In this document: positions 1 through 64,000 of the stretch, piece after piece
How the letters are laid out: the number at the start of each line of letters is the position of its first letter
How positions within the stretch are numbered: position 1 is the stretch's first letter
NCBI GenBank assembly: GCA_021324435.1
Contig: JAJPIZ010000038.1
Coordinates: 126,269 to 190,268 of the forward strand
From: Anaerolineae bacterium
GTDB lineage: Bacteria; Chloroflexota; Anaerolineae; Anaerolineales; Villigracilaceae
Reading direction: 5' to 3'
DNA length: 64,000 nucleotides
The notes under the pieces: model-generated
What the model was told of the DNA's origin: nothing
Seen by the model: only the letters and a program-made list of their open reading frames with translations
The model's database searches: none
Program-made: the position numbers and the translations under genes

Positions 1-1577
1 TGACCAATCCTGGCATTCCCAAGATCGCACACAATGCAAAGTACGATTACATCGTTCTGGCGCGGCATGGACTCAACGTCTCCCCCATCACCTTCGACAC
101 CATGATCGCCGAATTCCTCGTTGACCCCTCTTCGCGCAACCTCGGACTCAAGAATCTAGCCTACGCGCGGCTGGGCGAAGAAATGACGCACATCGAGCAA
201 CTCATCGGCACGGGCAAGCATCAACTCAGCATGGCCGAGATCGCGATCGAATCCGTCGCGGCCTACGCGGCGGCAGATGCCGAAACGACTCTGCGGCTTC
301 TCCCCATCATGCAGGCGGAGGTCGAGCGCGTCCACGGAACAAAACTGATGGATGAAATCGAAATGCCGCTAATCCCCGTGCTGGCCGAAATGGAAATGAC
401 CGGCGTTCTGCTCGACCTGCCCTTCTTCAAAAAATTGAACGTTGAACTCTCCGCACGCATGGCAGAGATCGAAAAACAAGTCTTCGAGGCGGTCGGCAAA
501 CCGTTCAACATCAATTCCACGCAACAACTTTCCGATGTTCTCTTCAACCGCCTGCGCCTCGAACCGCCGGACAAAGGCCGCAAAACCTCCAGCGGACATT
601 ATTCGACCTCCGGCGATATCCTCGACGCGTTGAGCGGCAAGCATCCCGTCGTGGATTGGGTGATCCAGCATCGCGAACTTTCTAAACTCAAATCCACATA
701 CGTCGAGGCCTTGCCCGCCGCAGTGGATTCAAAAACCGGGCGCGTACACACCTCCTACAGCCAAACCGGCGCGGTGACCGGACGTTTATCTTCGTCGAAT
801 CCAAATCTGCAAAACATTCCCATCCGCACCGAAGAAGGCCGCCGCGTACGCGAAGGATTCATCGCCGCCAAAGGAAATGTATTGTTGTCTGTTGATTACT
901 CGCAGATTGAATTGCGCATCGTGGCGCACATGGCAAAAGACGAAGGCATGTTGGCCGCCTTCCGCGCGGGGCAGGACATCCATGCCACGACTGCCGCGGC
1001 GATTTACAACATTCCATTGGACAAAGTCACAAAGGAAATGCGACGTCACGCCAAAGCCATCAACTTCGGTTTGATCTATGGCATGTCCGCGTTCGGCCTG
1101 ACGCGCTCGACCGAACTTACGCTGGCCGAGGCCGAAGACTTTGTGAAGGCATACTTCACGCAATTCCCCGGCATCAAAAAATACCTGGACGGCATCCGCA
1201 AGCAGGCCGCGCAGGATGGATATGTCGAAACGCTTTTGGGACGCCGCCGCTACTTCCCGGCTTTGCAGAGCAAACAAAATGTCGCGGTGAAGAACCGGGA
1301 AGAACGCGAGGCCATCAACGCGCCGATTCAAGGCACCGCGGCGGACATCATGAAGATCGCCATGCTCCGCATCCCCTCCGCGTTGAAGAAAGCCAAACTC
1401 AGCGCGCAAATGTTGTTGCAGGTGCACGATGAACTCGTGCTCGAAGTTCCAAAAGAAGAATTGGAAAAGACCGTCAAAGTGGTCAGGGAGGTTATGGAGT
1501 CCGCTTACCCGTTGGATATTCCCCTCGAAACGGAGGCCCGTTCAGGTCCGAACTGGGGCGAGATGAAAGTCATCTGA
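1..1577 (+). CDS. polA: DNA polymerase I (family A), C-terminal portion; 5' end lies outside the window
   Basis: The frame of ORF 102..1577 stays open back to nt 3 (TNPGIPKIAHNAKYDYIVLARHG). Family A motifs are present: DYSQIELR, RRHAKAINFGLIYG, QVHDEL. Confidence 0.95.
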   Translation, partial: TNPGIPKIAHNAKYDYIVLARHGLNVSPITFDTMIAEFLVDPSSRNLGLKNLAYARLGEEMTHIEQLIGTGKHQLSMAEIAIESVAAYAAADAETTLRLLPIMQAEVERVHGTKLMDEIEMPLIPVLAEMEMTGVLLDLPFFKKLNVELSARMAEIEKQVFEAVGKPFNINSTQQLSDVLFNRLRLEPPDKGRKTSSGHYSTSGDILDALSGKHPVVDWVIQHRELSKLKSTYVEALPAAVDSKTGRVHTSYSQTGAVTGRLSSSNPNLQNIPIRTEEGRRVREGFIAAKGNVLLSVDYSQIELRIVAHMAKDEGMLAAFRAGQDIHATTAAAIYNIPLDKVTKEMRRHAKAINFGLIYGMSAFGLTRSTELTLAEAEDFVKAYFTQFPGIKKYLDGIRKQAAQDGYVETLLGRRRYFPALQSKQNVAVKNREEREAINAPIQGTAADIMKIAMLRIPSALKKAKLSAQMLLQVHDELVLEVPKEELEKTVKVVREVMESAYPLDIPLETEARSGPNWGEMKVI

Positions 1578-1719
1578 TTTTGTCGCCACAGAGATTCACA
1601 GTCCACAGAGATAAAATTTGCGTTATTCGCTCATTTGCGAAATTCACGTTGGACTTTCGTCTCCAATGCAAAATCATTAGAGTGTCACCCAGTGTGGTTT
1701 CCAGCGGTAAAATAGACCC

Positions 1720-4038
1720 ATGCCCGAACGAGACGACGTCTACCAGAAAGCAATGAATGAAGGCCACTCGGCGGCCTGGGATCAGGATTGGAAGAAAGCC
1801 GCCGCCGCGTATCGCAAGGCCCTGCAGGAATTTCCCGATCAGCCCAAAGCCCTCAACAGCCTTGGGCTGGCTCTGTTTCAACTCGGGGAATTCGATGAGT
1901 CGTTGAGAATCTATCAGCGCGTGGCTCAACTCGCGCCGGATGATCCAATCGCTTTTGAAAAGGTGGCGCAAATCTCGGAGCGCATCGGCGATCTGAACGC
2001 GGCCGTTGAGGCCTCCATGAAAGCCGCGGAAACGTTCTTGAATCAACGCGAGGTCGAGAAGGCCATCGAGAACTGGGTGCGCGTCACCACCCTGCATCCC
2101 GATCATGTCATGGCACACTCGCGGCTGGCCATGGTGCATGAAAAACTTAACCATCCTCAACAGGCTGTCACAGAATATCTGGCGATTGCCAGCATCCTTC
2201 AGCGCGGCGGCAAGCCCGATAAAGCCCAGGAACTGGTTGACAAGGCTTTGCAGATCATGCCGCAAAACGCCGAAGCCAAACAAGCGCAATCGCTTTTGAA
2301 AATGGGACAACTGCTCCCGAAACCGGTGAGACCCAAAGGCGGGACCGGCCCGATCAGCATGGCAAAAGTCAAGCAGATGGAAATGACGCAGCCGACGCAG
2401 AAAATCGCGTCGGGGCTGGACCCTGTGGCGGAGGCGCGCCAAAAAGCCCTCACCAAGCTGGCAGAGGTCCTCTTCGATTACACCGATGAAAGTCAGGGCG
2501 CGCAGGAGCGGCGTGGTCTATCGGCCATCGTCAAAGGCACGGGAGCATTGTCGCTTCAACAGGCAGAACAGACCAAAGTGGTTTTGCATCTCGGTCAGGC
2601 CATTGACGCGCAGACCAAAAACCAGGACGCGGTCGCCGCGGAAGAATTGGAGCACGCGCTCGAAGCGGGCTTTAGTCATCCGGCCTTGTATTTCAACCTC
2701 GGTTATCTGCGCGCCAAAAGCGACCGTCTCGAAAGCGCCCTGCGCAATCTCACCAACGCGGTCAAGCACAAAGACTATGCCCTCGGCTCGCGGCTTTTGC
2801 TGGGCGACATCCTTTTCAAAAAGGGACAAATTCAAAACGCGTCGGTGGAATATCTCGAAGCGTTGAAACAAGCCGATGCCAGCACAGTGCCGCCCGAACA
2901 GTCCGACGAGATTCGCCAACTGTATGAGCCGCTGATCGAATCGCAGCAGAATCAAAAGGACGACAACGTCAATCGCCGCCTGTGCGAGAACGTCAGCAAA
3001 TTGCTGATGCGCGCCGACTGGCGCGATCAGGTGCATCGCACGCGCGAGCAGATGCGCAAGTCGCAGGATGGCAACACTCTCACGCCGCTGGCGGAAGTGA
3101 TTCTGCAGGCGCAGAGTTCAACCGTGATCGAGTCGATCAACCGCATTCATCAACTGGCGCGCATGGGAAGCCTGCGCTCCGCCATGGACGAGGCCTACGA
3201 CGCGGTCCAGCAGGCGCCGACCTATTTGCCTCTTCACATCTTGATGGGCGAATTGCTCATCCAGGATGGACGCGTGCCGGATGCGATTGCAAAATTCTCG
3301 GTCGTCGCTCACGCGTATGGCGTGCGCGGCGAAGTGGCGCAGGCCAGCAAATTACTGCGGCGCGTGATCCAGCTCGCGCCCATGGATTTGGGCGCGCGCA
3401 CGCGGCTGATTGATCAACTGGTGGCGCGCGGTCAGGTGGATGAAGCCATCAAGGAATATCTCGAACTGGCCGATCTGTATTACCGTCTCGCCGAACTCGA
3501 TATGGCGCGCAAGACGTACACCACAGCGTTACGGCTTGTCCAGCAGGCCAACGCAGACCGCGCCTGGAACGTCCACATTTTGCAACGCATGGCGGATATT
3601 GACATGCAACGCCTCGACTGGAAACAGGCTCTGCGCGTCTATGAGCAGATCCGCACCCTGCGCCCGGACGATCAGGGCGCGCGCAAACAACTGGTCGAAC
3701 TGTTCATGCGCATGGGCCAAACTCAACAGTTGATCGCGGAAATCGAAGGATACTTCACCTATCTCGACAGCAATGGCAAGTCCGGTGATTCGCTCCCCTT
3801 CCTCGAGGACTTGATCAAAGATCACGAGGACGAATTGGTCTTCAAAAAATTACTGGCCGAGCGCCTCAATCAGTTGGGACGTCAGGAAGAGGCCGTGAGC
3901 CAACTCGACGCGCTGGGCGAGTCGCTTTTGCAGAACGGCAAGAAGAAGGAAGCGGTGGAAGTCATCAATCAGATTCTGCTGATGAATCCGCCCAACGCAG
4001 AAGATTACCGTCAATTGCTTGGGCAGATTGGGAAATAA
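1720..4038 (+). CDS. TPR-repeat protein (772 aa)
   Basis: Many 34-aa TPR-like helix pairs, e.g. AYRKALQEFPDQPKALNSLGLALFQLGEFDESLRIYQRVAQLAPDD. Single long ORF followed by a terminator. Confidence 0.75.
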   Translation: MPERDDVYQKAMNEGHSAAWDQDWKKAAAAYRKALQEFPDQPKALNSLGLALFQLGEFDESLRIYQRVAQLAPDDPIAFEKVAQISERIGDLNAAVEASMKAAETFLNQREVEKAIENWVRVTTLHPDHVMAHSRLAMVHEKLNHPQQAVTEYLAIASILQRGGKPDKAQELVDKALQIMPQNAEAKQAQSLLKMGQLLPKPVRPKGGTGPISMAKVKQMEMTQPTQKIASGLDPVAEARQKALTKLAEVLFDYTDESQGAQERRGLSAIVKGTGALSLQQAEQTKVVLHLGQAIDAQTKNQDAVAAEELEHALEAGFSHPALYFNLGYLRAKSDRLESALRNLTNAVKHKDYALGSRLLLGDILFKKGQIQNASVEYLEALKQADASTVPPEQSDEIRQLYEPLIESQQNQKDDNVNRRLCENVSKLLMRADWRDQVHRTREQMRKSQDGNTLTPLAEVILQAQSSTVIESINRIHQLARMGSLRSAMDEAYDAVQQAPTYLPLHILMGELLIQDGRVPDAIAKFSVVAHAYGVRGEVAQASKLLRRVIQLAPMDLGARTRLIDQLVARGQVDEAIKEYLELADLYYRLAELDMARKTYTTALRLVQQANADRAWNVHILQRMADIDMQRLDWKQALRVYEQIRTLRPDDQGARKQLVELFMRMGQTQQLIAEIEGYFTYLDSNGKSGDSLPFLEDLIKDHEDELVFKKLLAERLNQLGRQEEAVSQLDALGESLLQNGKKKEAVEVINQILLMNPPNAEDYRQLLGQIGK

Positions 4039-4041
4039 TAG

Positions 4042-4076
4042 AAAACTCCTCACGAAAAATTGTGAGGAGTTTTTTT
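4042..4076. terminator. bidirectional rho-independent terminator hairpin
   Basis: AAAACTCCTCAC-gaaaaatt-GTGAGGAGTTTTTTT lies between the TPR gene stop and the 3' end of tRNA-Lys. Confidence 0.7.
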
Positions 4077-4077
4077 G

Positions 4078-4149
4078 TGACCCCGAGGCGATTTGAACGC
4101 CTAACCAATTGATTAAGAGTCAACTGCTCTGCCGTTGAGCTACGGGGCC
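4078..4149 (-). tRNA. tRNA-Lys (anticodon CUU), 72 nt, CCA not encoded
   Basis: Hand-folded cloverleaf on the minus strand: acceptor GGCCCCG/CGGGGTC, D arm GCTC-AACGGCA-GAGC, anticodon stem GTTGA/TCAAT with loop CTCTTAA, T arm AGGCG-TTCAAAT-CGCCT. Confidence 0.9.
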
Positions 4150-4213
4150 ATCCGTTTCGCAGGCGGTTGCGAATTATACCGCAAAGGTTTCGCGTGTCAA
4201 TTGTCAATGCAGG

Positions 4214-4219
4214 TATAAT
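4214..4219 (+). promoter_or_regulatory. candidate -10 box TATAAT, 7 nt upstream of ATG 4227 (possible leaderless mRNA)
   Basis: aggTATAATtgcgttgATG. No SD sequence fits between the box and the ATG. Confidence 0.3.
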
Positions 4220-4226
4220 TGCGTTG

Positions 4227-4697
4227 ATGATCGAATTGAGCCTTCCCAAGCGCGGTGATCTCCATCTCCAGCATTTGGTAATGGATGTGAACGGCACCCT
4301 CGCCGTAGACGGGATTCTAATTGACGGACTCGCCAAGCGCATCGCCGCGATGCGCGACCGATTGACGGTTCACCTGCTTACTGCTGACACACATGGAAAA
4401 CAGGCCGTCATTGATCAGCAACTCAATCTCACCGCCACGCGTCTCAGCGGAGGAAATGAACAGGAACAAAAACGTCAGTTCGTGGAAAATCTCGGCGCAG
4501 AGTCCGTGGTGGCCATCGGCCAGGGCGCGAACGATGCGGGGATGCTCAAAGCCGCCGCGCTGGGAATCTGTGTCATGTCTGCCGAGGGCGCGGCCACCGA
4601 AACGCTCCTCGCCTCGGACCTCGTTGTTCCAAACATCATGACCGCTTTCGACTTGCTCGATAAACCGTTACGTATTGTTGCGAGTCTCCGCAAATGA
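4227..4697 (+). CDS. HAD-superfamily hydrolase, soluble P-type-ATPase-like
   Basis: MDVNGTL (motif I-like), LTADTHG, GQGANDAGML (GDGxND-like). The ORF opens at 4167, but ATG 4227 follows the TATAAT box. Confidence 0.65.
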   Translation: MIELSLPKRGDLHLQHLVMDVNGTLAVDGILIDGLAKRIAAMRDRLTVHLLTADTHGKQAVIDQQLNLTATRLSGGNEQEQKRQFVENLGAESVVAIGQGANDAGMLKAAALGICVMSAEGAATETLLASDLVVPNIMTAFDLLDKPLRIVASLRK

Positions 4698-6013
4698 ACT
4701 TCAACGATTCATCCCTCCCCTCGATTGAACCAGAGACTCCGCGCGAGAACCGTCCGCCGCGCGCCCGCCGTCGAAGGCGCGGCCAGTTGATGGTCCCGCA
4801 GGATGCGGCCGGACGCGCCGCCCTGCTTTCGTCGCTGGCGCGTCGCGCTTATCCGTCGTATGAATTATTCGTCTATGCGGTGCTGTGCGGCGCAATCCTC
4901 GGCCTCGGTTTCATCCTTGATTCGCAAGCCTTATTGTTATTCGGAATTTTATTAGCGCCGCTCCTCACGCCGTGGATCGGATTTTTATTGGCGGCGGTCA
5001 CCGGCTCGGCGCGTTTTCTTTTTGAAACATTGATGGCCGTGCTGGTCAGCGCGGCGCTGGTGCTGGTCATCGGAATGTTATCGGGCTTCGCGGCGCGTCC
5101 GTTTTTGCCGCGCACATTCAATGAAGCCTATGTCCACAGCCATTTGTGGTGGCCGGATTTGGTCATCATCGCGGTCGGCGCGATCATCCTCACCATCTCT
5201 TTTGTGCGCTCCGAAGAAAAACCGTTTCTGCCGAGCGTCGTGCTCGCATATGGATTCTTTATTCCGCTCAGCGCGGCGGGCTTCGGACTCGGAAGCGGCA
5301 TCGCCGATATTTGGCCGAACGGCGTATTGATCTTCCTCGTGCATTTCGCGTGGGCGGGGATGTTCGGTCTGATCACATTGATTGCGATGCGCATCATGCC
5401 GACCAACGCGCAGGGATTTCTGTTGAGCGCGGGCACGACTCTGATCTTTGTGATTCTGCTTTTGAATTTGATGGCGGGCGGGAATGGGAATCAGGCCTCT
5501 GCCTCGGAAGGTGCAGACCCCACTGCGCCTCCCACTTTGACCGTGAACCTGCCGCCCGTTTCGCAAGCCGGGACTCAGCCCCGGCCTTCATCCACGCCCG
5601 TCATCGAGACGGCGACTCCCAACTCATCCCCGTTGAGCACCGAGGGGATTTTGCTCTCTCCCACGGCTGTGCCGCTCACGCTTGAAATCACCCTGCCTCC
5701 CACCGATACGCCAACCGTGACCCTCACCATCGAACCGACTCCGGTCTATGCGCGCATCATGGCAGATAAAGGCGGAGGCGCGTTCCTGCGCAAAGACCCC
5801 AACGGAAAATATCTCGCCACGCTCGATAACTTTTCGATTGTCGAGGTCCTGCCCGACACGCAGGAGGTCAACGGCGTGACGTGGGCGCACGTCATCGCTA
5901 TCAAGAACGGAGTCCGAATGGAAGGCTGGATTCTGCAAATTGTTTTGCAGGTCGCCACGCCCGTTCCAAACTGGCAACCATCGGCAACACCGAGTCTCAC
6001 TCCCACACCATAA
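4694..6013 (+). CDS. polytopic membrane protein (DUF389-like hydrophobic core) with Pro/Thr/Ser linker and C-terminal SH3b-like domain
   Basis: ATGA overlap with the upstream gene. About 6-7 hydrophobic helices, then a PT-rich linker, then ARIMADKGGGAFLRKDPNGKYLATLDNFSIVEVLPD...GWILQ, which resembles bacterial SH3. Confidence 0.6.
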   Translation: MNFNDSSLPSIEPETPRENRPPRARRRRRGQLMVPQDAAGRAALLSSLARRAYPSYELFVYAVLCGAILGLGFILDSQALLLFGILLAPLLTPWIGFLLAAVTGSARFLFETLMAVLVSAALVLVIGMLSGFAARPFLPRTFNEAYVHSHLWWPDLVIIAVGAIILTISFVRSEEKPFLPSVVLAYGFFIPLSAAGFGLGSGIADIWPNGVLIFLVHFAWAGMFGLITLIAMRIMPTNAQGFLLSAGTTLIFVILLLNLMAGGNGNQASASEGADPTAPPTLTVNLPPVSQAGTQPRPSSTPVIETATPNSSPLSTEGILLSPTAVPLTLEITLPPTDTPTVTLTIEPTPVYARIMADKGGGAFLRKDPNGKYLATLDNFSIVEVLPDTQEVNGVTWAHVIAIKNGVRMEGWILQIVLQVATPVPNWQPSATPSLTPTP

Positions 6014-6017
6014 AGCA

Positions 6018-6091
6018 ATTCACCGCGAAGAACGCCAAGAACGCAAAGTTTTTTTTATTTTCTCTTCGCGCACTTCGCGGCCTTTGCGGTT
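6018..6091. repeat. imperfect hairpin made of 9-nt periodic ...AAG units
   Basis: The 5' arm ACCGCGAAG-AACGCCAAG-AACGCAAAG matches 20 of 27 nt against the reverse complement of the 3' arm (cttcgcgcacttcgcggcctttgcggt). The loop is T-rich. The architecture resembles 47903-47960. Confidence 0.5.
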
Positions 6092-6110
6092 CAAAAATCT
6101 GGAGAAAAAT

Positions 6111-7571
6111 ATGCCCATTCATTTCGGCACGGACGGCTGGCGCGCCGTCATCTCAGACTCATTCACCTTCGATAATCTTCGGATCGTAGCGCAGGCCATC
6201 GCGGATGCGGTCACGTCGGAACACTGGGACAAATCGGGAAACGGGGGAACAAAACCTGATCCAAAGAAAATTGTCGTGGGCTTTGACACCCGCTTCCTGT
6301 CCGATCGGTTTGCGGGCGAAGTGGCGCGCGTCCTCGCCGCCAACGGATTCAGCGTCCTGCTCTCCCAATCGGATTCACCCACGCCCGCCATTTCGTTCGC
6401 GGTCAAACATCAACATGCTATCGCGGGCGTGATGATCACTGCCTCGCACAACGCGCCGCGCTACAACGGAGTCAAACTCAAGGGCGCGTTCGGCGGATCC
6501 GCCCTGCCCGAACAATGCCGCCGTGTGGAAGTCTACATCAACGACAACGAGGAGCGGGCGCGCGGCCCCAATCTGATGGACTTCAACAAGGCGCGCGAAA
6601 TGGGCTTGATCCAAAAGTTCAATCCGCTTCCGGCCTACTTCGATCATTTGCGGACGCTGATCAATACCGACATCATTGCGGACAATTGTCAGCGCTTCGT
6701 GGTGGACGCCATGTACGGCTCGGGGCGCGGCGTGATCAAATCCTTTTTGCAGGGCACAGGCTGCGACATCGCCGAGATTCGCGGCGAGATGAACCCGGGC
6801 TTCGGCGGGATTCATCCCGAACCCATCGCGAAAAATCTCGGTGCGCTGGCTTCTGCAGTTAGTTCGGGGATGGGCAATTTCGGCGTTGTGACCGACGGGG
6901 ACGCGGACCGCATCGGCGCCATGGACGAACGCGGCGTGTTCGTGGATCCGCACAAGATCATGGCGTTGTCGTTGAAGTATCTCGTCGAAAGACGCGGCCT
7001 GAGCGGCGCCGTCGTGCGCACCGTTTCAACGACGCGCATGATTGACCGACTGGCGAAAAAATACGGCTTGAAAGTGTATGAAACGCCGGTGGGATTCAAT
7101 CACATCGCGGATTACATGATGCAGGAGGATGTGCTGATTGGCGGAGAGGAATCAGGCGGCATCTCGTTCAAGGGACACATCCCTGAAGGCGATGGCCCCA
7201 TTATGGGACTGCTTTTGGTTGAGATGATGGCCGCCTTGAAAAAGCCCCTGGGCGAACTGGTCAGTGACCTGCTGGATGAAGTGGGTCCCGCCTTTTACGA
7301 GCGCGTGGACTTGCGCCTGGGTCGCCCCGTTGCCAAAGCCGAGATGACCGAGTTCCTGACCAAGCAAGCGCCGAAAGCAATCGGCAGCGAGAAAGTAAAT
7401 GAAGTCAGCCAGCGCGACGGCGTGAAATACATCATGGCCGATGATTCGTGGTTGCTCATCCGCCCATCGGGGACGGAACCAGTATTGAGAGTGTATGCCG
7501 AGGGTCGCACGCATGAGATGGTCAAGGCGTTGATGGGTTACGGACAAAAGGTCGCGGAGAGCGTGGTGTAA
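6111..7571 (+). CDS. phosphoglucomutase/phosphomannomutase family (alpha-D-phosphohexomutase)
   Basis: FGTDGWR, catalytic Ser loop TASHNAPRYNGVK, metal loop DGDADR, GEESGG. GGAG lies 8 nt upstream of ATG 6111. The 5940 start would translate the hairpin repeat. Confidence 0.9.
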   Translation: MPIHFGTDGWRAVISDSFTFDNLRIVAQAIADAVTSEHWDKSGNGGTKPDPKKIVVGFDTRFLSDRFAGEVARVLAANGFSVLLSQSDSPTPAISFAVKHQHAIAGVMITASHNAPRYNGVKLKGAFGGSALPEQCRRVEVYINDNEERARGPNLMDFNKAREMGLIQKFNPLPAYFDHLRTLINTDIIADNCQRFVVDAMYGSGRGVIKSFLQGTGCDIAEIRGEMNPGFGGIHPEPIAKNLGALASAVSSGMGNFGVVTDGDADRIGAMDERGVFVDPHKIMALSLKYLVERRGLSGAVVRTVSTTRMIDRLAKKYGLKVYETPVGFNHIADYMMQEDVLIGGEESGGISFKGHIPEGDGPIMGLLLVEMMAALKKPLGELVSDLLDEVGPAFYERVDLRLGRPVAKAEMTEFLTKQAPKAIGSEKVNEVSQRDGVKYIMADDSWLLIRPSGTEPVLRVYAEGRTHEMVKALMGYGQKVAESVV

Positions 7572-7687
7572 GTGCTATACTGTTATTAATCTTACGCCGC
7601 CTAATGGACTAAATGATTTAGGCGTTTCACTGGAACGATCCGTCCATAGTCCGTTATACGGTCAAAGACTGTCTAAACACTAGGGTC

Positions 7688-7818
7688 TGTATGCAAATTC
7701 GTCTCATGTCATTCTGAGCGACCAACGGGAGCGAAGAATCTCGTTTTGTTCGTTCAAAATTTGAGATTCTTCGTCGCTTCGCTCCTCAGAATGACACATG
7801 AAATTGATTTTGCATACA
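7688..7818. repeat. 131-bp nested palindromic element (GTCATTCTGAG...CTCAGAATGAC family), copy 1
   Basis: Outer arms tgtatgcaaa..catGTCATTCTGAG / CTCAGAATGACacatg..tttgcataca. Inner arms GCGAAGAATCTC / GAGATTCTTCG. Confidence 0.8.
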
Positions 7819-7847
7819 CACTCTAGTTAGCCTGCTAAAAAGAAATC

Positions 7848-9038
7848 ATGTCAGAATTTCCTAAACGCCCCTTCGATTTGAGTAGAATTTCTCCAGAAGC
7901 AAAGGAGAAAATTGAAGCTCTTAAAAACTCTTTTAGTGAGGCAGAAGGAAAGGATCTTGACGCATTAATTGCAGCTTCGATAAAGCAAATAGAAATATTA
8001 GAGCAAGAAAAAGAACTACAGAGAGAGAAATATCCAGCCAATCCGCCTAATGACCGTTGTCACAACGCCTTATTGACAGGTATTCTTTTTTCTAACGAAG
8101 CTGGTCTCCGATTGCACGATTTCATTCCCTACTTTTCTACAGATAATGAGAAAGCATACATTTGGACACATACGAAAAATCGAAGTTCTTCTCTAATTGT
8201 AGATGTTGATCCTTCAGTAAAATCTTTAAATGTCTGGAGAAATTTGGCGTCAATCCTAGAATTGACATTAGCAATAAGTTTCAGCTTTGAACATATGGTG
8301 GAATGTGATTACGATTGGATCTATAATTTTCGCCCCGAAATGTCAATAAAAGACTCTGAGTTTCTTTATCCTGAAAATTTCGATAGGCTGTCGGGTTCGC
8401 AACATAAAATTTCATTTTTCGCAGACCATGCAGCGTTAATCGAGTTGCTTTACAGAGATGAACGATTTTATGTCATGGGAACGAATCTTTTGACGTCTTT
8501 TAATAATCATCATTTCTGCTTAATTTGCGCCTTCAGAAAAGATGGTCATCAAGAACACCCAAACCACGAGATACCGAACTGGCAAGTAGCACAAGCAATT
8601 CCCAAAATGGAAGTTGCAATAGTTCAGGCTACAAGAGCAGTTGAAGCGGTATTAGGTAAACCAGGAAAACGAGATGATCAAGCAAAATATCAAAGGGCAT
8701 TAAATAGATGGACTGAGTCTATTGACCTAGAACCAACCGATGTTTTTGCTGTCGCAAATAAAAGTAACATTGACTACTATTATGAGATGTTTGGAATTCG
8801 CGGGGATGCGGCACATAGTTTGGGCTCGTTTCCTTACGAACTGAGCAGGCAACTAACCATTGAAGCTCAGTGTTTTGCATGGGAAGTGTTAAAAAGTTAT
8901 TATCATCAACATGCCTTGAGTAATTCTGATGCGAAAAGAGTTTTAAATTTCAACATGGAATTTATTGAAAGAGAGCCCCAAAATTGGAGCACAACAATGA
9001 CGGCGGATTCTGATCAATATCCACATAATTTGGAGTAA
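7848..9038 (+). CDS. hypothetical protein (396 aa), AT-rich orphan with C-terminal Rx4H (HEPN-like) motif
   Basis: Long ORF in a segment where counted lines are about 33% G+C. N-terminal coiled-coil-like KEKIEALK...ILEQEKELQREK. C-terminal FGIRGDAAHS is flanked by predicted helices. No family recognised. Confidence 0.6.
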   Translation: MSEFPKRPFDLSRISPEAKEKIEALKNSFSEAEGKDLDALIAASIKQIEILEQEKELQREKYPANPPNDRCHNALLTGILFSNEAGLRLHDFIPYFSTDNEKAYIWTHTKNRSSSLIVDVDPSVKSLNVWRNLASILELTLAISFSFEHMVECDYDWIYNFRPEMSIKDSEFLYPENFDRLSGSQHKISFFADHAALIELLYRDERFYVMGTNLLTSFNNHHFCLICAFRKDGHQEHPNHEIPNWQVAQAIPKMEVAIVQATRAVEAVLGKPGKRDDQAKYQRALNRWTESIDLEPTDVFAVANKSNIDYYYEMFGIRGDAAHSLGSFPYELSRQLTIEAQCFAWEVLKSYYHQHALSNSDAKRVLNFNMEFIEREPQNWSTTMTADSDQYPHNLE

Positions 9039-9244
9039 TTAAAACACAGGCTAACAAAGCGTGCACCTGATTGGCGGGATTCTGCGCCATTTTCGGGCTT
9101 TTTCCACACCCGAACAGAATCCTGCTCTCGAAGTTTTATCCACGCCCGCCCGCCGCTACCGCCTGCCGTAAGGCCACCAACAATGTATTTTAGAATTAAG
9201 ATGGACCAACAGATGTCAACCTATCCGCTGAAACGTCAGCCCCA

Positions 9245-10222
9245 ATGCCAAACGACTCGGTCATAGCGTGGTTGCTTGATTCTGACCCTTCCATCCGCTG
9301 GCAGGTGATGCGCGACCTGATCGGCGCGCCCGCGCAGGAAGTCGCGGCCGAGCGCGCCAAGGTCGCAACGGAAGGCTGGGGCGCGCGTCTGCTCGCCCTC
9401 CAGGGCGCCGATGGGTCGTGGGCTGGCACGGCGTGGAACCACGGGTGGGACTCCACGATGCATGTCCTGTCGTTGCTTCGCGAGTTCGGTCTCGATCCCG
9501 CGAGCAATGAGGCGCGTCGTGCAGTGGGACTCGTCCACGACCATGTAAGGTGGATGGGATGGGACTGGGACGGCGCGTGGCGCGGACGGGATTTTGCCGG
9601 CAATCCCTTTTTCGCAGGCGAAGTCGAGCCGTGCATCAACGGACAGGTGGGAGCAAGCGGCGCCTATTTCGGTCAGGACATCCAGCGCATCATGGACCGC
9701 CTGCTCGCCGAGCAATTGCCTGACGGCGGCTGGAACTGCGAGGCCGAGAGAGGTTCGACGCGTTCATCGTTCAATACCACGATCTGTGTATTGGAAGCTT
9801 TGCTTGAATACGAACTGACCGACAGGAACACGCCAGAGGTGACCGAGGCGCGCCTGCGCGGGCAGGAATATCTCCTCGAGCGCCGCCTCTTCCGCCGACG
9901 TTCGACCGGCGAGGTGATCGAACGAGATCGCGAGGGCTCCACTGCGTTTACACGCTTCGCGTTCCCGACCTGGTGGCACTATGATGTCCTGCGAGGGCTT
10001 GAGTATCTGCGCCGCGCTGGCGTCTCACCCGACGAGCGCATGGCCGAGGCGATTGACCTGATCGAGTCCAAGCGTGATGGTGACGGACGCTGGTTGCTCG
10101 AGGTTCAATATTCAGGCACGATGCCGGTTGAGATGCACGAGGCCGAAGGCCGGCCAAGCCGGTGGATCACACTCCGCGCCTTACGCGTGTTGGACTGGTG
10201 GTATTCATCGCAAGACAGATAA
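9245..10222 (+). CDS. prenyltransferase/squalene-oxidase-repeat (alpha/alpha-toroid) protein
   Basis: Repeated Q..DGSW/DGGW motifs: LQGADGSWAG, QLPDGGWNCE, KRDGDGRWLLE. Confidence 0.65.
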   Translation: MPNDSVIAWLLDSDPSIRWQVMRDLIGAPAQEVAAERAKVATEGWGARLLALQGADGSWAGTAWNHGWDSTMHVLSLLREFGLDPASNEARRAVGLVHDHVRWMGWDWDGAWRGRDFAGNPFFAGEVEPCINGQVGASGAYFGQDIQRIMDRLLAEQLPDGGWNCEAERGSTRSSFNTTICVLEALLEYELTDRNTPEVTEARLRGQEYLLERRLFRRRSTGEVIERDREGSTAFTRFAFPTWWHYDVLRGLEYLRRAGVSPDERMAEAIDLIESKRDGDGRWLLEVQYSGTMPVEMHEAEGRPSRWITLRALRVLDWWYSSQDR

Positions 10223-10279
10223 CAAAAATGGGACAGCAATGCTGTCCCATTCAATTTTAACTTGTAGGGGCAAGGCGTC
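10221..10279 (+). repeat. direct repeat, left copy, flanking the TA cassette
   Basis: AACAAAAATGGGACAGCAATGCTGTCCCATTCAATTTTAACTTGTAGGGGCAAGGCGT includes the terminator-like hairpin GGGACAGCA/TGCTGTCCC. It starts right after the stop of the upstream gene. Confidence 0.85.
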
Positions 10280-10320
10280 ACTCCGCCCCTCCATGTGAAC
10301 AATCTGTCTGATCTGGGGTG

Positions 10321-10326
10321 TATAAT
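10321..10326 (+). promoter_or_regulatory. candidate -10 box TATAAT for the TA operon
   Basis: ggtgTATAATttta is followed by SD AAGGAG (10333-10338) and ATG 10348. Confidence 0.35.
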
Positions 10327-10347
10327 TTTAGCAAGGAGAACCCAGTT

Positions 10348-10557
10348 ATGATGCTCAACGAAAAAATTCAGGAATACATCCAGAAACTTCCGCCGTCGCT
10401 TCAGCAGGAAGTGATGGATTATCTGGAATTCCTTATCGCCAAAACAGAACGCGAGGATAAGGAATGGTCACGCTTCTCACTTTCGTCGGCCATACGCGGC
10501 ATGGAAGATGAGCCCGAACTTTACACTGTTGCTGATTTGAAGGTCAAATATTCATGA
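10348..10557 (+). CDS. antitoxin, DUF2281-like
   Basis: The KIQEYIQKLPPSLQQEVMDYLEFLIAK pattern is typical of DUF2281. SD AAGGAG lies 9 nt upstream. ATGA overlap with the toxin gene. Confidence 0.6.
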   Translation: MMLNEKIQEYIQKLPPSLQQEVMDYLEFLIAKTEREDKEWSRFSLSSAIRGMEDEPELYTVADLKVKYS

Positions 10558-10898
10558 AAAGCGCGGGGGACATTGTTCTTTTCCGCTTTCCACAGACAGA
10601 TTTAGCCGAGGGCAAACTGCGTCCTGCGCTCCTGCTTGGCAAACTTCCGGGCGAATATGATGACTGGTTGATCTGCATGATTTCATCTCAAACCCGTCAA
10701 TATTTGCCGGACTTCGATGAGATTGTTCAAGAAAGCGATCCCGATTTCACGCAAAGCGGATTGAAACTCGAAAGCGCAATCCGTGTTGGACGACTGGCAG
10801 TGATCGAGGGTGAACTTTTGCTTGGGGAAGTCGGAAAGATTTCAAATGAAAGATTGAAGCGAATCAAGAAACATCTTTCAGATTGGCTTTCACAGTAA
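10554..10898 (+). CDS. PemK/MazF-family toxin
   Basis: GDIVLFRFPQTDLAEGKLRPALLLGK...WLICMISSQ matches the PemK/MazF SH3-like barrel signature. It is coupled to the upstream small gene. Confidence 0.75.
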   Translation: MKSAGDIVLFRFPQTDLAEGKLRPALLLGKLPGEYDDWLICMISSQTRQYLPDFDEIVQESDPDFTQSGLKLESAIRVGRLAVIEGELLLGEVGKISNERLKRIKKHLSDWLSQ

Positions 10899-10902
10899 CC
10901 AA

Positions 10903-10960
10903 AACAAAAATGGGACAGCAATGCTGTCCCATTCAATTTAACTTGTAGAGGCAAGGCGTT
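10903..10960 (+). repeat. direct repeat, right copy, flanking the TA cassette
   Basis: Same sequence as 10221-10279 apart from one T indel and one G/A mismatch. It starts 5 nt after the toxin stop codon. Confidence 0.85.
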
Positions 10961-11014
10961 GTCTTGCCCAGGGCGAAGCGTCGCTCCGCCTCTACATATT
11001 TTGTGAAATAAAAA

Positions 11015-11545
11015 TTATCTGGTCGGTGCGACGCGCAAGCGACGCGCGAGGAAGATGACCGCGATCAACGTCACGCCGAGGACAACAAGGCCGGGCGCGC
11101 CGTATTCATCCGCAAAGCCGGTGCCGGGTAACGCCGTGGAGGTGGGCACCGTGGTCAGTTGGGCCTGCGCGGCCTGGGTCAAGGCCGCGGCAACGGTGGC
11201 CGTGGCCGGGTCCGGTGTGAGCGCAGAAGGTGAACTGGTCGCGGTAGCCTGCGCGACGACCGGAGTCTGCGTGGGCAGCGGAGTCGAAGTCGCAGTCGGG
11301 AACGCAATGGCCTGCGCGGTGGCGCTCAACGCAATTGCCACTTGCGCGTTCTGCGTGGCGCGCGCGTTGGCCGTGTTTTGCCCGCCGCTTTGACCGGGCA
11401 AAACAAAGAAGACATAATATCCGGCCAGACAGGCAAGTGATAAAAGTACGATCCCGCCCAGAAGGCCCGCCGCAATCAGAAACGTCCGATTGCTGGACTC
11501 TTCCGGGGGTTGAGCATCAAGAGATGATTGATCCGTGTCGTACAT
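11015..11545 (-). CDS. Ala/Thr-rich surface protein with N-terminal signal anchor and C-terminal LPXTG sorting signal
   Basis: C terminus is LPGTG + hydrophobic GLVVLGVTLIAVIFLA + RRLRVAPTR. SD GAGGAG lies upstream. It is the last gene of the operon. Confidence 0.7.
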   Translation of the reverse strand: MYDTDQSSLDAQPPEESSNRTFLIAAGLLGGIVLLSLACLAGYYVFFVLPGQSGGQNTANARATQNAQVAIALSATAQAIAFPTATSTPLPTQTPVVAQATATSSPSALTPDPATATVAAALTQAAQAQLTTVPTSTALPGTGFADEYGAPGLVVLGVTLIAVIFLARRLRVAPTR

Positions 11546-11572
11546 GGTCTTCTCCTCGCGTGATAGGGTAGA

Positions 11573-12631
11573 TTATCCCACAACTTCAAGATTTACAAGA
11601 GGGACGAGCAACTGTTCGCCGTTTTCCAATTTGACTTCCGCGGCGGGTGCGCGCAGGCCGCTCGGGAATGTCGTCAGGCCGGGACGCAACGCCGTGATGC
11701 TGGCCAGCGACCCAGCCGCGGGCGGGCGGCGAAGCCGCACGGTCTGGCCGGGCGCAAAGTCCACCGCATCGGTGGGCGGGGCCGGTTCAGTCGTGACCGG
11801 AAGCGGAATGATCACCTCGGGCCGCGCCCCGCTGTAACGATCAAAGACTTCTGCATTGAGCGTGGCCTCGCGTTTGGCGTTGGATGTGATCAAACGATAC
11901 GCGGCGCTGTTCATCGCAAGCGAGCCGAAGCCATCGGTCAATACAATCGGGTAACGCGCCTCGCGCGCCGCGGGCAAAAGCGACGGATACAAACTGGCAA
12001 GGATGAGACCGCGCAAGGGCAGTTCCGAGGCGGCCTGCAGAGTCTCGGCGTCTTTCACCTGCCCGGCCACGATCACCGAGCCGCGCATACTCGCGTCCAA
12101 ACGGTCAGCGGTCAAAAGCGTGTCGGGCTTTTCAGCCAGGTTGACCATCACGCCCGTGTCCACGCGGCCGTTGCCCCACACGCCTTGGATCAGCGCGCCC
12201 GCGGTTTGAATGACGACGCCGCGCTCGGGGATGACCTGCACGACATTGCCGGAGATTCCGGCGCGCAGTTCCATGCGCGACTCTCCGGACTCGATCAACA
12301 CTTGACCTCCACCGGCCGCCACCACACGACCTTCACGCGGCGCTTTGACCGTCTTCGGCAAAAGACCGCGTCCGCTGGCGATGACCGCGCCTGCGGCGAG
12401 TTTATCGCCCACTTTGCAACGCAAGGCTTTATCGGCGGCATCCGGACTCAAATTCAATAAACGCGCCACATCCAGGAAGACGTGCTCGCGCGCCCAAACG
12501 GCCTCGGCCACGATGTCCGTCGGGCTGACGCGTTGATTCAAGCGCGCCAGTACTTTGCCTTTCACAGGCAAAAGACGTTCACGAACAATGGACGCCAGAG
12601 GCAGAATATGGTGAACAGGAGCCAGTGTCAT
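11573..12631 (-). CDS. hypothetical protein (352 aa), possible barrel-sandwich (lipoyl/HlyD-like) N-domain
   Basis: The long ORF starts 6 nt after the ATPase stop. KVGDKLAAGAVIA...REGRVVAAGGGQVLIE resembles hybrid barrel motifs. No confident family. Confidence 0.55.
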   Translation of the reverse strand: MTLAPVHHILPLASIVRERLLPVKGKVLARLNQRVSPTDIVAEAVWAREHVFLDVARLLNLSPDAADKALRCKVGDKLAAGAVIASGRGLLPKTVKAPREGRVVAAGGGQVLIESGESRMELRAGISGNVVQVIPERGVVIQTAGALIQGVWGNGRVDTGVMVNLAEKPDTLLTADRLDASMRGSVIVAGQVKDAETLQAASELPLRGLILASLYPSLLPAAREARYPIVLTDGFGSLAMNSAAYRLITSNAKREATLNAEVFDRYSGARPEVIIPLPVTTEPAPPTDAVDFAPGQTVRLRRPPAAGSLASITALRPGLTTFPSGLRAPAAEVKLENGEQLLVPLVNLEVVG

Positions 12632-12637
12632 CTGTGT

Positions 12638-14404
12638 TTATCCTTGAGTCGCGCCAACCGTCCACAGCCATTTCTTGATCAACTCACGGCGGCGCACCGG
12701 ATCGTCCGGCAGAATCAACGGGCGGCCGCGCGCGTCAATGACCACGCCCATCGTTCCGCCGCTGACTGGAATCGTTCCGCCGCGCCCGGGACCAAAGCCA
12801 ATGTCCGCGCCGTGTTGCGGTTGAAGAGTCAACTTTGCCGATTGGCCGAGCGCCAGTGGAAGGACTTCGATATTTCCGAATTTCACATCGGCGCGCGCTT
12901 CGGTTCCATTGGAATAGGCCAAACGCGCGCGCAACACCAGCGAACCAAACGCGGCGGAGGCAACGACTGAGATCACCGCGCCCATGCTTTGGAACGCGCC
13001 GGATTCGATGACTTGAACCGGCAGGATGCTGTTGCGCGCCGCGGCCGCGCCGAGCAACGGCATGAGATTATTTCTGTCCATGAAGACTGCGGTCGCGCCG
13101 ACAGGTTGAATGGCGTCCAGTAATAACAAAAGGCTTTGTCCCGGGCTGGGCGCATCGCCCAACGCGCCGCCACCCGCGATGATCGGTTCAAAATAGGGAA
13201 GCAGTCCAGGCTTGGGCGGACGCGCCGAGCGCGGAAAGTCGCGCTTGGCCGTTTGCATCGCGAGATACAACGCCTGCCGCGTCACAGCCTGCGCGATCGC
13301 CTGATCTTCTTTGCTGGCCGGGACGGAAGAGGGATACAACGACTTCTGAAATAAATAATCACGCAGGACGCCGGTGGAAATATCCAGCGACGACCAGCGC
13401 AGAATATCTTCGAGTGTGGTGTATTGAAGTAATACCGGCAGATTTTCACCGAGTCCAAATTGCGGATACACCCCCAGCGTGTTGCGCTCTTTGAAGCCGG
13501 CCGCGATCACCGCCGCCGACGCGCCGATGTCCACACCCAGGATTCCGCCGCGCCTCCCGCCATACACCTGACCGAGGAAACGCAACATGCGCCCCACTGC
13601 ATACGCCGCAGGCAGAACATGCCCGCCGGACCAGGTCTCCAACACGTCCACGCCTTTGAGTTGGCGTCGGCGAACTCCGAGATAGAGCGAGGCCAATTCG
13701 CGCGCGGCCGGTTCGAGGTCCTCGGTATCGAGCGAGGGACGCACATTCGGGCTGAAATGCAATTCAGCCGTCACGCCGCCGAGCAAGGACTTGACTTCAT
13801 CGTCGAGTTTTTGATTGCCCGCAAACAAAACCGCCGGGCGTTTTTCGGGCGTGAGCAGATAACCGGCCAGCCCCACCGGCTCGAGCATTTTTTGAATCGA
13901 GCGCGACGCGCCGCCGTCCGCGCCGCCGGTGATGATGACCACGTCAGGCCGCAGGCGCATGAGCGTATCAATTTGCTGATCGGGTTTGCGATGATCGGTC
14001 AGGCTGAACGACTCAAGCACACGCGCGTATGTTGTTTCTGCAAGACGCCGCGCGCTTTCAAGCGAGACATCCGAAAGCAGTCCAACGATGACCGTCTTGA
14101 GCGCGGGACCCGCCGAGAGTGTGGACACAAACGCGTCCACACCAGACCCGTCAACCTGCGACGGCGTAATGAGTTTGCGATCCGCGTCGAGGAGCGTGCG
14201 CCCCGTCACCGATTGCAAATTGGCAATCGCATTGCGGACGCCTTCGCTCACATCCTTGAACGGCGCCTCCGCCGTGGACGGCGCGCTGCCGGAGGCCAGG
14301 AAGCGATACTCGCCTTCGACAACATCGAAGAGCACGGCGCGCGTGTTCGCGCCGCCGATGTCCACTGCCAGAAGAGAGTCGCCTTGAACGAGAGAAACAG
14401 GCAT
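12638..14404 (-). CDS. ASKHA (actin-fold) ATPase, GlmL/MutL-like (588 aa)
   Basis: LLAVDIGGANTRAVLFD (phosphate-1), DVVIITGGADGG (GGTDGG-like), and a second-half motif ILGVDIGASAAVIAAG. Confidence 0.7.
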   Translation of the reverse strand: MPVSLVQGDSLLAVDIGGANTRAVLFDVVEGEYRFLASGSAPSTAEAPFKDVSEGVRNAIANLQSVTGRTLLDADRKLITPSQVDGSGVDAFVSTLSAGPALKTVIVGLLSDVSLESARRLAETTYARVLESFSLTDHRKPDQQIDTLMRLRPDVVIITGGADGGASRSIQKMLEPVGLAGYLLTPEKRPAVLFAGNQKLDDEVKSLLGGVTAELHFSPNVRPSLDTEDLEPAARELASLYLGVRRRQLKGVDVLETWSGGHVLPAAYAVGRMLRFLGQVYGGRRGGILGVDIGASAAVIAAGFKERNTLGVYPQFGLGENLPVLLQYTTLEDILRWSSLDISTGVLRDYLFQKSLYPSSVPASKEDQAIAQAVTRQALYLAMQTAKRDFPRSARPPKPGLLPYFEPIIAGGGALGDAPSPGQSLLLLLDAIQPVGATAVFMDRNNLMPLLGAAAARNSILPVQVIESGAFQSMGAVISVVASAAFGSLVLRARLAYSNGTEARADVKFGNIEVLPLALGQSAKLTLQPQHGADIGFGPGRGGTIPVSGGTMGVVIDARGRPLILPDDPVRRRELIKKWLWTVGATQG

Positions 14405-14407
14405 GTG

Positions 14408-15058
14408 TTAGCCGAGTCCGAAGAAGGTTCCGAAGAAATGCAGACGTTCGATGAAAGCGGTCAGCGCCGCCGAATAAACTCCCGCGAACAACGTGCCAAG
14501 TGTGATGGCAATAAAAATACTGCCGACGAAAGCGCCGATTTCGATCAAACCGAAGCGGCGCACAGATCCGTCCGATGCGGTGCGCGCGCCGAAATGGAAA
14601 TAGATCAGCGTGAACACAACGCCGACCAGCACGATGACCGCGTTGACGAATTGAAACGCGGCAGGCGAGGCGAACGCGTCAACGGTCGCGCCGATTTGAG
14701 GGAAGAGAGTCCCGGTCACCGCGCCGCCGACTGCCACCGCCGCGCCCACTCCCGCGAGCACGGCCATCGCCGGAGCGCCAATCCGGCTGGTCGAAGGGAT
14801 GATCTTCATGAGCAGGAAGCCGCTCAACAACAACGGAACGGCCAGCGTAATTTTTTCGGTGGAGGAGCCATACACCAGCGGCGTAAGTAGATCAGGCAGA
14901 ATCACTTGACGGAACGCGACTGCCGCGACGTATCCTGCAGCTACACCGACGAAGATATAAATTGCAATGCGAAAGAAAAGATTATCCCCAATGAGATAAC
15001 TGAAGACCATCAAAGTCAACAAGAAGGCGATGATGCCAAAGATAAAATCGAGGGACAT
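14408..15058 (-). CDS. polytopic membrane protein (216 aa)
   Basis: ATG at 15058 overlaps the upstream stop (TAATG). About 6 hydrophobic helices. The 15109 start would overlap the upstream gene by 51 nt. Confidence 0.6.
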   Translation of the reverse strand: MSLDFIFGIIAFLLTLMVFSYLIGDNLFFRIAIYIFVGVAAGYVAAVAFRQVILPDLLTPLVYGSSTEKITLAVPLLLSGFLLMKIIPSTSRIGAPAMAVLAGVGAAVAVGGAVTGTLFPQIGATVDAFASPAAFQFVNAVIVLVGVVFTLIYFHFGARTASDGSVRRFGLIEIGAFVGSIFIAITLGTLFAGVYSAALTAFIERLHFFGTFFGLG

Positions 15059-16170
15059 TATGATCCCTCCTGCGCGCGGCGATCTCGCAGACCCAGCGCG
15101 AAATTCCACAGCCCGCCGAGCAGAATCATCACGACCGCGAACAACAGACCAAGACTATACGCGTCCCAATAACGACGGACGACAGAATCGGGTTGACCGC
15201 CATTGGCCTGCTCTGCGCCAGCTGCGCCGTTCAATCCCGCCACCATGCCATTGACCTGGCCTGCATCAACATATGGCAGGAACATCGGTCCGGCCTGCGC
15301 GCTGGAGATAAGAATCAATGAGGCGTTGCCACGCGTCAGCGCAGATTGCTCGATCCACACACGGCCCGATTCGAGCCGATCCGTCATGATGATGATCGCG
15401 GCGAAATCCGAAAGACGCGTCACGTTTTGCAATGGGGGCATTTGCCAGGCCGCGCCCTGGTCAACATCATATGGCATCACAAGCGATGGACTTTGAGTAA
15501 AGCCATACACGCCGGTCAGCCCGCCGGGCAGATAGCCCAAGTCTACATATTGCACGCCGCGCTGATAACTGCGATTGACCAGCACACTGGACATGAATCG
15601 TTCAGCCAGCGCGGAGCCGGTGGCGGAGGTGGATATCAAAGTCAAGCGCGGATGTTTCAACAAGAGCAGATGATCCATCAACGACGCGCCGCTGGCTTCC
15701 ATCTCGCCCACTGTGGAGGGTTCATAATCAAAAACCACCAGCACCGGCGCATCAGGCGGGACTGCTTCGACTGCCGCGATCGCATTGCTCGTTTCGATTG
15801 GAACGTCCGCGGGGAGTGGAAAGATTTGTGTTCCAACAAAGGTTGCGCCAGCCAGAGCGATACCGAGCAACACCGTGATGAGCCAGCGCAATACGCGTTG
15901 CGAAGAGACTACCGACCCAGCCTTCATTGGAACGGGCGAGGTCTCCGCCGCGAGAATCTGTTCGAGAAGGGCGGCGTGAGCCTGCTGTTCTTCGCTCGCG
16001 TTGAGTTTGATCGAGTGCGCTTTTGGTTTGCTGGAAGGAGTCGCTACGCCGGGAACGGATGGCAAGACTCCATGCAAGCCGGCCAACGGCCCGCGCGTTT
16101 CCAATTCAGAATCAGCCGCGCCGCTGGATGATTCGGGCAAGGCCGCTTCGACCGGCCGCATGGCCTGCAC
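15058..16170 (-). CDS. bitopic membrane protein with large extracytoplasmic domain (370 aa from GTG 16170)
   Basis: TM helices VLRWLITVLLGIALAGATFVG and LGLLFAVVMILLGGLWNFALGL. The start is uncertain. It overlaps the upstream ORF by 127 nt. Confidence 0.55.
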   Translation of the reverse strand: MQAMRPVEAALPESSSGAADSELETRGPLAGLHGVLPSVPGVATPSSKPKAHSIKLNASEEQQAHAALLEQILAAETSPVPMKAGSVVSSQRVLRWLITVLLGIALAGATFVGTQIFPLPADVPIETSNAIAAVEAVPPDAPVLVVFDYEPSTVGEMEASGASLMDHLLLLKHPRLTLISTSATGSALAERFMSSVLVNRSYQRGVQYVDLGYLPGGLTGVYGFTQSPSLVMPYDVDQGAAWQMPPLQNVTRLSDFAAIIIMTDRLESGRVWIEQSALTRGNASLILISSAQAGPMFLPYVDAGQVNGMVAGLNGAAGAEQANGGQPDSVVRRYWDAYSLGLLFAVVMILLGGLWNFALGLRDRRAQEGS

Positions 16171-17444
16171 CCACGAGGCAATTCCACGGGCGCAATCGCT
16201 TCTTCGCTCTGCGCGGCGGGCGGCAAATTTTCTTCGGATGTCTGGGCTGATGGCGCAACGCTTGTCAGCCAGTCCGGCATTTGCATCGAAGAGAAGATCG
16301 CGTCCACATCCGCGCTGGACATTGCATCTTCAGTGAAAACAGGCGATGCGGATGGAGTCTTTGCAGGAGGTTCTTCGGGCGTGAGAGCAGGCGTGGCGGG
16401 TCCGCTCGGTTCGGATGGCTGTGAGCTCGCGGGCTTGAGCGACGCGAGCCAATCAGGCATCTCGCTCGGAACAGACGTTTCTCCCGATGAGGGCGCTTCA
16501 GGTTGAACAGCTTGCGGCTCTTCGCGGGACGGGGCGGCGGCGTTCAACCAATCGGGCACTCCCTCCGCAGACGGCGCGGACGGAGTCTCCGCGCCAAAAC
16601 TTTTCAGCCAATCAGGGACATCGCCCTGGGCTTGAGTCTGGGCAGGCGGTTCATTGCTTGTTGGAGGTTGTGGAGGAACAACAGGCGCGCCTGTATCAAG
16701 ATTTTTCAACCAGTCCGGAGTTTCACGATGGACAATGCCGGATGCCTCCTCCAATGGCGCGGTTTCCGGCTTGAGCCAATCTGAATTGCTTGTATCGAAA
16801 TTGGAGAAAGGTTCAGGCTCAGAAGAAACCGATTCAACGGGAGCCGCTTCGGGGGCTGTGCCGAGCGACGTCGAAGCATCAAAAGAAGAAGCGGAGGCAG
16901 AGGCCTGTTTGAACCAATCGGATAATTCATCCCTTTCAGGCGCGGGCTCCTGCGGAGTCATCCATGAAGGCGCCGCGTTTTCATCGTCACTCGGAGAAGG
17001 CTCCGCCATTTCATCACGGCCGAGTTCCACGAATTTGACTTGCGCATCCTCGGCTTCGGCCTTCTTCTTTTTGGCAGGCGAACCGGTGATATTTGCCAGC
17101 CAGTCTGGTACGTCTTCCTCTTCTTCCTGACTTTGAGAGGCAAGCCCGGCCAACAGATCGGGACCGCTCGGTACAGACTTTGTTTTTTGTTTTTCTTCCG
17201 CGCGAGCGGCTTCCTCCTCCGCGGAACGGCGCGCTTGCTGGCGCGCGTTGCGAAGCCACTGCGGCAGGATCGGCTCGAGTTCGGAGGTGACTTTTTTGGT
17301 CGGCGCCTGACCCGGAGAAATGGGCGCGTTCTCGCCTCTTAACGGACCGGTCAGCGGCTGGAGGCGCGACTGGCAATTCTGGCAGAATTCCAAATCCGCC
17401 GGATTAATCTCGCCGCAGACGGGACACTTGATCGTATCGGCCAT
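16044..17444 (-). CDS. zinc-ribbon protein with about 10 xDWL repeats in an acidic P/S/E/A-rich region
   Basis: MADTIKCPVCGEINPADLEFCQNCQ (CxxC..CxxC). Repeats: LPQWL, DVPDWL, APSWM, LSDWF, NSDWL, TPDWL, DVPDWL, GVPDWL, EMPDWL, QMPDWL. ATG 17444 overlaps the upstream stop (TAATG). The C-terminal 40 aa look out of frame. Confidence 0.65.
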   Translation of the reverse strand: MADTIKCPVCGEINPADLEFCQNCQSRLQPLTGPLRGENAPISPGQAPTKKVTSELEPILPQWLRNARQQARRSAEEEAARAEEKQKTKSVPSGPDLLAGLASQSQEEEEDVPDWLANITGSPAKKKKAEAEDAQVKFVELGRDEMAEPSPSDDENAAPSWMTPQEPAPERDELSDWFKQASASASSFDASTSLGTAPEAAPVESVSSEPEPFSNFDTSNSDWLKPETAPLEEASGIVHRETPDWLKNLDTGAPVVPPQPPTSNEPPAQTQAQGDVPDWLKSFGAETPSAPSAEGVPDWLNAAAPSREEPQAVQPEAPSSGETSVPSEMPDWLASLKPASSQPSEPSGPATPALTPEEPPAKTPSASPVFTEDAMSSADVDAIFSSMQMPDWLTSVAPSAQTSEENLPPAAQSEEAIAPVELPRGCRPCGRSKRPCPNHPAARLILNWKRAGRWPACMESCHPFPA

Positions 17445-18055
17445 TACTTCCCACCATACGGACGATCCGCGCCGAAGAGCACGCGCAGACCGGTCATCAG
17501 TGTGCCGAGCGCGACGCCGATCAAGATGCCGCGCGCGCCGCCCAGCGCCCAGGCATGTTGAAACCACGGACGGACGAAATTGTTCAACGGTCCGATCTCA
17601 CCGAACGGCAAAGTGGCGGATGCAATCAACAACAGCAGAGCCGTAGCCAAAAAGACGACGCTCATCAAGTTGGCGCGGCGGCGCAGGAGGCGGATGCTGG
17701 CATATACAAGCGTCACGGCCAGCAAAGCCATCAATGTGGCCTCCACCGGCACGATGATCGAATTGACCAGCAGGCGCATGTTCGAGTCATCGGGGCCAAG
17801 CAACATGCCAAAGATCAACGTCGCGATCAAACAAATCAACAAGATGGCGCTGTAGAGACTTCCTTTTTCGCGCCGCGAAATTTTCCCCCAATGCACCCAG
17901 ATCAAATTGAACACGCCCACCAACGCGGCGGCGCCGGAAAGAATAATGGCCCAGTTCAATATCATGCTTTGAATCGGAGCCAGAGTCGGGATGAAGTATC
18001 CGATCAATACCAGCAGGCCAGTGGCTACCGCGAGAACGACAGCGATTGCGCGCAT
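17444..18055 (-). CDS. polytopic membrane protein (203 aa)
   Basis: About 6 hydrophobic helices. The start overlaps the upstream stop (TAATG at 18053-18057). Confidence 0.6.
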   Translation of the reverse strand: MRAIAVVLAVATGLLVLIGYFIPTLAPIQSMILNWAIILSGAAALVGVFNLIWVHWGKISRREKGSLYSAILLICLIATLIFGMLLGPDDSNMRLLVNSIIVPVEATLMALLAVTLVYASIRLLRRRANLMSVVFLATALLLLIASATLPFGEIGPLNNFVRPWFQHAWALGGARGILIGVALGTLMTGLRVLFGADRPYGGK

Positions 18056-18792
18056 TAGATCATTCCGAGCAATTTCAACGCCGCGCCGGCCAGCAACGCG
18101 AGGATGATGAGCCAGCGCAAAATATCCTGAACGGTCAAACTGGCGGTGTGCGACTGCGTTGCGCCGAGGTACGCGCTGGTTGCAAAAAGTTCCTCGCCGA
18201 TCAACGCTTCGGGCGCGGACGCATACAAGGCGGCCTGCGACGAAAGATCATCGCTGGCCCCCACCAAAAAAGCGTTCTCGCGTTCAGCGGCATCAGCCAA
18301 TAACGCGGCCTCCACGCCGAAGTGACCGATCAACACACTGGCCGAAACGCTTTCATCGCGCAGGATGGGCATGGCGCCTGCCGCAAACGAAAACGGGGTC
18401 ATGCCCGTTAATCGTCCCGTGGTGGGTTGGTAATATTCGCCCGCGCCCGCGGCCTGATACCCGGCCTCGAGCGTGTCTTGCGCGAGCAAAGCCAGAGATG
18501 CTTCACCTGCCGCGGCGATGGGCGGACGGTCGCTCAATGAGGTTCGTTCGGTGAGATGCCGCAACATGCCGAGACCTGATAACGGCGCGCCCGCGTTGGG
18601 CGTGATCAAACTCTCGCGGCCCAGCGCGATAAACAGCCGCGTCCCATCTTCGACGCTCAGGCCAAAGGCGCGATACAGGCGCGTCAGCGCCGGGATGGCA
18701 CGCAGTTTGACAGGCGATTTTCGTTTTGCAATGGAGAATAATAGAAGGAGCAGAGCAGAAAAGCCGACGAGGCCAAGCCCGATCAGGTTCAT
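18055..18792 (-). CDS. membrane protein (245 aa) with N- and C-terminal TM helices
   Basis: MNLIGLGLVGFSALLLLLF... and ...ILRWLIILALLAGAALKLLGMI. ATGA overlap with the upstream gene. Confidence 0.6.
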   Translation of the reverse strand: MNLIGLGLVGFSALLLLLFSIAKRKSPVKLRAIPALTRLYRAFGLSVEDGTRLFIALGRESLITPNAGAPLSGLGMLRHLTERTSLSDRPPIAAAGEASLALLAQDTLEAGYQAAGAGEYYQPTTGRLTGMTPFSFAAGAMPILRDESVSASVLIGHFGVEAALLADAAERENAFLVGASDDLSSQAALYASAPEALIGEELFATSAYLGATQSHTASLTVQDILRWLIILALLAGAALKLLGMI

Positions 18793-19028
18793 GAGTCCGC
18801 TCCCGGGTCCAGAAAGGATGCGAAGGCGCGGGTCTCATCATCTGACTCAAGCGTGCGGGCCAATGCGTCCGCGCTTTCGCCGAGAAACGGACGTCCCGCG
18901 TACAGCAGTTGAGCAGAGAGCAAAGCCAGCGGCCTGCCTGCATCAAGGAGCCATGAGGCCAGTCCATCGAGTTGGTAACGGCGCAGAGTCTCAGCCCACC
19001 TCGACCAGTGTTCGCGCGGCGATTTCAT
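18789..19028 (-). CDS. small soluble hypothetical protein (79 aa), first gene of the operon
   Basis: ATG at 19028 (MKSPREHWSRW...). The longer 19121 start runs into the palindromic repeat. Confidence 0.45.
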   Translation of the reverse strand: MKSPREHWSRWAETLRRYQLDGLASWLLDAGRPLALLSAQLLYAGRPFLGESADALARTLESDDETRAFASFLDPGADS

Positions 19029-19116
19029 GCGCAAAAGTATAGCATATTTTGATTCTGAGCCGCCACATAAGAAATGACCAGAATTGCAGATAGATTGCAG
19101 ATCTAAAAATATCCAT

Positions 19117-19250
19117 GTCATTCTGAGCCGCTGGTGGTCGAGTAGCCGCGGGCAAAGCGAGCGGCATACGAGACCAGGCGGCGAAGAATCTCATCTTGGG
19201 ATGAAGAGGAAGATTCTTCGCTCCCCGCGTAGCGGGTCGCTCAGAATGAC
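19117..19250. repeat. 134-bp nested palindromic element (GTCATTCTGAG family), copy 2
   Basis: GTCATTCTGAGC...CGAAGAATCTC...AGATTCTTCG...GCTCAGAATGAC lies in the divergent intergenic region. Confidence 0.8.
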
Positions 19251-19295
19251 AAGGTCCGCCATAGTATAATTTCAGCGAATTCACCCGCGGAGGAA

Positions 19296-19700
19296 ATGAT
19301 GACCGATAAAAAAATCCGTGTGCTGGTGGCCAAGCCCGGCCTCGACGGGCATGACCGCGGCGCGAAAGTGGTGGCGCGCGCCCTGCGCGATGCCGGCATG
19401 GAAGTGATTTACACCGGCCTGCGCCAAACCCCCGAGATGATCGCCGAGGCGGCTCTGCAGGAAGATGTGGATGTGGTGGGACTTTCGATTCTATCGGGCG
19501 CGCACATGGCGCTCGCGCCGCGCATCATGGAATTGCTCAAGGCCAATGGCCAGACTCACGTCAAAGTATTCATCGGCGGGATCGTGCCGGATGAAGACAT
19601 CCCGCGGCTGATGGAGATCGGCATTACGGGCGTGTATGGGCCGGGAGCCTCGACGGAAGATATTGTCAAAGAAATTCGGAGCGCGATAAAGGGAAAATAA
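19296..19700 (+). CDS. methylmalonyl-CoA-mutase-type cobalamin-binding small subunit/domain
   Basis: [36 protein letters not shown] carries the DxHxxG B12-binding signature. Confidence 0.9.
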
Positions 19701-19753
19701 CCACGGATGAACGCTGATGTTTGGTATCAGCGTTCTTTTGTGGCGACGAATGT

Positions 19754-20773
19754 ATGAGCCTCGCAGATTCAGTTCTCACTGGTGATCGTCTTTCATTAGC
19801 GCGGGTGTTGACCCAGGTCGAAAACGACACGCCCGATGGCCGCGCCGCGCTGGATGCGTTGTTCCCGCACACGGGCAAGGCGCATCTCATCGGCGTGACC
19901 GGCGCGCCGGGCACGGGCAAATCGTCGCTGGTCAATCAACTGGCTCTGCATTTCCGCAAACAAAATAAACGCGTGGCGATTGTGGCTGTTGATCCGTCGA
20001 GTCCGTTCACGGGCGGCGCAGTGCTCGGCGACCGGGTCCGCATGAAGGATTTGAGCGGCGACGCGGGCGTCTTCATCCGTTCGATGGCGACGCGCGGCTC
20101 GCTCGGTGGATTGGCGCAAGCCACCGCGGGCGTGGTGCAAGTCTTCGACGCGGCGGGCTACGATGTGATCATGATCGAAACGGTCGGCGCGGGACAAAGT
20201 GAAGTGGACATCGCCCGATTGGCCCATACCACGCTGGTGGTCGAAGCGCCCGGCCTCGGCGACGACATTCAGGCCATCAAAGCCGGCATCCTTGAAATCG
20301 CAGATATTCTTGTTGTGAACAAAGCGGATCGTCCCGGCGTGGAAAACACGGAGAAGGCGTTGAAGTCCATGCTGGATATGGCGCACCCAACACAGAGAGT
20401 TTATTTGCATCATGGGACCCCCCTCGTCCCTTCGGGACACTCCCCCCAAGTTCAAAGAACTTGGGGGGAGATGGAGGGGGGCTGGATCCCGCCAATTCTC
20501 AAAACCGTCGCGACCGAGGGAAAGGGAATCGCCGAACTCATCGAACAGATCGAGAAACACGCCGCGCATTTACACGTCAGCGGGGATTGGGCCGCTCGTG
20601 AGCGCGCCCGCCTCGAGTCCGAGCTGGAAGCGGCGCTCCAGGAAACGTTGATGAGTCAATTCCGAGAGCGCGTTTCCGATCAACAATATAATGAAGTCAT
20701 GCGTCAGGTGTTTGAACGAAGCTTGTCGCCGGGCGAGGCGGTGAAAAAGTTGACGAATGGGAGGGCCAAGTGA
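19754..20773 (+). CDS. meaB: MeaB/ArgK G3E-family GTPase (mutase chaperone)
   Basis: P-loop GVTGAPGTGKSS, ETVGAGQSE, VVNKAD. The ORF opens at 19721; ATG 19754 (MSLADSV) is preferred. Confidence 0.9.
   Translation: MSLADSVLTGDRLSLARVLTQVENDTPDGRAALDALFPHTGKAHLIGVTGAPGTGKSSLVNQLALHFRKQNKRVAIVAVDPSSPFTGGAVLGDRVRMKDLSGDAGVFIRSMATRGSLGGLAQATAGVVQVFDAAGYDVIMIETVGAGQSEVDIARLAHTTLVVEAPGLGDDIQAIKAGILEIADILVVNKADRPGVENTEKALKSMLDMAHPTQRVYLHHGTPLVPSGHSPQVQRTWGEMEGGWIPPILKTVATEGKGIAELIEQIEKHAAHLHVSGDWAARERARLESELEAALQETLMSQFRERVSDQQYNEVMRQVFERSLSPGEAVKKLTNGRAK
20417..20482. repeat. GC-rich nested palindrome inserted in frame in meaB
   Basis: CCCCCCTC..CTCCCCCCAAGTT-caaag-AACTTGGGGGGAG..GAGGGGGG encodes TPLVPSGHSPQVQRTWGEMEGG. 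Confidence 0.75.
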
Positions 20774-21318
20774 TCTACGGCAAACGCGTTCGATTGCGCG
20801 GCGTCGAGAAGGCCGATGTCCCGAAATTTTATGAATGGATCAACGATCCTGATGTGACGGATGGGCTGGCCGTCTATTTGCCGTTTTCGATGCAAGATGA
20901 AGAAAAATGGCTGGAGAGCATCGGGAGCCGCGAGCAGGCGGAAAAACCGCTGGCGATTGAGATGCGCGAGGGCAGGGGCTGGAGACTAATCGGCAATTGC
21001 AGTTTCTTCCACATCGAGTGGACGAACCGCGCCGCCGAATTTGGAATCATGATCGGCGACAAGTCCATTTGGAATAAGGGGTATGGCACTGAAACGGTGG
21101 AGTTGATTTTGCAACATGGGTTTGATACATTGAATTTAAATCGCGTTTTCTTGAGAGTCTATTCATCGAACCCGCGCGCCAGGCGCGCTTATGAAAAGGC
21201 GGGGTTTGTATTCGAGGGAACGATGCGCGAGGCGGTGTATAAGCGCGGCAAATATGCCGATGTCCATTTTATGAGCGTCCTGCGTTCAGAGTGGGACGCG
21301 CGCAGGGAGAGCAGATGA
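20770..21318 (+). CDS. GNAT N-acetyltransferase (RimJ/RimL-like)
   Basis: GTG start overlaps the meaB stop (GTGA). Contains GYGTETVELILQHGFDTLNLNRVFLRVYSSNPRARRAYEKAGF. Confidence 0.85.
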   Translation: MIYGKRVRLRGVEKADVPKFYEWINDPDVTDGLAVYLPFSMQDEEKWLESIGSREQAEKPLAIEMREGRGWRLIGNCSFFHIEWTNRAAEFGIMIGDKSIWNKGYGTETVELILQHGFDTLNLNRVFLRVYSSNPRARRAYEKAGFVFEGTMREAVYKRGKYADVHFMSVLRSEWDARRESR

Positions 21319-22310
21319 GCACTCACAGTCATATTCACGAAATGAAAGTGTATGGGGAGATCAAGCTGTACGCGGGGACCGGCTCGCCGGAACTGGCCGA
21401 GAAGATCGCCAGTTATCTGAACACGCCGATCTGCAAACACGAGATGATCGAGTTCCCCAACGAGAACCTTTTTATCAAACTCAATCAAAGCGTACGCGGG
21501 CAGGATGTGTACGTCATCCAACAGACCGCCTCGCCTGTGCATCGCAACTTGATGGAATTGTTGATTACCATTCAGACTTTGAGATTGGATTCCGCGGCGC
21601 GCATCACGGCAGTCGTACCATATCTCGCCTACGGACGGTCGGATAAAAAGGATCAGCCGCGTGTACCGATCACCGGGCGGCTGGTGGCGGATATGATCGA
21701 AGTGGCAGGTGCGGATCGCTACATGACCCTCGACCCGCATGCCGGACAAATCCAGGGCTTCTTCTCCATCCCCGGCGACGTGTTGACCGCCTCGCATATG
21801 ATCATTGGACACATCAATACCAGCATCCGCTCGAAGATGAAAAACCCGGTCGTGGTCGCGACCGATCTTGGTTTCGCCAAGAAGGCGCGTAACTACGCGG
21901 CAGACATGGACATGCCGGTGGCTTTCGTTGAAAAGCGCCGCTCCGACAACGACGCCAAAGCAGAAGCCCTGACCTTGATCGGCGACGTGAAGGATTGTGA
22001 TGTACTGATCGTGGACGACGAAGTGGACACGGGCGGTTCCATCGCGCAGGCGGTGAATGTGGTCAAGCAAAACGGCGCGCTGGACGTGTATCTGGCCTTC
22101 GTCCACCCGATTCTCTCGCGGGATGCCGCAGAGAAATTGGCAAGTCTGCCGATCAAGCACATTATCACCACCGACACGGTGCCGATTCCCGAAGAGAAGA
22201 TGAAATATTTGAAAGATCACATTACCATTCTCTCCGTTGCCGAACTACTGGGCGAAGTGATTCGACGCGCTCACGAGGGAAGAAGCGTTGGAGAGATGTT
22301 CAACGAGTGA
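21315..22310 (+). CDS. prs: ribose-phosphate pyrophosphokinase
   Basis: ATGA overlap with the GNAT gene. Contains VVPYLAYGRSDKK and the PRPP loop VLIVDDEVDTGGS. Confidence 0.9.
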   Translation: MSTHSHIHEMKVYGEIKLYAGTGSPELAEKIASYLNTPICKHEMIEFPNENLFIKLNQSVRGQDVYVIQQTASPVHRNLMELLITIQTLRLDSAARITAVVPYLAYGRSDKKDQPRVPITGRLVADMIEVAGADRYMTLDPHAGQIQGFFSIPGDVLTASHMIIGHINTSIRSKMKNPVVVATDLGFAKKARNYAADMDMPVAFVEKRRSDNDAKAEALTLIGDVKDCDVLIVDDEVDTGGSIAQAVNVVKQNGALDVYLAFVHPILSRDAAEKLASLPIKHIITTDTVPIPEEKMKYLKDHITILSVAELLGEVIRRAHEGRSVGEMFNE

Positions 22311-22389
22311 AGAGTGCTACTGTGTCACGTATCAGGTATCAAGTGATATAGCGACTTGACACGTGGCACTTGGCACCTGACATTTGCAT

Positions 22390-23226
22390 ATGCCTGAACT
22401 TCCAGAAGTCGAGACTATTGCGCGGGCTTTGCGTCCGCAACTGCTCGGTCAGACCATCCTCGAGGCCGACGTCCGCTGGGCGCGCACGGTGGCAACGCCA
22501 TCGGCAAAGACGTTCAAAGAGCTGGTCAAAGGCCAGCAGATCAAGGATGTATCGCGTCGTGCAAAATTCCTGAACATCCAACTTTCAAACTATAATTTAT
22601 TCATTCACCTCCGCATGAGCGGGGATGTGTTAATCAGACAAGAGAAAGCCAAACCAGAGAAGCATGATCGGTTGATTCTTTTCCTCGCCCCTTCCTCCTC
22701 GCCCCTGGGGAGAGGAGCTATGGCGAGGAAGAAATTCCTTGTCTTCAACGATCCGCGCAAGTTCGGGCGCGTGTGGCTGACCAAAAACATCGAAGATGTG
22801 ATCGGCGATCTCGGACCAGAGCCGCTCAGCAAAAACTTTACTCCTCAATGGTTGCATGATGCTCTCCAATCACGCCATCGTCAACTTAAGCCATTGCTTC
22901 TCGACCAACGTTTTGTCGCCGGCCTCGGCAACATCTACACCGACGAAGCCCTGCACATGGCAAAATTGCATCCGCTGGCCCTCTCGGATTCGGTCACAAT
23001 CAAAAAGGCCGAGAAATTACACACAGCCATTCAATCCGTTTTGCAGGAGGGCATTCGCCGCAACGGCGCCAGCATTGACTGGGTCTATCGCGGCGGCGAG
23101 TTCCAAAATCATTTTCGCGTCTATGGCCGCGACGGCGAGGCTTGTCCCGTTTGCGGAACGATCATCCAAAGAATCGTCGTCGGCCAGCGCGGCACACATT
23201 TCTGTCCGCATTGTCAAAGGGAGTAA
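22390..23226 (+). CDS. mutM: formamidopyrimidine-DNA glycosylase
   Basis: MPELPEVE N terminus (catalytic Pro2), NDPRKFG, and the zinc finger CPVCGTIIQRIVVGQRGTHFCPHCQ. Confidence 0.92.
   Translation: MPELPEVETIARALRPQLLGQTILEADVRWARTVATPSAKTFKELVKGQQIKDVSRRAKFLNIQLSNYNLFIHLRMSGDVLIRQEKAKPEKHDRLILFLAPSSSPLGRGAMARKKFLVFNDPRKFGRVWLTKNIEDVIGDLGPEPLSKNFTPQWLHDALQSRHRQLKPLLLDQRFVAGLGNIYTDEALHMAKLHPLALSDSVTIKKAEKLHTAIQSVLQEGIRRNGASIDWVYRGGEFQNHFRVYGRDGEACPVCGTIIQRIVVGQRGTHFCPHCQRE
22681..22730. repeat. GC-rich nested palindrome inserted in frame in mutM
   Basis: TTCCTCGCC-CCTTCCTCCTC-GCCCCTGGGG-AGAGGAG-ctat-GGCGAGGAA encodes FLAPSSSPLGRGAMARK. Confidence 0.7.
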
Positions 23227-23229
23227 GAC

Positions 23230-23943
23230 ATGCAGATCACTCTCAATATAGCCATTGCGATTTTGATCGGGATTGCCATCTTCATCATCGGAGATGTAGC
23301 CGGCCTGTTCGAAGGGCGCAGTCAGGGTTACAAAAAACGCAAGAAGGAAGAGGCCGAGGAGCAAAGGGCCAAATCCGTTATGCCCGTACCGCTCCCACCT
23401 CCCAGCCCATTGGTTGACAACAGCCTGCTCAAACTCAGCCTCGATGAAAAAAATCAACTGCGTCTCGATCTCGACGGTCAGCGTATGGATACATCACAAC
23501 TCACGCCGGAGCAACGCAAGCGTTTGATTGATTTGATGGTGATGATGCGGCCATGGATAGAAGCCGCCCCCGCAAAACCGACCGCGTCTCCGATAGCGAC
23601 ACAAACACCATCCGTTTCGAGGACGATGCAGACTCCGCCGATAGCGGCTTCTATCCCTCCGCCTAAGTCAACGTTCAGTGCGGCCGCGCCCGCCATCCCG
23701 TCGAAGGAAGAGGCGGCGCCCACATCCATGGTCGGGCAGATTGACGTCATCCTTCAAAGAATGTTGATCGGCACGCCGTTGGCGAATCTTGGAGTGAGGC
23801 TGGTCGAATCATCGCAGGGAACAGTGACCGTTATGGTGGGAACGAAACAATATATGGGAGTCGGCGACGTGCCCGACCCGCAAGTACAAGCGGCCATTCG
23901 GGCGGCCATCGCAGAATGGGAAAAGAAATACACGCCAGGTTGA
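23230..23943 (+). CDS. hypothetical membrane-anchored protein (237 aa)
   Basis: N-terminal TM helix ITLNIAIAILIGIAIFIIG, then a Lys/Glu-rich segment and a Pro-rich linker. The gene starts 3 nt after the mutM stop. Confidence 0.55.
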   Translation: MQITLNIAIAILIGIAIFIIGDVAGLFEGRSQGYKKRKKEEAEEQRAKSVMPVPLPPPSPLVDNSLLKLSLDEKNQLRLDLDGQRMDTSQLTPEQRKRLIDLMVMMRPWIEAAPAKPTASPIATQTPSVSRTMQTPPIAASIPPPKSTFSAAAPAIPSKEEAAPTSMVGQIDVILQRMLIGTPLANLGVRLVESSQGTVTVMVGTKQYMGVGDVPDPQVQAAIRAAIAEWEKKYTPG

Positions 23944-23949
23944 TAAATG

Positions 23950-23985
23950 ATCAGAGACTGACAATTGCCAGTCTCTGATTTTTAT
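23950..23985. terminator. bidirectional terminator between convergent genes
   Basis: ATCAGAGACTG-acaattgc-CAGTCTCTGATTTTTAT. Confidence 0.7.
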
Positions 23986-23997
23986 TTCAATGCCGCC

Positions 23998-24702
23998 TCA
24001 CGGCACGATGATCGTGATATACATCGGACAGAAAAGCGTCTGACCAACTTGAAGCGACCAAGCAGATGTGTATGTCCCTGCTCCTGCAGGAGCAGTCATG
24101 GAAAGAGTCACAACATACGAACTGCCAACCGCGGTGTTGGATGTTGTATCGAATCGATTTGCCGAAGCGAGGTTCGTGCCGGAATTGAAAACAATATCAA
24201 CTGAAGTAGAAAGCCAGGTTTGACTGCTTGTGTTCTTTACCGTCCAACTCATGCTGAAAGGCGTGCCTGGTGCAAAGTGAGTTGAGTTTGTTGGAGACTG
24301 GCTGGTTAACTGACAACTCCACGAACCCGTTGAACCTCCGCCGCCCCCGCCTCCTCCACCTCCGCCACCCCCGCCCCCGCTACTCTTTTTGGTGGGTATG
24401 GGAGTACGAGTTGGCGGAGGCTTGGTGGGCGTTTTGAGTTTGAAGATGAAGGTCGGCGTATCGGTAGGAGTGATCGTTGGCGTCTTCGTAGGCGGACGTG
24501 TCACCGACGGCGTCAACGTTGGCGGGATCAAGGCCGCGGTCTGTGTGGAAGCCGCCGCCGCGGTCTGAGCAACGATGGTGTTGATCATCCCTGGCTCGGA
24601 AGTAGGAATGGCTTGTTGCGGGGTAAAAGTAGAAACATCACAACTTAGCGCCACAAGCGCAGCGATCAACCCGAAATACACAGCGCGCTTTCGCGCATTC
24701 AT
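23998..24702 (-). CDS. lipoprotein with PT linker, 14-residue poly-Gly run and C-terminal Ig-like (NBR1/CARDB-like) domain
   Basis: Lipobox LVALSC. Contains SSGGGGGGGGGGGGGGST. The C-terminal domain is SWSCQL...FSMSWTVKNTSSQTW...GTYTSAWSL. Confidence 0.65.
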   Translation of the reverse strand: MNARKRAVYFGLIAALVALSCDVSTFTPQQAIPTSEPGMINTIVAQTAAAASTQTAALIPPTLTPSVTRPPTKTPTITPTDTPTFIFKLKTPTKPPPTRTPIPTKKSSGGGGGGGGGGGGGGGSTGSWSCQLTSQSPTNSTHFAPGTPFSMSWTVKNTSSQTWLSTSVDIVFNSGTNLASANRFDTTSNTAVGSSYVVTLSMTAPAGAGTYTSAWSLQVGQTLFCPMYITIIVP

Positions 24703-24852
24703 TCTACGAACTCCAATGGACTATCTGTCCACATATGCAAGATCATGCCAAGCCAGTCAAATATAGGAAGGTCTGCAATTCAATCGCCATTGCATCATAA
24801 TCTTAATCATCCAAAAGCGATGAACGCAGAACGACCGCACTGGGGAACTCTT

Positions 24853-25494
24853 CTACTTGACCTGAATATTCAGAGCAGGCCAGCACAGGCCGCCCTCGAC
24901 CTTGAATTGCATCCCGAAGAGTCCCTTTGTCATGGGAGCATTCGCGTCGAAGGAAATAGTCACACTATCTCCAGGGCTTAACGCTGGCAATTCCTGGCCA
25001 AGGAAAGTACTCATGATGGTACCGCTCACATAGTCGAGATCCTTGCCTGCTTCCCATTTTTTGGTGCCTGTGTTTGTAATGAGCCACTTGACGTCAATGG
25101 CATCACCCCGACTGAAGACATTCGTCCTGGGCTTGAGTTCGATCCAACTGCAAGCATACTGTGCAGGGACCGGAGCGCCTCCACCGCCACCCCCACCACT
25201 CGGAAATGGGGGGACGATCACAAACGTAGTCGCTGTTGCAAGAATGGGTGTGAGCGTTGGCACTGTTGCCGGGGTATCAGTCGGTGTGAATGTAGCGGTT
25301 GCGAGTGGTTGCACCGCGGCGGTTTGTGCGTTCTGCGCGGCGACAGTCATGGCAACCGATGTTGCAACCCGCGCTTGAATATCCTGAGTCGGAGCAACTT
25401 GTTGAGGCGCACAGGCGGCCAACAATATTGCCACCGCAAAAACAATGGTCATGGATTTCAGTACTGCTCGCAACGTGGTTTGTATCTTAACCAT
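24853..25494 (-). CDS. paralogous lipoprotein with poly-Gly run and Ig-like C-terminal domain
   Basis: ATG 25494 (MVKIQTT...) is preferred because the 25569 start overlaps kamA. Lipobox LLAAC. Contains SGGGGGGGAP and CSWIEL...IDVKWLITNTGTKKWE. Confidence 0.65.
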   Translation of the reverse strand: MVKIQTTLRAVLKSMTIVFAVAILLAACAPQQVAPTQDIQARVATSVAMTVAAQNAQTAAVQPLATATFTPTDTPATVPTLTPILATATTFVIVPPFPSGGGGGGGAPVPAQYACSWIELKPRTNVFSRGDAIDVKWLITNTGTKKWEAGKDLDYVSGTIMSTFLGQELPALSPGDSVTISFDANAPMTKGLFGMQFKVEGGLCWPALNIQVK

Positions 25495-25514
25495 GATTCT
25501 CTCCTTGACTTGAA

Positions 25515-26861
25515 TTACTCTTCTTCTTTTGGACCTGCATCGCCCGCGCCGATGCCCAACGGCTGCCATTTCTTTTCATCCTTCAAGCGGTGCTGAATAC
25601 CGTGGCGGTCATGCGTCTCATCAAAGCCAACAGGCTTGATGAACATGTCCTCGCCATCGAGCAGGCCGGTGATGCCGGTTTGACCCACTTCGGGCCGCTT
25701 GCTCTGGCAGAACTTGCAAGTCTTCGGGTCATGCATCTTGTAATCGGTTGGCTCTTCGTACGTCGTAACGTAGCCTTCGTAATTTCGTAGAATGATCTTG
25801 TGATCTGAAGCGCTGATTTGATAATTCGGCATAACGGGGATTTTGCCGCCGCCGCCCGGCGCGTCCACGATGAATTGAGGGACCGCGTAACCGGATGTAT
25901 GCCCGCGCAGGCCCTCGATGATTTCGATTCCTTTCGCGACGGGTGTGCGGAAATGTCCCGCGCCTTCCACCAGATCGCACTGATACAGATAATACGGACG
26001 GACGCGAATCCGCGTCAACTTCTGGACCAATTCGCGTTGGATATGAACACAGTCATTCACCCCCGCCAACAACACAGACTGATTTCCCAGCGGGATGCCG
26101 GCGCGCGTCATGCGGTCACAGGCTTCGGCCAATTCTTTGGTGATCTCGTTCGGGTGATTGACATGAATATTCAGCCATAGCGGGTGGAATTTGGCGAGCA
26201 TGTCGCACAATTCCTGCGTGATACGCATGGGCATGAAGACCGGCACGCGCGAGCCGATGCGGACAATTTCAATGTGCGGAATCTCGCGCAGGCGCGTCAG
26301 AATCTCTTCCAGAATTTTCGGGGCCAGCACGAGCGGGTCACCGCCGGATAGCAGAACGTCGCGCACCTGCGGAGTCCGTTTGAGATACTCGATCTGCATC
26401 TCGAATTCCTGGCGCGAGAAGGTCTGGCCGGGGTCGCCGACGATGCGCGAGCGCGTACAATAGCGGCAGTACGACGCGCATTGAGTCGTGACCAGCATGA
26501 GAACTCTATCCGGATACCGGTGAACAAGGCCCGGCACGGGAGAGTGGCGGTCTTCGGCCAGCGAGTCTTCCATCATGGCAGTGAAGGGCACCATCTCCGC
26601 ATCCGTCGGAATGACCTGCTTCCGCACCGGGTCGTCCGGATCGTTCGGGTCAATCAGCGAAATGAAATAGGGCGTGATATCCACACGGAACAAGCCGCTC
26701 GCATTCAAGGCTTTCTTCTCGGACTCGTTCAGCGGCAGGACTTTATCAATTTCTTCAACAGTATTGAGGCGATGACTCAACTGCCAGCGCCAGTCGTTCC
26801 ACTTTTCATCAGGAACGTCAGCATAGGCGGGAGCGCGTTTGGAAACAATAGGGGTAGGCAT
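25515..26861 (-). CDS. kamA: lysine 2,3-aminomutase (radical SAM)
   Basis: CASYCRYCTRS (CxxxCxxC) in KamA-type context: LLSGGDPL, VNHPNEIT, NQSVLLAGVND. Confidence 0.9.
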   Translation of the reverse strand: MPTPIVSKRAPAYADVPDEKWNDWRWQLSHRLNTVEEIDKVLPLNESEKKALNASGLFRVDITPYFISLIDPNDPDDPVRKQVIPTDAEMVPFTAMMEDSLAEDRHSPVPGLVHRYPDRVLMLVTTQCASYCRYCTRSRIVGDPGQTFSRQEFEMQIEYLKRTPQVRDVLLSGGDPLVLAPKILEEILTRLREIPHIEIVRIGSRVPVFMPMRITQELCDMLAKFHPLWLNIHVNHPNEITKELAEACDRMTRAGIPLGNQSVLLAGVNDCVHIQRELVQKLTRIRVRPYYLYQCDLVEGAGHFRTPVAKGIEIIEGLRGHTSGYAVPQFIVDAPGGGGKIPVMPNYQISASDHKIILRNYEGYVTTYEEPTDYKMHDPKTCKFCQSKRPEVGQTGITGLLDGEDMFIKPVGFDETHDRHGIQHRLKDEKKWQPLGIGAGDAGPKEEE

Positions 26862-27132
26862 AGGATTTTCCTCCGATAGGATTAACGAATGAGAATTTTA
26901 AAATTCAAAGGGCGCGTGAGAAGTCCACGCGGAGGATCGTGGTCAGGTCGGAAGAAACCAGCAAAATAGTTACATGCCATCGAGTTTCGTTCAGTATTGT
27001 AAGGGGAAACAAAGCGAAGGTCAACCGCCGTTTGGGGGAATTGCACGACCCTTTGGTCCGCGAATTTACACTAATCGTCACGAATTTTGAAAAGATTGGC
27101 GGGAATTTGCGAAGAGTAGCGGATCAAAAAAC

Positions 27133-27750
27133 TTGGAACCAGTTTTACTCGAGCGGAGTATTATTGACAAAGTGCTCTCCGGAGAGACTTTGGACGAATC
27201 CATACTGATCCGCCGCGCGGCACAGGGCGATGCTTCGGCATGGGAGCCGCTCATGCTCGCTTATCAGGAGGCGGTCTTTCGCCTGGCCTATCTTCTGCTC
27301 GGCGACCCTGATGATGCAGAAGACATCACGCAGGAAACGTTTTTGCGCGCCTGGAATAACTTGCGTCGCTTTGATTCGGCGCGCCCACTGCGCCCGTGGC
27401 TATTGCGCATTGCGGCCAATCTGGCGCACAACCGTCATCGTTCTGCAGGACGTTATTTTGCATCGTTGATGAAAGTATTTCGTCAGGAGAAAACTCCACC
27501 CACCGTTGAAGAGAGAAGCGCAAAAGACATCGAATCACAACAACTTTGGCGGGCCGTTCAACATCTCCCTGCACCCGACCAACAAATCGTTTATCTGCGA
27601 TACTTCCTTGATCTCTCGGTGGCAGAAACAGCAGATGTAATGCACATTGCTGAGGGCACTGTTAAGTCCCGGCTGAATCGGGCGTTGAACCGATTGCGCG
27701 CTGTGATCCAAAGTGATTTTCCTTCATTGAAAGACGGACTGTCATCATGA
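27133..27750 (+). CDS. ECF-type sigma-70 factor
   Basis: Region 2 is DAEDITQETFLRAWNNLRRFD. Region 4 is QQIVYLRYFLDLSVAETADVMHIAEGTVKSRLNRAL. The start is uncertain (TTG 27133 or GTG 27172). Confidence 0.85.
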   Translation: MEPVLLERSIIDKVLSGETLDESILIRRAAQGDASAWEPLMLAYQEAVFRLAYLLLGDPDDAEDITQETFLRAWNNLRRFDSARPLRPWLLRIAANLAHNRHRSAGRYFASLMKVFRQEKTPPTVEERSAKDIESQQLWRAVQHLPAPDQQIVYLRYFLDLSVAETADVMHIAEGTVKSRLNRALNRLRAVIQSDFPSLKDGLSS

Positions 27751-28532
27751 AAGACTCGACCCTCGAACGCCTTGAACGGAATCTAAAAGCAGCGGGACGC
27801 GCGTTCCCGTATCCGTCCACGCCGCGCATCGCGGACAAAGTGATGATGCGCTTGAATCAGCCTGTTCGCTCCCGCCTCTTGCGTGGACGTTGGGCGGGCG
27901 CGTTCCTCGCGATCTTGATCCTGGCTTTGACTTTGATCCTCGTCCCTCCCGCCCGCGCCGCAATCTTGGACTTCATTCAAATCGGCGTCGTGCGTATTTT
28001 CCAAGTTCAACCTGCGCCAATACCAACATCTCAATTTCAATTTCCTGTCACAGCCACTCCGAAGGCGACTTTCGTTCCATCCATTCTGCAACTTGCCGGT
28101 GAGACGACTCTCCCCGACGCGCAATCCAAAGTGGATTTCCCCATTCTGCTTCCCGTTTATCCGCCCGACCTCGGCCAACCCGATCACATTTATCTCCAAA
28201 ACGCAGGCAGTCCCATGTTGGTTCTGGTTTGGATGGAGCATGATCGCCCCGATAAAGTCCGCATGAGTCTCGATGAGATCGCGCCCGGCGGCTGGGCGGT
28301 GGGAAAATCTGAACCGAAACTGATCGAAGAGACGACCGTCAATGGTCAACATGCCATCTGGGCGGAAGGTCCGTACATGCTCCAAATCTCCAACGGGAAT
28401 TACGAATTGAAACGGCTCGTCAGCGGCCGCGTGCTGATCTGGACACAAGGTGAAATTACCTATCGCCTCGAGACGGATCTGGACCTGGAAGAGGCAATCA
28501 AAGTCGCGGAGTCGCTCGGTCCAATCCGATGA
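27747..28532 (+). CDS. putative anti-sigma factor (single TM helix, DUF4367-like C-terminal domain)
   Basis: ATGA overlap with the sigma gene. Short cytoplasmic N terminus, TM helix WAGAFLAILILALTLILV, and an extracytoplasmic domain. Confidence 0.55.
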   Translation: MKDSTLERLERNLKAAGRAFPYPSTPRIADKVMMRLNQPVRSRLLRGRWAGAFLAILILALTLILVPPARAAILDFIQIGVVRIFQVQPAPIPTSQFQFPVTATPKATFVPSILQLAGETTLPDAQSKVDFPILLPVYPPDLGQPDHIYLQNAGSPMLVLVWMEHDRPDKVRMSLDEIAPGGWAVGKSEPKLIEETTVNGQHAIWAEGPYMLQISNGNYELKRLVSGRVLIWTQGEITYRLETDLDLEEAIKVAESLGPIR

Positions 28533-28598
28533 ATCAGGGAACCTGATCTCCTCAAGCGGTGTAAAGGATTAGGTCTACTTTCACCAAAGGAGGCACCC

Positions 28599-30401
28599 AT
28601 GACCTTTCGATTCGGAATCCTGCTTTGCCTCGCGCTGTGCGTGATCCTGACTGCCTGCGTCCCTTCTATACCAGTTTCTCAGCCGCAGCCCTCACCTGCC
28701 CTGCCATCAACAACGCCCAGCCCAGCCTCCGAACCGACCAGCGTCGGCATACCGGTCATCGAGTACAGTGACAATGGGTTGAACAGGCTCATTGTCATTT
28801 TCTCGGCGACAGGAAAAACACTCGAGGCCTTTGCACCCATTCAACTCGGGCACAACTTCAGTTATACGTTTTCACAGGATGGCCGCACGCTGGCGGGAAT
28901 TTCGGATGGTCAGCTCTATTTAATTGATCTGCCCTCCTGGACCTATCGCACCTTCGACGTTGGTCTGCACGGTGGGTTGAGCGCGGTCGTTTACAACGCC
29001 GATGAAACCCTGCTGGCATTGACAAGCGGTGACCCGCAAGGCGCCATCCGCATTGTGGACGCAAAGAGCGGCGAGATCAAAGCCAGCGCGCAAACAGACT
29101 TTGCAATCCGATACGCCAGGTTCACGGCTGATGGAAATGCACTCATGCTCTATGGTCCCCGGCTTGCGAGGACAGGGCCGGCCGCGAACGCCGGAGTCAG
29201 CGCGGGCGCGCCGAAGGCCGCCTTGCTCGCAGTTTCGGATTTGAGCCTGCTGTGGTCGGTTGAACTCACTGGAATCCGCGATGGCACGTTCCCAAACAAG
29301 CCGGAGGCGGCGAACACACAGGAGATTTACGAACCCGGCGCGGCGTCCCATTATGAACCGGCTACCGCATTCGCACTATTTCGCGATGTTCTGTATCTTG
29401 TCCACGGCGACGAAGATAAATTGACCACGATTGACTTCGTCCAGCGAAAAGTAAACACAGTCAATGTGCGCGCCAAAACGAGTTGGTTCGATCAAGTTCT
29501 TGCGTTGACCGCCGGCGTGGCGCACGCCAAAGGCATGAACGGCACGACCAAACAGGCTGTGGTTTCGCCGGACGGCAAGTTCCTGTATGTAATCGGCAGT
29601 AGAGAAACGGTCACTCAACAAGCCAATGGCAATTGGGATATAACGGACACTCCTATTGGCCTGCAAATGATTTCTACTCAGGATGGTTCGCTTGTCCGTC
29701 ACATGGATACTCCGGCAAATTCCGTCAGGCTGTCCCCAGATGGTCATTACATTTTATTGACAGGCTGGAGAACCAGCGGGACACCATGGACGGATGTCTA
29801 TGATATATCCGCCGGGAAGATCATCAAGCCCTTCGATGAAATGTATTTGATCCCAACTCTCCGCCTGGACGGAAAGGCTGTTCTAGCATCCAGCCGCTCG
29901 ATCAGCAATTACGAGTCGGAAATGGCTGTTGTGGATCCAGAGTCATGGTTCATCGTCCACACGTGGAAAGGGTCAAGCTATATCGGCTGGTTGATTGCTC
30001 CTCAGCCGGCTCCGATCCGCGCTGATCTAAGTTTTTCGAGTTCATTGGTTCAGCGGTTAAGCAATGGAGGCTTAACCATTCAATCGGTGCAAGCCTCCAA
30101 GTGGAACGGTATGTTCCAATCTACAAACAAAGCCGTGTGGATCGAGACCGATATGGGAATCCTCGAAGCCGTGTTCTTTGCCGATTCAACGGAAGCCAAA
30201 GAGATTCGAGTCGCTTCGGTTCCAAACAAAGTAGCATGGCGATACGCATACGAAATTCAGGCCCCGCCTCCCACGCTCACTCACGATGTGACTCTCGATT
30301 TGGCATTTCCAATGTACTTCGCCACGCGGGAGAATATGTTCCTGATAACCGACAGCGCGGACCTCTATGAAGCGCTGAAACACATTTTTGCAAACAATTA
30401 G
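28599..30401 (+). CDS. lipoprotein with beta-propeller-like repeats (600 aa)
   Basis: Lipobox VILTAC. Repeated SxDGxxL motifs: SQDGRTLAG, TADGNALML, SPDGKFLYV, SPDGHYILL. Confidence 0.6.
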   Translation: MTFRFGILLCLALCVILTACVPSIPVSQPQPSPALPSTTPSPASEPTSVGIPVIEYSDNGLNRLIVIFSATGKTLEAFAPIQLGHNFSYTFSQDGRTLAGISDGQLYLIDLPSWTYRTFDVGLHGGLSAVVYNADETLLALTSGDPQGAIRIVDAKSGEIKASAQTDFAIRYARFTADGNALMLYGPRLARTGPAANAGVSAGAPKAALLAVSDLSLLWSVELTGIRDGTFPNKPEAANTQEIYEPGAASHYEPATAFALFRDVLYLVHGDEDKLTTIDFVQRKVNTVNVRAKTSWFDQVLALTAGVAHAKGMNGTTKQAVVSPDGKFLYVIGSRETVTQQANGNWDITDTPIGLQMISTQDGSLVRHMDTPANSVRLSPDGHYILLTGWRTSGTPWTDVYDISAGKIIKPFDEMYLIPTLRLDGKAVLASSRSISNYESEMAVVDPESWFIVHTWKGSSYIGWLIAPQPAPIRADLSFSSSLVQRLSNGGLTIQSVQASKWNGMFQSTNKAVWIETDMGILEAVFFADSTEAKEIRVASVPNKVAWRYAYEIQAPPPTLTHDVTLDLAFPMYFATRENMFLITDSADLYEALKHIFANN

Positions 30402-30415
30402 AAAAGGAGACACCG

Positions 30416-30982
30416 ATGTTAAACCGTATCCGAATCTCGATTACGTTAGCTTTACTATTGACCCTTCTTACATTCATTGCGGCTTACGCCAAAGGAAACT
30501 TCTCGTTCATCACGATACAAGGTCCAGATATGAAAGAAGCGGTGCGCGTCACCGATCCCGCACTGACCACCGACTGGTTCGCCTTTGCTGATTTTCCGCG
30601 CGGCGCGGTAGATGCACCCGCGAATCCAGGCGCGGCTTATGAGATCACGCGCTACTACATTGACGGCTCGCGCGAGCAAGCCTTCGACCACCTGCATTAT
30701 TATCCCGATAGCGGCTTCGTCTATTACGACGGCATTCTTGGCGGCCGGTCGGAATACGATGGCAAATGGTACTCGGCAAAACCCGGCATCGAGGTCACGT
30801 TCAGGAACGCGTTGGCAAAGGCTACTCAGGATGAACCTGTGGCCGCTGTTGCAAATCAAAGCGACGATTCTGCTCAAACCAAAACCAATACAACTCAATC
30901 CGTTGCGCCTCTGGCAATCACAGCAGGGCTGGCTGTCATCTTCGTTCTCGCCTTTTGGCTTCGCAAGCCATCTGCGCATTGA
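30416..30982 (+). CDS. secreted hypothetical protein with C-terminal membrane anchor (188 aa)
   Basis: Signal peptide ITLALLLTLLTFIAAYA. C-terminal TM helix LAITAGLAVIFVLAFW followed by RKPSAH. Confidence 0.5.
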   Translation: MLNRIRISITLALLLTLLTFIAAYAKGNFSFITIQGPDMKEAVRVTDPALTTDWFAFADFPRGAVDAPANPGAAYEITRYYIDGSREQAFDHLHYYPDSGFVYYDGILGGRSEYDGKWYSAKPGIEVTFRNALAKATQDEPVAAVANQSDDSAQTKTNTTQSVAPLAITAGLAVIFVLAFWLRKPSAH

Positions 30983-31000
30983 GAATCAAATTCAAACCAC

Positions 31001-31034
31001 AAACAGGAACGGTTTTCCCGTTCCCGTTTGTTTT
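31001..31034 (+). terminator. rho-independent terminator
   Basis: AAACAGGAACGG-ttttc-CCGTTCCCGTTTGTTTT (12-bp stem with 1 mismatch). Confidence 0.6.
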
Positions 31035-31068
31035 AACGCGCAATCTACGATATATTTGCGTCAACCAG

Positions 31069-31968
31069 ATGAATACAGACCCCGCCGCCACTCATGGATT
31101 TTGGGCTGATCTTCACCGCCCGGAATTTCAACCCGCCGACTCAGATTTCACCGTCATCGGGATTCCTTTCGATGGACTTGCCAGCGCGCGCAAAGGCGCC
31201 GCAAAAGGTCCGGAACGCATCCGTTTCTGGACCCAGCACCTGACCCCGTTTAGCGAAGATCGCACCCGGCTGAAAGGGATTCGCATCGCTGATCTCGGCG
31301 ACATCAAAATCACGCGCCCCGAATCGGACTTTAATTTGATCCGTCAGAAAGTGGCTTCACTGCCAAATGTTCCCATCTTGCTGGGCGGCGACCATTCCGT
31401 GACCATTCCCATTTTTCAAGGGCAACGCGAGCGATTCAAAAACAAACGACTGGGGGTCTTATGGGTGGACGCGCATCCCGACTTATGCGACGAATTCAAC
31501 GGCTCCAAACTTTCTCACGCCTGCGTCCTCCGTCGCGGACTTGAGTTCGGAATCAAACCCAAAGACGTTTGTCTTGTTGGCCTGCGTTCATGGGAAGATC
31601 AGGAAATTGACTTGATCGAAAACGGCGGCCTGAATGTCTTCACCGCCGCAGACGTGGCAGAGCGCGGCATGAAAGATGTTGCTCAGCAAGCACATCAAAT
31701 CCTTGCAAACTGCGACGCGGTGCACATCTCGCTCGACATTGATTGTCTCGATCCGGCCTTCGCGCCCGGTACAGGCATTCCGGAAGCAGGCGGCCTGACC
31801 TCGCGCGAAGTTGTCACGTTGATCAAGTCACTGCAGGGCTTGCCGCTGGTCGGTCTGGATGTGGTCGAGGTCGCGCCTCCGCTCGATCCGAGCGAAGCGA
31901 CCGTTTTTGCCGCTTTGCGTGTGATCATGGAATTCATCGCCGTCATCGCTCGTGAAAAACAGAAATAA
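31069..31968 (+). CDS. speB: agmatinase/arginase-family ureohydrolase
   Basis: Mn-binding motifs GGDHSV, DAHPD, SLDIDCLDP. ATG 31069 is preferred because the 30955 start spans the terminator. Confidence 0.85.
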   Translation: MNTDPAATHGFWADLHRPEFQPADSDFTVIGIPFDGLASARKGAAKGPERIRFWTQHLTPFSEDRTRLKGIRIADLGDIKITRPESDFNLIRQKVASLPNVPILLGGDHSVTIPIFQGQRERFKNKRLGVLWVDAHPDLCDEFNGSKLSHACVLRRGLEFGIKPKDVCLVGLRSWEDQEIDLIENGGLNVFTAADVAERGMKDVAQQAHQILANCDAVHISLDIDCLDPAFAPGTGIPEAGGLTSREVVTLIKSLQGLPLVGLDVVEVAPPLDPSEATVFAALRVIMEFIAVIAREKQK

Positions 31969-31978
31969 GGTTTGACTC

Positions 31979-32281
31979 ATGGAAATCAATTTGAATGAAC
32001 TTGAAGTGACTCACAATGAGGCAGAGAGCCGTTTTGAAACCTGGATCAACGGTCAACTATCAAAACTGGATTACATTGAAGACAAAGACACCTTTGTGAT
32101 TACGCATGTTGGCGTCTACCCGGAGTATCGAGGCTATGGCGTGGCTGGCAAACTGACACAAACCGGCCTCGAATATGCAAAGGCCAGGTCGCTGAGAGTC
32201 GTCCCCATGTGTTCGTATGCCGCGGCCTACATGCGCAGACACCCACAATATTCAAATCTGATGAGACAAAAGGGGGGTTAG
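31979..32281 (+). CDS. small GNAT-like acetyltransferase (YjdJ-type, 100 aa)
   Basis: ITHVGVYPEYRGYGVAGKLTQTGLEYAKARSLRVVPMCSYAAAYMRRHP. Confidence 0.7.
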   Translation: MEINLNELEVTHNEAESRFETWINGQLSKLDYIEDKDTFVITHVGVYPEYRGYGVAGKLTQTGLEYAKARSLRVVPMCSYAAAYMRRHPQYSNLMRQKGG

Positions 32282-32823
32282 TTCTTCTGAGCGCTTGATC
32301 TTTCGCCGAGCAAATCCAGCACCATTTGCGCGGCGTTTGGAACTGCCTCGGCAACAGGCGGAGAAAGGTCTTCGCTGAAATCAAAGATGGGGCGAGTGGC
32401 AATTCCGATGATGAACACATCTTCAGGCAATTGTGCGCCCATGGCTTTGCCCAACTCAATCGCGTTCTGCAAAGAGGTGTCGTGCGCGCTGGTCGTGTGG
32501 AAGGCGGAATAATTCGGCAGGTCTGACAACTTCAAGGCCAGGATCGAGCCAAGCGGCTCATCCAAGGCAAAGGCATCAATCAGAATGGCGCGCTCATAAC
32601 CGATAAGACGTTCCATCAGGCTGATGCCGCCGAGGGAGACGCAATCAACGGTAATTTCTTCATCCTCCCGAATATCAGCCTCCGCTTCGACCTCACCTGC
32701 GCTCCGCTCAGCGCGAAGCGGGGAGACCATGAGCCGCCTTTTTACTTCTTCCGCGACTTTCCAGCCAACGCCGTCATCGCCGAGGATGGGATTGCCGAGG
32801 CCGAGGATAATGGTTTTCATCAT
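32278..32823 (-). CDS. [NiFe]-hydrogenase maturation endopeptidase
   Basis: MKTIILGLGNPILGDDGVGWKVAEEV. Lies directly downstream of the large subunit gene. Confidence 0.85.
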   Translation of the reverse strand: MMKTIILGLGNPILGDDGVGWKVAEEVKRRLMVSPLRAERSAGEVEAEADIREDEEITVDCVSLGGISLMERLIGYERAILIDAFALDEPLGSILALKLSDLPNYSAFHTTSAHDTSLQNAIELGKAMGAQLPEDVFIIGIATRPIFDFSEDLSPPVAEAVPNAAQMVLDLLGERSSAQKN

Positions 32824-32883
32824 AGAGAAGGAAGGCGCGCCAGGGATGCCAGGCATCCCCGACGCGCCAACCCTATGAAAGGG

Positions 32884-34356
32884 TCAATCAACAAATTGTT
32901 TAATCACGTCCACTGTTTCGCCATCAGAGTTGCGAATGGTGACTTCCAACGGCATTTGACCCGGCAGGGAATGCGTCGCGCATCCGAAACACGGATCGTA
33001 GGCACGGAAGGCCATCTCGACCCTGTTGAGCAAACCTTCCGTGACAACTGTCCCTTTTTTGATGAGGCTGGAGGCGGCTTTGTTGATGGACATGCTGATC
33101 GGCGCGTAGTTGTTGGTGGTGCCGACGATTAGATTCGCCTTGGTCAGCACGCCCCGCTCATCGGTCCAGTAATGATGCGTGAGGGTGCCGCGCGGGGCTT
33201 CGACGATTCCAACTCCTTCCGTCGGTTTCTCCGTCGGAATGGCGTGAAAGTTCGGCGATGTAATTTCGGGATCGGTGGCGAGTTCCACCCAGCGTTCCGC
33301 CGCGTAGAGCAATTCGATCAGGCGCGCCCAATGTGTGGCGAGTCGTTGATGAACAGGTTTGCCGCCCAGCGTCGCGTAAAATTTTTCGTATTCTTCCTGC
33401 GCAAGAGGCGTAGCCATGCCATCCGCGGCATTGAGGCGCGACAGCGGTGTCGCACAATAGATGCCCGACTCTTTGCCGTCTACGAAACCCTTCCATCCCA
33501 CCTTCTTGAGATACGGGAACTTGAGATAGGTCCACGGTTCGACGTGTTCGGCAATGTTCTCAACGTAATCTTTCGGCGCGTATTTGACGAATTCTTTCCC
33601 GTCCGGGTCCACCACACGGACTTTGCCATCATAGAAGTTGATTCGATTCTTTTCATCCACTGTGCCCATGTAGTAGGTGCGATGAGTGTAGATGTCGCCG
33701 AGGATCAAATCCACATAGGTCTTGTTGCCAAGCACGATGTCGCTGAAAAGTTTAAGGCTGAACTGGGCAAACTCAATCGCCCAGCGGCCCATGGCTTCGA
33801 TCTCCTTGCGCTGTTCTTCGGTGATGCCTTTGGTGAGTCCGCCGGGAATGGACGTGCATGGATGAACCTTACGCCCGCCGATCATTTCAACGACAGTATG
33901 TCCCGCTTTTCGCGCCTGAATGACTTTGCCGCCAATTTCCAAGCCCACTTTGTGAATGACGCCGAGAATGTTTCGTTCCGCAATCGGCGCATCGGGACCC
34001 ATCACAAAATCCGGCCCGCCGAGCGCGTAAAAGTGAGTCGCATGATCGGTGACATAGAACGCGCTGTACAACAACTCGCGCAACATCTTGGCCGTGCGCG
34101 GCGGATCCACATGATAGACCGCGTCCGCGGCTTTGGCCGCGGCCATGTGATGCGCCTCGGGGCAGACCCCGCAAATGCGGTTCGTCAACAGCGGCATCTC
34201 TTCAACAGGCCGTCCAATGCAGAAACGTTCGAAGCCGCGCAGTTCGGGAATTTGGAAATATGTGTTGGCAACATTCCCTTCATTGTCGAGAAAGATTTCG
34301 ATCTTGCCATGACCTTCGAGGCGGGTGATGGGGTCAATCGTGATGCGTTGGGTCAT
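32884..34356 (-). CDS. mvhA: [NiFe]-hydrogenase large subunit, MvhA-like (group 3c-like)
   Basis: ITRLEGHGKI, RICGVCPEAH, C-terminal DPCFGCATH. ATG 34356 lies 1 nt after the small-subunit stop. Confidence 0.9.
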   Translation of the reverse strand: MTQRITIDPITRLEGHGKIEIFLDNEGNVANTYFQIPELRGFERFCIGRPVEEMPLLTNRICGVCPEAHHMAAAKAADAVYHVDPPRTAKMLRELLYSAFYVTDHATHFYALGGPDFVMGPDAPIAERNILGVIHKVGLEIGGKVIQARKAGHTVVEMIGGRKVHPCTSIPGGLTKGITEEQRKEIEAMGRWAIEFAQFSLKLFSDIVLGNKTYVDLILGDIYTHRTYYMGTVDEKNRINFYDGKVRVVDPDGKEFVKYAPKDYVENIAEHVEPWTYLKFPYLKKVGWKGFVDGKESGIYCATPLSRLNAADGMATPLAQEEYEKFYATLGGKPVHQRLATHWARLIELLYAAERWVELATDPEITSPNFHAIPTEKPTEGVGIVEAPRGTLTHHYWTDERGVLTKANLIVGTTNNYAPISMSINKAASSLIKKGTVVTEGLLNRVEMAFRAYDPCFGCATHSLPGQMPLEVTIRNSDGETVDVIKQFVD

Positions 34357-34357
34357 G

Positions 34358-35368
34358 TTACACCTTCTCTTTCTCGTGCGTGCTCTCCGCCTTCCAGGCG
34401 GGAACGCCAGCTTTGAGCAATGAGCCGGCCAGGTTGAAACGATAGAACTGTCCCGTTGGATCAACCAAGCCATCCAGGATGTGATCAATCTCTTCCGGTT
34501 CTTTCGCGTCCAACACCGATGCGAAAGCGGAGATCAAGCGCGCGCCATAATCCAGAACGCCTTCAGCAGGACCATAACAACCGATGCACTGCGCGCCCGC
34601 CGCGGGGCAGCGCGCGTTGCATCCGCTTCTGGTCGCGGGACCGTTGCACGGAATGCCCTGTTCAAGCAGACACAACGCCGGGTCAATCTGCATGTTATAG
34701 ATGCGCTCGAAGGATTTGATGACCTTCACATTGCGTGTCCGTTTGCATTCGTCGCAGACCGTGGAATTGCCGGCGCCGATGACCGTCCCTTTTGGCGGCA
34801 GTTCAGCCTTCCCCTGCAAGACTTGAACCACCAAGTCAATCACTGCCGCGATCTGATGTGACTCAGGCGGGCAACCCGGCATGTAGTAATCCACATCCAC
34901 CACCTGGTCGAGGGTCTTGAGCACAGGCAGAATATTTGGAATGTGAATCTCACCTTCAGGGACGTCGAACGCGGTTCGCGGGTAGATTTGATTTGGATTG
35001 TCGGTGGAAATCGTGTTGAATGCCGTGTGGACGATCTCACGCGAGTCGCTTAGATTGGCAAGCCCGGGAATACAACCTTCGTTGGCGCACGAACCGAATG
35101 CGACGAGTATCTTCGATTTCTTGCGGAGCAGTTTGGCGATGTGCTCATTCTCATCGTTGCGGATGCCGCCATTGAAAAGCGTCAACAGGATCGAGCCATC
35201 TTCCATCGCTTCGACATCTTTGTACTTGGCATCCATGGCGACGGGCCAGAAGACCACGTCGAAGTTGGCATCCACATCCAGAATCTTTTCGTGGATGTTG
35301 AGCACGGCAATCTCGCATCCGCCGCAGGAGGCGGCCCAGTACATTGCAAATTTCGGTTTCGCGGTCAT
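34358..35368 (-). CDS. mvhG: [NiFe]-hydrogenase small subunit, MvhG-like
   Basis: YWAASCGGCEIAVLNI plus distal Cys clusters (CDECKRTRN..., CNGPATRSGCNARCP). ATGA overlap with mvhD. Confidence 0.88.
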   Translation of the reverse strand: MTAKPKFAMYWAASCGGCEIAVLNIHEKILDVDANFDVVFWPVAMDAKYKDVEAMEDGSILLTLFNGGIRNDENEHIAKLLRKKSKILVAFGSCANEGCIPGLANLSDSREIVHTAFNTISTDNPNQIYPRTAFDVPEGEIHIPNILPVLKTLDQVVDVDYYMPGCPPESHQIAAVIDLVVQVLQGKAELPPKGTVIGAGNSTVCDECKRTRNVKVIKSFERIYNMQIDPALCLLEQGIPCNGPATRSGCNARCPAAGAQCIGCYGPAEGVLDYGARLISAFASVLDAKEPEEIDHILDGLVDPTGQFYRFNLAGSLLKAGVPAWKAESTHEKEKV

Positions 35369-35844
35369 GCCGCCACCTCCTCGCGCTGAATTGGCTCACT
35401 GATCACGGGTAACTGGTCCCTGGCTTTGCCCCAATTCAGCGGACCCAGTTTGCGAATCTCCTCCACGAACGCGGTCGTTTCGCTGGCAAACTTCGCGCCT
35501 TCCGCCGCGCTGGCCCAAATCAACTTGACGCGTTCCGGCTCAATGCCCAATCCTTTGAGCACGCGCTTGAGCAGAAGATAGCGGCGCAGGGCTTTGTAGT
35601 TTTGTTCGATGTAATGGCATTCGCCCGGATGACAGCCCGTGATCATCACCCCGTCCGCGCCGCTCGAAAGCGCGCGCAGGACAAAGGTCGGGTCGAGGCG
35701 CCCGGAGCACATCAAGCGGATGAGCCGCACGTTCGGTGCGTACTTCATGCGCGCTGTCCCAGCCAGGTCTGCGGCGCGATAACTGCACCAGTTACAGGTA
35801 AAACCAATGATGGTGGGTTCAAAGTTTTCAGTCATACAATCCAC
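35365..35844 (-). CDS. mvhD: methyl-viologen-reducing hydrogenase delta subunit
   Basis: IIGFTCNWCSYRAADLAGTARMKYAPNVRLIRLMCSGRLDP. Confidence 0.88.
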   Translation of the reverse strand: MDCMTENFEPTIIGFTCNWCSYRAADLAGTARMKYAPNVRLIRLMCSGRLDPTFVLRALSSGADGVMITGCHPGECHYIEQNYKALRRYLLLKRVLKGLGIEPERVKLIWASAAEGAKFASETTAFVEEIRKLGPLNWGKARDQLPVISEPIQREEVAA

Positions 35845-35846
35845 TC

Positions 35847-37856
35847 CTATGCCTCAACCGGGAGGAGGTTGCGAAACAGCAAGCCGTCAATCTGCGCCAT
35901 GATCTGTTCATCGCTGAAGCCGGTTCCGCTGATCGCGCCCGCGGGACAAGCCGCCACACACGTGCCGCATCCCTGACACAGCGCAGGATTGATATCAGAC
36001 ACCTGGTCATCTTCGATAAAGGCGATGGCGTTGAACGGACACAATCCATTGCAAATGCGACAGCCTGAACATTTATCGTGGTCAATGCTGGCTTTGATCG
36101 GCTCGAGCGCGACTTCCTTCTGCAAAATTTTATCCAGCACGCGCGCCGAGGCAGCCGCGCCCTGCGCCACGCTCGAAGGAATATCCTTTGGTCCCTGAGC
36201 GCAACCGGCAATATAAATTCCTTCCGTCATCGTCGCAACAGGATCGAGCTTCGGGTGCTTTTCGGTGAACCAGCCGTCCGTGGAGCAGGAGATACCGAAC
36301 TGCTTCCCCACTGCCTTGGCGTCATGACGCGGTTGTAATCCGCTGGAGAGGATGACCATATCCACCGGGATGCGCCTCTGCTTGCCGATCAGCGTATCCT
36401 CCACCTGAATGATGAGTTTGCCTTTTTCGTGTTCATAGCGCGCCGCATCCGTGACCTCGGCCACCTTGCCGCGCACAAACAACGTTCCCTCCTCAAGCAC
36501 GCGCTGATAAAACTCATCGTAGGCTTTGTATGCCGTGCGCATGTCAATGTAAAAGTTGTAGACCGTCGCGCCGGTGCGCTCGTGGACGAGATGAGCAAAT
36601 TTCAAACCCTGCATACAACAAATCACCGAACAATAGTTGTTGAAGTTCTTGTCGCGCGAACCGACACAGTGAATAATGCCCACCGACTTCGGCGTGGTTT
36701 TTCCATCGCGCAAGACGATATTGCCGGAGGTTGGCCCTGCCGCATTTGACAATCGTTCAAACTCCAAATTCGTGAACACATTTGGCAATCGTCCGTATCC
36801 GTAATTGCTCACGCGCCGCGCATCGAACAAGTCATAGCCTGTGGCAAGGATGATGTTGCCCACATCCAGGTCCACGTATTGATCCTGTTGATTGAAGTCA
36901 ATCGCTTGGGTCGGGCAGAATTTTTCACAGGCCTTGCATGTGCCTTTGATGAAGTATGTGCAATTTTCCTTATCCAGCACCGGGAATTTTGGCACGGCTT
37001 GTGCGAACGGCGTGTAAATCGCCTTGCGATATCCAAGCCCGGCCTCGAAGACATCGTCAATCACTTTCTTCGGACATTTCTCCTGGCAAATCGCGCAACC
37101 TGTACACAACTCTTCATTGACGAAGCGCGCCTTCTTCTTCACCGTCACATGAAAACTACCGACATAACCCGAAACGTTGACGACCTCACTCCATGTCAAC
37201 AATGTGATGTTGGGATGCGTCCCAGCCTCCACCATGCGCGGCGTGAGAATGCAGGCCGCGCAATCCAGCGTCGGAAAGGTTTTATCGAATTGCGCCATGT
37301 GCCCGCCGATGGATGGCTCGCGTTCAACGAGATACACATGAAAGCCTGCATTCGCGATTTCGAGCGCGGCCTGGATTCCAGCGATGCCGCCGCCGACAAT
37401 TAATGTGTTCGGATTGATCGGGACTTTGATCTCTTCAAGCGCTTTATTCTCGATCACGCGGGACACCGCGCCGGCCACAACGGCCTTGGCCTTCTCCGTG
37501 GCGACGGCTTTATCCGTGTGCACCCACGAAACTTGTTCGCGGATCGAGGCCAACTCCACCAGATATGGATTCAATCCCGCGTTCTTGGCCGCGGTGCGGA
37601 ACGTTTTTTCATGCAAATGCGGTGAGCAGGCCGCGACAACGACGCGCGTCAGGCCGAGTTCCTTGATGTCCTTCTCGATCAACTCCTGCCCGAGGCTCGA
37701 GCACATGAACTTGTATTCGCGCGCCACGACCACGCCCAGATGTTTGAGTTTTTCCTCGGCCCATTTTGCCAGGCTGACCACATCCACCGTGCCGGCAATA
37801 TTTGTGCCACAGTGACAAACATAGACGCCCACGCGTTCAAGTTTCTTTTCACTCAT
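35847..37856 (-). CDS. hdrA: heterodisulfide reductase subunit A-like flavoprotein
   Basis: VYVCHCGTNI, FAD fold VGGGIAGIQAALE, IHCVGSRD, and ferredoxin motifs CTGCAICQEKCP, CSGCRICNGLCP, CQGCGTCVAACP. Confidence 0.9.
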   Translation of the reverse strand: MSEKKLERVGVYVCHCGTNIAGTVDVVSLAKWAEEKLKHLGVVVAREYKFMCSSLGQELIEKDIKELGLTRVVVAACSPHLHEKTFRTAAKNAGLNPYLVELASIREQVSWVHTDKAVATEKAKAVVAGAVSRVIENKALEEIKVPINPNTLIVGGGIAGIQAALEIANAGFHVYLVEREPSIGGHMAQFDKTFPTLDCAACILTPRMVEAGTHPNITLLTWSEVVNVSGYVGSFHVTVKKKARFVNEELCTGCAICQEKCPKKVIDDVFEAGLGYRKAIYTPFAQAVPKFPVLDKENCTYFIKGTCKACEKFCPTQAIDFNQQDQYVDLDVGNIILATGYDLFDARRVSNYGYGRLPNVFTNLEFERLSNAAGPTSGNIVLRDGKTTPKSVGIIHCVGSRDKNFNNYCSVICCMQGLKFAHLVHERTGATVYNFYIDMRTAYKAYDEFYQRVLEEGTLFVRGKVAEVTDAARYEHEKGKLIIQVEDTLIGKQRRIPVDMVILSSGLQPRHDAKAVGKQFGISCSTDGWFTEKHPKLDPVATMTEGIYIAGCAQGPKDIPSSVAQGAAASARVLDKILQKEVALEPIKASIDHDKCSGCRICNGLCPFNAIAFIEDDQVSDINPALCQGCGTCVAACPAGAISGTGFSDEQIMAQIDGLLFRNLLPVEA

Positions 37857-38854
37857 CTCACCGCCTCCTTCTCGTGCTTGTGACCATTCCTCAACAGGCG
37901 GGATGGCATGGGCAGGCCTTCTTCCTTTTTCCTGCGGGCCGTCGGTTCCGGCGCGGCCGGCACTTCCACGCCGATATGCATCAACGCCTGGCGTGAACTG
38001 ACTAACTCCGTGCCTATGCCCAGTTCATCCGGATCCTTGCCAAAGGCAAGCCCCATCAATTGCGTGAAGAACAGGATCGGCATGTGATAATCCGTGCCAA
38101 AGTAACCATTCATCTCGCCCTGATACGCATCGAGGTTCAACTGGCACATCGGGCATACGGTCGCCATGAGATGCGCGCCGCGTTCATCCGCCCCAGCCAC
38201 GAGGCGGCAGATCAACTCGAAAGCGGTTTCCGGCCCAATTTGGGTCATGTGCCCGCCGCAACAGCTGGTTGTGAGCGGATAATCAATCACATCCGCACCC
38301 AGCACGCGCAACAAGTCTTCCAGCTCTGTGGGATGTTCATGATCGGACCAGCGATGTTTGTAGTCAGGCCTCGGCAACATACAACCCATGTATGGCGCGA
38401 CCTTGAGTCCGCTCAAAGGACGAGTGACCTTCTTTTTAATGGCATCCAGCCCAACGTCATAGATAAGAACGTCGAGCAAATGTCGCACATCGAGAGTGCC
38501 CGGTTTATATTCCAATCCGCCTGCAGCGAGCGCCTCATTCACTTTTGTTCCCAACGCAGGACGTTCCTGCATGTAATGATCCGCTTTGGCAAGATTGAGA
38601 TAACAGGCCGAACACGGTGCGACCAGCGTATGCGCGCCGTCCATTTGTTTCACCGCCAATGCAAGGTTGCGCGCAATTAATGAATATGCCGGGATGAGAT
38701 TGATGCCCAGGTATTCCGTCGCGCCGCAACAATTCCAGTCCTCGATTTCCTCAAGCTGGATATCCAGCGGCTCAAGGATCGCGTTCAGAGATTCCGCGTA
38801 GGCCTTGGCGCTGGATTCCAATGAACAACCGGGATACAAAAGATATTTGTTCAT
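37853..38854 (-). CDS. hdrB: heterodisulfide reductase subunit B-like (two CCG domains)
   Basis: YPGCSL...WNCCGATEY and YMGCML...TSCCGGHM...CPMCQLNLD. Confidence 0.88.
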   Translation of the reverse strand: MNKYLLYPGCSLESSAKAYAESLNAILEPLDIQLEEIEDWNCCGATEYLGINLIPAYSLIARNLALAVKQMDGAHTLVAPCSACYLNLAKADHYMQERPALGTKVNEALAAGGLEYKPGTLDVRHLLDVLIYDVGLDAIKKKVTRPLSGLKVAPYMGCMLPRPDYKHRWSDHEHPTELEDLLRVLGADVIDYPLTTSCCGGHMTQIGPETAFELICRLVAGADERGAHLMATVCPMCQLNLDAYQGEMNGYFGTDYHMPILFFTQLMGLAFGKDPDELGIGTELVSSRQALMHIGVEVPAAPEPTARRKKEEGLPMPSRLLRNGHKHEKEAVR

Positions 38855-39447
38855 GATGTCAGCTCCAAGTGTTTGGCGCGCTTGAGAATCGCCTTCAATT
38901 GGGTCATGTGCTTGATTTTGCGCGGCGCGAGCGGCATACGACCTTTGGTGATCATGCCGAAGCCCATGGGCGCCATCCCCGGCAGGCGCAGGGGAAAATA
39001 GCGCAGGTAATGCCGCGAAGCCAGGCCAAGCTCAAAGCCGCGGCCAAATGTTTCGACCATGCCCACAAAGGTTTGAGAGAAATGTGGAGCAGTGGAATCT
39101 TGATACAACTTGGCCCGGATCGCCATGCTTTTAAGCGTGTACATCACATCCGCGATGTGCACCTCCTGTGGACAGCGCACCACACAGTGATAACAGGAGA
39201 CGCAGATCCACGGTGTGTTACTTCGCAGGACTTCTTCGCGCATACCCGCCCTTAGCATGGCGAACAACATGCGCGGCGTATGATCCATATCTGCCGCCGC
39301 CGGGCATGAACCGCCGCACGTTCCGCACTGGATACACATCTCCAAACGCGAAACGCCGGCAGTTTTCATGCTTACTTCATGCAAGAGAGAAAGGTCTTCT
39401 TCGCGCATCAACCCCGCTCGAACTCGTTCATCCGTCATTTGGGGCAT
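38851..39447 (-). CDS. hdrC: heterodisulfide reductase subunit C-like (2x[4Fe-4S])
   Basis: CIQCGTCGGSCP and CVSCYHCVVRCP. ATGA overlap with hdrB. Confidence 0.85.
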   Translation of the reverse strand: MPQMTDERVRAGLMREEDLSLLHEVSMKTAGVSRLEMCIQCGTCGGSCPAAADMDHTPRMLFAMLRAGMREEVLRSNTPWICVSCYHCVVRCPQEVHIADVMYTLKSMAIRAKLYQDSTAPHFSQTFVGMVETFGRGFELGLASRHYLRYFPLRLPGMAPMGFGMITKGRMPLAPRKIKHMTQLKAILKRAKHLELTS

Positions 39448-39620
39448 AATCCCTCCGATATTAATTTGATCCGCACTGCCAACCGTTTAGGGGAAAGCGA
39501 GTAAACTCGCGCTCTTTTCGCCGTAAGGTTGGAATACTCCCATATTCATTATTGTGATTTTATTCACAACTTATAGTGGCGAACATCATCATACAAACCT
39601 GACAAATATCCCCTTCTAAC

Positions 39621-39830
39621 TTGCATGATACAATGGCGGCCTATGACCTTTGCCTCTCGCTGGACCTCGTCGTCCAGCGTCAACCGGACAAGCCTGCTCT
39701 CATTTTTCACTCCTCCCTCTCTGCCAGTTGGACAACAATCAATTATCAACAACTCCTCGACAAATCCAACCGCTTCGCTCGTAGACTGGAAGCGATTCGC
39801 GTTAAACCGGGCGCTCGCGCCACTGTGGCA
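39621..39830 (+). pseudogene. 5' remnant of an AMP-dependent synthetase/ligase (acyl-CoA-synthetase-like) gene
   Basis: QPDKPALIFHSS...WTTINYQQLLDKSNRFARRLEAIRVKPGAR matches only the N-terminal about 70 aa of adenylate-forming enzymes. The rest of ORF 39621..39971 is non-homologous and overlaps the opposite-strand gene. Confidence 0.5.
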
Positions 39831-39895
39831 TTTCCTCTGGTGATCGGCTTCTTCTTATCGGTTTTTTTTCAGAACAAAATCCGCCCCGCGATCTT

Positions 39896-41275
39896 TCATG
39901 GACGAACGGGTTCCACCCACAATCCGATGCACGATCTGGAAACTGTGTCAAAGACGGCTTCCAATGGATAAACTTCTTCGCGGTTGAAAAACGGATTATA
40001 GAGACGCACCCAGCCGCTGTTTCCCACCGGGATGAGGTCTTCGAGCACAACCCAATGGCGGACTCTGCTTGTCCATTTGATGACGCCATCTACCGCGGAT
40101 AACCCCGTTCCGACAATCGCAACCCTTCCTTTATCCAGCATCTTTCGCAAGTAGCCCGGCGTGAGAGGCACTGTACCGGCCTCGGCTCGGAAGAACTCAT
40201 ACTTCTTCTTTATAACATCCAGCATCGCTTCAAGGTCCAGAATGGTTGTGCCCGAATCTTTTTCCAGAATTCCCCTTGCTCTGGGAGAGGACGGAAGCCA
40301 TTGCTTCAGGAACGGAATGACATCGCTCGCGCCTAAAGCGGCAACGCAGAACTGACCACAAAGATTGTGGTTGATTTGCGCCCAGCCAATCGCGCCCTTT
40401 ATGTCAATATATTGAAAACCGCGCCGCCCTGCCTTGCGAGCATCTTCAATTTCTGAATCTGCGGGCAGACGCAACAGCGGATGTTGTAAATCGAAAACTT
40501 TGTCCTTGTTTGCGGGAATTGACAGATCGTTATCCGGCGTTGGAGTTACAAACTCTTCCAGCAGGCTGGCTTTATACCAGCCTTTAAATTCCCGGTCGAG
40601 TTTTGTAAATTTCACTTCATACCAGGTTTTATATCTTGTTTCCTGATCGTTGAAGCAGACGTGACCTGTCCAACGCACGACATCTTTGGGAACAACCCAG
40701 GCCGGAGCCGCAGAACTTTGAGATGGCTTGGCAAATATCCTCTCGGGGCGGAAGCTCCACATATCCCGCCCGCCTGCAAGAATGACCAGCCACTCATCTA
40801 TTGTTGCAGTGGTCTCTCGCTTCTGTGATTTGATTTCTGTCACCCAACTATCCCATTCAGAACGTCGAAGTGAGACCGCTTGCCGGATAAGGTCTCCAGC
40901 AGATGGTTTTTGACCGGCTCGAATTGCTTCCAGATAACCGGGAGGCAACCACGGAGGCTCTTCTCCGGAATTCAACCATGATGAAAAAGTCGAAAATGAA
41001 AGGGATGCAGGAACAGAAGGAATGGCAACGTTATCAAAATCAACTTTCGGAAAAACTTCTTCGACTGGTTCATAATAAATCACTGCAGATTTCAGGAGGT
41101 ATCCAAAAATTGGCGGTTGCCATCTGGTGGCCTGCACTTCTACCATCCTATCCCCCGCCTCCTGCAAAATTTGAACATGATCTTGCGGATTAAGCATTTC
41201 CAAAACTCGTGATTTGAGGTCCGGTTGACTCCGCAAATTGACCGATGAGCATGTTACGCCGTAACGAGTGTCCAT
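39896..41275 (-). CDS. SH3b-like repeats plus C-terminal papain-fold (C39-like) cysteine peptidase domain
   Basis: SSVNLRSQPDLKSRVLEMLNPQDHVQIL (SH3b-like). Candidate catalytic Cys in HNLCGQFCVAALG and His in RHWVVLED. AAGGAG lies 12 nt upstream of ATG 41275. No signal peptide. Confidence 0.55.
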   Translation of the reverse strand: MDTRYGVTCSSVNLRSQPDLKSRVLEMLNPQDHVQILQEAGDRMVEVQATRWQPPIFGYLLKSAVIYYEPVEEVFPKVDFDNVAIPSVPASLSFSTFSSWLNSGEEPPWLPPGYLEAIRAGQKPSAGDLIRQAVSLRRSEWDSWVTEIKSQKRETTATIDEWLVILAGGRDMWSFRPERIFAKPSQSSAAPAWVVPKDVVRWTGHVCFNDQETRYKTWYEVKFTKLDREFKGWYKASLLEEFVTPTPDNDLSIPANKDKVFDLQHPLLRLPADSEIEDARKAGRRGFQYIDIKGAIGWAQINHNLCGQFCVAALGASDVIPFLKQWLPSSPRARGILEKDSGTTILDLEAMLDVIKKKYEFFRAEAGTVPLTPGYLRKMLDKGRVAIVGTGLSAVDGVIKWTSRVRHWVVLEDLIPVGNSGWVRLYNPFFNREEVYPLEAVFDTVSRSCIGLWVEPVRP

Positions 41276-41368
41276 AAGTCGCACCAACTCCTTGAAAATT
41301 ATAAACAGGCTTATCTTCCAGGCCTATGGTCAAAAATATCTCAATGGCAATGGGCACTTTTGAGAAAT

Positions 41369-41749
41369 AAAAAGGCACGCTTTAGTCAGCATGTTTTTCA
41401 TGACGGGGAGGGTGGGACTTGAACATCATCCCTCAATGGGGGCCCGCGACCGAAAACAAAAACACGCCCAATCAGCGTGTTTTTTTCTGGCGGGGGAGCG
41501 GGTTTCGAATATCATCCCCTCAATGGGGGGCCGCGACCGAAAACAAAAACACGCCCAATCAGCGTGTTTTTTTCTGGCGGGGAGGGCGGGATTCGAATAT
41601 CATCCCCTCAATGGGGGGCCCGCGACCGAAAACAAAAACACGCCCAATCAGCGTGTTTTTTCTGGCGGGGAGGGCGGGTTTCGAATATCATCCCCTCAAT
41701 GGGGGCCCGCGACCGAAAACAAAAACACGCCCAATCAGCGTGTTTTTTC
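41369..41749 (-). repeat. tandem array (period 87-89 bp; 4 units, the distal one degenerate) of terminator hairpin plus interrupted copy of the tRNA-Ser(GCU) 3' end
   Basis: Hairpins AAAAACACGC-ccaatca-GCGTGTTTTT start at 41369 (degenerate), 41458, 41545, 41634 and 41721. Pseudo-3'-ends TGGCGGGGAGGGCGGGATTCGAA[tatcatcccctcaatgggggg]CCCGCGACCGA start at 41401, 41488, 41575 and 41663. Confidence 0.9.
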
Positions 41750-41841
41750 TGGCGGGGAGGGCGGGATTCGAACCCGCGACCGAGTTTAACCCCGGCACTC
41801 ACTTAGCAGGCGAGCCCATTCAGCCACTCTGGCACCTCCCC
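41750..41841 (-). tRNA. tRNA-Ser (anticodon GCU), 92 nt with encoded CCA
   Basis: Hand fold: acceptor GGGGAGG/CCTCCCC, anticodon stem CTCGC/GTGAG with loop CTGCTAA, long variable arm, T arm GCGGG-TTCGAAT-CCCGC, then G-CCA. Confidence 0.9.
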
Positions 41842-41873
41842 AAGTGCACATATTTTACTCGATGGATGCGGAG

Positions 41874-41958
41874 CGGAGGGAGTGGGATTCGAACCCACGT
41901 TGGTGTGACCCAAACATGTTTTCAAGACATGCGCCTTCAGCCGCTCGGCCATCCCTCC
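41874..41958 (-). tRNA. tRNA-Ser (anticodon UGA), 85 nt, CCA not encoded
   Basis: Hand fold: acceptor GGAGGGA/TCCCTCC, anticodon stem CATGT/ACATG with loop CTTGAAA, long variable arm, T arm GTGGG-TTCGAAT-CCCAC. Confidence 0.9.
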
Positions 41959-42079
41959 AGTCGGAGCGCAGGGGATTTTACCATAAAGAAAACGGGAACT
42001 GGAATTTGCGAATCGGAACTTGGCATGTCCTTTCCAATTCCCGAATATCGCCTCTCGAATATCGAATCCTGACCACTCT

Positions 42080-42088
42080 TGGTATAAT
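42080..42088 (+). promoter_or_regulatory. extended -10 promoter TGGTATAAT, 9 nt upstream of the miaB ATG
   Basis: ctTGGTATAATtcgcttcctATG. No SD sequence. Implies a very short or absent leader. Confidence 0.35.
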
Positions 42089-42097
42089 TCGCTTCCT

Positions 42098-43435
42098 ATG
42101 AAATATCACATCTGGACTGAAGGCTGTCAGATGAACGTGGCCGACTCGCAACGCGTCGGCTCGTCGCTGGAACACCTTGGATACTCCTTTACCGATGCAC
42201 CCGAGGAAGCGGATGTCATTGTTTTAAACACGTGCGTCGTGCGTCAGTCCGCCGAAGACAAGGCCTATGGGCGCTTAAGTTCGTTGCGCCCGTTGAAAGA
42301 AAAGAATCCCAATCTCATCATCAACCTGATGGGTTGCATGGTCGGCGTGCGCGGCGCGGAAAAACTGAAACAAAAACTTCCCTACGTAGATGTCTTCTCG
42401 CCGCCTTCCGATCCCGGCCCGCTGATCTCGCATCTCACGCAAGGCGAAATCCATTCGATGGAAAATGCGGAAACGACCCGCCGCTTCTTAATGATGGACG
42501 AAGAATTGATCCTGCCGCAGGCCGAGCAGGGCAAACTTGTCAGCGCGCATGTGCCCATCGTCTATGGTTGCTCGCACGCTTGCACTTTTTGCATCATACC
42601 TTACAAGCGCGGGGTGGAGCGCAGTCGCCCGGTTGGCGACATTGTCAGCGAAGTCCGTTCGCTTGCCAAACAGGGCGTCAAGGAAATCACGCTCCTTGGC
42701 CAGATCGTGGATCGTTACGGAAAAGATATTCCGGATGGCCCCAACCTCGCCGGTCTTCTGCGCGTCATTCACGAAGTCGAGGGCATTGAGCGCATCCGCT
42801 TCCTGACCTCGCATCCCAACTATTTCAGCGATGATTTGATCGAAGCCATCGCGGAATTGCCGCACGTCATGCCGCACATCGAACTTCCGATCCAAGCGGG
42901 CGACGATGAAGTTTTATCCAATATGAAGCGCGGGTATACACAACAGGATTACCGCGACCTTGTTTCAAAAATCCGTGAGAAAATACCAGACTGTTCCATC
43001 GCCACGGACATCATCGTCGGCTTTCCCGGCGAGACCGAGGACCAGTTCATGCAAACCTACCGCGTCTTGTCGGACCTCCGGCTGGATGTCGCTCATTTGG
43101 CCCGCTACTCCCCTCGAGAAGGGACCGTCGCCACGCGCCGCATGGATGATAACGTGACCGACGAAGAGAAAATGCGCCGCTTCCGCATGCTGGAAGAATT
43201 GCAGGAACAAATCGTGGACGAGATCAATAAAAAATATCTTGGCCAAACAGTTGAAGTGTTGTTCGAGGAAAAGACCAAAGGGCGCTGGCGCGGAAGAACA
43301 CCGACTAACAAACTGGTCTTCGTTGAATCGGATGACGATTTGCGAGGCCAATTGCTCAACGTCAGCGTCACATGGACCGGGCCGTGGTCCATGCAGGCTA
43401 CACTGACAAAACAGCCTGCGCTGATTTCCATCTAA
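42098..43435 (+). CDS. miaB: tRNA-i6A37 methylthiotransferase
   Basis: MKYHIWTEGCQMN (UPF0004 domain), radical-SAM CSHACTFC, and a C-terminal TRAM domain. Confidence 0.9.
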   Translation: MKYHIWTEGCQMNVADSQRVGSSLEHLGYSFTDAPEEADVIVLNTCVVRQSAEDKAYGRLSSLRPLKEKNPNLIINLMGCMVGVRGAEKLKQKLPYVDVFSPPSDPGPLISHLTQGEIHSMENAETTRRFLMMDEELILPQAEQGKLVSAHVPIVYGCSHACTFCIIPYKRGVERSRPVGDIVSEVRSLAKQGVKEITLLGQIVDRYGKDIPDGPNLAGLLRVIHEVEGIERIRFLTSHPNYFSDDLIEAIAELPHVMPHIELPIQAGDDEVLSNMKRGYTQQDYRDLVSKIREKIPDCSIATDIIVGFPGETEDQFMQTYRVLSDLRLDVAHLARYSPREGTVATRRMDDNVTDEEKMRRFRMLEELQEQIVDEINKKYLGQTVEVLFEEKTKGRWRGRTPTNKLVFVESDDDLRGQLLNVSVTWTGPWSMQATLTKQPALISI

Positions 43436-43474
43436 AATCAACTTCCCGTAATCACTGCGGGAAGTTGATTTTTA
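43435..43474. terminator. bidirectional terminator between miaB and plsC
   Basis: AAATCAACTTCCCG-taatcact-GCGGGAAGTTGATTTTT. Confidence 0.7.
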
Positions 43475-44212
43475 TACAGCCGGCAAGCGCGCGCCGGATG
43501 GCGCAAATCGCACGCGCTGTTCGCTCTCTTCCGCCAATTCATGGATCTTTTCCATCATGGCGGCAGTCACAGATCGGACCAGGTTCTGGTCTTCGATGTC
43601 GCCGGTGAATGTGACCGGTTCGCCAACGGTCATGCCATACGGCCCGCGCAAATACCAGTATGCCGCAGTCCGCTTGCCGCTTAGTTTTGATTCGATGAAC
43701 AGACTTCGCTCGCGCGGCAGATAAATTCCGATGGGGACGACGGGCGCGCCGGTCATCAGCGCCAGCCGCGCTGCGCCGGTGCGCGGCGGATGGTAGCCTC
43801 CGCTTCGAGGGCTGACCAGCCCCTCGGGGAAGATGCCGACCGAATGTCCATGATAGAGGCGGTAGAGGGCTTGATCCAACGCGCGGCCTTGATTTTGTCC
43901 CTTGACAACCGAGATCTGTTCGCAATGCTGCAGGAAACGTCCAAACAGCGGCACGTCAAACGCGTTGCCGCTGATCAGAACGCTGAGATGTTTGGATGAA
44001 AGCAGGTGAAGAAGAAAGGGATCGCTGGCGCTGGGGTGGTTGGCAATGAAGAGTTTCGGTCCCGCGGGAAGCGGAGCAACATGCCAGCGGATGTCAAGTT
44101 TGAGCATGAGGCGGGCATACAAACGGATGAGTCGGACTGTAAAATTATAGAGCCGATGGGAAGACATGATTTCCTCTCTGAGTTTCACGGAAGATAACAC
44201 AGAATCTTCCAC
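43472..44212 (-). CDS. plsC: 1-acyl-sn-glycerol-3-phosphate acyltransferase family
   Basis: HxxxxD box ANHPSASDP and the FPEG motif. The start may instead be Met16 (44167). Confidence 0.8.
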   Translation of the reverse strand: MEDSVLSSVKLREEIMSSHRLYNFTVRLIRLYARLMLKLDIRWHVAPLPAGPKLFIANHPSASDPFLLHLLSSKHLSVLISGNAFDVPLFGRFLQHCEQISVVKGQNQGRALDQALYRLYHGHSVGIFPEGLVSPRSGGYHPPRTGAARLALMTGAPVVPIGIYLPRERSLFIESKLSGKRTAAYWYLRGPYGMTVGEPVTFTGDIEDQNLVRSVTAAMMEKIHELAEESEQRVRFAPSGARLPAV

Positions 44213-44360
44213 CTAGATATTCCAATTTAAGGCCATATCTTGAAAATAAGCCGATTTTCGGCGAATCAGTCAAACCATCGAGCGATCGTAGCCAAGTCGT
44301 ACGCTTTCAGAGAGGTTATAATGTCGGCGCATCCTAAGCAACAAGGCAGATCAAACCATT

Positions 44361-45062
44361 ATGTCATTCAAAGCAAAACAGACGCCCGGCAACATTATCT
44401 TTTTCATCGGGATCTTTTCAGGTCTTGCTTTGGCAGTGTTGGCCATTTGGGCGGCCCTCGAAGTTCAGGCTTATTACTACACCGGCGAAACATTCGAAGC
44501 CTTCAACGGACTGCACTGCCCGCTCTTGATGACACGTTCAGAGACAGGCACGATCACTGTGAGCTTTGATAATCCAAGCGACGAGGAGATCCAGCCTTAC
44601 TACAAAGTGGAGACCAGCGGCCCAATCCCTCAGCAGTTTGAGAATCAAATTGTCGTGCCGCCTCATTCATCGAAAAACATTGAATGGACCGTGGGCGTCA
44701 ACGACATAGACCTGCGGTCGTTCATTTTCTCAAGGGTGGAAATCTTGCCCAGCGCCGGACACGGATCGCGTCAGGCGATTTGTGGAATTCCCGTGCTGAA
44801 TATTCCCGGCGCAACCGGCGAGCAGGTTTTTATCTTTACATTGCTCCTCAGTTTATCCGCGATTGCAATTGGCTTTACATGGTGGAGCCGCAGTGTGGAT
44901 AAAAATACCTCAGCCAATATGATCCACTCGATGCAGGCGTTGGGAGTCTCCGTGCTGGCGGCCATGCTCTTCGCGTTCATCGGCTGGACGCTGGTGGGAC
45001 TTATTTTCAGCATCATCGCCATTTTGCTTCTGTTTATCATTCTGCGCTTTGCTGTTGGATAA
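44361..45062 (+). CDS. hypothetical membrane protein (233 aa)
   Basis: N-terminal TM helix, a domain of about 130 aa, then three C-terminal TM helices. No family recognised. Confidence 0.5.
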   Translation: MSFKAKQTPGNIIFFIGIFSGLALAVLAIWAALEVQAYYYTGETFEAFNGLHCPLLMTRSETGTITVSFDNPSDEEIQPYYKVETSGPIPQQFENQIVVPPHSSKNIEWTVGVNDIDLRSFIFSRVEILPSAGHGSRQAICGIPVLNIPGATGEQVFIFTLLLSLSAIAIGFTWWSRSVDKNTSANMIHSMQALGVSVLAAMLFAFIGWTLVGLIFSIIAILLLFIILRFAVG

Positions 45063-45095
45063 AACATCGGCGGCCAAATGGCCGCCGATGTTTTT
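45061..45095. terminator. bidirectional terminator
   Basis: AAAACATCGGCGGCC-aaat-GGCCGCCGATGTTTTT (perfect 15-bp stem). Confidence 0.8.
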
Positions 45096-45099
45096 CGCT

Positions 45100-47817
45100 T
45101 TATGCAACGAGATTCCTCAACACCGTATGGAGTATTCCTCCATTGCGGTAGTAGTTGACTTCTACCTCGGTATTCAGCAAGGCAGTCACCTTGAACTCGA
45201 TCACTTTGCCATCGGGCCTCTTCGCCTTCACGGTCAGGACCGGTTTCGGCGGCATCTTGTCGCTCAAACCGGTGATATCGAAAACTTCATCGCCTTTCAA
45301 GCCGAGCGACTCGGCATTTTGACCGTCCATGAATTTCAACGGCAGGATGCCCATGCCGACCAGGTTCGAGCGATGGATGCGTTCGAACGATTCAGCGATC
45401 ACCGCGCGGACTCCCTGGAGCAGTGGCCCTTTCGCGGCCCAGTCACGGCTGGAGCCGGTGCCGTATTCCTTGCCTGCAACGATGATGGTTGGAATACCGG
45501 CTTCCTTGTACTTCATAGCCGCATCAAAAATTGGCATCACCTGACCATGGTCCGTCGTCTGTTGTCCATCGCCAAAGTACTTCGTCCAGTTGCCTTCCTT
45601 CGGCGCGACCAAAAGATTCTTGAGCCGAATATTCGCGAACGTGCCACGCGCCATCACCAGGTCATTGCCGCGCCGCGTGCCGTATTGATTGAAATCCTTC
45701 GGTTGAATGCCGCGCTCCTGCAAGAATTTTCCGGCGGGAGAATCCGTGGCAATGTTACCCGCAGGCGAGATGTGATCGGTCGTGATCGAGTCGCCGAACA
45801 GCCCGAGCACGCGCGCGCCTTTGATGTCGCTCACAGATGGCACATCCAGCGTCAGCGTTTGGAAATACGGCGGGTGATGAATATATGTGGATTCATCGCT
45901 CCACTGGAACAGGTCGCCCTCGGTCACTTTGATATTCTTCCACATATCCGAGCCGCTGAACACATCCGCGTATTTTTCCTTGAACATCTCGGCTCTCACG
46001 TTCGAAGCCACGGCTTTATTGATCTCATCCTGCGTCGGCCACAAATCTTTCAGATACACAGGCTGACCATCTTTGCCCGCGCCGAGCGGTTCTTTATCGA
46101 GGTCAATGTCCACCGTGCCGGCCAGCGCGTACGCGACGACCAGCGGCGGACTGGCGAGGAAGTTGGCTTTGACCAGCGGATGGACGCGGCCCTCGAAGTT
46201 GCGATTGCCCGAGAGCACCGCCGCCGCAACCAAATCGGACCCGGTCACGGCTTTCGCGACCTCGCCCGGGAGAGGACCGCTGTTGCCGATGCACGTCGTG
46301 CAACCATAGGCGATCACGTTGAATCCGAGTTTCGCGAGCGGGTCAATCAACCCGGCCTGTTTTAGATATTCCGTCACAACGCGCGAACCGGGCGCGAGCG
46401 AAGTCTTGACGTATGGCTTGACCGTCAGGCCTTTTTCGATGGCTTTCTTCGCGACCAATCCCGCCGCGACCAAAACAGACGGGTTCGATGTATTCGTGCA
46501 GGATGTAATCGCCGCGATCACAACCGCGCCATGTGTCATCTTCATCGAGCCGCCGTTCGTGCCGAAGGTCGCTTCAGCCTTCAAGGCTTCGGGGGTCAAT
46601 TCAAAGCCGCGCTCTTTGACCGGCGCGGTCAATGCTTTTTCAAATGTCTCTTTGAGTTCAGACATCGGCACGCGGTCCTGCGGACGCTTGGGGCCGGCCA
46701 GCGAGGGCACGACCGATCCGAGGTCCAGTTCGAGCGTGTCGGTGAATTCCGGGTCCGGCGTGGACGCGTCGCGGAAGAGTCCCTGCGCGCGCATGTAGAC
46801 TTCCACGCGTTCGATCACCTCATCGGAGCGGCCAGTCAATTTCATGTAGCGAAGTGTTTCCGCATCCACCGGGAAGTAACCGACGGTCGCGCCATATTCG
46901 GGAGCCATATTGCCAATGGTGGCGCGATCCGCGATGGACATCGAGTCGAGGCCGGGGCCGAAGAACTCGACGAACTTATCCACGACGCCTTTCTTGCGAA
47001 GCATCTGCGTGACGGTGAGGACAAGATCGGTGGCGGTGACGCCATCGCGCAATTTGCCGTGCAGTTTGAAGCCGATCACATCCGGCAGGAGCATGTCCAT
47101 GGGCTGGCCGAGCATCACGGCTTCAGCCTCGATGCCGCCCACGCCCCATCCCACAACGCCAAGACCGTTGATCATCGTCGTGTGCGAGTCGGTTCCAACC
47201 AGTGTGTCTGGGAAAGCAACAGTTTCTTTGCCGTCTTTCTTGGTCATGACCACATCGGCCAGATACTCAAGATTGACTTGATGCACGATGCCGGTCATGG
47301 GCGGGACGACGCGGAAGTTGCTGAATGCTTTTTGTCCCCACTTCAAAAATTCATAGCGCTCGCGGTTGCGCTGGAACTCGACTTCCGCGTTGCGTTGCAG
47401 AGCGTCGGGTGTGGCGAAGAAATCCACTTGAACGGAGTGGTCAATGACGAGGTCAACCGGTACGAGCGGATTGATCTTCTTCGGGTCGCCGCCGAGGCGA
47501 GCGACCGCGGCGCGCATGGCGGCCAAATCCACGATTGCGGGGACGCCGGTGAAGTCCTGCATAATGACGCGCGCCGGAAGAAATGGAATGCCGGGGCGCG
47601 TGCCTTGCGGCTTCCACGCGGCGATGTTCTTCACATGGCTTTGAGTAATCTCCTTGTCGTTGCATTGACGGAGAGCCGCCTCGAGCATGATACGGATCGA
47701 AAACGGAAGCCGCTTGAGGTCCGTGAGACGCGCTTTTTCGAGCGCGTCGAGGCGATAGATCACGTATTCCTTTTTCCCCGCTTTCAATACGTCGCGTGCT
47801 TTAAAGAAATCGTTCAT
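45100..47817 (-). CDS. acnA: aconitate hydratase A (905 aa)
   Basis: Full-length AcnA/IRP-type sequence with Fe-S ligand regions [10 protein letters not shown] and [11 protein letters not shown]. Confidence 0.95.
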
Positions 47818-47842
47818 AGGAAACTCCTTTGGTGGTGGTCTC

Positions 47843-47899
47843 CCTCACTCCCATCCCCTCTCCCAAAATCGGGAGAGAGCGAAAGGATGAGGGGAAAGG
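47843..47899. repeat. GC-rich nested palindrome, intergenic copy
   Basis: CCTCACTCCCATCCCCTCTCCC-aaaatc-GGGAGAGAGCGAAAGGATGAGGGGAAAGG. Confidence 0.7.
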
Positions 47900-47902
47900 T
47901 CA

Positions 47903-47960
47903 CACCACAAAGTCACGAAGGACACAAAGGAGCGCCTTGGATGTCCTTGGGGCCTGCGTG
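47903..47960. repeat. imperfect hairpin of ...AAG-periodic units (same architecture as 6018-6091)
   Basis: CCACAAAG-TCACGAAG-GACACAAAG-GA...TCCTTGGGGCCTGCGTGGTGG. CCACCAC pairs with GTGGTGG and AAGGACA with TGTCCTT. Confidence 0.45.
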
Positions 47961-47967
47961 GTGGGAT

Positions 47968-49011
47968 CTACAACAATTTCAGGTCTTTCTTCAAATTGTT
48001 CGCCAGATTGACCTTCTCGTTTTCGGGCAGGAAAGCCGCCTTTGCCGCGGCGAGAATGCGTTGTTTCAATGTGTCCTGCGGGACGCCCAGATCATCGCAG
48101 ACAACATGATATTCATGGCTGAGCGTGATGCGCGAGATGCTGGGATCATCGGTGTTGATCGTGACGTTGAGTCCGCGTTCGAGCATGGCGGCCAGCGGAT
48201 GCGAATCCAAAGCAGGGACGACGCCGGACTGATAGTTGCTGGTCACGCAGACTTCAAAGGCCGTGCCATGTTCCTTCGCCAGTTGCGTGATGTGCTCATC
48301 TTCCAATACACGGACGCCGTGACCGATGCGTTCCGCACCTAATTCGTGGATGGCCTCTTTGACGTTCGCCGCCGGCCCCCACTCCCCGGCGTGGATGGTG
48401 ATGTGCAGTCCGGCCTGTTTGGCTTCCTTGAAGACTCCATAAAACGGCTCGGACTTGAACTCGGCTTCGTTGCCCGCCAAATCCATGGCGACGATGCCGC
48501 GATCTTTGTGTTCCGCCGCCAGCCACGCCACCTGTTCAGCCAGTTCGTGGCTTTCATGGCGGTTGACGGAGGCAATCAGTTTAACGACGACTCCGAATTT
48601 TTGCGCCGCTTCCTGCGCGCTGGTGAGCACCCAGTCAATCACGTCATGGAGTGGAAACCGTTCGGCGCGGCTCAATGCCACCGGCGTGAAACGCAGCTCC
48701 ATGTATTTGATGTTGTCTTTGGCGGCGTCTTCGATTGCCTCGCGCGTGATGCGATGAATGACCTCCGGTGAACGATAGAAGAGACGTAATGTGTTGAACT
48801 TGGAGAGGAAATTCTGAAATGTGAAGTTCTCTTCTGCCTGCATCTGCACCAGAGTGCTCAGCCGCAAAACATCCGCCGGGATGGTGATGCCGTGCTGACG
48901 CGCAATGTCGAGCATCGTATCCAAACGCAACGTGCCCTCCAGGTGTCGGTGAAGTTCCACCTTTGGGAGGGCGCGATAGTTCTTCAACGTTGCGGTGACA
49001 GGTTCACGCAT
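47968..49011 (-). CDS. add: adenosine deaminase
   Basis: LPKVELHRHLEGTLR, SVNRHES, GHG, TINTDDP. ATG 49011 lies 10 nt downstream of the secA stop. The 49143 start would overlap secA. Confidence 0.88.
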   Translation of the reverse strand: MREPVTATLKNYRALPKVELHRHLEGTLRLDTMLDIARQHGITIPADVLRLSTLVQMQAEENFTFQNFLSKFNTLRLFYRSPEVIHRITREAIEDAAKDNIKYMELRFTPVALSRAERFPLHDVIDWVLTSAQEAAQKFGVVVKLIASVNRHESHELAEQVAWLAAEHKDRGIVAMDLAGNEAEFKSEPFYGVFKEAKQAGLHITIHAGEWGPAANVKEAIHELGAERIGHGVRVLEDEHITQLAKEHGTAFEVCVTSNYQSGVVPALDSHPLAAMLERGLNVTINTDDPSISRITLSHEYHVVCDDLGVPQDTLKQRILAAAKAAFLPENEKVNLANNLKKDLKLL

Positions 49012-49021
49012 ACCTGTAAGT

Positions 49022-52000
49022 CTAATGTCGTCGTCGTTTCTTTTTACCGCTCTCGACCTGCGGGGTCTGCGCCGCGGCCGCGGCGGAGGTCTCGGCCACC
49101 TCGGTCGGTGTGATCTCGACACCTGCACTTGCGCCAGGTGCAAGCGTGCGTCTCGGTTGATACGAGAAGACGCGTCCGATCACGGCGGCGCGCACATCTG
49201 CAAGCAATTGCTGGAACAATTCCGACGCGCGGCCTTTATATTGTACCAGCGGGTCGCGCTGGGCGTAAGCCTCCAGCCCAATCGAAACGCGCAGAGCCTC
49301 GACCTTCGTCAGATACTCCACCCACAACTCGGTGATGGCAGACAACAGCAATTGACGTTTGACTTCGTTCAGGATGTAGGAGCCGATGGCCTGGATCAAG
49401 GTCTCCCGCTCGGACTCACTCAAAGCGGTCACCGCGTCATTGAGTCTTTCTTCGCCGAAAACTTTCGCGGCGGGACCGAAATCTGCGAGTTTGGTCGCAT
49501 TCTGACTCAAGCGGGCAAACTCGCCCTGCCCCCACGCGGTCTGCAACGCAGACTCAGCCTGCTCGAGATGATCGAGAACCGCGTCGGTCACTTCATCCGC
49601 GGAACGATTTTCGAGCAGATGCGCGGCCAGAAAAACGTAACTGAAGCGGTTGAACACCTGCCGCGCCTGACGATGCGTGCGCGGATCGAAGACGGTGCGT
49701 ACACCCTGCGAAAGCGAAAGCAAAAGGCGTAATTTCGACGAGTCATCTTCGCCGGATTCGCGTTGAAGCACAGAATCAATATCGCGTTCGACTTGTGAAG
49801 TGAGCCGCTCGCGCTGGCGTTGCATCAGGCCGCGCGTGGCAGACATGATTTTCTCAGCGGCGTCATCCCAATCGGTTGCGCTAATTTTCTCACCCAGCGC
49901 TTCACCGAAACGTCGCTCCACCGCGCCGACCACGCGCGCCGCGCTGAGACCGATCAATTGAGTCTCAACGTAGTCTTCCAGCCAGTCTTTGAATTCTTTT
50001 GGGTCGTCTTCCAGCTGGCGAAGTTGCTCGCCGGTCAAACGCAGTTGGAAGCCGATCAGATTGCCAAGTTCTTCAGCCAGTTTCTGCGGGCGAGGCTTTT
50101 CTTCCGAGTCGCGTAACGTGTCGAAGAAAGCATCCAGCGCATCGGTGCGTGACTCGATTTGGGCGTCGAGGCTTTTTTCTGCGTTGTCAATCAAAGACTC
50201 GACGGCGCGCAAGGCGTGAACTTGTTCGGCTTCGATGGCGCGCTCGATCAATTTAACGGCGGCAGATTTGAGGTCCGAGCCGGAAGCGGAGAATTCATCA
50301 AGCAGAAGTTTGAGACCGAAGGATGGAAATAATTTTCCCTGCGCCTGGTACTCGCTCTTGTTCGTAGAGTACTCAAACGGCGGCTGGACTCCTTCCAGCC
50401 ACGCGATCAACTTCCACGGACCTTCCTCGTCGGTCAATCCGGCTTCCACGCGCGCTTCGACTTCGGACTCCAACATTTGCGCGACATCTTCGGTCAAATC
50501 TTCTTTCGTGAAGATGCGGTCGCGCTGGGAATAGATTTGCTCGCGCTGTTTGTTCAGCACGTCGTCGTATTCGAGCAGGTGTTTGCGGACGTCGAAGTTG
50601 GCGCCTTCGACGCGATGCTGTGAGCCTTCGATGATGCCGCTTACCAGGCGCGCCTCGAGCGGAAGCGAGTCATCCACTTTGAGTCTCTGCATCAAACTGC
50701 TGACCTGTTCGCCGCCGAACAGTCGCATGAGATCATCTTCGAGCGAGAGATAAAAACGCGACGAGCCGGGGTCGCCCTGACGGGCGGCGCGGCCGCGCAA
50801 TTGATTGTCAATGCGGCGCGCCTCGTGACGTTCGGAGCCGATCACGTGCAGACCGCCAAGCTGCTTGACGCGTTCCATGTCTTCGAAATATTGCAGGAAG
50901 AGTTTTACTTCTGATTCATAAAGACCGTACGTCGAGGGATCCACTTTTTGCAAAGCCTGACGGCGCTCTTCGAGTGACATATCGAACGGGTCTTGATACC
51001 CCGCGCGGCGCAGAACGCGATTGACGGCTGAGATGACTTCCTCGGCGATCTCGCCGCCGAGTTTGATGTCTACACCGCGGCCGGCCATGTTGGTGGCGAT
51101 GGTCACCGCGCCGAACGCGCCCGCTCCGGCGATGATCTGCGATTCTTCCGTGTGCCTGCGCGCATTCAACACCTGATGCGGCACACCGGCCTGTAGTACC
51201 GACTTTAGTCGGTTGGTTGATTCTTCGGGTAGTTTCAAAATCTCTCGCAGGGTGGCGAGGTTCGATGGATCGTCAAGGCTGATGTTGGTAAAACCAAACG
51301 ATGAGCTGAATTTTCGCAACGCGTCGGGCGTGATATTTTCCAATGGTTCATTGAAAGGTTGCAGGTCCGGAATGAGGCGGCCATCTTCTTCGAGGCCTTT
51401 GGCTTGCATAAACGCGTGGCGGATGAGCAGGATGTGCATCAAGCGGCGCACCGGTTCGGCCTTGAGTCGGTTCGATAAACGATCCGACGATTCAACCGAG
51501 GTCGTGCCGACCAGCAAAGGACGTCCCAGCACGTGATAGCGGACGATCTCCGCAACAATCGAACGCAGTTTCGCTTCAACCGTTCGATAAATGACATCGG
51601 GATAATCTTTACGGCGATAGAACAAAGGTTGATTGGCATCATCACGCCGCGCGTAATACGAGTATTGATAGCCCTCTTCATCTTTTGCTTTGACTTCAAC
51701 CAGCGGCGCGTCTTTTCCAAACGCCTGATATTCGAGGTTGGTGGGGATGGGCGTGACTTCGAGTTTATAAATTTTGCTGAACTCTTCGGCTTCGGTCAGC
51801 GCGGTGCCGGTCATGCCCGCCAGTTTTTTGTACATACGGAAATAATTTTGCAGAGTGATGGTCGCGTAGGTCACGTTCTCGGGTTCGACACGCACGCCCT
51901 CCTTGGCCTCCACGGCCTGATGCAAACCGTCGGACCATCTTCGTCCGGGCATGAGGCGGCCCGTGAATTCATCCACGATGACGACTTTGCCGCCCTGCAC

Positions 52001-53080
52001 AAGATAATCCTTGTTGCGATGGAAAAGATATTGCGCGCGCAAAGCCTGTTCGAGATAACCGGTGAGGCGCGCCTGTTCGGGCGTGACATCTTCCGGTCGG
52101 TCCGGATCCATGAGCGGCTGGCCCAAAATGGCTTCCACATGTCCCACGCCGACTTCCGTTAAACTCACCGTCCGGTCTTTTTCGTTGACCTCGTAATCTT
52201 CGGGCTTGAGTTGCTTGACGATCTGCGCCATGCGGCCATACCACTCGAGGTCGCCCTGCGCCGGCCCGGAGATGATGAGCGGCGTGCGCGCTTCGTCAAT
52301 CAGCACGTTGTCCACTTCGTCCACGATGGCGTAGTAGTGACCGCGTTGGACGCGATCGCTGAGGCGCATCGTCATGTTGTCGCGCAGATAATCGAAGCCG
52401 AACTCGGAGTTTGTTCCATAGGTGATGTCGGCTTTATATGCCTCGGCGCGATCCACGAGCCGCAAATGATTCTGATCCTCGTGCGGCGATTCTTTTTCAA
52501 AATCAACGATGAAGGCCTTCTTGCCGTTCTCGGTCGCGGCGGCCATTTGCAACACACCAACGGACAGCCCAAGCATGTTAAAGATGGGAGCCATCCAGCG
52601 CGCGTCGCGTCGCGCCAGATAATCATTGACCGTGACGAGGTGCACGCCGCGCCCGGTCAATGCGTTGAGATACAGCGGCAGAGTCGCGACCAGCGTTTTG
52701 CCCTCGCCTGTGCGCATCTCGGCGATCCTGCCGCGATGCAAAACAATGCCACCAATTAGTTGAACATCATAGTGGCGCAGGCCGATGGTTCGTTTGGAGG
52801 CTTCGCGCACTGCGGCGAACGCCTCGGGGAGGATTTCATCTAAGACCCCCCTTTCATCGCCCTCACCCCTGTCCCTCTCCCAATTTTGGGAGAGGATGTC
52901 CGAAGGACGGGTGAGGGAGAGTTTCCCTCTAAACTCCTCCGTCTTGGCGCGCAAAGCCTCGTCCGAGAGTTTTTCGAACTCCGGCTCGAGGGCGTTGATT
53001 TGGTCAACAATCTCGCTTAATTTTTCGATTTCACGCTTGTGGGGGTTTCCGCCGACCACACTGACGAATTTCTGAAGCAT
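49022..53080 (-). CDS. secA: preprotein translocase ATPase SecA, unusually long (1352 aa), no C-terminal Zn finger
   Basis: [14 protein letters not shown] (Walker A), [61 protein letters not shown]. Ends ...[10 protein letters not shown]. Confidence 0.95.
52860..52917. repeat. GC-rich nested palindrome inserted in frame in secA
   Basis: CCCTCACCCCTGTCCCTCTCCCA-atttt-GGGAGAGGATGTCCGAAGGACGGGTGAGGG encodes [18 protein letters not shown] on the minus strand. Confidence 0.75.
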
Positions 53081-53089
53081 AAATACCTT

Positions 53090-53161
53090 TCACGCTTGTT
53101 TAGGATTCCCGCCAACCACACTTCCCCTCAAAAAGCGAAGGGCAGGCAAATTCTGAAGCAT
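53090..53161 (-). other. degenerate tandem duplicate of the secA RBS and first about 17 codons, forming a 23-codon uORF (MLQNLPALRFLRGSVVGGNPKQA*)
   Basis: GAAAGGGATTCTATGCTTCAGAA...AGTGTGGTTGGCGGGAATCC.AAACAAGCGTGA compares with the real GAAAGGTATTTATGCTTCAGAA...AGTGTGGTCGGCGGAAACCCCCACAAGCGTGAA. The uORF stop lies 9 nt before the secA ATG. Confidence 0.6.
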
Positions 53162-53182
53162 AGAATCCCTTTCGGAGAAGGG

Positions 53183-53191
53183 ATTATAGCA
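53183..53191 (-). promoter_or_regulatory. extended -10 promoter TGCTATAAT upstream of uORF/secA
   Basis: The minus strand reads ggtaTGCTATAATccc, located between the upstream terminator and the uORF RBS. Confidence 0.4.
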
Positions 53192-53193
53192 TA

Positions 53194-53227
53194 CCAAAAT
53201 ATCCCGAAACTCTCAGCTTCGGGATAT
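53194..53227 (-). terminator. rho-independent terminator of the AT-rich two-gene operon
   Basis: The minus strand reads ATATCCCGAA-gctgagagt-TTCGGGATATTTTGG (perfect 10-bp stem). Confidence 0.7.
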
Positions 53228-53282
53228 TATAAGAAAAGTTTCTAGAGATGTTTTACGAATCGAAATCTGAGATCCAGAACAA

Positions 53283-54395
53283 TTAACCCCCACTCTTTGT
53301 CGATTTTTCGGTTTTTGTTGGCTTTGATTGTTTCCCACCCGTCTCAGAAGCATATTGTTGTATTTGCTCGGATTTGGCTGGTAATGTGGCCGCAGGTGAA
53401 GGATTTATCCATCCATTTACCTCTGCCACTAAACGAGCAATTCCATAAGGGATTGCTACAATTGGGGTAAATAGAATCCACAGTGTCACGTCAATTAAGA
53501 TGTAGGCGGCCCTCCAAATCACATCAGCCAGAAATGCCAGCACCGGAAGGACGCCAATGATTAGGATGGCTAACAAATAGATCAACACTATAAAACCTGA
53601 GGCCGCAGGCGTGAAAGTCAGGGCTGCCGATAGGGAGTTATTAATGGCCAAGAGACCATATAAAACAAAAGATAAAATCAAATCTGAAGTTGGGCTCGAC
53701 TCCAGATAACCTAGCGATATTAATCTCTGAACTGCAAGGGCAATCATTACGACGACAGCAAACAAAGTCACCGTTACAGCAAATAGCTTGAAAATCTTCT
53801 TCTGGGCGTCAGACAATGTGTCGGTATCAATTAACGCACCCTTACCTGACATCTCAACAAGCATCCATACACCAACCACCGTTGACATTACCGCCCCTCC
53901 TAAAACCGCAAGCTCCAATCTTTGCAATAGAGGGGGCAAATCAGGTGGAATCACACCCATGAGGACAAGGGTGGCCGCAACAACGATTGCATCTGCAATA
54001 AGGAAGAAAACAAAGAAAACCAGAGATATGACATAACCTAATGACCTTAAGGGGTTTTCAGGGTCAAAAACACGGTCTCTTTGAGCGTTAATAAATTTTG
54101 TTAAGGTGCCGTCACGCTTAGAATCGTTATTGGTCTTTGAATCGGGATCGGTCTTGGCCTCACGACGGCTATTTAGCGCCAATTGCTCCAAGAATTCCCT
54201 TGGATAAAGCGGGGGTTCATTTGGTTCCTTATCCTTCTTGAAAATTATTGGCTTGGTAATCAGTTTACCGAGTCGTCCGATGAGATTCTGCCATCGCTTG
54301 ACCCAAACCAAATCTACCACTATCCATATAATCGCGACTATCCCAAAGTATTGCCAATGAAAGAGATCATAGAAGAACTGTAGTAATGTGGACAT
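53283..54395 (-). CDS. hypothetical polytopic membrane protein (370 aa), AT-rich
   Basis: N-terminal TM helix, a Lys/Asp-rich loop, at least 6 further TM helices, and a Lys/Ser/Thr-rich tail. Starts 2 nt after the upstream stop. Confidence 0.6.
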   Translation of the reverse strand: MSTLLQFFYDLFHWQYFGIVAIIWIVVDLVWVKRWQNLIGRLGKLITKPIIFKKDKEPNEPPLYPREFLEQLALNSRREAKTDPDSKTNNDSKRDGTLTKFINAQRDRVFDPENPLRSLGYVISLVFFVFFLIADAIVVAATLVLMGVIPPDLPPLLQRLELAVLGGAVMSTVVGVWMLVEMSGKGALIDTDTLSDAQKKIFKLFAVTVTLFAVVVMIALAVQRLISLGYLESSPTSDLILSFVLYGLLAINNSLSAALTFTPAASGFIVLIYLLAILIIGVLPVLAFLADVIWRAAYILIDVTLWILFTPIVAIPYGIARLVAEVNGWINPSPAATLPAKSEQIQQYASETGGKQSKPTKTEKSTKSGG

Positions 54396-54397
54396 GG

Positions 54398-55474
54398 CTA
54401 CCTCCCGATAGCATCTATCAAATTTACTTCAGCACGCACGCCATTCCAATAGACCACTTTCTCAGCGCCGTATTTTTTGAATTCAGGACTCCAATACTCT
54501 CTTAATTTCATGCAACTTGGCTGATCTATATCCCTGCAATTTGGCAAGATAGCATATATATCTACACCACTTAAGTTGATAAACAGATTGTCAGGGTTGT
54601 ATTCCCTATAGACCTGCAAATCGTCGATAATTATTAAAGTACATTTACTGTAGTTTTTACATTCAGCCTGAAAAACTATTGATGCAAAGCTTAGTCCATA
54701 GTAAACGCCGCCATAATAGAGTTCATCAGTCCTAAACGGCGTTTCTATAACACCTAGACCTTTGTCGTGATTCGTAATCTCTGTAGCAAAGTTCTTCTCT
54801 GCATCATTTATTTCAGCAGTTGCAGTTCCGTTCCACGCAGTGGCTGTTAGTTTAACCACAGTATTCCAATAAGACACCCCACAGGCATATCCCGCCGCAT
54901 TTGCAGTTTCAACAGCCGCCCTTCCAATTGCCTGTTTTGTCTCAGCTTGTTTTGTTGCAACATAGCCAAATCCAGGTGTTAGAGTAACTACGGGAGATGG
55001 CAGAGGCGTTAGAGTCTGTGGAAGCGAAGGTGTATTATAAAGTTGAGGAACCGATATATAGGAATAAAGTCGTGCGACCCTTGCACTATCATAAGAAGAA
55101 TAGCCCAATTGAAAAATTGATACTTGACCACCTGGTTGTATAAGATGAGGAACTATTGTATCAACAAACGAGGGGATGTCTCGAATTTTCTCTTTGGTCT
55201 CCAATTCGAGGTATTGATCGCCTATGGTTCGAGGGCGAGGGTCATATAAAATAACAATTAATTGAGTCGCTCCCCATTCTGAGGGCGTAGACAAACTCAG
55301 GTTAGGGTCACAGGTTGGTGTTGCGGATGGGGAAGACGTCCAAGTTGCGTATCCAGGCGTCTGCTGACTAGGAGTCCCACCACAAGCACCCAATACTAGC
55401 AATATGAATAGAGAAAAGACTAGGATAAACTTTATCCCTGTTGAATTCCAAACCCTTGTCTGTAATGTTTCCAT
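54398..55474 (-). CDS. hypothetical lipoprotein (about 358 aa), AT-rich
   Basis: Lipobox LLVLGAC after ATG 55474. TTG 55522 is an alternative start. AGGAG lies 13 nt upstream. No family recognised. Confidence 0.6.
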   Translation of the reverse strand: METLQTRVWNSTGIKFILVFSLFILLVLGACGGTPSQQTPGYATWTSSPSATPTCDPNLSLSTPSEWGATQLIVILYDPRPRTIGDQYLELETKEKIRDIPSFVDTIVPHLIQPGGQVSIFQLGYSSYDSARVARLYSYISVPQLYNTPSLPQTLTPLPSPVVTLTPGFGYVATKQAETKQAIGRAAVETANAAGYACGVSYWNTVVKLTATAWNGTATAEINDAEKNFATEITNHDKGLGVIETPFRTDELYYGGVYYGLSFASIVFQAECKNYSKCTLIIIDDLQVYREYNPDNLFINLSGVDIYAILPNCRDIDQPSCMKLREYWSPEFKKYGAEKVVYWNGVRAEVNLIDAIGR

Positions 55475-55597
55475 ATGATTGCTCAATCTCCTAGATGAAT
55501 GACCCAATCGAGAGTGATTCAATGGAACCAGAATATATTAATGTTGCCCTAATTTAGCACAAAGTCAAAAAAAAAACAAGTGGTTTTCTTCAACTTT

Positions 55598-55644
55598 TTG
55601 CTTCCTCCTCGCTCTCCACAAAACCGTCAAATACAACGTGGTCT
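55598..55644 (-). repeat. diverged duplicate of the 3' end of the livHM permease gene
   Basis: On the minus strand it translates ...TTLYLTVLWRARRKQ. The real livHM C terminus is ...ALYLTVLWRARRK*. About 32 of 41 nt are identical, and the differences within the shared 12 codons are synonymous. Confidence 0.7.
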
Positions 55645-56325
55645 CTACCCCGCCAGCACGGACTCCACGGTCAAATCCTGATTGGCGTTGATCAGCCGCG
55701 TCGCGTTCTCAACTGCGGTGAGAATCTTTTTTCGGTGCGCCATCAGGAACAGGTCCAGGGCATCGCCGCGGGCGGAGCAAAACAGTTCGCGGGTTTCCAG
55801 TGGAATCCCAAACGACTCCTCGCACCAACCCGTCAGATAACCCGCATTGATGTGGCAAATAGCCTTCTGAGTCTTTTCCCCTTCCGCTAAGAAGCCTTCG
55901 GCCTCAAAAGATTGCTGGTTCGCAAACACCAACAGGAACGTTTCATCTGCCACGGGATGAGTGGGATAGAGCAAATTGACAAACGCCCAGCCGGAAAACG
56001 AAAAATACGTGGGACCGAAGCCGAATTTTTCCAGCGGATCCTTCAGCCCAAAACGGTCGAAGAATTTGCGCGCTTCCGTCCGCCCCACGGCTTTGCCGAA
56101 CGCGTACAAAAGTTGATCCGAGCCATGCTCTCCATAGATTTCAGTCAGCACATTGCGCAGGACTAATGATAGTGAATCTGTACGCGCCAGAATGAAGCGG
56201 TCCTTGCTGACCTCCACGCGGCCGCGCGCCGGCACGCTCTTCAGGGAATCAAAGTATTCCTTGACCGATTCCCTAGCTTTTTCAAAAACGGACGATAATT
56301 CAGGAGGGACTTCTGCGGCTCTCAT
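55645..56325 (-). CDS. V4R (4-vinyl-reductase-like) domain protein
   Basis: SFEAEGFLAEGEKTQKAICHINAGYLTGWCEESFGIPLETRELFCSARGDALDLF matches the V4R C..AG...G...........E..C...G pattern. Confidence 0.65.
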   Translation of the reverse strand: MRAAEVPPELSSVFEKARESVKEYFDSLKSVPARGRVEVSKDRFILARTDSLSLVLRNVLTEIYGEHGSDQLLYAFGKAVGRTEARKFFDRFGLKDPLEKFGFGPTYFSFSGWAFVNLLYPTHPVADETFLLVFANQQSFEAEGFLAEGEKTQKAICHINAGYLTGWCEESFGIPLETRELFCSARGDALDLFLMAHRKKILTAVENATRLINANQDLTVESVLAG

Positions 56326-56402
56326 GACTCACTCCAAGGGAAAAAAATTTGATCAAAACCAGCATGTCATTCCACTACCGTGTTTTCGCGCTCCCGCATT
56401 GA

Positions 56403-56819
56403 TCAAATGGGGCTTGCCTCGTTCTTCAAATATTCATCAACATCTCGAACAAATCTCTCAGATGTCGAAAGGATTTCTTCTGCCTGGTCTCTTTCGACAG
56501 CAAGAAGTTCGCGATAGTCGCCAATCTGTCGCAGGTCAAAGGCCCGATGAAGGGCCTTGCTGATTTCCTTTGGAAACTTACCTTTCTTCACGAAATGCTC
56601 ATCAAATAAGGCGATCACACCGCTATGTTTCGATGTGCCTTTGTCCACGGTAATCAGAAGAGCGAGCACGCTGTAAAACATGGCGTAATAAGCGCGATTA
56701 ACCACGCTCGCGGGACTACCACTTTGATCGAAAAGCAAACGCGCATCACGAAGTGTCTCGCGAGCGCGTTCCATTCGATATTGGATGAGTTCCTGTTTGT
56801 CAAAAGACTCTTCGCTCAC
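56403..56819 (-). CDS. HEPN-domain protein (toxin partner of MNT)
   Basis: 138-aa helical protein (NRAYYAMFYSVLALL...SKHSGVIALF). 4-nt overlap with the upstream MNT gene. Confidence 0.75.
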   Translation of the reverse strand: MSEESFDKQELIQYRMERARETLRDARLLFDQSGSPASVVNRAYYAMFYSVLALLITVDKGTSKHSGVIALFDEHFVKKGKFPKEISKALHRAFDLRQIGDYRELLAVERDQAEEILSTSERFVRDVDEYLKNEASPI

Positions 56820-57145
56820 GCGGCAATACCTTCATTTTTCACGGTGCGGAAGAATGGCGAAGCAGATAGTCGGATTAATTCACTTTCGGTGGCAGGAATG
56901 ATGGAGAGTACCTGCCCGGCTTCGAAGCCTACCTCCCATGCGGTATCCAAAGCAATATTCAAAGTACTTTTTTCGAGAGTTGGAAGAATTACCAGCAAAT
57001 CAACGTCAGACATCGGTGAGGCCTCATTACGCGCTTGCGAGCCAAACAAAATAACGCGCACCGGTTGACCCAATGCATTTGTCAGCCGCTGACGATAGCG
57101 GGAAGCCAATTTCAAAGCCTGTGAGCGAGAAACATGACGAGCCAT
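56816..57145 (-). CDS. minimal nucleotidyltransferase (MNT) antitoxin
   Basis: ILFGSQARNEASPMSDVDLLVIL matches the GSxxRGxxxxxSDxD-type NTase motif. Confidence 0.8.
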   Translation of the reverse strand: MARHVSRSQALKLASRYRQRLTNALGQPVRVILFGSQARNEASPMSDVDLLVILPTLEKSTLNIALDTAWEVGFEAGQVLSIIPATESELIRLSASPFFRTVKNEGIAA

Positions 57146-57189
57146 AGAAGAAATTATACTCTCCTATCCATTTGGTTTTGGAATCATTT

Positions 57190-57252
57190 TCACCTCATCC
57201 TCCGACCTCACCCCACGCTTCGCGGCCATCTCCTAAAAGGAGAGGGGGGAAT
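57190..57252. repeat. GC-rich nested palindrome, intergenic copy
   Basis: CACCTCATCCTCCGACCTCACCCC...CATCTCCT-aaaa-GGAGAGGGGGGA. Confidence 0.55.
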
Positions 57253-57297
57253 CTGTTCTTTAAAAATCCATCCGGGTTCATCCGCGTTTATCTGTGG

Positions 57298-59793
57298 CTA
57301 TTTCCTCCGCGCCCTCCACAGCACCGTCAGATACAACGCGATTCCAAAGTTGAAGAAGTTCGTGCCGCGAATATCGGGAACCATGCCGATATAGACTCCC
57401 TGTGGCCAGAGAAACGCCAACAGCGCGGCCAACTGACCGATGAGGAATTTATCGTAGCCATAGATCAACAGCGTACCGAGGATCGCGCCGGTCACACTGC
57501 CGGCGCCGCCGAGGATCACCATCGAAAGCATCATGGCCGAGACGTGAAAGGCCGCCACGTCCGGGTCAATGTAACCAAACGTGCCCGCGTACAATGCGCC
57601 TGCGATTCCCGCGAGAGCAGATGAGATCACAAAAGCCAGAATGCGATAGCGCGCCGTATCCACGCCAAACGAAATCGCGGCGGTTTCATCTTCAGACGAG
57701 GCCAGCCAGGCGCGGCCCGTGCGTGACGACATCAATCGTCCGCTGGCGAAGACGGCGAGAAGCACAAACACGAGGACGAGATAATAGCCTGCGGACGGGC
57801 CAGCCAGCGTCAGTCCGAAAAGATGCGGCGCGGGCAGAGCGCTCATCCCGCCCGATCCGCCGGTCACGCTGCGCGCGTTCACGATCACCTGTTGAGTCAT
57901 CAATCCCAGCGCAAGAGTCGCGACCGCCAGATAATCGCCGCGCAGTCGCGTCGCCGCCGCGCCTTTGATCACACCAAACAAAGCCGCCACACCTGCGCTA
58001 ATCAACAGCGCCAACATGAAATCAAGTTTCCAATGCAACGTGAGCAGGGCCGCGGCATAACCGCCAATCGCAAAACTCATGGCATAACCAAGATCGAGCA
58101 CGCCCGCCAGGCCAAGCAAAATGTTGAGGCCAAGTGTGAGCAAAATGAAAATGCCAAGGCCGCGCAAAATGACCTGACCGCCGAAACCGAACAACGATGT
58201 GACGATGGGCAATGCGGCCAATGCAATCAACAGCGCGATGAGAAACCGCTTCGCGCGCGGACCCTGAACGGGCGCCGTCAAAACGACCGAGTCGCGCGCC
58301 GCAACTTGTTCCGTTTGCCCGTCGCCGCCTGCAAAGCCGCCGCGCCGCCAAACGAGCAACGCGGCCAATAAACCAAGCAGGAGCACCGGAGTCCACGAAC
58401 CGGTGAGGAAGTAATCACTGAACGAACCGACCACGCCCAGCAGAAGTCCGCTCAACAACGCGCCGACCGGACTGCCGACGCCGCCAAGTAGGGCGGCGGC
58501 AAACGCGAAGAGTCCGCTCTCCGCGCCATCCTTTCCAAATGGACGCGAGTAATACATGGCAAAGACAAAGGCCGCCGCGCCCGCCAGCGCGCCGCCCAAG
58601 GCGAACGCGCGCCGAATGGCTCCATCACGATTGACGCCGACCATCTGCGCCAGGTCTTCATTCTGCGCCACAGCGCGAATGGATTTGCCCAACCTGGTGC
58701 GCGCCAAAATATAAGTGGTCACGACCACAAATAGAATCGCCGCGACCCACACGAAAACATCCGAGGCCTGCAAAACGACTTTGCCGTGCAGTAAATTTCC
58801 GAGCGGCAGGAAGTTGGGGATGCCGTCCGTCGGCACTTCGGGCAGACCCGGCACACTGCGATGCTCGCCGCGAATGAACGATTTCTGATACGTGCGCCAC
58901 ACGAGCGCGCCTTGATAAAGAATAAATGAAATGCCAAGCGAAGCAATGACCGGCGCCAGTTTAGATCTTCCGCGGAAAGGACGGAATGCGGCCTCTTCGA
59001 CCCCAAGACTCAGCAACGCGCCGAAGCCCACCGAGGCGATCAAAACGCTAACCAAAACGAGAACGCGCGTCGGCGCGGGCCAGTTGAGATTCAGTCCAAT
59101 GATGTTGATGGTTGAAGTGACAAAGGCGCTGGTCAATGCAAAGACATCACCATGCGCGAGATTCAGAGTCCGCACCGTGTTGTAGATCACCGTCACGCCG
59201 ATGGCGTTGAGGGCGAGAATCGCGCCGTTGACCAGGCCGAATATCAACAATTGAAAGATCAGGTCGCGGCAGTTGACATTTTTTCCACACCACGTCGAGG
59301 TCACGGGCGCGGCGGTTGTTGTTTGCACGGCTTGTTGTTTCGTCGCGGTCCAGTCGGCTTGCAGGGACGTCTGGCAATTGGCACGCCCTTTCCAAACGAT
59401 GGAGATGTGCCCCGACGCCGAATCACTCGATGTGAATGTCGCATCCGCGGTCAAGTCATCGCCGAATTTTTGAGAGAAGGAATTATTTTGAACACGAGGC
59501 TGAGATTCGGGCGGGATAAGAGAGTGGTCAATACCCGTGCATTCAAGTCCCAGCGCGCCCATGTAATTGTAGACAAAAGAAGTAACCGCTCCTTCCTTTA
59601 TCGTAAATATGACCGTGATCTCACGGCCATCCTGCGCCGTACCTTTTCCTTTCCAATCTCCGTCATAGGGACTCGCAGAAGTCGAGACCCGTGTTGGAAC
59701 GAGAGTTGGCGTTTGAACGGAGGGTGCACATGCCGCCAGGACCGCGGCGGTAACAAAAACAATAAAGAGGGACGTTATCCTTTGGCGAGACAT
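57298..59793 (-). CDS. fused branched-chain-amino-acid-type ABC permease (LivH-like + LivM-like) with N-terminal lipoprotein-like extracytoplasmic domain
   Basis: ATG 59793 (MSRQRITSLFIVFVTAAVLAAC). About 170-aa soluble domain, then LivH-like NGAILALNAIGVTVIYNTVRTLNLAHGD, then LivM-like LGLNILLGLAGVLDLGYAMSFAIGGY. Confidence 0.8.
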   Translation of the reverse strand: MSRQRITSLFIVFVTAAVLAACAPSVQTPTLVPTRVSTSASPYDGDWKGKGTAQDGREITVIFTIKEGAVTSFVYNYMGALGLECTGIDHSLIPPESQPRVQNNSFSQKFGDDLTADATFTSSDSASGHISIVWKGRANCQTSLQADWTATKQQAVQTTTAAPVTSTWCGKNVNCRDLIFQLLIFGLVNGAILALNAIGVTVIYNTVRTLNLAHGDVFALTSAFVTSTINIIGLNLNWPAPTRVLVLVSVLIASVGFGALLSLGVEEAAFRPFRGRSKLAPVIASLGISFILYQGALVWRTYQKSFIRGEHRSVPGLPEVPTDGIPNFLPLGNLLHGKVVLQASDVFVWVAAILFVVVTTYILARTRLGKSIRAVAQNEDLAQMVGVNRDGAIRRAFALGGALAGAAAFVFAMYYSRPFGKDGAESGLFAFAAALLGGVGSPVGALLSGLLLGVVGSFSDYFLTGSWTPVLLLGLLAALLVWRRGGFAGGDGQTEQVAARDSVVLTAPVQGPRAKRFLIALLIALAALPIVTSLFGFGGQVILRGLGIFILLTLGLNILLGLAGVLDLGYAMSFAIGGYAAALLTLHWKLDFMLALLISAGVAALFGVIKGAAATRLRGDYLAVATLALGLMTQQVIVNARSVTGGSGGMSALPAPHLFGLTLAGPSAGYYLVLVFVLLAVFASGRLMSSRTGRAWLASSEDETAAISFGVDTARYRILAFVISSALAGIAGALYAGTFGYIDPDVAAFHVSAMMLSMVILGGAGSVTGAILGTLLIYGYDKFLIGQLAALLAFLWPQGVYIGMVPDIRGTNFFNFGIALYLTVLWRARRK

Positions 59794-59956
59794 GTCGGCG
59801 AGTATAGCATACACAAATGGAAAGAATAAAACACGAATGATGCGAATGGCGAATTGCACGAATTTTTTTCGAAGCATTCATACATTCGCTGATTAATGCA
59901 ATTCGCGTTGAAGCCGATTTTTTAAGCCGCACGCATCTTCTGTGTTTGAACATGCG

Positions 59957-59965
59957 TGCTATAAT
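59957..59965 (+). promoter_or_regulatory. extended -10 promoter TGCTATAAT upstream of dnaE
   Basis: gcgTGCTATAATcgcc, 53 nt upstream of ATG 60019. Same 9-mer as upstream of secA. Confidence 0.4.
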
Positions 59966-60018
59966 CGCCTCCATCCACCGGATACTGGTAACTGATTACT
60001 GAATGCTGATCACCTGAA

Positions 60019-63000
60019 ATGTCCTTCGCTCACCTCCACGTTCACACCGAATATTCCCTGCTCGACGGCTTCAGCAACATCAAGAAGTTGGTCCAGCGCG
60101 TGAAGGAAATGGACATGCCCGCCGTCGCCATCACCGACCACGGCACGATGTTCGGCGTGATTGACTTTTACAAGGCGGCCAAAGAGACGGGGGTCAAGCC
60201 CATCATCGGACTCGAAGCCTACATGGCCGCGCGCGGCATGAAAGACCGCGACTCCAAGCTGGATCGCTCATCCTATCACCTGCTTTTATTGGCGGAAAAT
60301 GAAACCGGTTACAAGAACCTGCTCAAGATTGCATCCGCCTCGCAACTCGAGGGCTTCTATTATTATCCCCGCATAGACCATGACTTCTTGGCGGCGCACT
60401 CCGAAGGGCTGATCTGCACCTCGGGCTGTATGTCCGCGGAAATTCCGCGCGCCCTGCTGGACGACAATCCGCAGGAGGCTGTGCGGCGCATGAACTGGTA
60501 CTACGATGTCTTCGGCCCTGACCGGTTCTTCGTTGAATTGCAACAGCACAACATCAAAGAAATCACAGACCTGAATTGCCGCCTCGTTGAAATGGGCGCG
60601 CGCTACTCTGCCAAATATGTCGCCACCAACGATGTTCATTATATAAATCCCGAAGACGCGCGTTTGCAAGACATTCTGCTTGCGATTCAAACCAACGCCC
60701 TGTTGACCGACAAAGACCGCATGAGAATGACGGACGAGTCCTATTATCTGCGCACGCCGCAGGAAATGAGTCAGTTGTTCGCGGAAGTGCCGGAGGCGTT
60801 GAGCAACACGCTTCTCATTGCCGAGCGTTGCAACGTGGACTTGTCGTTCAAAGGTTATCATCTGCCTGAGTTCGCAGTGCCGGAGGGATTTACACCCAAA
60901 AGCTATCTTCGTCACTTGTGCGAAGAAGGAGCGAAGAAGCGCTACGGGGAACGCGCCGCCAGTCCCGAGGTCAAGGAAAGACTCGATTATGAGTTGAGCG
61001 TTGTCCACAAAATGGGATTCGACGCCTACTTCCTGATCGTATGGGACCTGTGCCGCTACGCGCGCGAAAATGGAATCTGGTACAACGCCCGCGGTTCCGC
61101 CGCCGGTTCGATCATCGCCTACACGTTGAACATCACACTCGTGGATCCGATCCAGCATGATTTGATCTTTGAACGGTTCCTCAATCCGGGCCGTATCTCG
61201 ATGCCCGATATTGACCTCGACTTCCGCGATGACCGCCGCGCCGAAATGCTCGAATACACAGCGCGTAAATACGGCAATGACAAGGTCGCGCAGATCATCA
61301 CGTTCGGCACGATGGGGACAAAGGCCGCCCTGCGCGACGTGGGCCGCGTGATGGACATCCCGTTGAATGAAGTGGATCGCGTGGCGAAACTTGTGCCGTT
61401 CGTTTCGGGCCGCACCACCACCATGCAAGACGCGCTCGAAGTTTCAGAGTTCAAAGAACTTTATGAGACTCAGGATCATTTGCACGAACTAATTGACATC
61501 GCCTCGCGCATGGAAGGCACGGTGCGCAACGCGGGCACGCACGCCGCAGGCGTGGTGATTTCTGACAAGCCCATCATCGAATACCTGCCATTGCATCGCC
61601 CCACTTCGGGATCGGAGGAGACGCCCATCAAGACCGTGACTCAATTCGAGATGGGCGTCCTCGATTCGCTCGGCATGTTGAAAGTGGACTTCCTCGGGCT
61701 GATCACGTTGAGCGTGATGGCCAAGGCCTGCGACATGATCGAGAAACGTCACGGCGTGCATCTCGATTTGGACAACATCCCGCTCGATGATCCGAAAGCT
61801 TTTGAATTGATGGGCGCGGGACAAACTGCCGGAGTCTTCCAGGTGGAAGGCGGCGGCATGACGCGCTGGCTCGTGCAGATGAAACCCAGCAAACTCGATC
61901 ACATCATCGCCATGGTCGCGTTGTATCGTCCCGGCCCGATGCAATTCATCCCCGATTACATCGCGCGCATGCACGGCGAGGCGCAGGTTGAATACCGCCA
62001 TCCCGCGATGGCTCCGATCTTCGACTCGACGTATGGAATTCCTGTTTATCAAGAACAATTGATGCGCGCCGCGGTTGAATTAGCCGGGTACACTCCCTCC
62101 GAGTCCGACGAATTGCGTAAAGCGATCTCGAAGAAGAAGAAAGAAGACATCGAGAAGCATCGCAGGAAATTCGTCGAGGGCGCGGTCAGGCATGGCATGG
62201 CGCGCGAGACTGCCGACGCCATCTATGCGGACTGGGAAGAGTTCGCGCGCTATGGCTTCAACAAATCCCACGCCGCGGATTACGGCGTGATCGCGGTGCA
62301 GACCGCGTATCTCAAGGCTCATTACACTGCCGAATACATGACGGCTTTGCTCTCGGCTTCGGCGGGCCAGACGGAAAAAGTCGCCTACTACGTGGCAGAC
62401 GCGCGCACGATGGGCATCCCGGTCCTGCCGCCGGACATCAACGCCTCAGGCTGGGACTTCGAGATCGAAGATGTGGATGGGAAGCCCAGTATCCGCTTCG
62501 GCCTCGGCGCGATCAAGAACGTGGGCCAGGGCGCGGTGGAATTGATGATTGCCGAGCGCAAAGCCAACGGCAGGTTCAAAGACCTGAACGATTTTGCGCG
62601 CCGCGTCGATCTGCGTTCAACCGGCAAACGCGCGCTGGAATGTTTGATCAAAGTCGGCGCGATGGATTCGTTCGGCAACCGCGCCGCGCTGCTCGCGTCG
62701 CTCGAACGCGTCGTGTCCATCAGCAGTAATCACTTCCGCGCCAAAGAAGCCGGGCAAATGAGTCTCTTCGGTGAAGCCACAGGCGTGGTCGAGGAAATTC
62801 ATCTGCCCGATGTCAACAACGTGGACAAGCGCGAGATGCTCAACTGGGAGCGCGAACTCATCGGCCTCTACATCTCCGATCATCCGCTCACGCCGTATCA
62901 GCAAACCTTCGCGCAGATCGTCAGTTATTTTTCCGGTCAACTCTCCGAAGCGCAACACGAAGAAAAAGTGCGCGTCGCCGGCCTCGTCACCGCGGTGCGC

Positions 63001-63996
63001 CCATACGTCACCAAACAAGGCAAGCCGATGGGCTTCGTCACCCTCGAAGATATCCAGGGCAACATCGAACTCGTGCTTTTCCCCCGCACGTGGGAGAAAC
63101 ATCGCGAAGCACTCTCGGTCGGGCAGATCGTGATCGTGGAGGGCAAAGTGGACGCAAACTCCACGCCGCCCAAGATTCTGGTGGATGTGATTCGCACCGA
63201 AATCAAGATGATCGAATCGGTGGACGCGCAACCGCCTCGATCCGCCCCGATCACGGCTCCCGTTTCAAAGACCATGCCGCGTCCCGCGCCGCAGACCGCC
63301 AAACCTGCAACAGCGACTCATCCGCGCCAGGTCGTGGAACAACCATCAACTTATGCAGTCAAGCCCCTTCACCCCAGCTCCTCTCCCGCTGGGAGAGGGA
63401 CACAGGGTGAGGGAATGCAAGATGTTCCTCCTCCTCCCGATAACTTCCCCGCGGGCTGGGACGATGAATGGCAACCATCCTTCGAGGAAGCCGCCATCGC
63501 CGCCAAGGCCGAACCGCGGCCGGATATGAAACCCATCGAGCCGCGCGAGGTGGTGGAATCGACTCAAACTGAATCTGAGCCTGAAGACCAGAAGCCGGTT
63601 GAAGTCCCGCGCGAAGCGGTGACTCAGCAACCCCCTTCTGCACTCCCTCCATTTTCAGAGAAAATGGGGGGAGAGGGAGGGGGGCTCCCACCCTCGCTCT
63701 ACGTCCCGCTCGCAAAGGAAGAAAAAGATCAGGATCATCCGCCGAAGCAGATCACGGTGCTGTTGCGCTCGACCGGCGACAAGGAACGCGACAAGCGCCG
63801 CATCAAGACCATCTACGGCACGCTGATTTCGTTTCATGGGCGCGACCGGTTCAGTTTCCAGATTTTCGAGAACGGCAAGGGGCACCTGATTGACTTCCCC
63901 AATGACACCACGCGCATCTGCCCCGAGATGCTGGCGCGCCTGCAAAAGTTGATGGGCGAGGAGAGTTGGCGCGTGGAAGAGATTCGGTTTCAGTAG
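60019..63996 (+). CDS. dnaE: DNA polymerase III alpha subunit (1325 aa) with Pro/Glu-rich insert in the C-terminal region
   Basis: PHP domain FAHLHVHTEYSLLDG, polymerase core PDIDLDF, FNKSHAADYG, OB-fold region, and a long low-complexity segment at 63230-63720. Confidence 0.95.
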   Translation: MSFAHLHVHTEYSLLDGFSNIKKLVQRVKEMDMPAVAITDHGTMFGVIDFYKAAKETGVKPIIGLEAYMAARGMKDRDSKLDRSSYHLLLLAENETGYKNLLKIASASQLEGFYYYPRIDHDFLAAHSEGLICTSGCMSAEIPRALLDDNPQEAVRRMNWYYDVFGPDRFFVELQQHNIKEITDLNCRLVEMGARYSAKYVATNDVHYINPEDARLQDILLAIQTNALLTDKDRMRMTDESYYLRTPQEMSQLFAEVPEALSNTLLIAERCNVDLSFKGYHLPEFAVPEGFTPKSYLRHLCEEGAKKRYGERAASPEVKERLDYELSVVHKMGFDAYFLIVWDLCRYARENGIWYNARGSAAGSIIAYTLNITLVDPIQHDLIFERFLNPGRISMPDIDLDFRDDRRAEMLEYTARKYGNDKVAQIITFGTMGTKAALRDVGRVMDIPLNEVDRVAKLVPFVSGRTTTMQDALEVSEFKELYETQDHLHELIDIASRMEGTVRNAGTHAAGVVISDKPIIEYLPLHRPTSGSEETPIKTVTQFEMGVLDSLGMLKVDFLGLITLSVMAKACDMIEKRHGVHLDLDNIPLDDPKAFELMGAGQTAGVFQVEGGGMTRWLVQMKPSKLDHIIAMVALYRPGPMQFIPDYIARMHGEAQVEYRHPAMAPIFDSTYGIPVYQEQLMRAAVELAGYTPSESDELRKAISKKKKEDIEKHRRKFVEGAVRHGMARETADAIYADWEEFARYGFNKSHAADYGVIAVQTAYLKAHYTAEYMTALLSASAGQTEKVAYYVADARTMGIPVLPPDINASGWDFEIEDVDGKPSIRFGLGAIKNVGQGAVELMIAERKANGRFKDLNDFARRVDLRSTGKRALECLIKVGAMDSFGNRAALLASLERVVSISSNHFRAKEAGQMSLFGEATGVVEEIHLPDVNNVDKREMLNWERELIGLYISDHPLTPYQQTFAQIVSYFSGQLSEAQHEEKVRVAGLVTAVRPYVTKQGKPMGFVTLEDIQGNIELVLFPRTWEKHREALSVGQIVIVEGKVDANSTPPKILVDVIRTEIKMIESVDAQPPRSAPITAPVSKTMPRPAPQTAKPATATHPRQVVEQPSTYAVKPLHPSSSPAGRGTQGEGMQDVPPPPDNFPAGWDDEWQPSFEEAAIAAKAEPRPDMKPIEPREVVESTQTESEPEDQKPVEVPREAVTQQPPSALPPFSEKMGGEGGGLPPSLYVPLAKEEKDQDHPPKQITVLLRSTGDKERDKRRIKTIYGTLISFHGRDRFSFQIFENGKGHLIDFPNDTTRICPEMLARLQKLMGEESWRVEEIRFQ
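63364..63413. repeat. GC-rich nested palindrome in frame in dnaE (copy a)
   Basis: CCCCTTCACCCC-agctc-CTCTCCC-gct-GGGAGAG-ggacaca-GGGTGAGGG encodes PLHPSSSPAGRGTQGEG. Confidence 0.75.
63631..63684. repeat. GC-rich palindromic element in frame in dnaE (copy b)
   Basis: CCCCCTTCTGCACTCCCTCCATTTT-cagag-AAAATGGGGGGAGAGGGAGGGGGG encodes PPSALPPFSEKMGGEGGG. Confidence 0.6.
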
Positions 63997-64000
63997 TCAA

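Follow-up and report, generated by a model that had tools for sequence, protein, structure and literature searches.

A conserved eight-gene operon encoding a MutL-family ASKHA ATPase in Chloroflexota: a candidate uncharacterised envelope complex

The minus strand of a 64,000-nt stretch of DNA from an Anaerolineae bacterium (GCA_021324435.1 JAJPIZ010000038.1:126269-190268; hereafter the window, to which all coordinates refer) carries at 11015-19028 a tightly packed operon of eight genes, in the order A-B-C-DE-F-G-H-I (Table 1). The operon is real and its gene arrangement lies far beyond chance: the same order recurs in 80/80 related loci, as far as the contigs reach, and the junction lengths are conserved. 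The best joint explanation of its features, tentative and of somewhat below even probability, is that the eight genes encode one uncharacterised membrane-associated complex, which we propose to be an envelope complex associated with the ATPase G.

Searches of Pfam, NCBIfam, PADLOC, the PDB (by sequence and by fold) and the literature gave no match placing the gene set in a known system, and the PADLOC anti-phage defence models had zero matches among all eight proteins. Since no characterised system was matched, the function can only be inferred. The original prediction for this region had hypothesised an assembly, cytoskeletal or surface-display machine; its particular claims are taken up below with the evidence that bears on them.

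Table 1. Features of the operon and its flanks (window coordinates; TM, transmembrane segment)
Feature	Position	Strand	Description
Terminator-like hairpin	10908-10934	-	3' of gene I; strong, 12-bp stem then T-run (consensus scan only)
Gene I	11015-11545	-	176-aa protein (ORF, hydropathy)
LPGTG of gene I	11117-11131	-	Motif
Gene H	11573-12631	-	352-aa soluble protein
Gene G	12638-14404	-	588-aa ASKHA ATPase
G, family-specific C-terminal domain	12641-13003	-	With basic/aromatic tail (conservation)
G, MutL domain, residues 12-467	13004-14371	-	PF13941
Gene F	14408-15058	-	216-aa polytopic membrane protein, ~six TM (hydropathy)
Gene DE	15058-17444	-	Single gene, 795 aa when intact; window copy split by 1-nt deletion
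DE, TM2	15097-15153	-	Flanks external domain
DE, extracytoplasmic Rossmann-like alpha/beta domain, residues 537-764	15154-15837	-	Topology prediction, AlphaFold2
DE, TM1	15838-15894	-	Flanks external domain
DE, acidic disordered arm	16150-17120	-	Ten [DE]-x-P-[DS]-W-[LMV] motifs
Frameshift site	16177-16178	-	CC in window, CCC in L001 and L002
DE, zinc ribbon, residues 3-29	17358-17438	-	DUF7577, E 1.8e-7
Gene C	17444-18055	-	203-aa polytopic membrane protein, ~six TM (hydropathy)
Gene B	18055-18792	-	245 aa, DUF6754 (PF20539)
Gene A	18789-19028	-	79-aa soluble protein (ORF), no family match
Divergent intergenic region	19029-19295	.	Presumed promoter region, upstream of gene A
Nested inverted-repeat element	19113-19254	.	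Inside intergenic region upstream of A

Gene content and conservation of the operon

The original prediction listed nine genes, including a zinc-ribbon protein (D, 16044-17444) and a separate 370-aa bitopic protein (E, 15058-16170). All of its ORFs were recovered in place on the minus strand, but D and E, which share 127 nt in different reading frames, are parts of one frameshifted gene. Across 21.7 kb, two independent assemblies (loci L001 and L002) differ from the window by a single additional C, with which the gene is 2388 nt long instead of 2387 nt, and both encode one 795-aa protein. About 70 orthologues of DE are likewise single ORFs of ~800 aa (median 835 aa, range 615-2662 aa). The operon therefore consists of eight genes, one of which is frameshifted in the window.

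The junctions are as tight as originally described: an ATGA overlap joins A and B (18789-18792), TAATG overlaps occur at 18053-18057, 17442-17446 and 15056-15060, and the remaining gaps are 3 nt (F-G), 6 nt (G-H) and 27 nt (H-I). These are seven junctions, which had been reported for nine genes with that between D and E left out. The original prediction had all genes share one promoter region upstream of gene A; the intergenic region there, the presumed site, contains no sigma-70-like site and no Rfam match. Directly beyond it, and divergent, 19296-20773 encodes MeaB and the small, B12-binding subunit of a mutase, a neighbourhood that the original prediction omitted.

Gene order is the same in the 80 related Chloroflexota species loci wherever the contig reaches far enough, and the tight spacing is kept as well. 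The A-B junction is a 4-nt overlap (-4) in 42/64 loci and the B-C junction is -1 in 51/65, and the H-I junction is non-overlapping, with a median gap of 60 nt. Order and tight spacing extend to seven more distant loci (L083-L089), in which G is ~35% identical; in L083 and L084 the order is the same at ~35% identity for G, ~34% for H and ~30% for DE. Gene A, which has no match in Pfam or NCBIfam, has orthologues in 69/80 loci (median 80 aa), and a recognisable homologue precedes B in L083-L087 and L089. Gene C is conserved in 72/80 loci and in distant loci, gene F in 79/80 and in all distant loci, and a DUF6754 protein takes the position of B in every distant context (named for L085, L086, L087 and L089) as well as in L001 and L002.

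The flanking genes differ between loci, none being common to more than 26/80, which argues for the autonomy of the operon and counts in favour of a single complex. Judged by record titles and the few hits that carry names, the operon has been kept as a unit across Anaerolineae-type Chloroflexota. Junctions, synteny and the PF13941 match of G thus bear out the earlier picture of a tightly coupled, conserved operon centred on a GlmL/MutL-family ASKHA ATPase. The view of the set as a candidate undescribed system also stands, as sensitive searches of the components gave no characterised system and synteny is strong across many genomes.

The MutL-family ATPase G and the soluble protein H

G matches PF13941 with 207.6 bits (cut-off 27; E 3.9e-61). 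The motifs DIGGANTR, GGADGG and DIGAS noted in the original prediction are all present, and DIGGANTR, DIGAS and AGGGA correspond to the phosphate-1, phosphate-2 and adenosine motifs of ASKHA proteins. Across 26 orthologues, residues G17, T21, G160, G161, G165, G294 and G412 do not vary. Judged by its sequence, G is a bona fide ASKHA protein of the MutL family. All 120 listed relatives of G carry PF13941 (476-666 aa), and 115 of them have 550 aa or more. The C-terminal tail (...RRRELIKKWxW) is conserved in orthologues and has a modest amphipathic moment. A search of the PDB found no sequence relative of G. To our knowledge no membrane-machine role has been demonstrated for GlmL-type ASKHA ATPases, a point which counts against the complex proposed here.

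Membership of the MutL family raises the alternative that G works as a chaperone of the GlmL type and reactivates a B12-dependent mutase next door, the client being the methylmalonyl-CoA-mutase-type small subunit with MeaB encoded by the divergent neighbours, and that the membrane genes are incidental. In line with it, the NCBI pipeline calls orthologues of G "glutamate mutase L", and the B12-binding/MeaB neighbourhood recurs in 25-26/80 loci. It is missing, however, from 54/80 loci and from all the distant ones; this narrow occurrence makes it look lineage-specific rather than functional. G scores 101.4 bits against the NCBIfam GlmL equivalog NF040745 (cut-off 475) and 74 bits against the TIGR01319 subfamily (cut-off 204), and has an extra conserved C-terminal domain. 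Profile annotation confirmed the earlier observation that the operon has no mutase E or S genes, and glmS, glmE and aminomutase genes are all lacking from it. In the survey of junctions, G is invariably flanked by F and H, at distances of 2-4 nt. Reactivation of the neighbouring mutase is accordingly very improbable.

H is predicted by AlphaFold2 (pLDDT 74, pTM 0.45; a model of moderate confidence) to comprise an N-terminal barrel-sandwich hybrid, a central alpha/beta region and a C-terminal KOW/SH3-like barrel. Foldseek matches of this model, all weak, are to Thermotoga maritima NusG, RnfC, NqrA and KOW/Tudor folds, and profile matches among 52 diverse family members are to RnfC_N (29; best E 5.4e-8), KOW (20) and NQRA_N (9), in agreement with the barrel-sandwich-like segment that had been noted in the 352-aa protein. 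The family is large, with 2066 clusters (50% identity) at E<=1e-3 and 583 at E<=1e-30; the best 150 clusters are mostly ~350 aa long, the shorter ones being partial.

The RnfC_N and NQRA_N matches of the N-terminal domain, with RnfC and NqrA among the Foldseek hits, could point to an Rnf/Nqr-like ion-translocating redox complex, with H in the part of RnfC/NqrA, C and F in that of RnfA/RnfE, and DE in that of the bitopic RnfG/NqrC subunit; C and F do resemble RnfA/E (~200 aa, six TM) in size and number of TM segments. Against this, none of the 33 C and F sequences matches the Rnf-Nqr model, hhalign detected no paralogy between C and F, and the orthologue alignment of H contains no conserved cysteine cluster or flavin motif. 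The Foldseek TM scores are ~0.13, and neither Rnf nor Nqr has a place for an ASKHA ATPase. We consider such a complex extremely improbable.

Membrane proteins and the bitopic protein DE

The membrane topologies of the operon proteins were predicted by a hydropathy/charge script only. B matches PF20539 over residues 9-242 (E 2e-25; 89.8 bits, gathering score 27) and profile positions 18-248 of 257, a full-length match; it is predicted to have a TM segment at either end and a ~195-aa central domain on the cytoplasmic side (hydropathy, positive-inside rule). A profile search found no PDB relative of B. No Pfam family was matched by C in any of 16 diverse orthologues or by F in any of 17.

The zinc ribbon of DE matches DUF7577 and, more weakly, DZR and Zn_ribbon. 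The original prediction regarded it as part of an adaptor protein; it belongs instead to that arm of the bitopic protein which is predicted to be cytoplasmic. The CxxC...CxxC pattern occurs in 45/64 orthologues, and its absence from DE in L085 and L086 indicates that the ribbon is dispensable. The tandem E-x-P-D-W-L array of the acidic arm is, unlike the ribbon, a constant feature, kept and expanded across lineages: orthologues have 5-15 copies (median 10), L087 has 32 and L088 has 47. Motif density is 12.6 per 1000 aa in DE, compared with <0.1 in G, H and B, and in the rest of the window the pattern occurs only five times, each time singly and never as an array.

The external domain between the two TM segments gave a high-confidence AlphaFold2 model (pLDDT 94.4, pTM 0.89). 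Sequence searches of Pfam and the PDB found no match to it, and Foldseek against the PDB returned nothing at E<=0.001 (best E 0.011, TM<=0.33). The predicted fold is thus confident and has no structural neighbour in the PDB. Its invariant polar residues, which include E77, W193, E195, Q196, S211 and Y221 of the modelled segment, sit after strands in the model.

The motif array bears on the possibility of a membrane-anchored cytoskeletal system, in which G would polymerise like actin, ParM or FtsA, with filaments nucleated or tethered at the membrane and, by analogy, successive G subunits bound by the tandem motifs of DE. The D-I-P-x-F-L peptide at the C-terminus of FtsZ binds FtsA, and tandem WH2 motifs nucleate actin. 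The actin/Hsp70 fold of G, the 5-47 tandem copies in a disordered arm, and the basic/aromatic tail of G, reminiscent of membrane-targeting tails, are all consistent with this possibility, as is the E-x-P-D-W-L pattern, which we take to resemble the FtsZ peptide. On the other hand, the residue following W-L is not consistently basic, unlike in FtsZ peptides, and the profile search gave no match of G to FtsA, MreB, ParM or PilM models at E<=0.1. We also know of no ASKHA protein of the GlmL/EutA/DdrA type that polymerises. On balance a cytoskeletal system seems unlikely.

Protein I, the proposed complex and related systems

Protein I starts with an acidic N-terminus and a conserved juxtamembrane SNRTF motif. 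Two TM segments follow; between them lie an external stretch rich in Ala and Thr and the LPGTG motif, and after the second comes an RRLR tail. The window copy ends in LPGTG...LVVLGVTLIAVIFLARRLR, an LPXTG-like motif followed by a hydrophobic segment and a basic tail, as originally predicted, and 78 orthologues as well as distant loci keep the signal in one of its variants (LPxTG, LAxTG, LPDGG, VPETG or LSETG). Curated LPXTG-anchor models (Pfam Gram_pos_anchor, NCBIfam LPXTG) did not match I at E<=0.1, and a TLxTC motif search found no sortase ORF within the 64-kb window. I is the last gene in 79/80 loci and in 5/7 distant loci. Its absence from L083 and L084 places it outside the invariant core.

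The usual terminal position of I would suit a dedicated machine for its insertion, export or anchoring. The conduit or insertase would consist of B, C, DE and F, energy or chaperoning would come from G and H, and a sortase would in the end fix the client, I, to the wall. The unusual acidic N-terminus and the invariant SNRTF suggest specific recognition, and GlmL relatives are considered chaperone-like. Yet L083 and L084 retain the B-to-H core and lack I, no transporter or insertase family is matched by C or F, and the H-I junction is non-overlapping. Furthermore, no ASKHA ATPase is known to us to power protein translocation. We regard such a machine as decidedly unlikely.

In the ATPase-associated envelope complex that we favour, a platform would be built from four integral membrane proteins, B, C, DE and F, and its cytoplasmic face would carry G together with H, the barrel-sandwich and KOW protein that is the constant partner of G. 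The long acidic disordered arm of DE, with its 5-47 copies of E-x-P-D-W-L, may give G and/or H a multivalent array to dock on, although naming either as the protein that binds these motifs is a guess. G would open and close, driven by ATP, and the movement would be passed on through the platform; outside, the Rossmann-like domain of DE would present a conserved crevice for binding a ligand, and I may act as a membrane-to-wall tether covalently linked to the wall. The role of the complex is most likely in the organisation or maintenance of the cell envelope, and not in the reactivation of B12 enzymes.

Of the known systems, GlmL/MutL, which serves clostridial glutamate mutase as an accessory protein, resembles G across the whole ~450-residue ASKHA domain and in the nucleotide-binding motifs. 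GlmL/MutL is a single-domain protein of ~450-460 aa, whereas G has an additional ~120-residue C-terminal domain with its conserved tail, falls far below both curated cut-offs and is never found beside mutase E or S genes, being lodged instead between a membrane-protein gene and gene H. H resembles RnfC/NqrA in having a barrel-sandwich hybrid at its start, weakly matched to RnfC_N and NQRA_N, and an alpha/beta domain after it, but it lacks the cofactor motifs, ends in a KOW/SH3-like barrel and has membrane partners unlike the Rnf/Nqr subunits.

The proposed docking of G on a short cytoplasmic peptide of a partner would have analogies among membrane-associated actin-fold ATPases in FtsA, which docks on FtsN or on the C-terminal peptide of FtsZ, and in PilM, which docks on the N-terminus of PilN. 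The parallel lies in the co-encoding of an ASKHA protein with the bitopic DE, whose arm motif is acidic, proline-containing and aromatic like D-I-P-x-F-L. Those systems have one motif copy where DE has a tandem array, G matches none of the FtsA, PilM and MreB models, and the divisome and type IV pili have no counterparts of B, C, F and H. The sortase-anchored LPXTG surface proteins of monoderm bacteria share with I the LPGTG motif, hydrophobic segment and basic tail; the N-terminus of I differs, being an acidic stretch and a TM anchor in place of a classical signal peptide. Cleaved I could stay anchored in the membrane by its N-terminus, and this anchor together with the LPxTG-type signal is the reason why I could be a wall-linked tether.

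Layout and gene count of the operon

All open reading frames described for the operon were found on the minus strand, and the overlaps and gaps at its junctions were confirmed at their coordinates, which are collected in the table below. The original prediction of nine genes gave only seven junctions, with D/E missing, and the true count is eight (A-B-C-DE-F-G-H-I). In the window, D and E lie in different frames and share 127 nt. The exact protein G, the MutL/GlmL-family ASKHA ATPase, is also encoded on two independently assembled contigs, an ENA metagenome contig of 295 kb (L001) and a Logan assembly of SRR5581483 (L002), both of which carry one 795-aa gene where the window has D plus E. The window and L001 are identical over 21.7 kb but for one C missing in the window. 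Because DE is one ORF in both assemblies and in about 70 orthologous loci (median 835 aa), the operon has eight genes, and the zinc-ribbon protein and the 370-aa bitopic protein, earlier taken as separate gene products, are parts of a single DE. The split in the window stems either from an assembly error at a homopolymer or from a recent frameshift; truncated DE versions, seen in several long-read MAGs, would fit the assembly error. A programmed frameshift at the D/E junction was rejected, since the orthologues and the two identical assemblies are single-frame.

Features of the operon and of the rest of the window, with their coordinates
Feature	Coordinates	Strand	Description
Operon A-I	11015-19028	-	eight genes
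A/B junction	18789-18792	-	ATGA overlap
B/C junction	18053-18057	-	TAATG overlap
C/D junction	17442-17446	-	TAATG overlap
DE	15058-17444	-	single gene
D	16044-17444	-	5' part of DE in the window
E	15058-16170	-	3' part of DE in the window
Missing C	16177-16178		CC in the window, CCC in L001 and L002
E/F junction	15056-15060	-	TAATG overlap
Intergenic gaps		-	F-G 3 nt; G-H 6 nt; H-I 27 nt
G	12638-14404	-	MutL/GlmL-family ASKHA ATPase
QGVWGNG motif of H	about 12164-12205		residues about 143-156
Hairpin after gene I	10934-10908		12-bp stem and T-run
Antitoxin-toxin pair	10318-10898	+	DUF2281/PemK type
ORFs with LKLNGTALLSHFC	about 10105-10302; about 10727-10954		shared translated string
Inverted-repeat element	19113-19254		nested; divergent intergenic region upstream of A
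Second inverted pair of GTCATTCTGAGC	7708-7795		terminal 12-mer of the element
B12-binding gene and MeaB	19296-20773	+	divergent from the operon
SecA ORF	49022-53080	-	1352 aa
ORFs without Pfam match	7848-9038; 9245-10222; 39896-41287		396, 325 and 463 aa

Components encoded by the operon

The assignment of G to the GlmL/MutL family holds, as Pfam MutL matches residues 12-467 of its 588 aa (E 3.9e-61). G scores 101 bits against the NCBIfam GlmL equivalog (cut-off 475) and 74 bits against TIGR01319 (cut-off 204). Its glycine-rich nucleotide-binding motifs are invariant, and a conserved C-terminal extension of ~120 residues, with the end ...RRRELIKKWxW.., recurs in almost all of the 120 relatives listed, 115 of which are 550-666 aa long. 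No relative was found in the PDB by single-sequence or profile searches. Some of the listed relatives carry the NCBI name "glutamate mutase L", which is the pipeline name for the G orthologues P0308, P0326, P0338, P0340 and P0381; in view of the surrounding operon and of GlmL scores below the cut-offs, this label is probably a misleading over-annotation. One match so named is labelled Gemmatimonadales and lies on a 2-kb contig, which may be a binning error.

DE consists, in order, of a zinc ribbon (DUF7577/DZR), an acidic disordered arm, a transmembrane (TM) segment, a 228-aa external domain and a second TM segment. The arm carries ten copies of the motif [DE]-[LTVM]-P-D-W-L-x-x-[LM] in the window and 5-15 (median 10) in orthologues, and the motif density in DE is 12.6 per 1000 residues versus <0.1 in G, H and B. 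Longer arrays occur in two more distant loci, where the DE orthologues have 2662 aa with 47 copies (L088, 151-8139) and 1324 aa with 32 copies (L087, 5313-9287). The zinc ribbon is absent in two others (L085 and L086), and the external part of the L085 orthologue includes an SH3_3 domain. The external domain was modelled with high confidence (pLDDT 94.4, pTM 0.89) as a doubly wound alpha/beta fold with a long TM helix on either side. Foldseek against the PDB gave no match at E<=0.001 and only generic Rossmann-like matches with TM scores <=0.33, and there was no Pfam match and no meaningful PDB match by single-sequence or profile searches. ftsZ, sought among the examined sequences for comparison of its C-terminal peptide with the motif, was not found.

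B (245 aa) belongs to Pfam DUF6754 (E 2e-25) and has a TM segment at either end of a domain predicted to be cytoplasmic; PDB searches by single sequence and profile gave no meaningful match. C and F, each of ~200 aa with about six TM segments, matched no family and have in common only a short LGTLxxG stretch in the last TM segment. All-against-all hhalign of family alignments detected no paralogy among the eight components (best probability 3.5%). I (176 aa) has an acidic N-terminus, followed by the conserved SNRTF motif, a TM segment and a part rich in Ala and Thr, and ends with LPGTG, hydrophobic residues and RRLR. Its predicted LPXTG-type signal is borne out by the orthologues, in which it is conserved as LPxTG, LAxTG, LPDGG, VPETG or LSETG.

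H is a soluble protein of 352 aa, for which AlphaFold2 (pLDDT 74) predicts three parts: an N-terminal domain rich in beta structure, an alpha/beta domain in the middle and a small barrel at the C-terminus. Foldseek returned weak domain-level matches only (T. maritima NusG, RnfC/NqrA, KOW/Tudor folds), and single-sequence and profile searches gave no meaningful PDB match. Among 52 diverse members of the family, RnfC_N was weakly matched in 29 (best E 5.4e-8) and KOW in 20. An Rnf/Nqr-like complex is nevertheless extremely unlikely, as it fails on both the membrane subunits and the cofactor motifs. Clustered at 50% identity, the H family amounts to 2066 clusters at E<=1e-3 and to 583 at the stricter E<=1e-30; most of the 150 best members have a length of about 350 aa, and those that fall short of it are partial sequences. 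The QGVWGNG motif of H is invariant. Its likeness to the Cpl-7 CW_7 cell-wall-binding repeat (PDB 5i8l) was rejected as chance, because it spans ~10 residues with per-domain E-values >3.

Conservation and genomic surroundings

A scan of a genome collection with G yielded 80 loci (G identity 47-84%), all from Chloroflexota MAGs titled Anaerolineae, Anaerolineales, Ca. Villigracilis, Ca. Desulfolinea and similar. In tblastn searches with the window proteins, contigs of sufficient length showed all eight genes, their order and orientation unchanged, with matches to G in 80/80 loci, to F, H and I in 79 each, to DE in 77, C in 72, B in 71 and A in 69. Junction lengths are also kept among loci: A-B is -4 in 42/64, B-C is -1 in 51/65, C-DE is -1 to 2 in most, DE-F is about 1, F-G 2-3 and G-H 3-4, with a median of 60 for H-I. 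No family of flanking genes is common to more than 26 of the 80 loci.

Seven more distant loci extend the pattern. L083 and L084 keep the order B-C-DE-F-G-H at identities of 35.6% (G), about 34% (H) and about 30% (DE), with an A-like ORF upstream and unrelated flanks. The full eight-gene pattern is present in L085, L086 and L087 (Thermoflexales) and in L089, and the 3' part in L088. Gene I was not found at L083 or L084, which leaves (A)-B-C-DE-F-G-H as the invariant core and I as a frequent eighth member. These loci without I weaken the notion of a dedicated machine for protein I, which we regard as improbable.

A B12-binding gene resembling a mutase small subunit (134 aa) lies next to MeaB, divergent from the operon. 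This pair and the family name of G would favor a role for G as a GlmL-type B12 reactivase. Against this, G scores below the GlmL thresholds, carries an extra domain and always lies between F and H, and the B12 neighbourhood is missing from 54/80 loci and from all distant loci, making such a role very unlikely. With the pair in only 25-26 of the 80 related loci, its adjacency to the operon is probably coincidental.

Gene I is followed by a hairpin with a T-run, and an antitoxin-toxin pair converges on the gene from beyond it; the hairpin appears to be repeated sequence. Upstream of A, a nested inverted repeat has outer arms CCATGTCATTCTGAGC / GCTCAGAATGACAAGG and inner arms GCGAAGAATCT / AGATTCTTCGC; its terminal 12-mer GTCATTCTGAGC forms a second inverted pair elsewhere (4 matches versus 0.33 expected), and the element resembles a small palindromic repeat of the REP or MITE type. 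Rfam gave no match in window 9-21 kb. In the rest of the window, the SecA ORF is about 400 aa above the usual length, with a ~190-residue gap between SecA_DEAD and P-loop_SecA and a long C-terminal extension, and three sizeable ORFs match nothing in Pfam at E<=1e-4.

Proposed working and comparison with known systems

Of the products of the eight co-directional genes, four are membrane proteins, three (the ASKHA ATPase among them) are soluble and cytoplasmic, and one has a wall-sorting signal. This gene content, together with the conserved overlapping junctions, points to a single membrane-associated complex, and we tentatively read the operon as encoding one envelope-related, ATPase-associated complex, a reading with nearly even prospects. 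Any specific function is rated much less likely. G and H may lie on the cytoplasmic face of a platform formed by B, C, DE and F, with the DE motif array as a putative multivalent docking site. FtsZ-tail/FtsA and PilN/PilM are docking precedents for actin-fold ATPases, and by analogy the array could dock G; alternatively, its partner could be the KOW/SH3-like barrel of H. On the outside, DE would bind an envelope ligand through its external domain, and I would stay anchored in the membrane through its N-terminal TM segment, its C-terminus joined to the wall.

A more specific reading, to which we give a low probability, is an unrecognised membrane scaffold in which the DE motifs recruit G into an assembly coupled across the membrane to the external domain and a wall tether. 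In such a scaffold, G may form oligomers or filaments on an array of up to 47 motifs, the tether would be sortase-linked from membrane to wall, the external Rossmann-like domain would be new, and the whole would parallel, in prokaryotes, the logic of tandem-WH2 or FtsZ-tail/FtsA systems. A cytoskeletal or nucleator version, attractive as it is, is likewise unlikely.

Chloroflexota are abundant, mostly uncultured and filamentous bacteria about whose cell biology and envelope architecture little is understood. If true, the scaffold reading would describe a lineage-specific envelope-organising machine of filamentous Chloroflexota. The module is intact from about 84% to about 35% protein identity, suggesting that it likely has a central role in its carriers, and H, its marker protein, forms by itself hundreds of clusters at 50% identity in metagenomic data. 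Within the actin/Hsp70 superfamily, the GlmL/MutL branch would gain a role outside B12-enzyme operons, Pfam DUF6754 would be tied to a defined system, and DE would be a striking case of a bacterial membrane protein with a multivalent array of short linear motifs. At present, the operon is a testable lead: an unusual module with clear bounds and deep conservation.

PADLOC (defence models) gave no matches to the operon proteins, the literature search found no mention of DUF6754, PF13941 or the E-x-P-D-W-L motif, and nothing relevant was found on GlmL/ASKHA, TIGR01319 or Anaerolineae LPXTG proteins. The closest known family, GlmL/MutL, concerns one component only, and G departs from three of its four defining features. 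FtsA/PilM-type scaffolds, RnfC/NqrA and LPXTG substrates offer analogies or single-domain likenesses to parts of the operon. As a system, it falls outside every described kind, and we therefore rate it as categorically new, in the sense of an uncharacterised system rather than a new working principle.

Follow-up and report, generated by a model that had tools for sequence, protein, structure and literature searches.

Tandem arrays of hairpin-interrupted tRNA 3′-end copies downstream of tRNA genes in Chloroflexota

The array behind tRNA-Ser(GCU)

The window – the whole 64-kb stretch of DNA that was analysed – carries a pair of serine tRNA genes on its minus strand, in a neighbourhood that includes MiaB, an SH3-like protein and Hdr-like genes. 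For the MiaB protein a look-up gave no identical record. The first of the pair is tRNA-Ser(UGA) (41873-41958; ARAGORN, Rfam 61.1 bits), and a scan for downstream copies of its 3′ end found none. The second, tRNA-Ser(GCU), is intact and was placed by ARAGORN and Rfam (55.4 bits) at 41750-41841, the position given by an earlier sequence-only reading of this DNA; its G53 lies at 41773 and its T54 at 41772. The gene is followed on the same strand by a trailer with an intrinsic terminator (41717-41749; hairpin 41721-41747 plus a T tract), and directly after the T tract begins a series of units, U1 to U4, that occupies 41365-41716 of the minus strand, 3′ of the tRNA. The claim that these form a tandem array of four 87-89 bp units proved real: Tandem Repeats Finder reports 41386-41772 with a period of 87, 4.4 copies, 92% matches and a score of 649, and a repeat search and a MAFFT alignment give the same units.

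A unit reads TCGGTCGCGGG (11 nt, the tRNA sequence up to G53), then the hairpin insert C-CCCC-ATTGA-GGGG-ATGATA, then TTCGAAtCCCGCCCTCCCCGCCA and finally a terminator; the 11 nt copied into all units are those at 41773-41783 of tRNA-Ser(GCU). U1 (87 nt, 41630-41716) consists of an 11-nt arm at 41706-41716, the insert at 41686-41705, a copy of T54 to CCA at 41663-41685 and a terminator hairpin at 41634-41660. The corresponding parts of U2 (89 nt, 41541-41629) are an arm at 41619-41629, an insert with one additional C at 41598-41618, a tRNA 3′ copy at 41575-41597 and a terminator hairpin at 41545-41571; those of U3 (87 nt, 41454-41540) are an arm lacking one G at 41531-41540, an insert at 41510-41530, a tRNA 3′ copy at 41488-41509 and a terminator hairpin at 41458-41484. 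The distal unit, U4 (about 41365-41453, delimited from the sequence and the MAFFT alignment), has its arm at 41443-41453, a variant insert with one G fewer at 41424-41442 (CCCCCATTGAGGGATGATG), a diverged 3′ copy at 41401-41423 (TTCAAGTCCCACCCTCCCCGTCA) and a diverged terminator hairpin at 41376-41393. All four lie on the minus strand. The overall layout is the one described by the sequence-only reading, with two corrections: the insert, counting its leading pyrimidine, is 20 nt (21 in U2) rather than 21, and the left arm, whose length had been given approximately, is exactly 11 nt. The copy farthest from the tRNA is the most diverged in the alignment, as had been noticed.

The 20-mer insert has three exact occurrences in the 64 kb, where 100 shuffles expect none with up to three mismatches allowed, and within the window all its occurrences sit in the array. 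Terminator-like hairpins in series number 5 against 1.4 expected. A promoter scan of the array found no promoter, and all units are positioned behind an intrinsic terminator. Composed of tRNA-derived sequence and terminators, with listed open reading frames that read through the repeats, the array appears non-coding, in agreement with the earlier view. It was also held not to be a CRISPR array, and rightly so: there are no unique spacers, and what separates the inserts is the same tRNA 3′ end and terminator, identical within the array. Beyond U4, the region upstream of the downstream 459-aa gene (CCATTGAGATATTTTTGACC ... TATAAT; 41298-41364, minus strand) looks insert-like by eye and is not a unit. 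A fifth, degenerate unit at CCATTGAGATATTTTTGACC is ruled out because the -TTTTGACC- core recurs at the same position 5′ of the downstream gene in relatives, including those that lack units.

Unit number, which the sequence-only reading proposed to compare, differs between two assemblies of the same species: the second, with flanks 99.7-99.9% identical, has a sole unit, U4, against the four here. It follows that U1-U3 either are polymorphic in number or were collapsed in that second, short-read assembly. This difference is what speaks for a spurious expansion of the repeat during assembly of the window, an explanation that we find scarcely credible: U1-U3 differ mutually at several positions in the alignment, short-read k-mer assemblies tend to collapse rather than expand such repeats, and multi-unit arrays are present in dozens of independent assemblies. 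These include locus L037, with seven units, and locus L057, for both of which the contig names (tig... in L037) suggest long-read assembly. Long arrays are real elsewhere.

Distribution, hairpin and boundaries of the units

An exact-pattern scan located the insert at 59 loci, spread over 48 species genomes that all belong to the Chloroflexota, one of them a Herpetosiphon; chance matches were estimated at well under one. It follows at least 14 tRNA anticodon types from Ser, Glu, Gly, Lys, Arg, Met, Asp and Val genes, lying no more than a few tens of nucleotides downstream of tRNA-Ser(GGA, GCU, CGA), tRNA-Arg(UCG, CCU), tRNA-Glu(UUC, CUC), tRNA-Gly(UCC, GCC), tRNA-Met, tRNA-Asp, tRNA-Lys and tRNA-Val. 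One locus (L019) is, to judge from its sequence, probably a tmRNA 3′ end, in which case a tmRNA gene also bears the insert. The loop and tail sequences are conserved over loci annotated to two classes, Anaerolineae and Chloroflexia, a conservation that is inflated because the 59 loci were ascertained through an exact match to the insert. Over the loci units range from 64 to 111 bp and hold, besides tRNA parts and insert, nothing but a terminator. It is often the distal units that have diverged or decayed most, as is the case in the window, and some units inside arrays are decayed or truncated. At the locus syntenic with that of the window the distribution is patchy: units are missing from four related species, another has just one, and a further species has repeats of another type. 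In metagenomes the insert is followed by T in all but four hits. A scan for the insert followed by a non-T base returned only these four, three of them tRNA-linked and one in random AT-rich coding sequence, and on this basis a master copy of the insert in another context was ruled out.

The main insert comprises a 5-bp stem (Y-CCCC/GGGG-A), a loop of ATTGA and a tail of TGATA; at least one sister family exists (family K, TCCTC-TAC-GAGGA-CTTCG). The insertion point is usually G53/T54, a helix-loop junction, where the borders read ...GCGGG/Y-CCCC and ...GATGATA/TTCGAA. At L066 the insert sits instead in the variable loop of a tRNA-Val, and the units there hold a second insert that is absent from the tRNA. 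The four core pairs are unbroken in 63 of 63 distinct sequences. G:U-type pairs are tolerated, a recurrent change of G52 to C gives the stem an extra C:G pair, and in two lineages – one of which (L069) was found independently of the motif – both sides of CCCC/GGGG have changed to give CCTC/GAGG. Compensatory changes in the hairpin can arise mechanically, by template switching in a quasi-palindrome, without selection. Arrays end precisely at insert borders in L026, L032, L053 and L018, and additional hairpin-plus-tail inserts are nested within pseudo-3′ ends; the insert behaves as a discrete entity. It also contains GGATG, a motif considered in connection with type IIS restriction.

On its left side the unit obeys a strict rule. 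In 32 non-redundant loci the arm is exactly 11 nt: from −1 to −11 it matches the tRNA with an identity of 0.81-1.00, the exceptions being two hot spots, tRNA positions 50 (0.62) and 52 (0.44), and between −12 and −14 the identity falls to 0.03-0.16. In 32 loci an exact 11-nt direct repeat (A and A′) flanks the copy that runs from T54 to the trailer. The rule holds for the variable-loop insertion of L066 and for a different insert located after T55 at a locus found without the motif (L003); beside a tRNA-Val, a hairpin insert unlike the main one conforms to the 11-nt length. In 56% of loci the copied 5′ strand of the T-stem carries a mutation at position 52, a change that breaks the stem, and the T-stem of the copies is usually broken; while the arm decays, the tRNA-identical 3′ segment keeps an identity of 0.9-1.0. 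Many units copy tRNAs that lack an encoded CCA.

The right boundary concerns the trailer. Units start 0-15 nt past the terminator stem in 31 of 34 hairpin-bearing trailers (median 5 over all 34), a boundary that usually coincides with the last bases of the terminator's T tract, the point at which transcripts would stop; it could instead reflect selection for a complete terminator. L005, L045 and L026 extend 13-28 nt beyond the T tract, and the terminator-less tRNAs (units after tRNA-Arg, tRNA-Met and tRNA-Gly) have trailers of 7-13 nt. A long trailer at L007 was dismissed as an exception, being the result of a later insertion of ~170 nt that is bordered by an 8-bp duplication. The terminator after the tRNA is at least 80% identical to that after the last unit in 16 of 48 loci, and the two are unrelated in about 20 of the 48. 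L032 has a mixture of terminators, among them one similar to that of another species (L027). Some of the loci with unrelated terminators are arrays that end in a truncated unit.

A hairpin-type insert is found in nearly all downstream copies of tRNA 3′ ends among 88 tRNA genes; four copies that the automatic pattern missed (L003, L008, L022, L062) carried a variant or a different insert on inspection.

Candidate mechanisms

In Rfam 15, at gathering and at permissive thresholds, the tRNAs alone passed; there was no family for the array, for which the best sub-threshold hit reached 21 bits against a cut-off of 40. A full-text literature search that included the motif itself found nothing relevant, and the earlier remark of knowing no described equivalent is borne out in both respects. 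Two insert patterns gave zero matches in 2.9 million viral contigs, where the sequence-only reading had proposed to look for an element carrying the insert, and matches in phage records arose only through tRNA-Ser similarity. A Pfam scan took in 270 ORFs within about 3.5 kb of the arrays at the 59 loci, the 25 most frequent families being listed per batch; among these listed families no mobility family was enriched, and neither a Cas nor a reverse transcriptase family was present. No reverse transcriptase, HUH nuclease or recombinase was linked to the arrays among genes within about 3.5 kb, and integrases occurred at only one of the 59 loci (L034) among the ORFs tested over that distance. Searches by tblastn with the L034 integrases and the serine recombinase of L050 matched their own loci alone.

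What the analysis shows is the anatomy of the units, their two boundary rules, their breadth over tRNA types and genomes and the lack of neighbouring mobility genes. On the evidence of sequence, tail copies after at least 14 kinds of tRNA point to a putative process, hitherto undescribed, that acts on tRNA genes. The best reading is of a process at the level of DNA, and not of a minihelix RNA or a classical att scar: one that is specific to a single phylum, in which a hairpin plugs the 3′ part of a tRNA or tmRNA gene and an intact end is rebuilt upstream. We offer this tentatively, with a confidence somewhat below even. A small hairpin element would interrupt the gene at a helix-loop junction; the intact 3′ end and the trailer would be rebuilt immediately upstream, so that the gene would remain functional, and the plugged old end would be pushed downstream. 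The resulting structure would be tRNA(...A/B)-C-A′-I-B-C, where A and A′ are the exact 11-bp direct repeat, I is the insert, B runs from T54 to the 3′ end and C is the trailer, stopping at the end of the terminator T tract. In formal terms, the 3′ part of the pre-tRNA would have been copied to a site just upstream of the hairpin, with an 11-bp duplication on its flanks.

We infer an order of events, RNA as a template, a kind of enzyme and its provision in trans. A hairpin-recognising enzyme acting in trans may make a break next to the hairpin that is staggered by 11 nt; the gap may be healed by copying from T54 to the transcript end, using either the pre-tRNA transcript (target-primed reverse transcription) or a sister DNA copy as template; and unequal recombination between units may then expand and contract the array and homogenise B and C. 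As for the units, they are probably either selfish or neutral, and would be harmless because of their terminators. A more particular version – an undescribed, hairpin-guided system of Chloroflexota in which the 20-nt hairpin would mark the gene, an enzyme would cut at a distance of exactly 11 nt from it and the 3′ end would be rebuilt from the transcript, or in a variant one that serves as guide for a tRNA-targeting enzyme – we regard as doubtful; in that variant the hairpin and the tRNA-identical segment may together guide a tRNA-targeting, nucleic-acid-guided enzyme. Intermediates of the DNA-level process were not seen: the 88 tRNA genes included no insert-free copy with an 11-nt arm, and removal of the insert in silico made a full tRNA of 0 of 116 units, so none is a plugged full-length gene. 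A simple local copy does not predict the unrelated terminators, beyond those explained by truncated units; it would have to be supplemented by subsequent exchange through homologous recombination, or by import of a cassette. It counts against our best explanation that the movement of the 20-nt sequence between loci and genomes is left without account.

Cassettes are the substance of a competing explanation, which we judge unlikely. Here a gene-less unit – T54 to the 3′ end, terminator, 11-nt arm and hairpin – would be inserted at the T-loop by a site-specific recombinase acting in trans, and the newest cassette would adjoin the tRNA and supply its 3′ end, analogous to integron cassettes at attI and Xer elements at dif. 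The 3′ ends of tRNA and tmRNA genes are classical integration sites; a functional gene opens the array, in which divergence is greatest in the distal unit; and arrays terminating exactly at hairpin borders, the unrelated terminators at the two ends of about 20 of 48 loci, the mixture at L032 and an 11+7+11 bp layout around the T-loop that may resemble the core sites of tyrosine recombinases are all in accord with such insertion. Yet the hairpin parts the supposed left arm from the crossover region, the unit sequence left of the junction (GGGGATGATA) is unlike that of the tRNA, no GTTRRRY-type core is evident by eye, and no recombinase gene is enriched near the arrays. Moreover, arm and 3′ end are locus-specific whereas the insert is common to all tRNA types, so a cassette of this kind cannot move between tRNA types; and the second insert in the units of L066 is missing from the tRNA, so the last event there was not the insertion of such a cassette. 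Stacked att scars, which the sequence-only reading had considered, would be attR remnants of classical tRNA-integrating islands or prophages after integration and decay. Integrating elements are known to duplicate tRNA 3′ ends, and L034 and L050 have integrase or serine-recombinase genes beside tRNA fragments, but we consider this origin very unlikely: the island of L034 has a long, uninterrupted tRNA fragment as its own att repeat, with the units lying beyond it; no integrase was found at the other 58 loci among the ORFs tested within about 3.5 kb; the insert, the same 20 nt beside at least 14 tRNA types, is missing from the viral contigs; and a constant unit architecture is not expected from random decay.

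That the units function as RNA, through read-through or independently made transcripts – as decoys, guides or spare parts, with the hairpin as a protein handle and the 23-nt tRNA 3′ sequence as a specificity segment, in a manner that resembles a crRNA or a tRNA-targeting homing guide – is distinctly unlikely. The hairpin core is conserved, with its two double-sided changes and tolerated G:U-type pairs, as are loop and tail in both classes; the tRNA-identical segment has outlasted the arm; and the layout of a handle plus a target-identical segment resembles that of known guide RNAs. Set against this, a promoter is absent and an intrinsic terminator stands ahead of every unit, presence is patchy among close relatives, units are decayed and truncated within arrays, no effector gene is associated with the arrays among the listed families within ~3.5 kb, and unrelated DNA adjoins the sharp left boundary, which marks it as a DNA event. 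Folding of the unit RNAs gave no structure beyond the terminators (z-scores −1.5 to +0.9 except with the terminator included), and the fold prediction that the sequence-only reading had called for, of a T-arm/acceptor minihelix, yielded none that stands out from shuffled sequence. Its suggestion of expressed minihelix RNAs with CCA ends does not fit as it stands, given the missing promoter, the copies of CCA-less tRNAs and the T-stem broken at position 52 (56%), and nor does its alternative of a selected multi-terminator insulator, given the tRNA-Arg, tRNA-Met and tRNA-Gly units without a terminator hairpin and the close relatives that have the same locus without units. Ordinary tandem duplication, through slippage or unequal crossing-over at a highly transcribed locus with the insert as chance filler spread by descent and gene conversion, would accommodate the differing copy number of the two assemblies, the homogenisation of repeats within a genome and the 16 of 48 loci with first and last terminators at least 80% identical. 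It leaves unexplained why one 20-mer should recur in an identical position next to at least 14 tRNA types across 48 genomes, why the arm should be exactly 11 nt long in 32 loci and in the second insert family, and why insert-free duplicates are absent; it is extremely unlikely and largely refuted already. Group II introns (a 5′ GUGYG-like arm and 11-12 nt of exon binding), IS91/Helitron elements, relaxase nic sites, type IIS restriction, Argonaute slicing, primase primer length and CAST/TnpB guides were set aside by reasoning only: one feature of each fits and others fail, for example for want of a conserved cut-site sequence, dispersed copies or a linked gene.

Comparison with known systems

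Tandem arrays of tRNA and tmRNA islands are known, for example the ssrA islands of Dehalococcoides and the tycheposons. Like the units, their att repeats duplicate the tRNA 3′ end behind an intact gene, can stack in tandem, decay as they grow older and also occur at tmRNA; in contrast, the copies described here are interrupted by a conserved hairpin and start exactly 11 nt before it, no island or integrase lies between copies, and one insert serves at least 14 tRNA types. The units are thus unlike an attR/attL scar, in which an uninterrupted tRNA 3′ direct repeat and an integrase-bearing element, or its remnants, are expected. Integron cassettes, and attC clusters without an integrase, are likewise small promoterless units stacked beside a fixed site, each ended by a hairpin-forming site on which an enzyme would act in trans. 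Unlike these, our units have no RYYYAAC/GTTRRRY core (as judged by eye) and no ORF, their content is copied from the adjacent gene, and the hairpin is conserved in sequence and not in structure alone. CTX-phage-type elements at Xer/dif sites also keep a functional site at one end of a growing tandem array, with non-functional hybrid sites between units and single-strand hairpins; here the site is a tRNA gene and not dif, the units are gene-less and shorter than 100 bp, and there is no evidence of Xer.

REP and BIME sequences with their RAYTs, and the ends of IS200/IS605 elements (Y1 HUH enzymes, cuts at a fixed distance), offer further parallels: a conserved tail beside a short GC hairpin, a boundary whose distance from the foot of the hairpin is fixed, and a position close to terminators. 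The present insert, however, is not dispersed and lies only inside tRNA 3′ copies, the 11 nt to the boundary are not conserved in sequence, and no Y1 transposase gene is found near the arrays. MITEs and PATEs differ in that only the 20-nt insert is common to our loci, while the arm, 3′ end and trailer agree with the tRNA locus next to them. Target-primed retrocopies (LINE/SINE) resemble the units in a copied segment that, in the units, may stop at the transcript end, a short flanking direct repeat of fixed length and a transcript-end junction without homology, and in the retrohoming of diversity-generating retroelements a DNA hairpin marks the target; but no reverse transcriptase is linked to the arrays, there is an extra hairpin at one junction, and the copy restores the source gene instead of landing elsewhere. 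To our knowledge, target-primed retrocopying has never been described for bacterial tRNA genes.

Mobile DNA has no better-known landing sites than tRNA genes, and the pattern – a 20-nt hairpin that is conserved, a ruler of exactly 11 nt and a putative transcript-end boundary, at many tRNA types in one phylum – fits no known way of using them. Should a dedicated enzyme set the ruler, it would represent a new hairpin-directed DNA-processing activity; should the rebuilt 3′ end be copied from pre-tRNA, it would be a rare instance in bacteria of RNA-templated gene repair or retro-duplication, one that repairs an essential gene after invasion. Neither tRNA finders nor Rfam detect the arrays, which also tend to collapse in short-read assemblies; they are therefore probably under-reported. 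They do present a signature that could be sought in any phylum: a tRNA gene and, downstream of it, an 11-nt arm and a short hairpin ahead of a copy of the gene's last 20 nt.

The array behind tRNA-Ser(GCU)

On the minus strand of the window tRNA-Ser(UGA) (41873-41958) lies upstream of tRNA-Ser(GCU) (41750-41841), and the second gene of this pair is followed by an array (41365-41716) to which Tandem Repeats Finder assigns a period of 87, 4.4 copies and 92% matches (score 649); the same units were recovered by an independent repeat search and MAFFT alignment. Each unit comprises, on the minus strand, 11 nt of the tRNA ending with G53 (TCGGTCGCGGG), a 20-nt insert (C-CCCC-ATTGA-GGGG-ATGATA), the tRNA from T54 to CCA (TTCGAAtCCCGCCCTCCCCGCCA), and a terminator of A-tract, hairpin and T-tract, the same as that after the real tRNA-Ser(GCU). 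The sequence-only reading had described this anatomy correctly save for small corrections, as sequence, repeat finder and alignment agree: its overall layout stands, with dimensions refined to an arm of 11 nt and an insert of 20-21 nt. Its distal copy is indeed, by alignment, the most diverged (U4), and carries a variant insert.

Three exact copies of the insert occur in the 64-kb window, none being expected in shuffles. Terminator-like sites run in series across the array (5 versus 1.4 expected), and a promoter scan found no promoter-like site within it. A fifth unit was considered and rejected. ORFs of 109-217 aa listed on the plus strand across the array (41391-41806) we take to be artefacts and not genes, because the sequence they cross consists of tRNA-derived repeats and terminators.

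The genes flanking the array are housekeeping in nature – MiaB, an SH3-like 459-aa protein, Hdr-like proteins and aconitase – and the nearest MiaB relatives are from Anaerolineales close to 'Candidatus Villigracilis'. Between miaB and the tRNA-Ser pair (42039-42067) are short direct repeats (TCCCGAATATCG twice, the heptamer CGAATAT 3.7 times) that may mark a regulatory or promoter region; similar sequence is found in a relative, L071. Elsewhere (54000-56000) GC falls to 0.44, versus about 0.55 in the rest of the window.

Variation among relatives and spread across Chloroflexota

The same species is represented by another assembly, L068, whose 459-aa protein is identical and whose flanks match those of the window at 99.7-99.9% identity; since it carries U4 only, U1-U3 are either polymorphic or have been collapsed by its k-mer assembly. 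Homologues of the 459-aa protein gave access, independently of the motif, to the syntenic locus in relatives. Units were absent there from four related species (L071, L073, L075, L076), a single unit with a hairpin of the compensated type was present in L069, and L074 had three repeats of another type, without the insert, as against the four units of the window. Given such patchy presence, units are gained or lost over short evolutionary timescales. The L074 repeats (about 1880-2280, each ~130 nt, after tRNA-Ser(GCU)) have GCTGCGCTTGCGT in place of the T-stem 3' strand and a CCTCC...GAGGG hairpin upstream of the arm. miaB faces the tRNA-Ser pair in the window and in the four species lacking units; relatives L001-L004 have an FAA-hydrolase gene before it, L003 and L004 also tRNA-Val. 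Comparison of window 41958-42098 with L001 and L003 places a synteny break at the tRNA genes.

Scanning one genome per species (596 Gb) with the pattern CCCCATTGAGGG(N0-1)ATGATRTTCRA returned 59 loci in 48 genomes, some with several loci and all Chloroflexota (Anaerolineales, Villigracilaceae, Brevefilum and Herpetosiphon among others); we estimate chance matches at well under one. The tRNA genes found upstream, at most a few tens of nt from the motif, are those for Ser(GGA, GCU, CGA), Arg(UCG, CCU), Glu(UUC, CUC), Met, Asp, Lys(UUU) and Gly(UCC, GCC); a metagenome scan added tRNA-Val(UAC), and one locus (L019) reads as a probable tmRNA 3' end. At every locus the arm and 3' segment match the adjoining tRNA, the insert alone being common to different loci. 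Arrays hold 1-7 units, the maximum occurring on a contig (L037) whose tig... name suggests a long-read assembly.

Boundary rules and constraints on the hairpin

The left boundary was compared across 32 non-redundant loci with an intact tRNA and first unit. Over the 11 positions preceding the insert, unit and tRNA agree at 0.81-1.00 identity, except for hot spots at tRNA positions 50 (0.62) and 52 (0.44); at -12 to -14 identity drops to 0.03-0.16. The arm of the tRNA-Val units of L066, whose insert is in the variable loop, likewise measures 11 nt (TTACACCGAAG). L003, retrieved via MiaB and not via the motif, has on its minus strand (1-130) tRNA-Val and then a pseudo-3'-end unit in which a different insert, TCCTC-TAC-GAGGA-CTTCG (TCCTCTACGAGGACTTCG), follows T55; the 11 nt to its left are GATCAGGGGTT. 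The 11-nt rule goes with the hairpin and not with the T-loop. The geometry in common is 11 local nt, followed by a stem of 5 bp, a loop of 3-5 nt and a tail of 5 nt, before the tRNA resumes. A second L003 unit begins at the contig end.

At the right boundary, a terminator hairpin is present in 34 of 40 trailers, and for 31 of those the following unit begins 0-15 nt past the stem (median 5 over all 34), at the end of the T-tract; where a tRNA has no terminator, its trailer is 7-13 nt long. The long trailer between tRNA-Ser(GGA) and its unit in L007 was rejected as an exception: it contains a later, MITE-like insertion of ~170 nt (about 560-740, minus strand) flanked by an 8-bp duplication, TTTATTTG.

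Among 88 tRNA genes nearly every downstream 3'-end copy holds a hairpin-type insert, and the four copies missed by the automatic pattern (in L003, L008, L022 and L062) proved on inspection to have a variant or different one. The four core pairs are intact in 63/63 distinct sequences. CCCC/GGGG has changed on both sides to CCTC/GAGG in two lineages, one of them (L069) found without the motif, and a recurrent G52-to-C change gives the hairpin a C:G pair while breaking the T-stem of the copy. Removing the insert in silico restored a full tRNA in none of 116 units. Array ends coincide exactly with insert borders at four loci (L026, L032, L053, L018), and only four metagenome matches have an insert not followed by T, three of them tRNA-linked. 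Pseudo-3' ends also gather further hairpin-plus-tail inserts (L024/L042, L030/L050, L035, L065/L066, L008; for example CCCCTGCGGGGGAGGCTGCGCAC, CCCAYAGGGTGCAAGCWAG and CGCGCAGCACCCTGCAAAGGGT), several of which have a GCTGCGC tail in either orientation.

Origin of the units

We read these features as DNA-level events: units meet unrelated DNA at a sharp left junction, are patchily distributed, decay and lack any promoter. Formally the structure is tRNA(...A|B)-C-A'-I-B-C (A/A', the 11-bp repeat; I, the insert; B, T54 to the 3' end; C, the trailer): the gene is copied from T54 to the presumed transcript end, with an 11-bp direct repeat on either side of the copy, just upstream of a hairpin plug. 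From this structure we tentatively favour the following sequence. A small hairpin element would invade the 3' part of the gene; a putative hairpin-directed enzyme would break the DNA with an 11-nt stagger; and the intact 3' end would be remade by copying as far as the transcript end, the template being either the pre-tRNA, via target-primed reverse transcription, or a sister DNA copy. Unequal recombination could then alter copy number and homogenise the 3' segment and trailer.

The main rival, that the units are gene-less integrative cassettes put in at the T-loop by a trans-acting recombinase, is in our view unlikely. At 16 of 48 loci the terminators behind the tRNA and behind the last unit share 80% identity or more; at about 20 their similarity is at background level, some of these being arrays with a truncated last unit; cassettes explain unrelated terminators better than rebuilding of the 3' end does, and explain the common insert and the hairpin position worse. 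Among the Pfam families listed for 270 ORFs lying up to about 3.5 kb from arrays no mobility gene is enriched, nor did tblastn with the recombinases seen nearby reveal enrichment of such genes. That the units yield a functional RNA is less probable still, their terminators, absent promoter and decay all speaking against it.

Nor do the units match classical att scars, integron cassettes, REP elements, MITEs, CRISPR arrays or known RNA families, a defining feature being missing in each comparison. The earlier exclusion of CRISPR thus holds, and the suggestion of stacked att scars does not as it was put. An island in L034 (4400-7980; two tyrosine-integrase genes and tRNA-Phe), bordered on one side by an intact tRNA-Ser(GGA) and on the other by a long tRNA-Ser copy truncated at its 5' end, has as its att repeat a long uninterrupted tRNA fragment with the look of a true scar, and three units sit past it. 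We found no larger element containing the insert, and the viromes, where a search for such an element had been suggested, gave zero matches among viral contigs in both pattern scans. Searches that included the motif sequence itself found no Rfam family, annotated record or paper, in keeping with the initial impression that no equivalent had been described. To our knowledge no counterpart has been described for the combination seen here at many tRNA types within one phylum, namely a plug that is conserved, a ruler of exactly 11 nt and a boundary at the presumed transcript end.

In L050, with no intact tRNA within 8 kb, a large serine recombinase split into two ORFs (3277-4894) lies directly against the 3' fragment of a tRNA-Glu, after which comes a unit. 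L056 has, between its tRNA-Ser(CGA) and a truncated unit, genes for an IS66-family transposase and a PIN-domain protein (483-3011).
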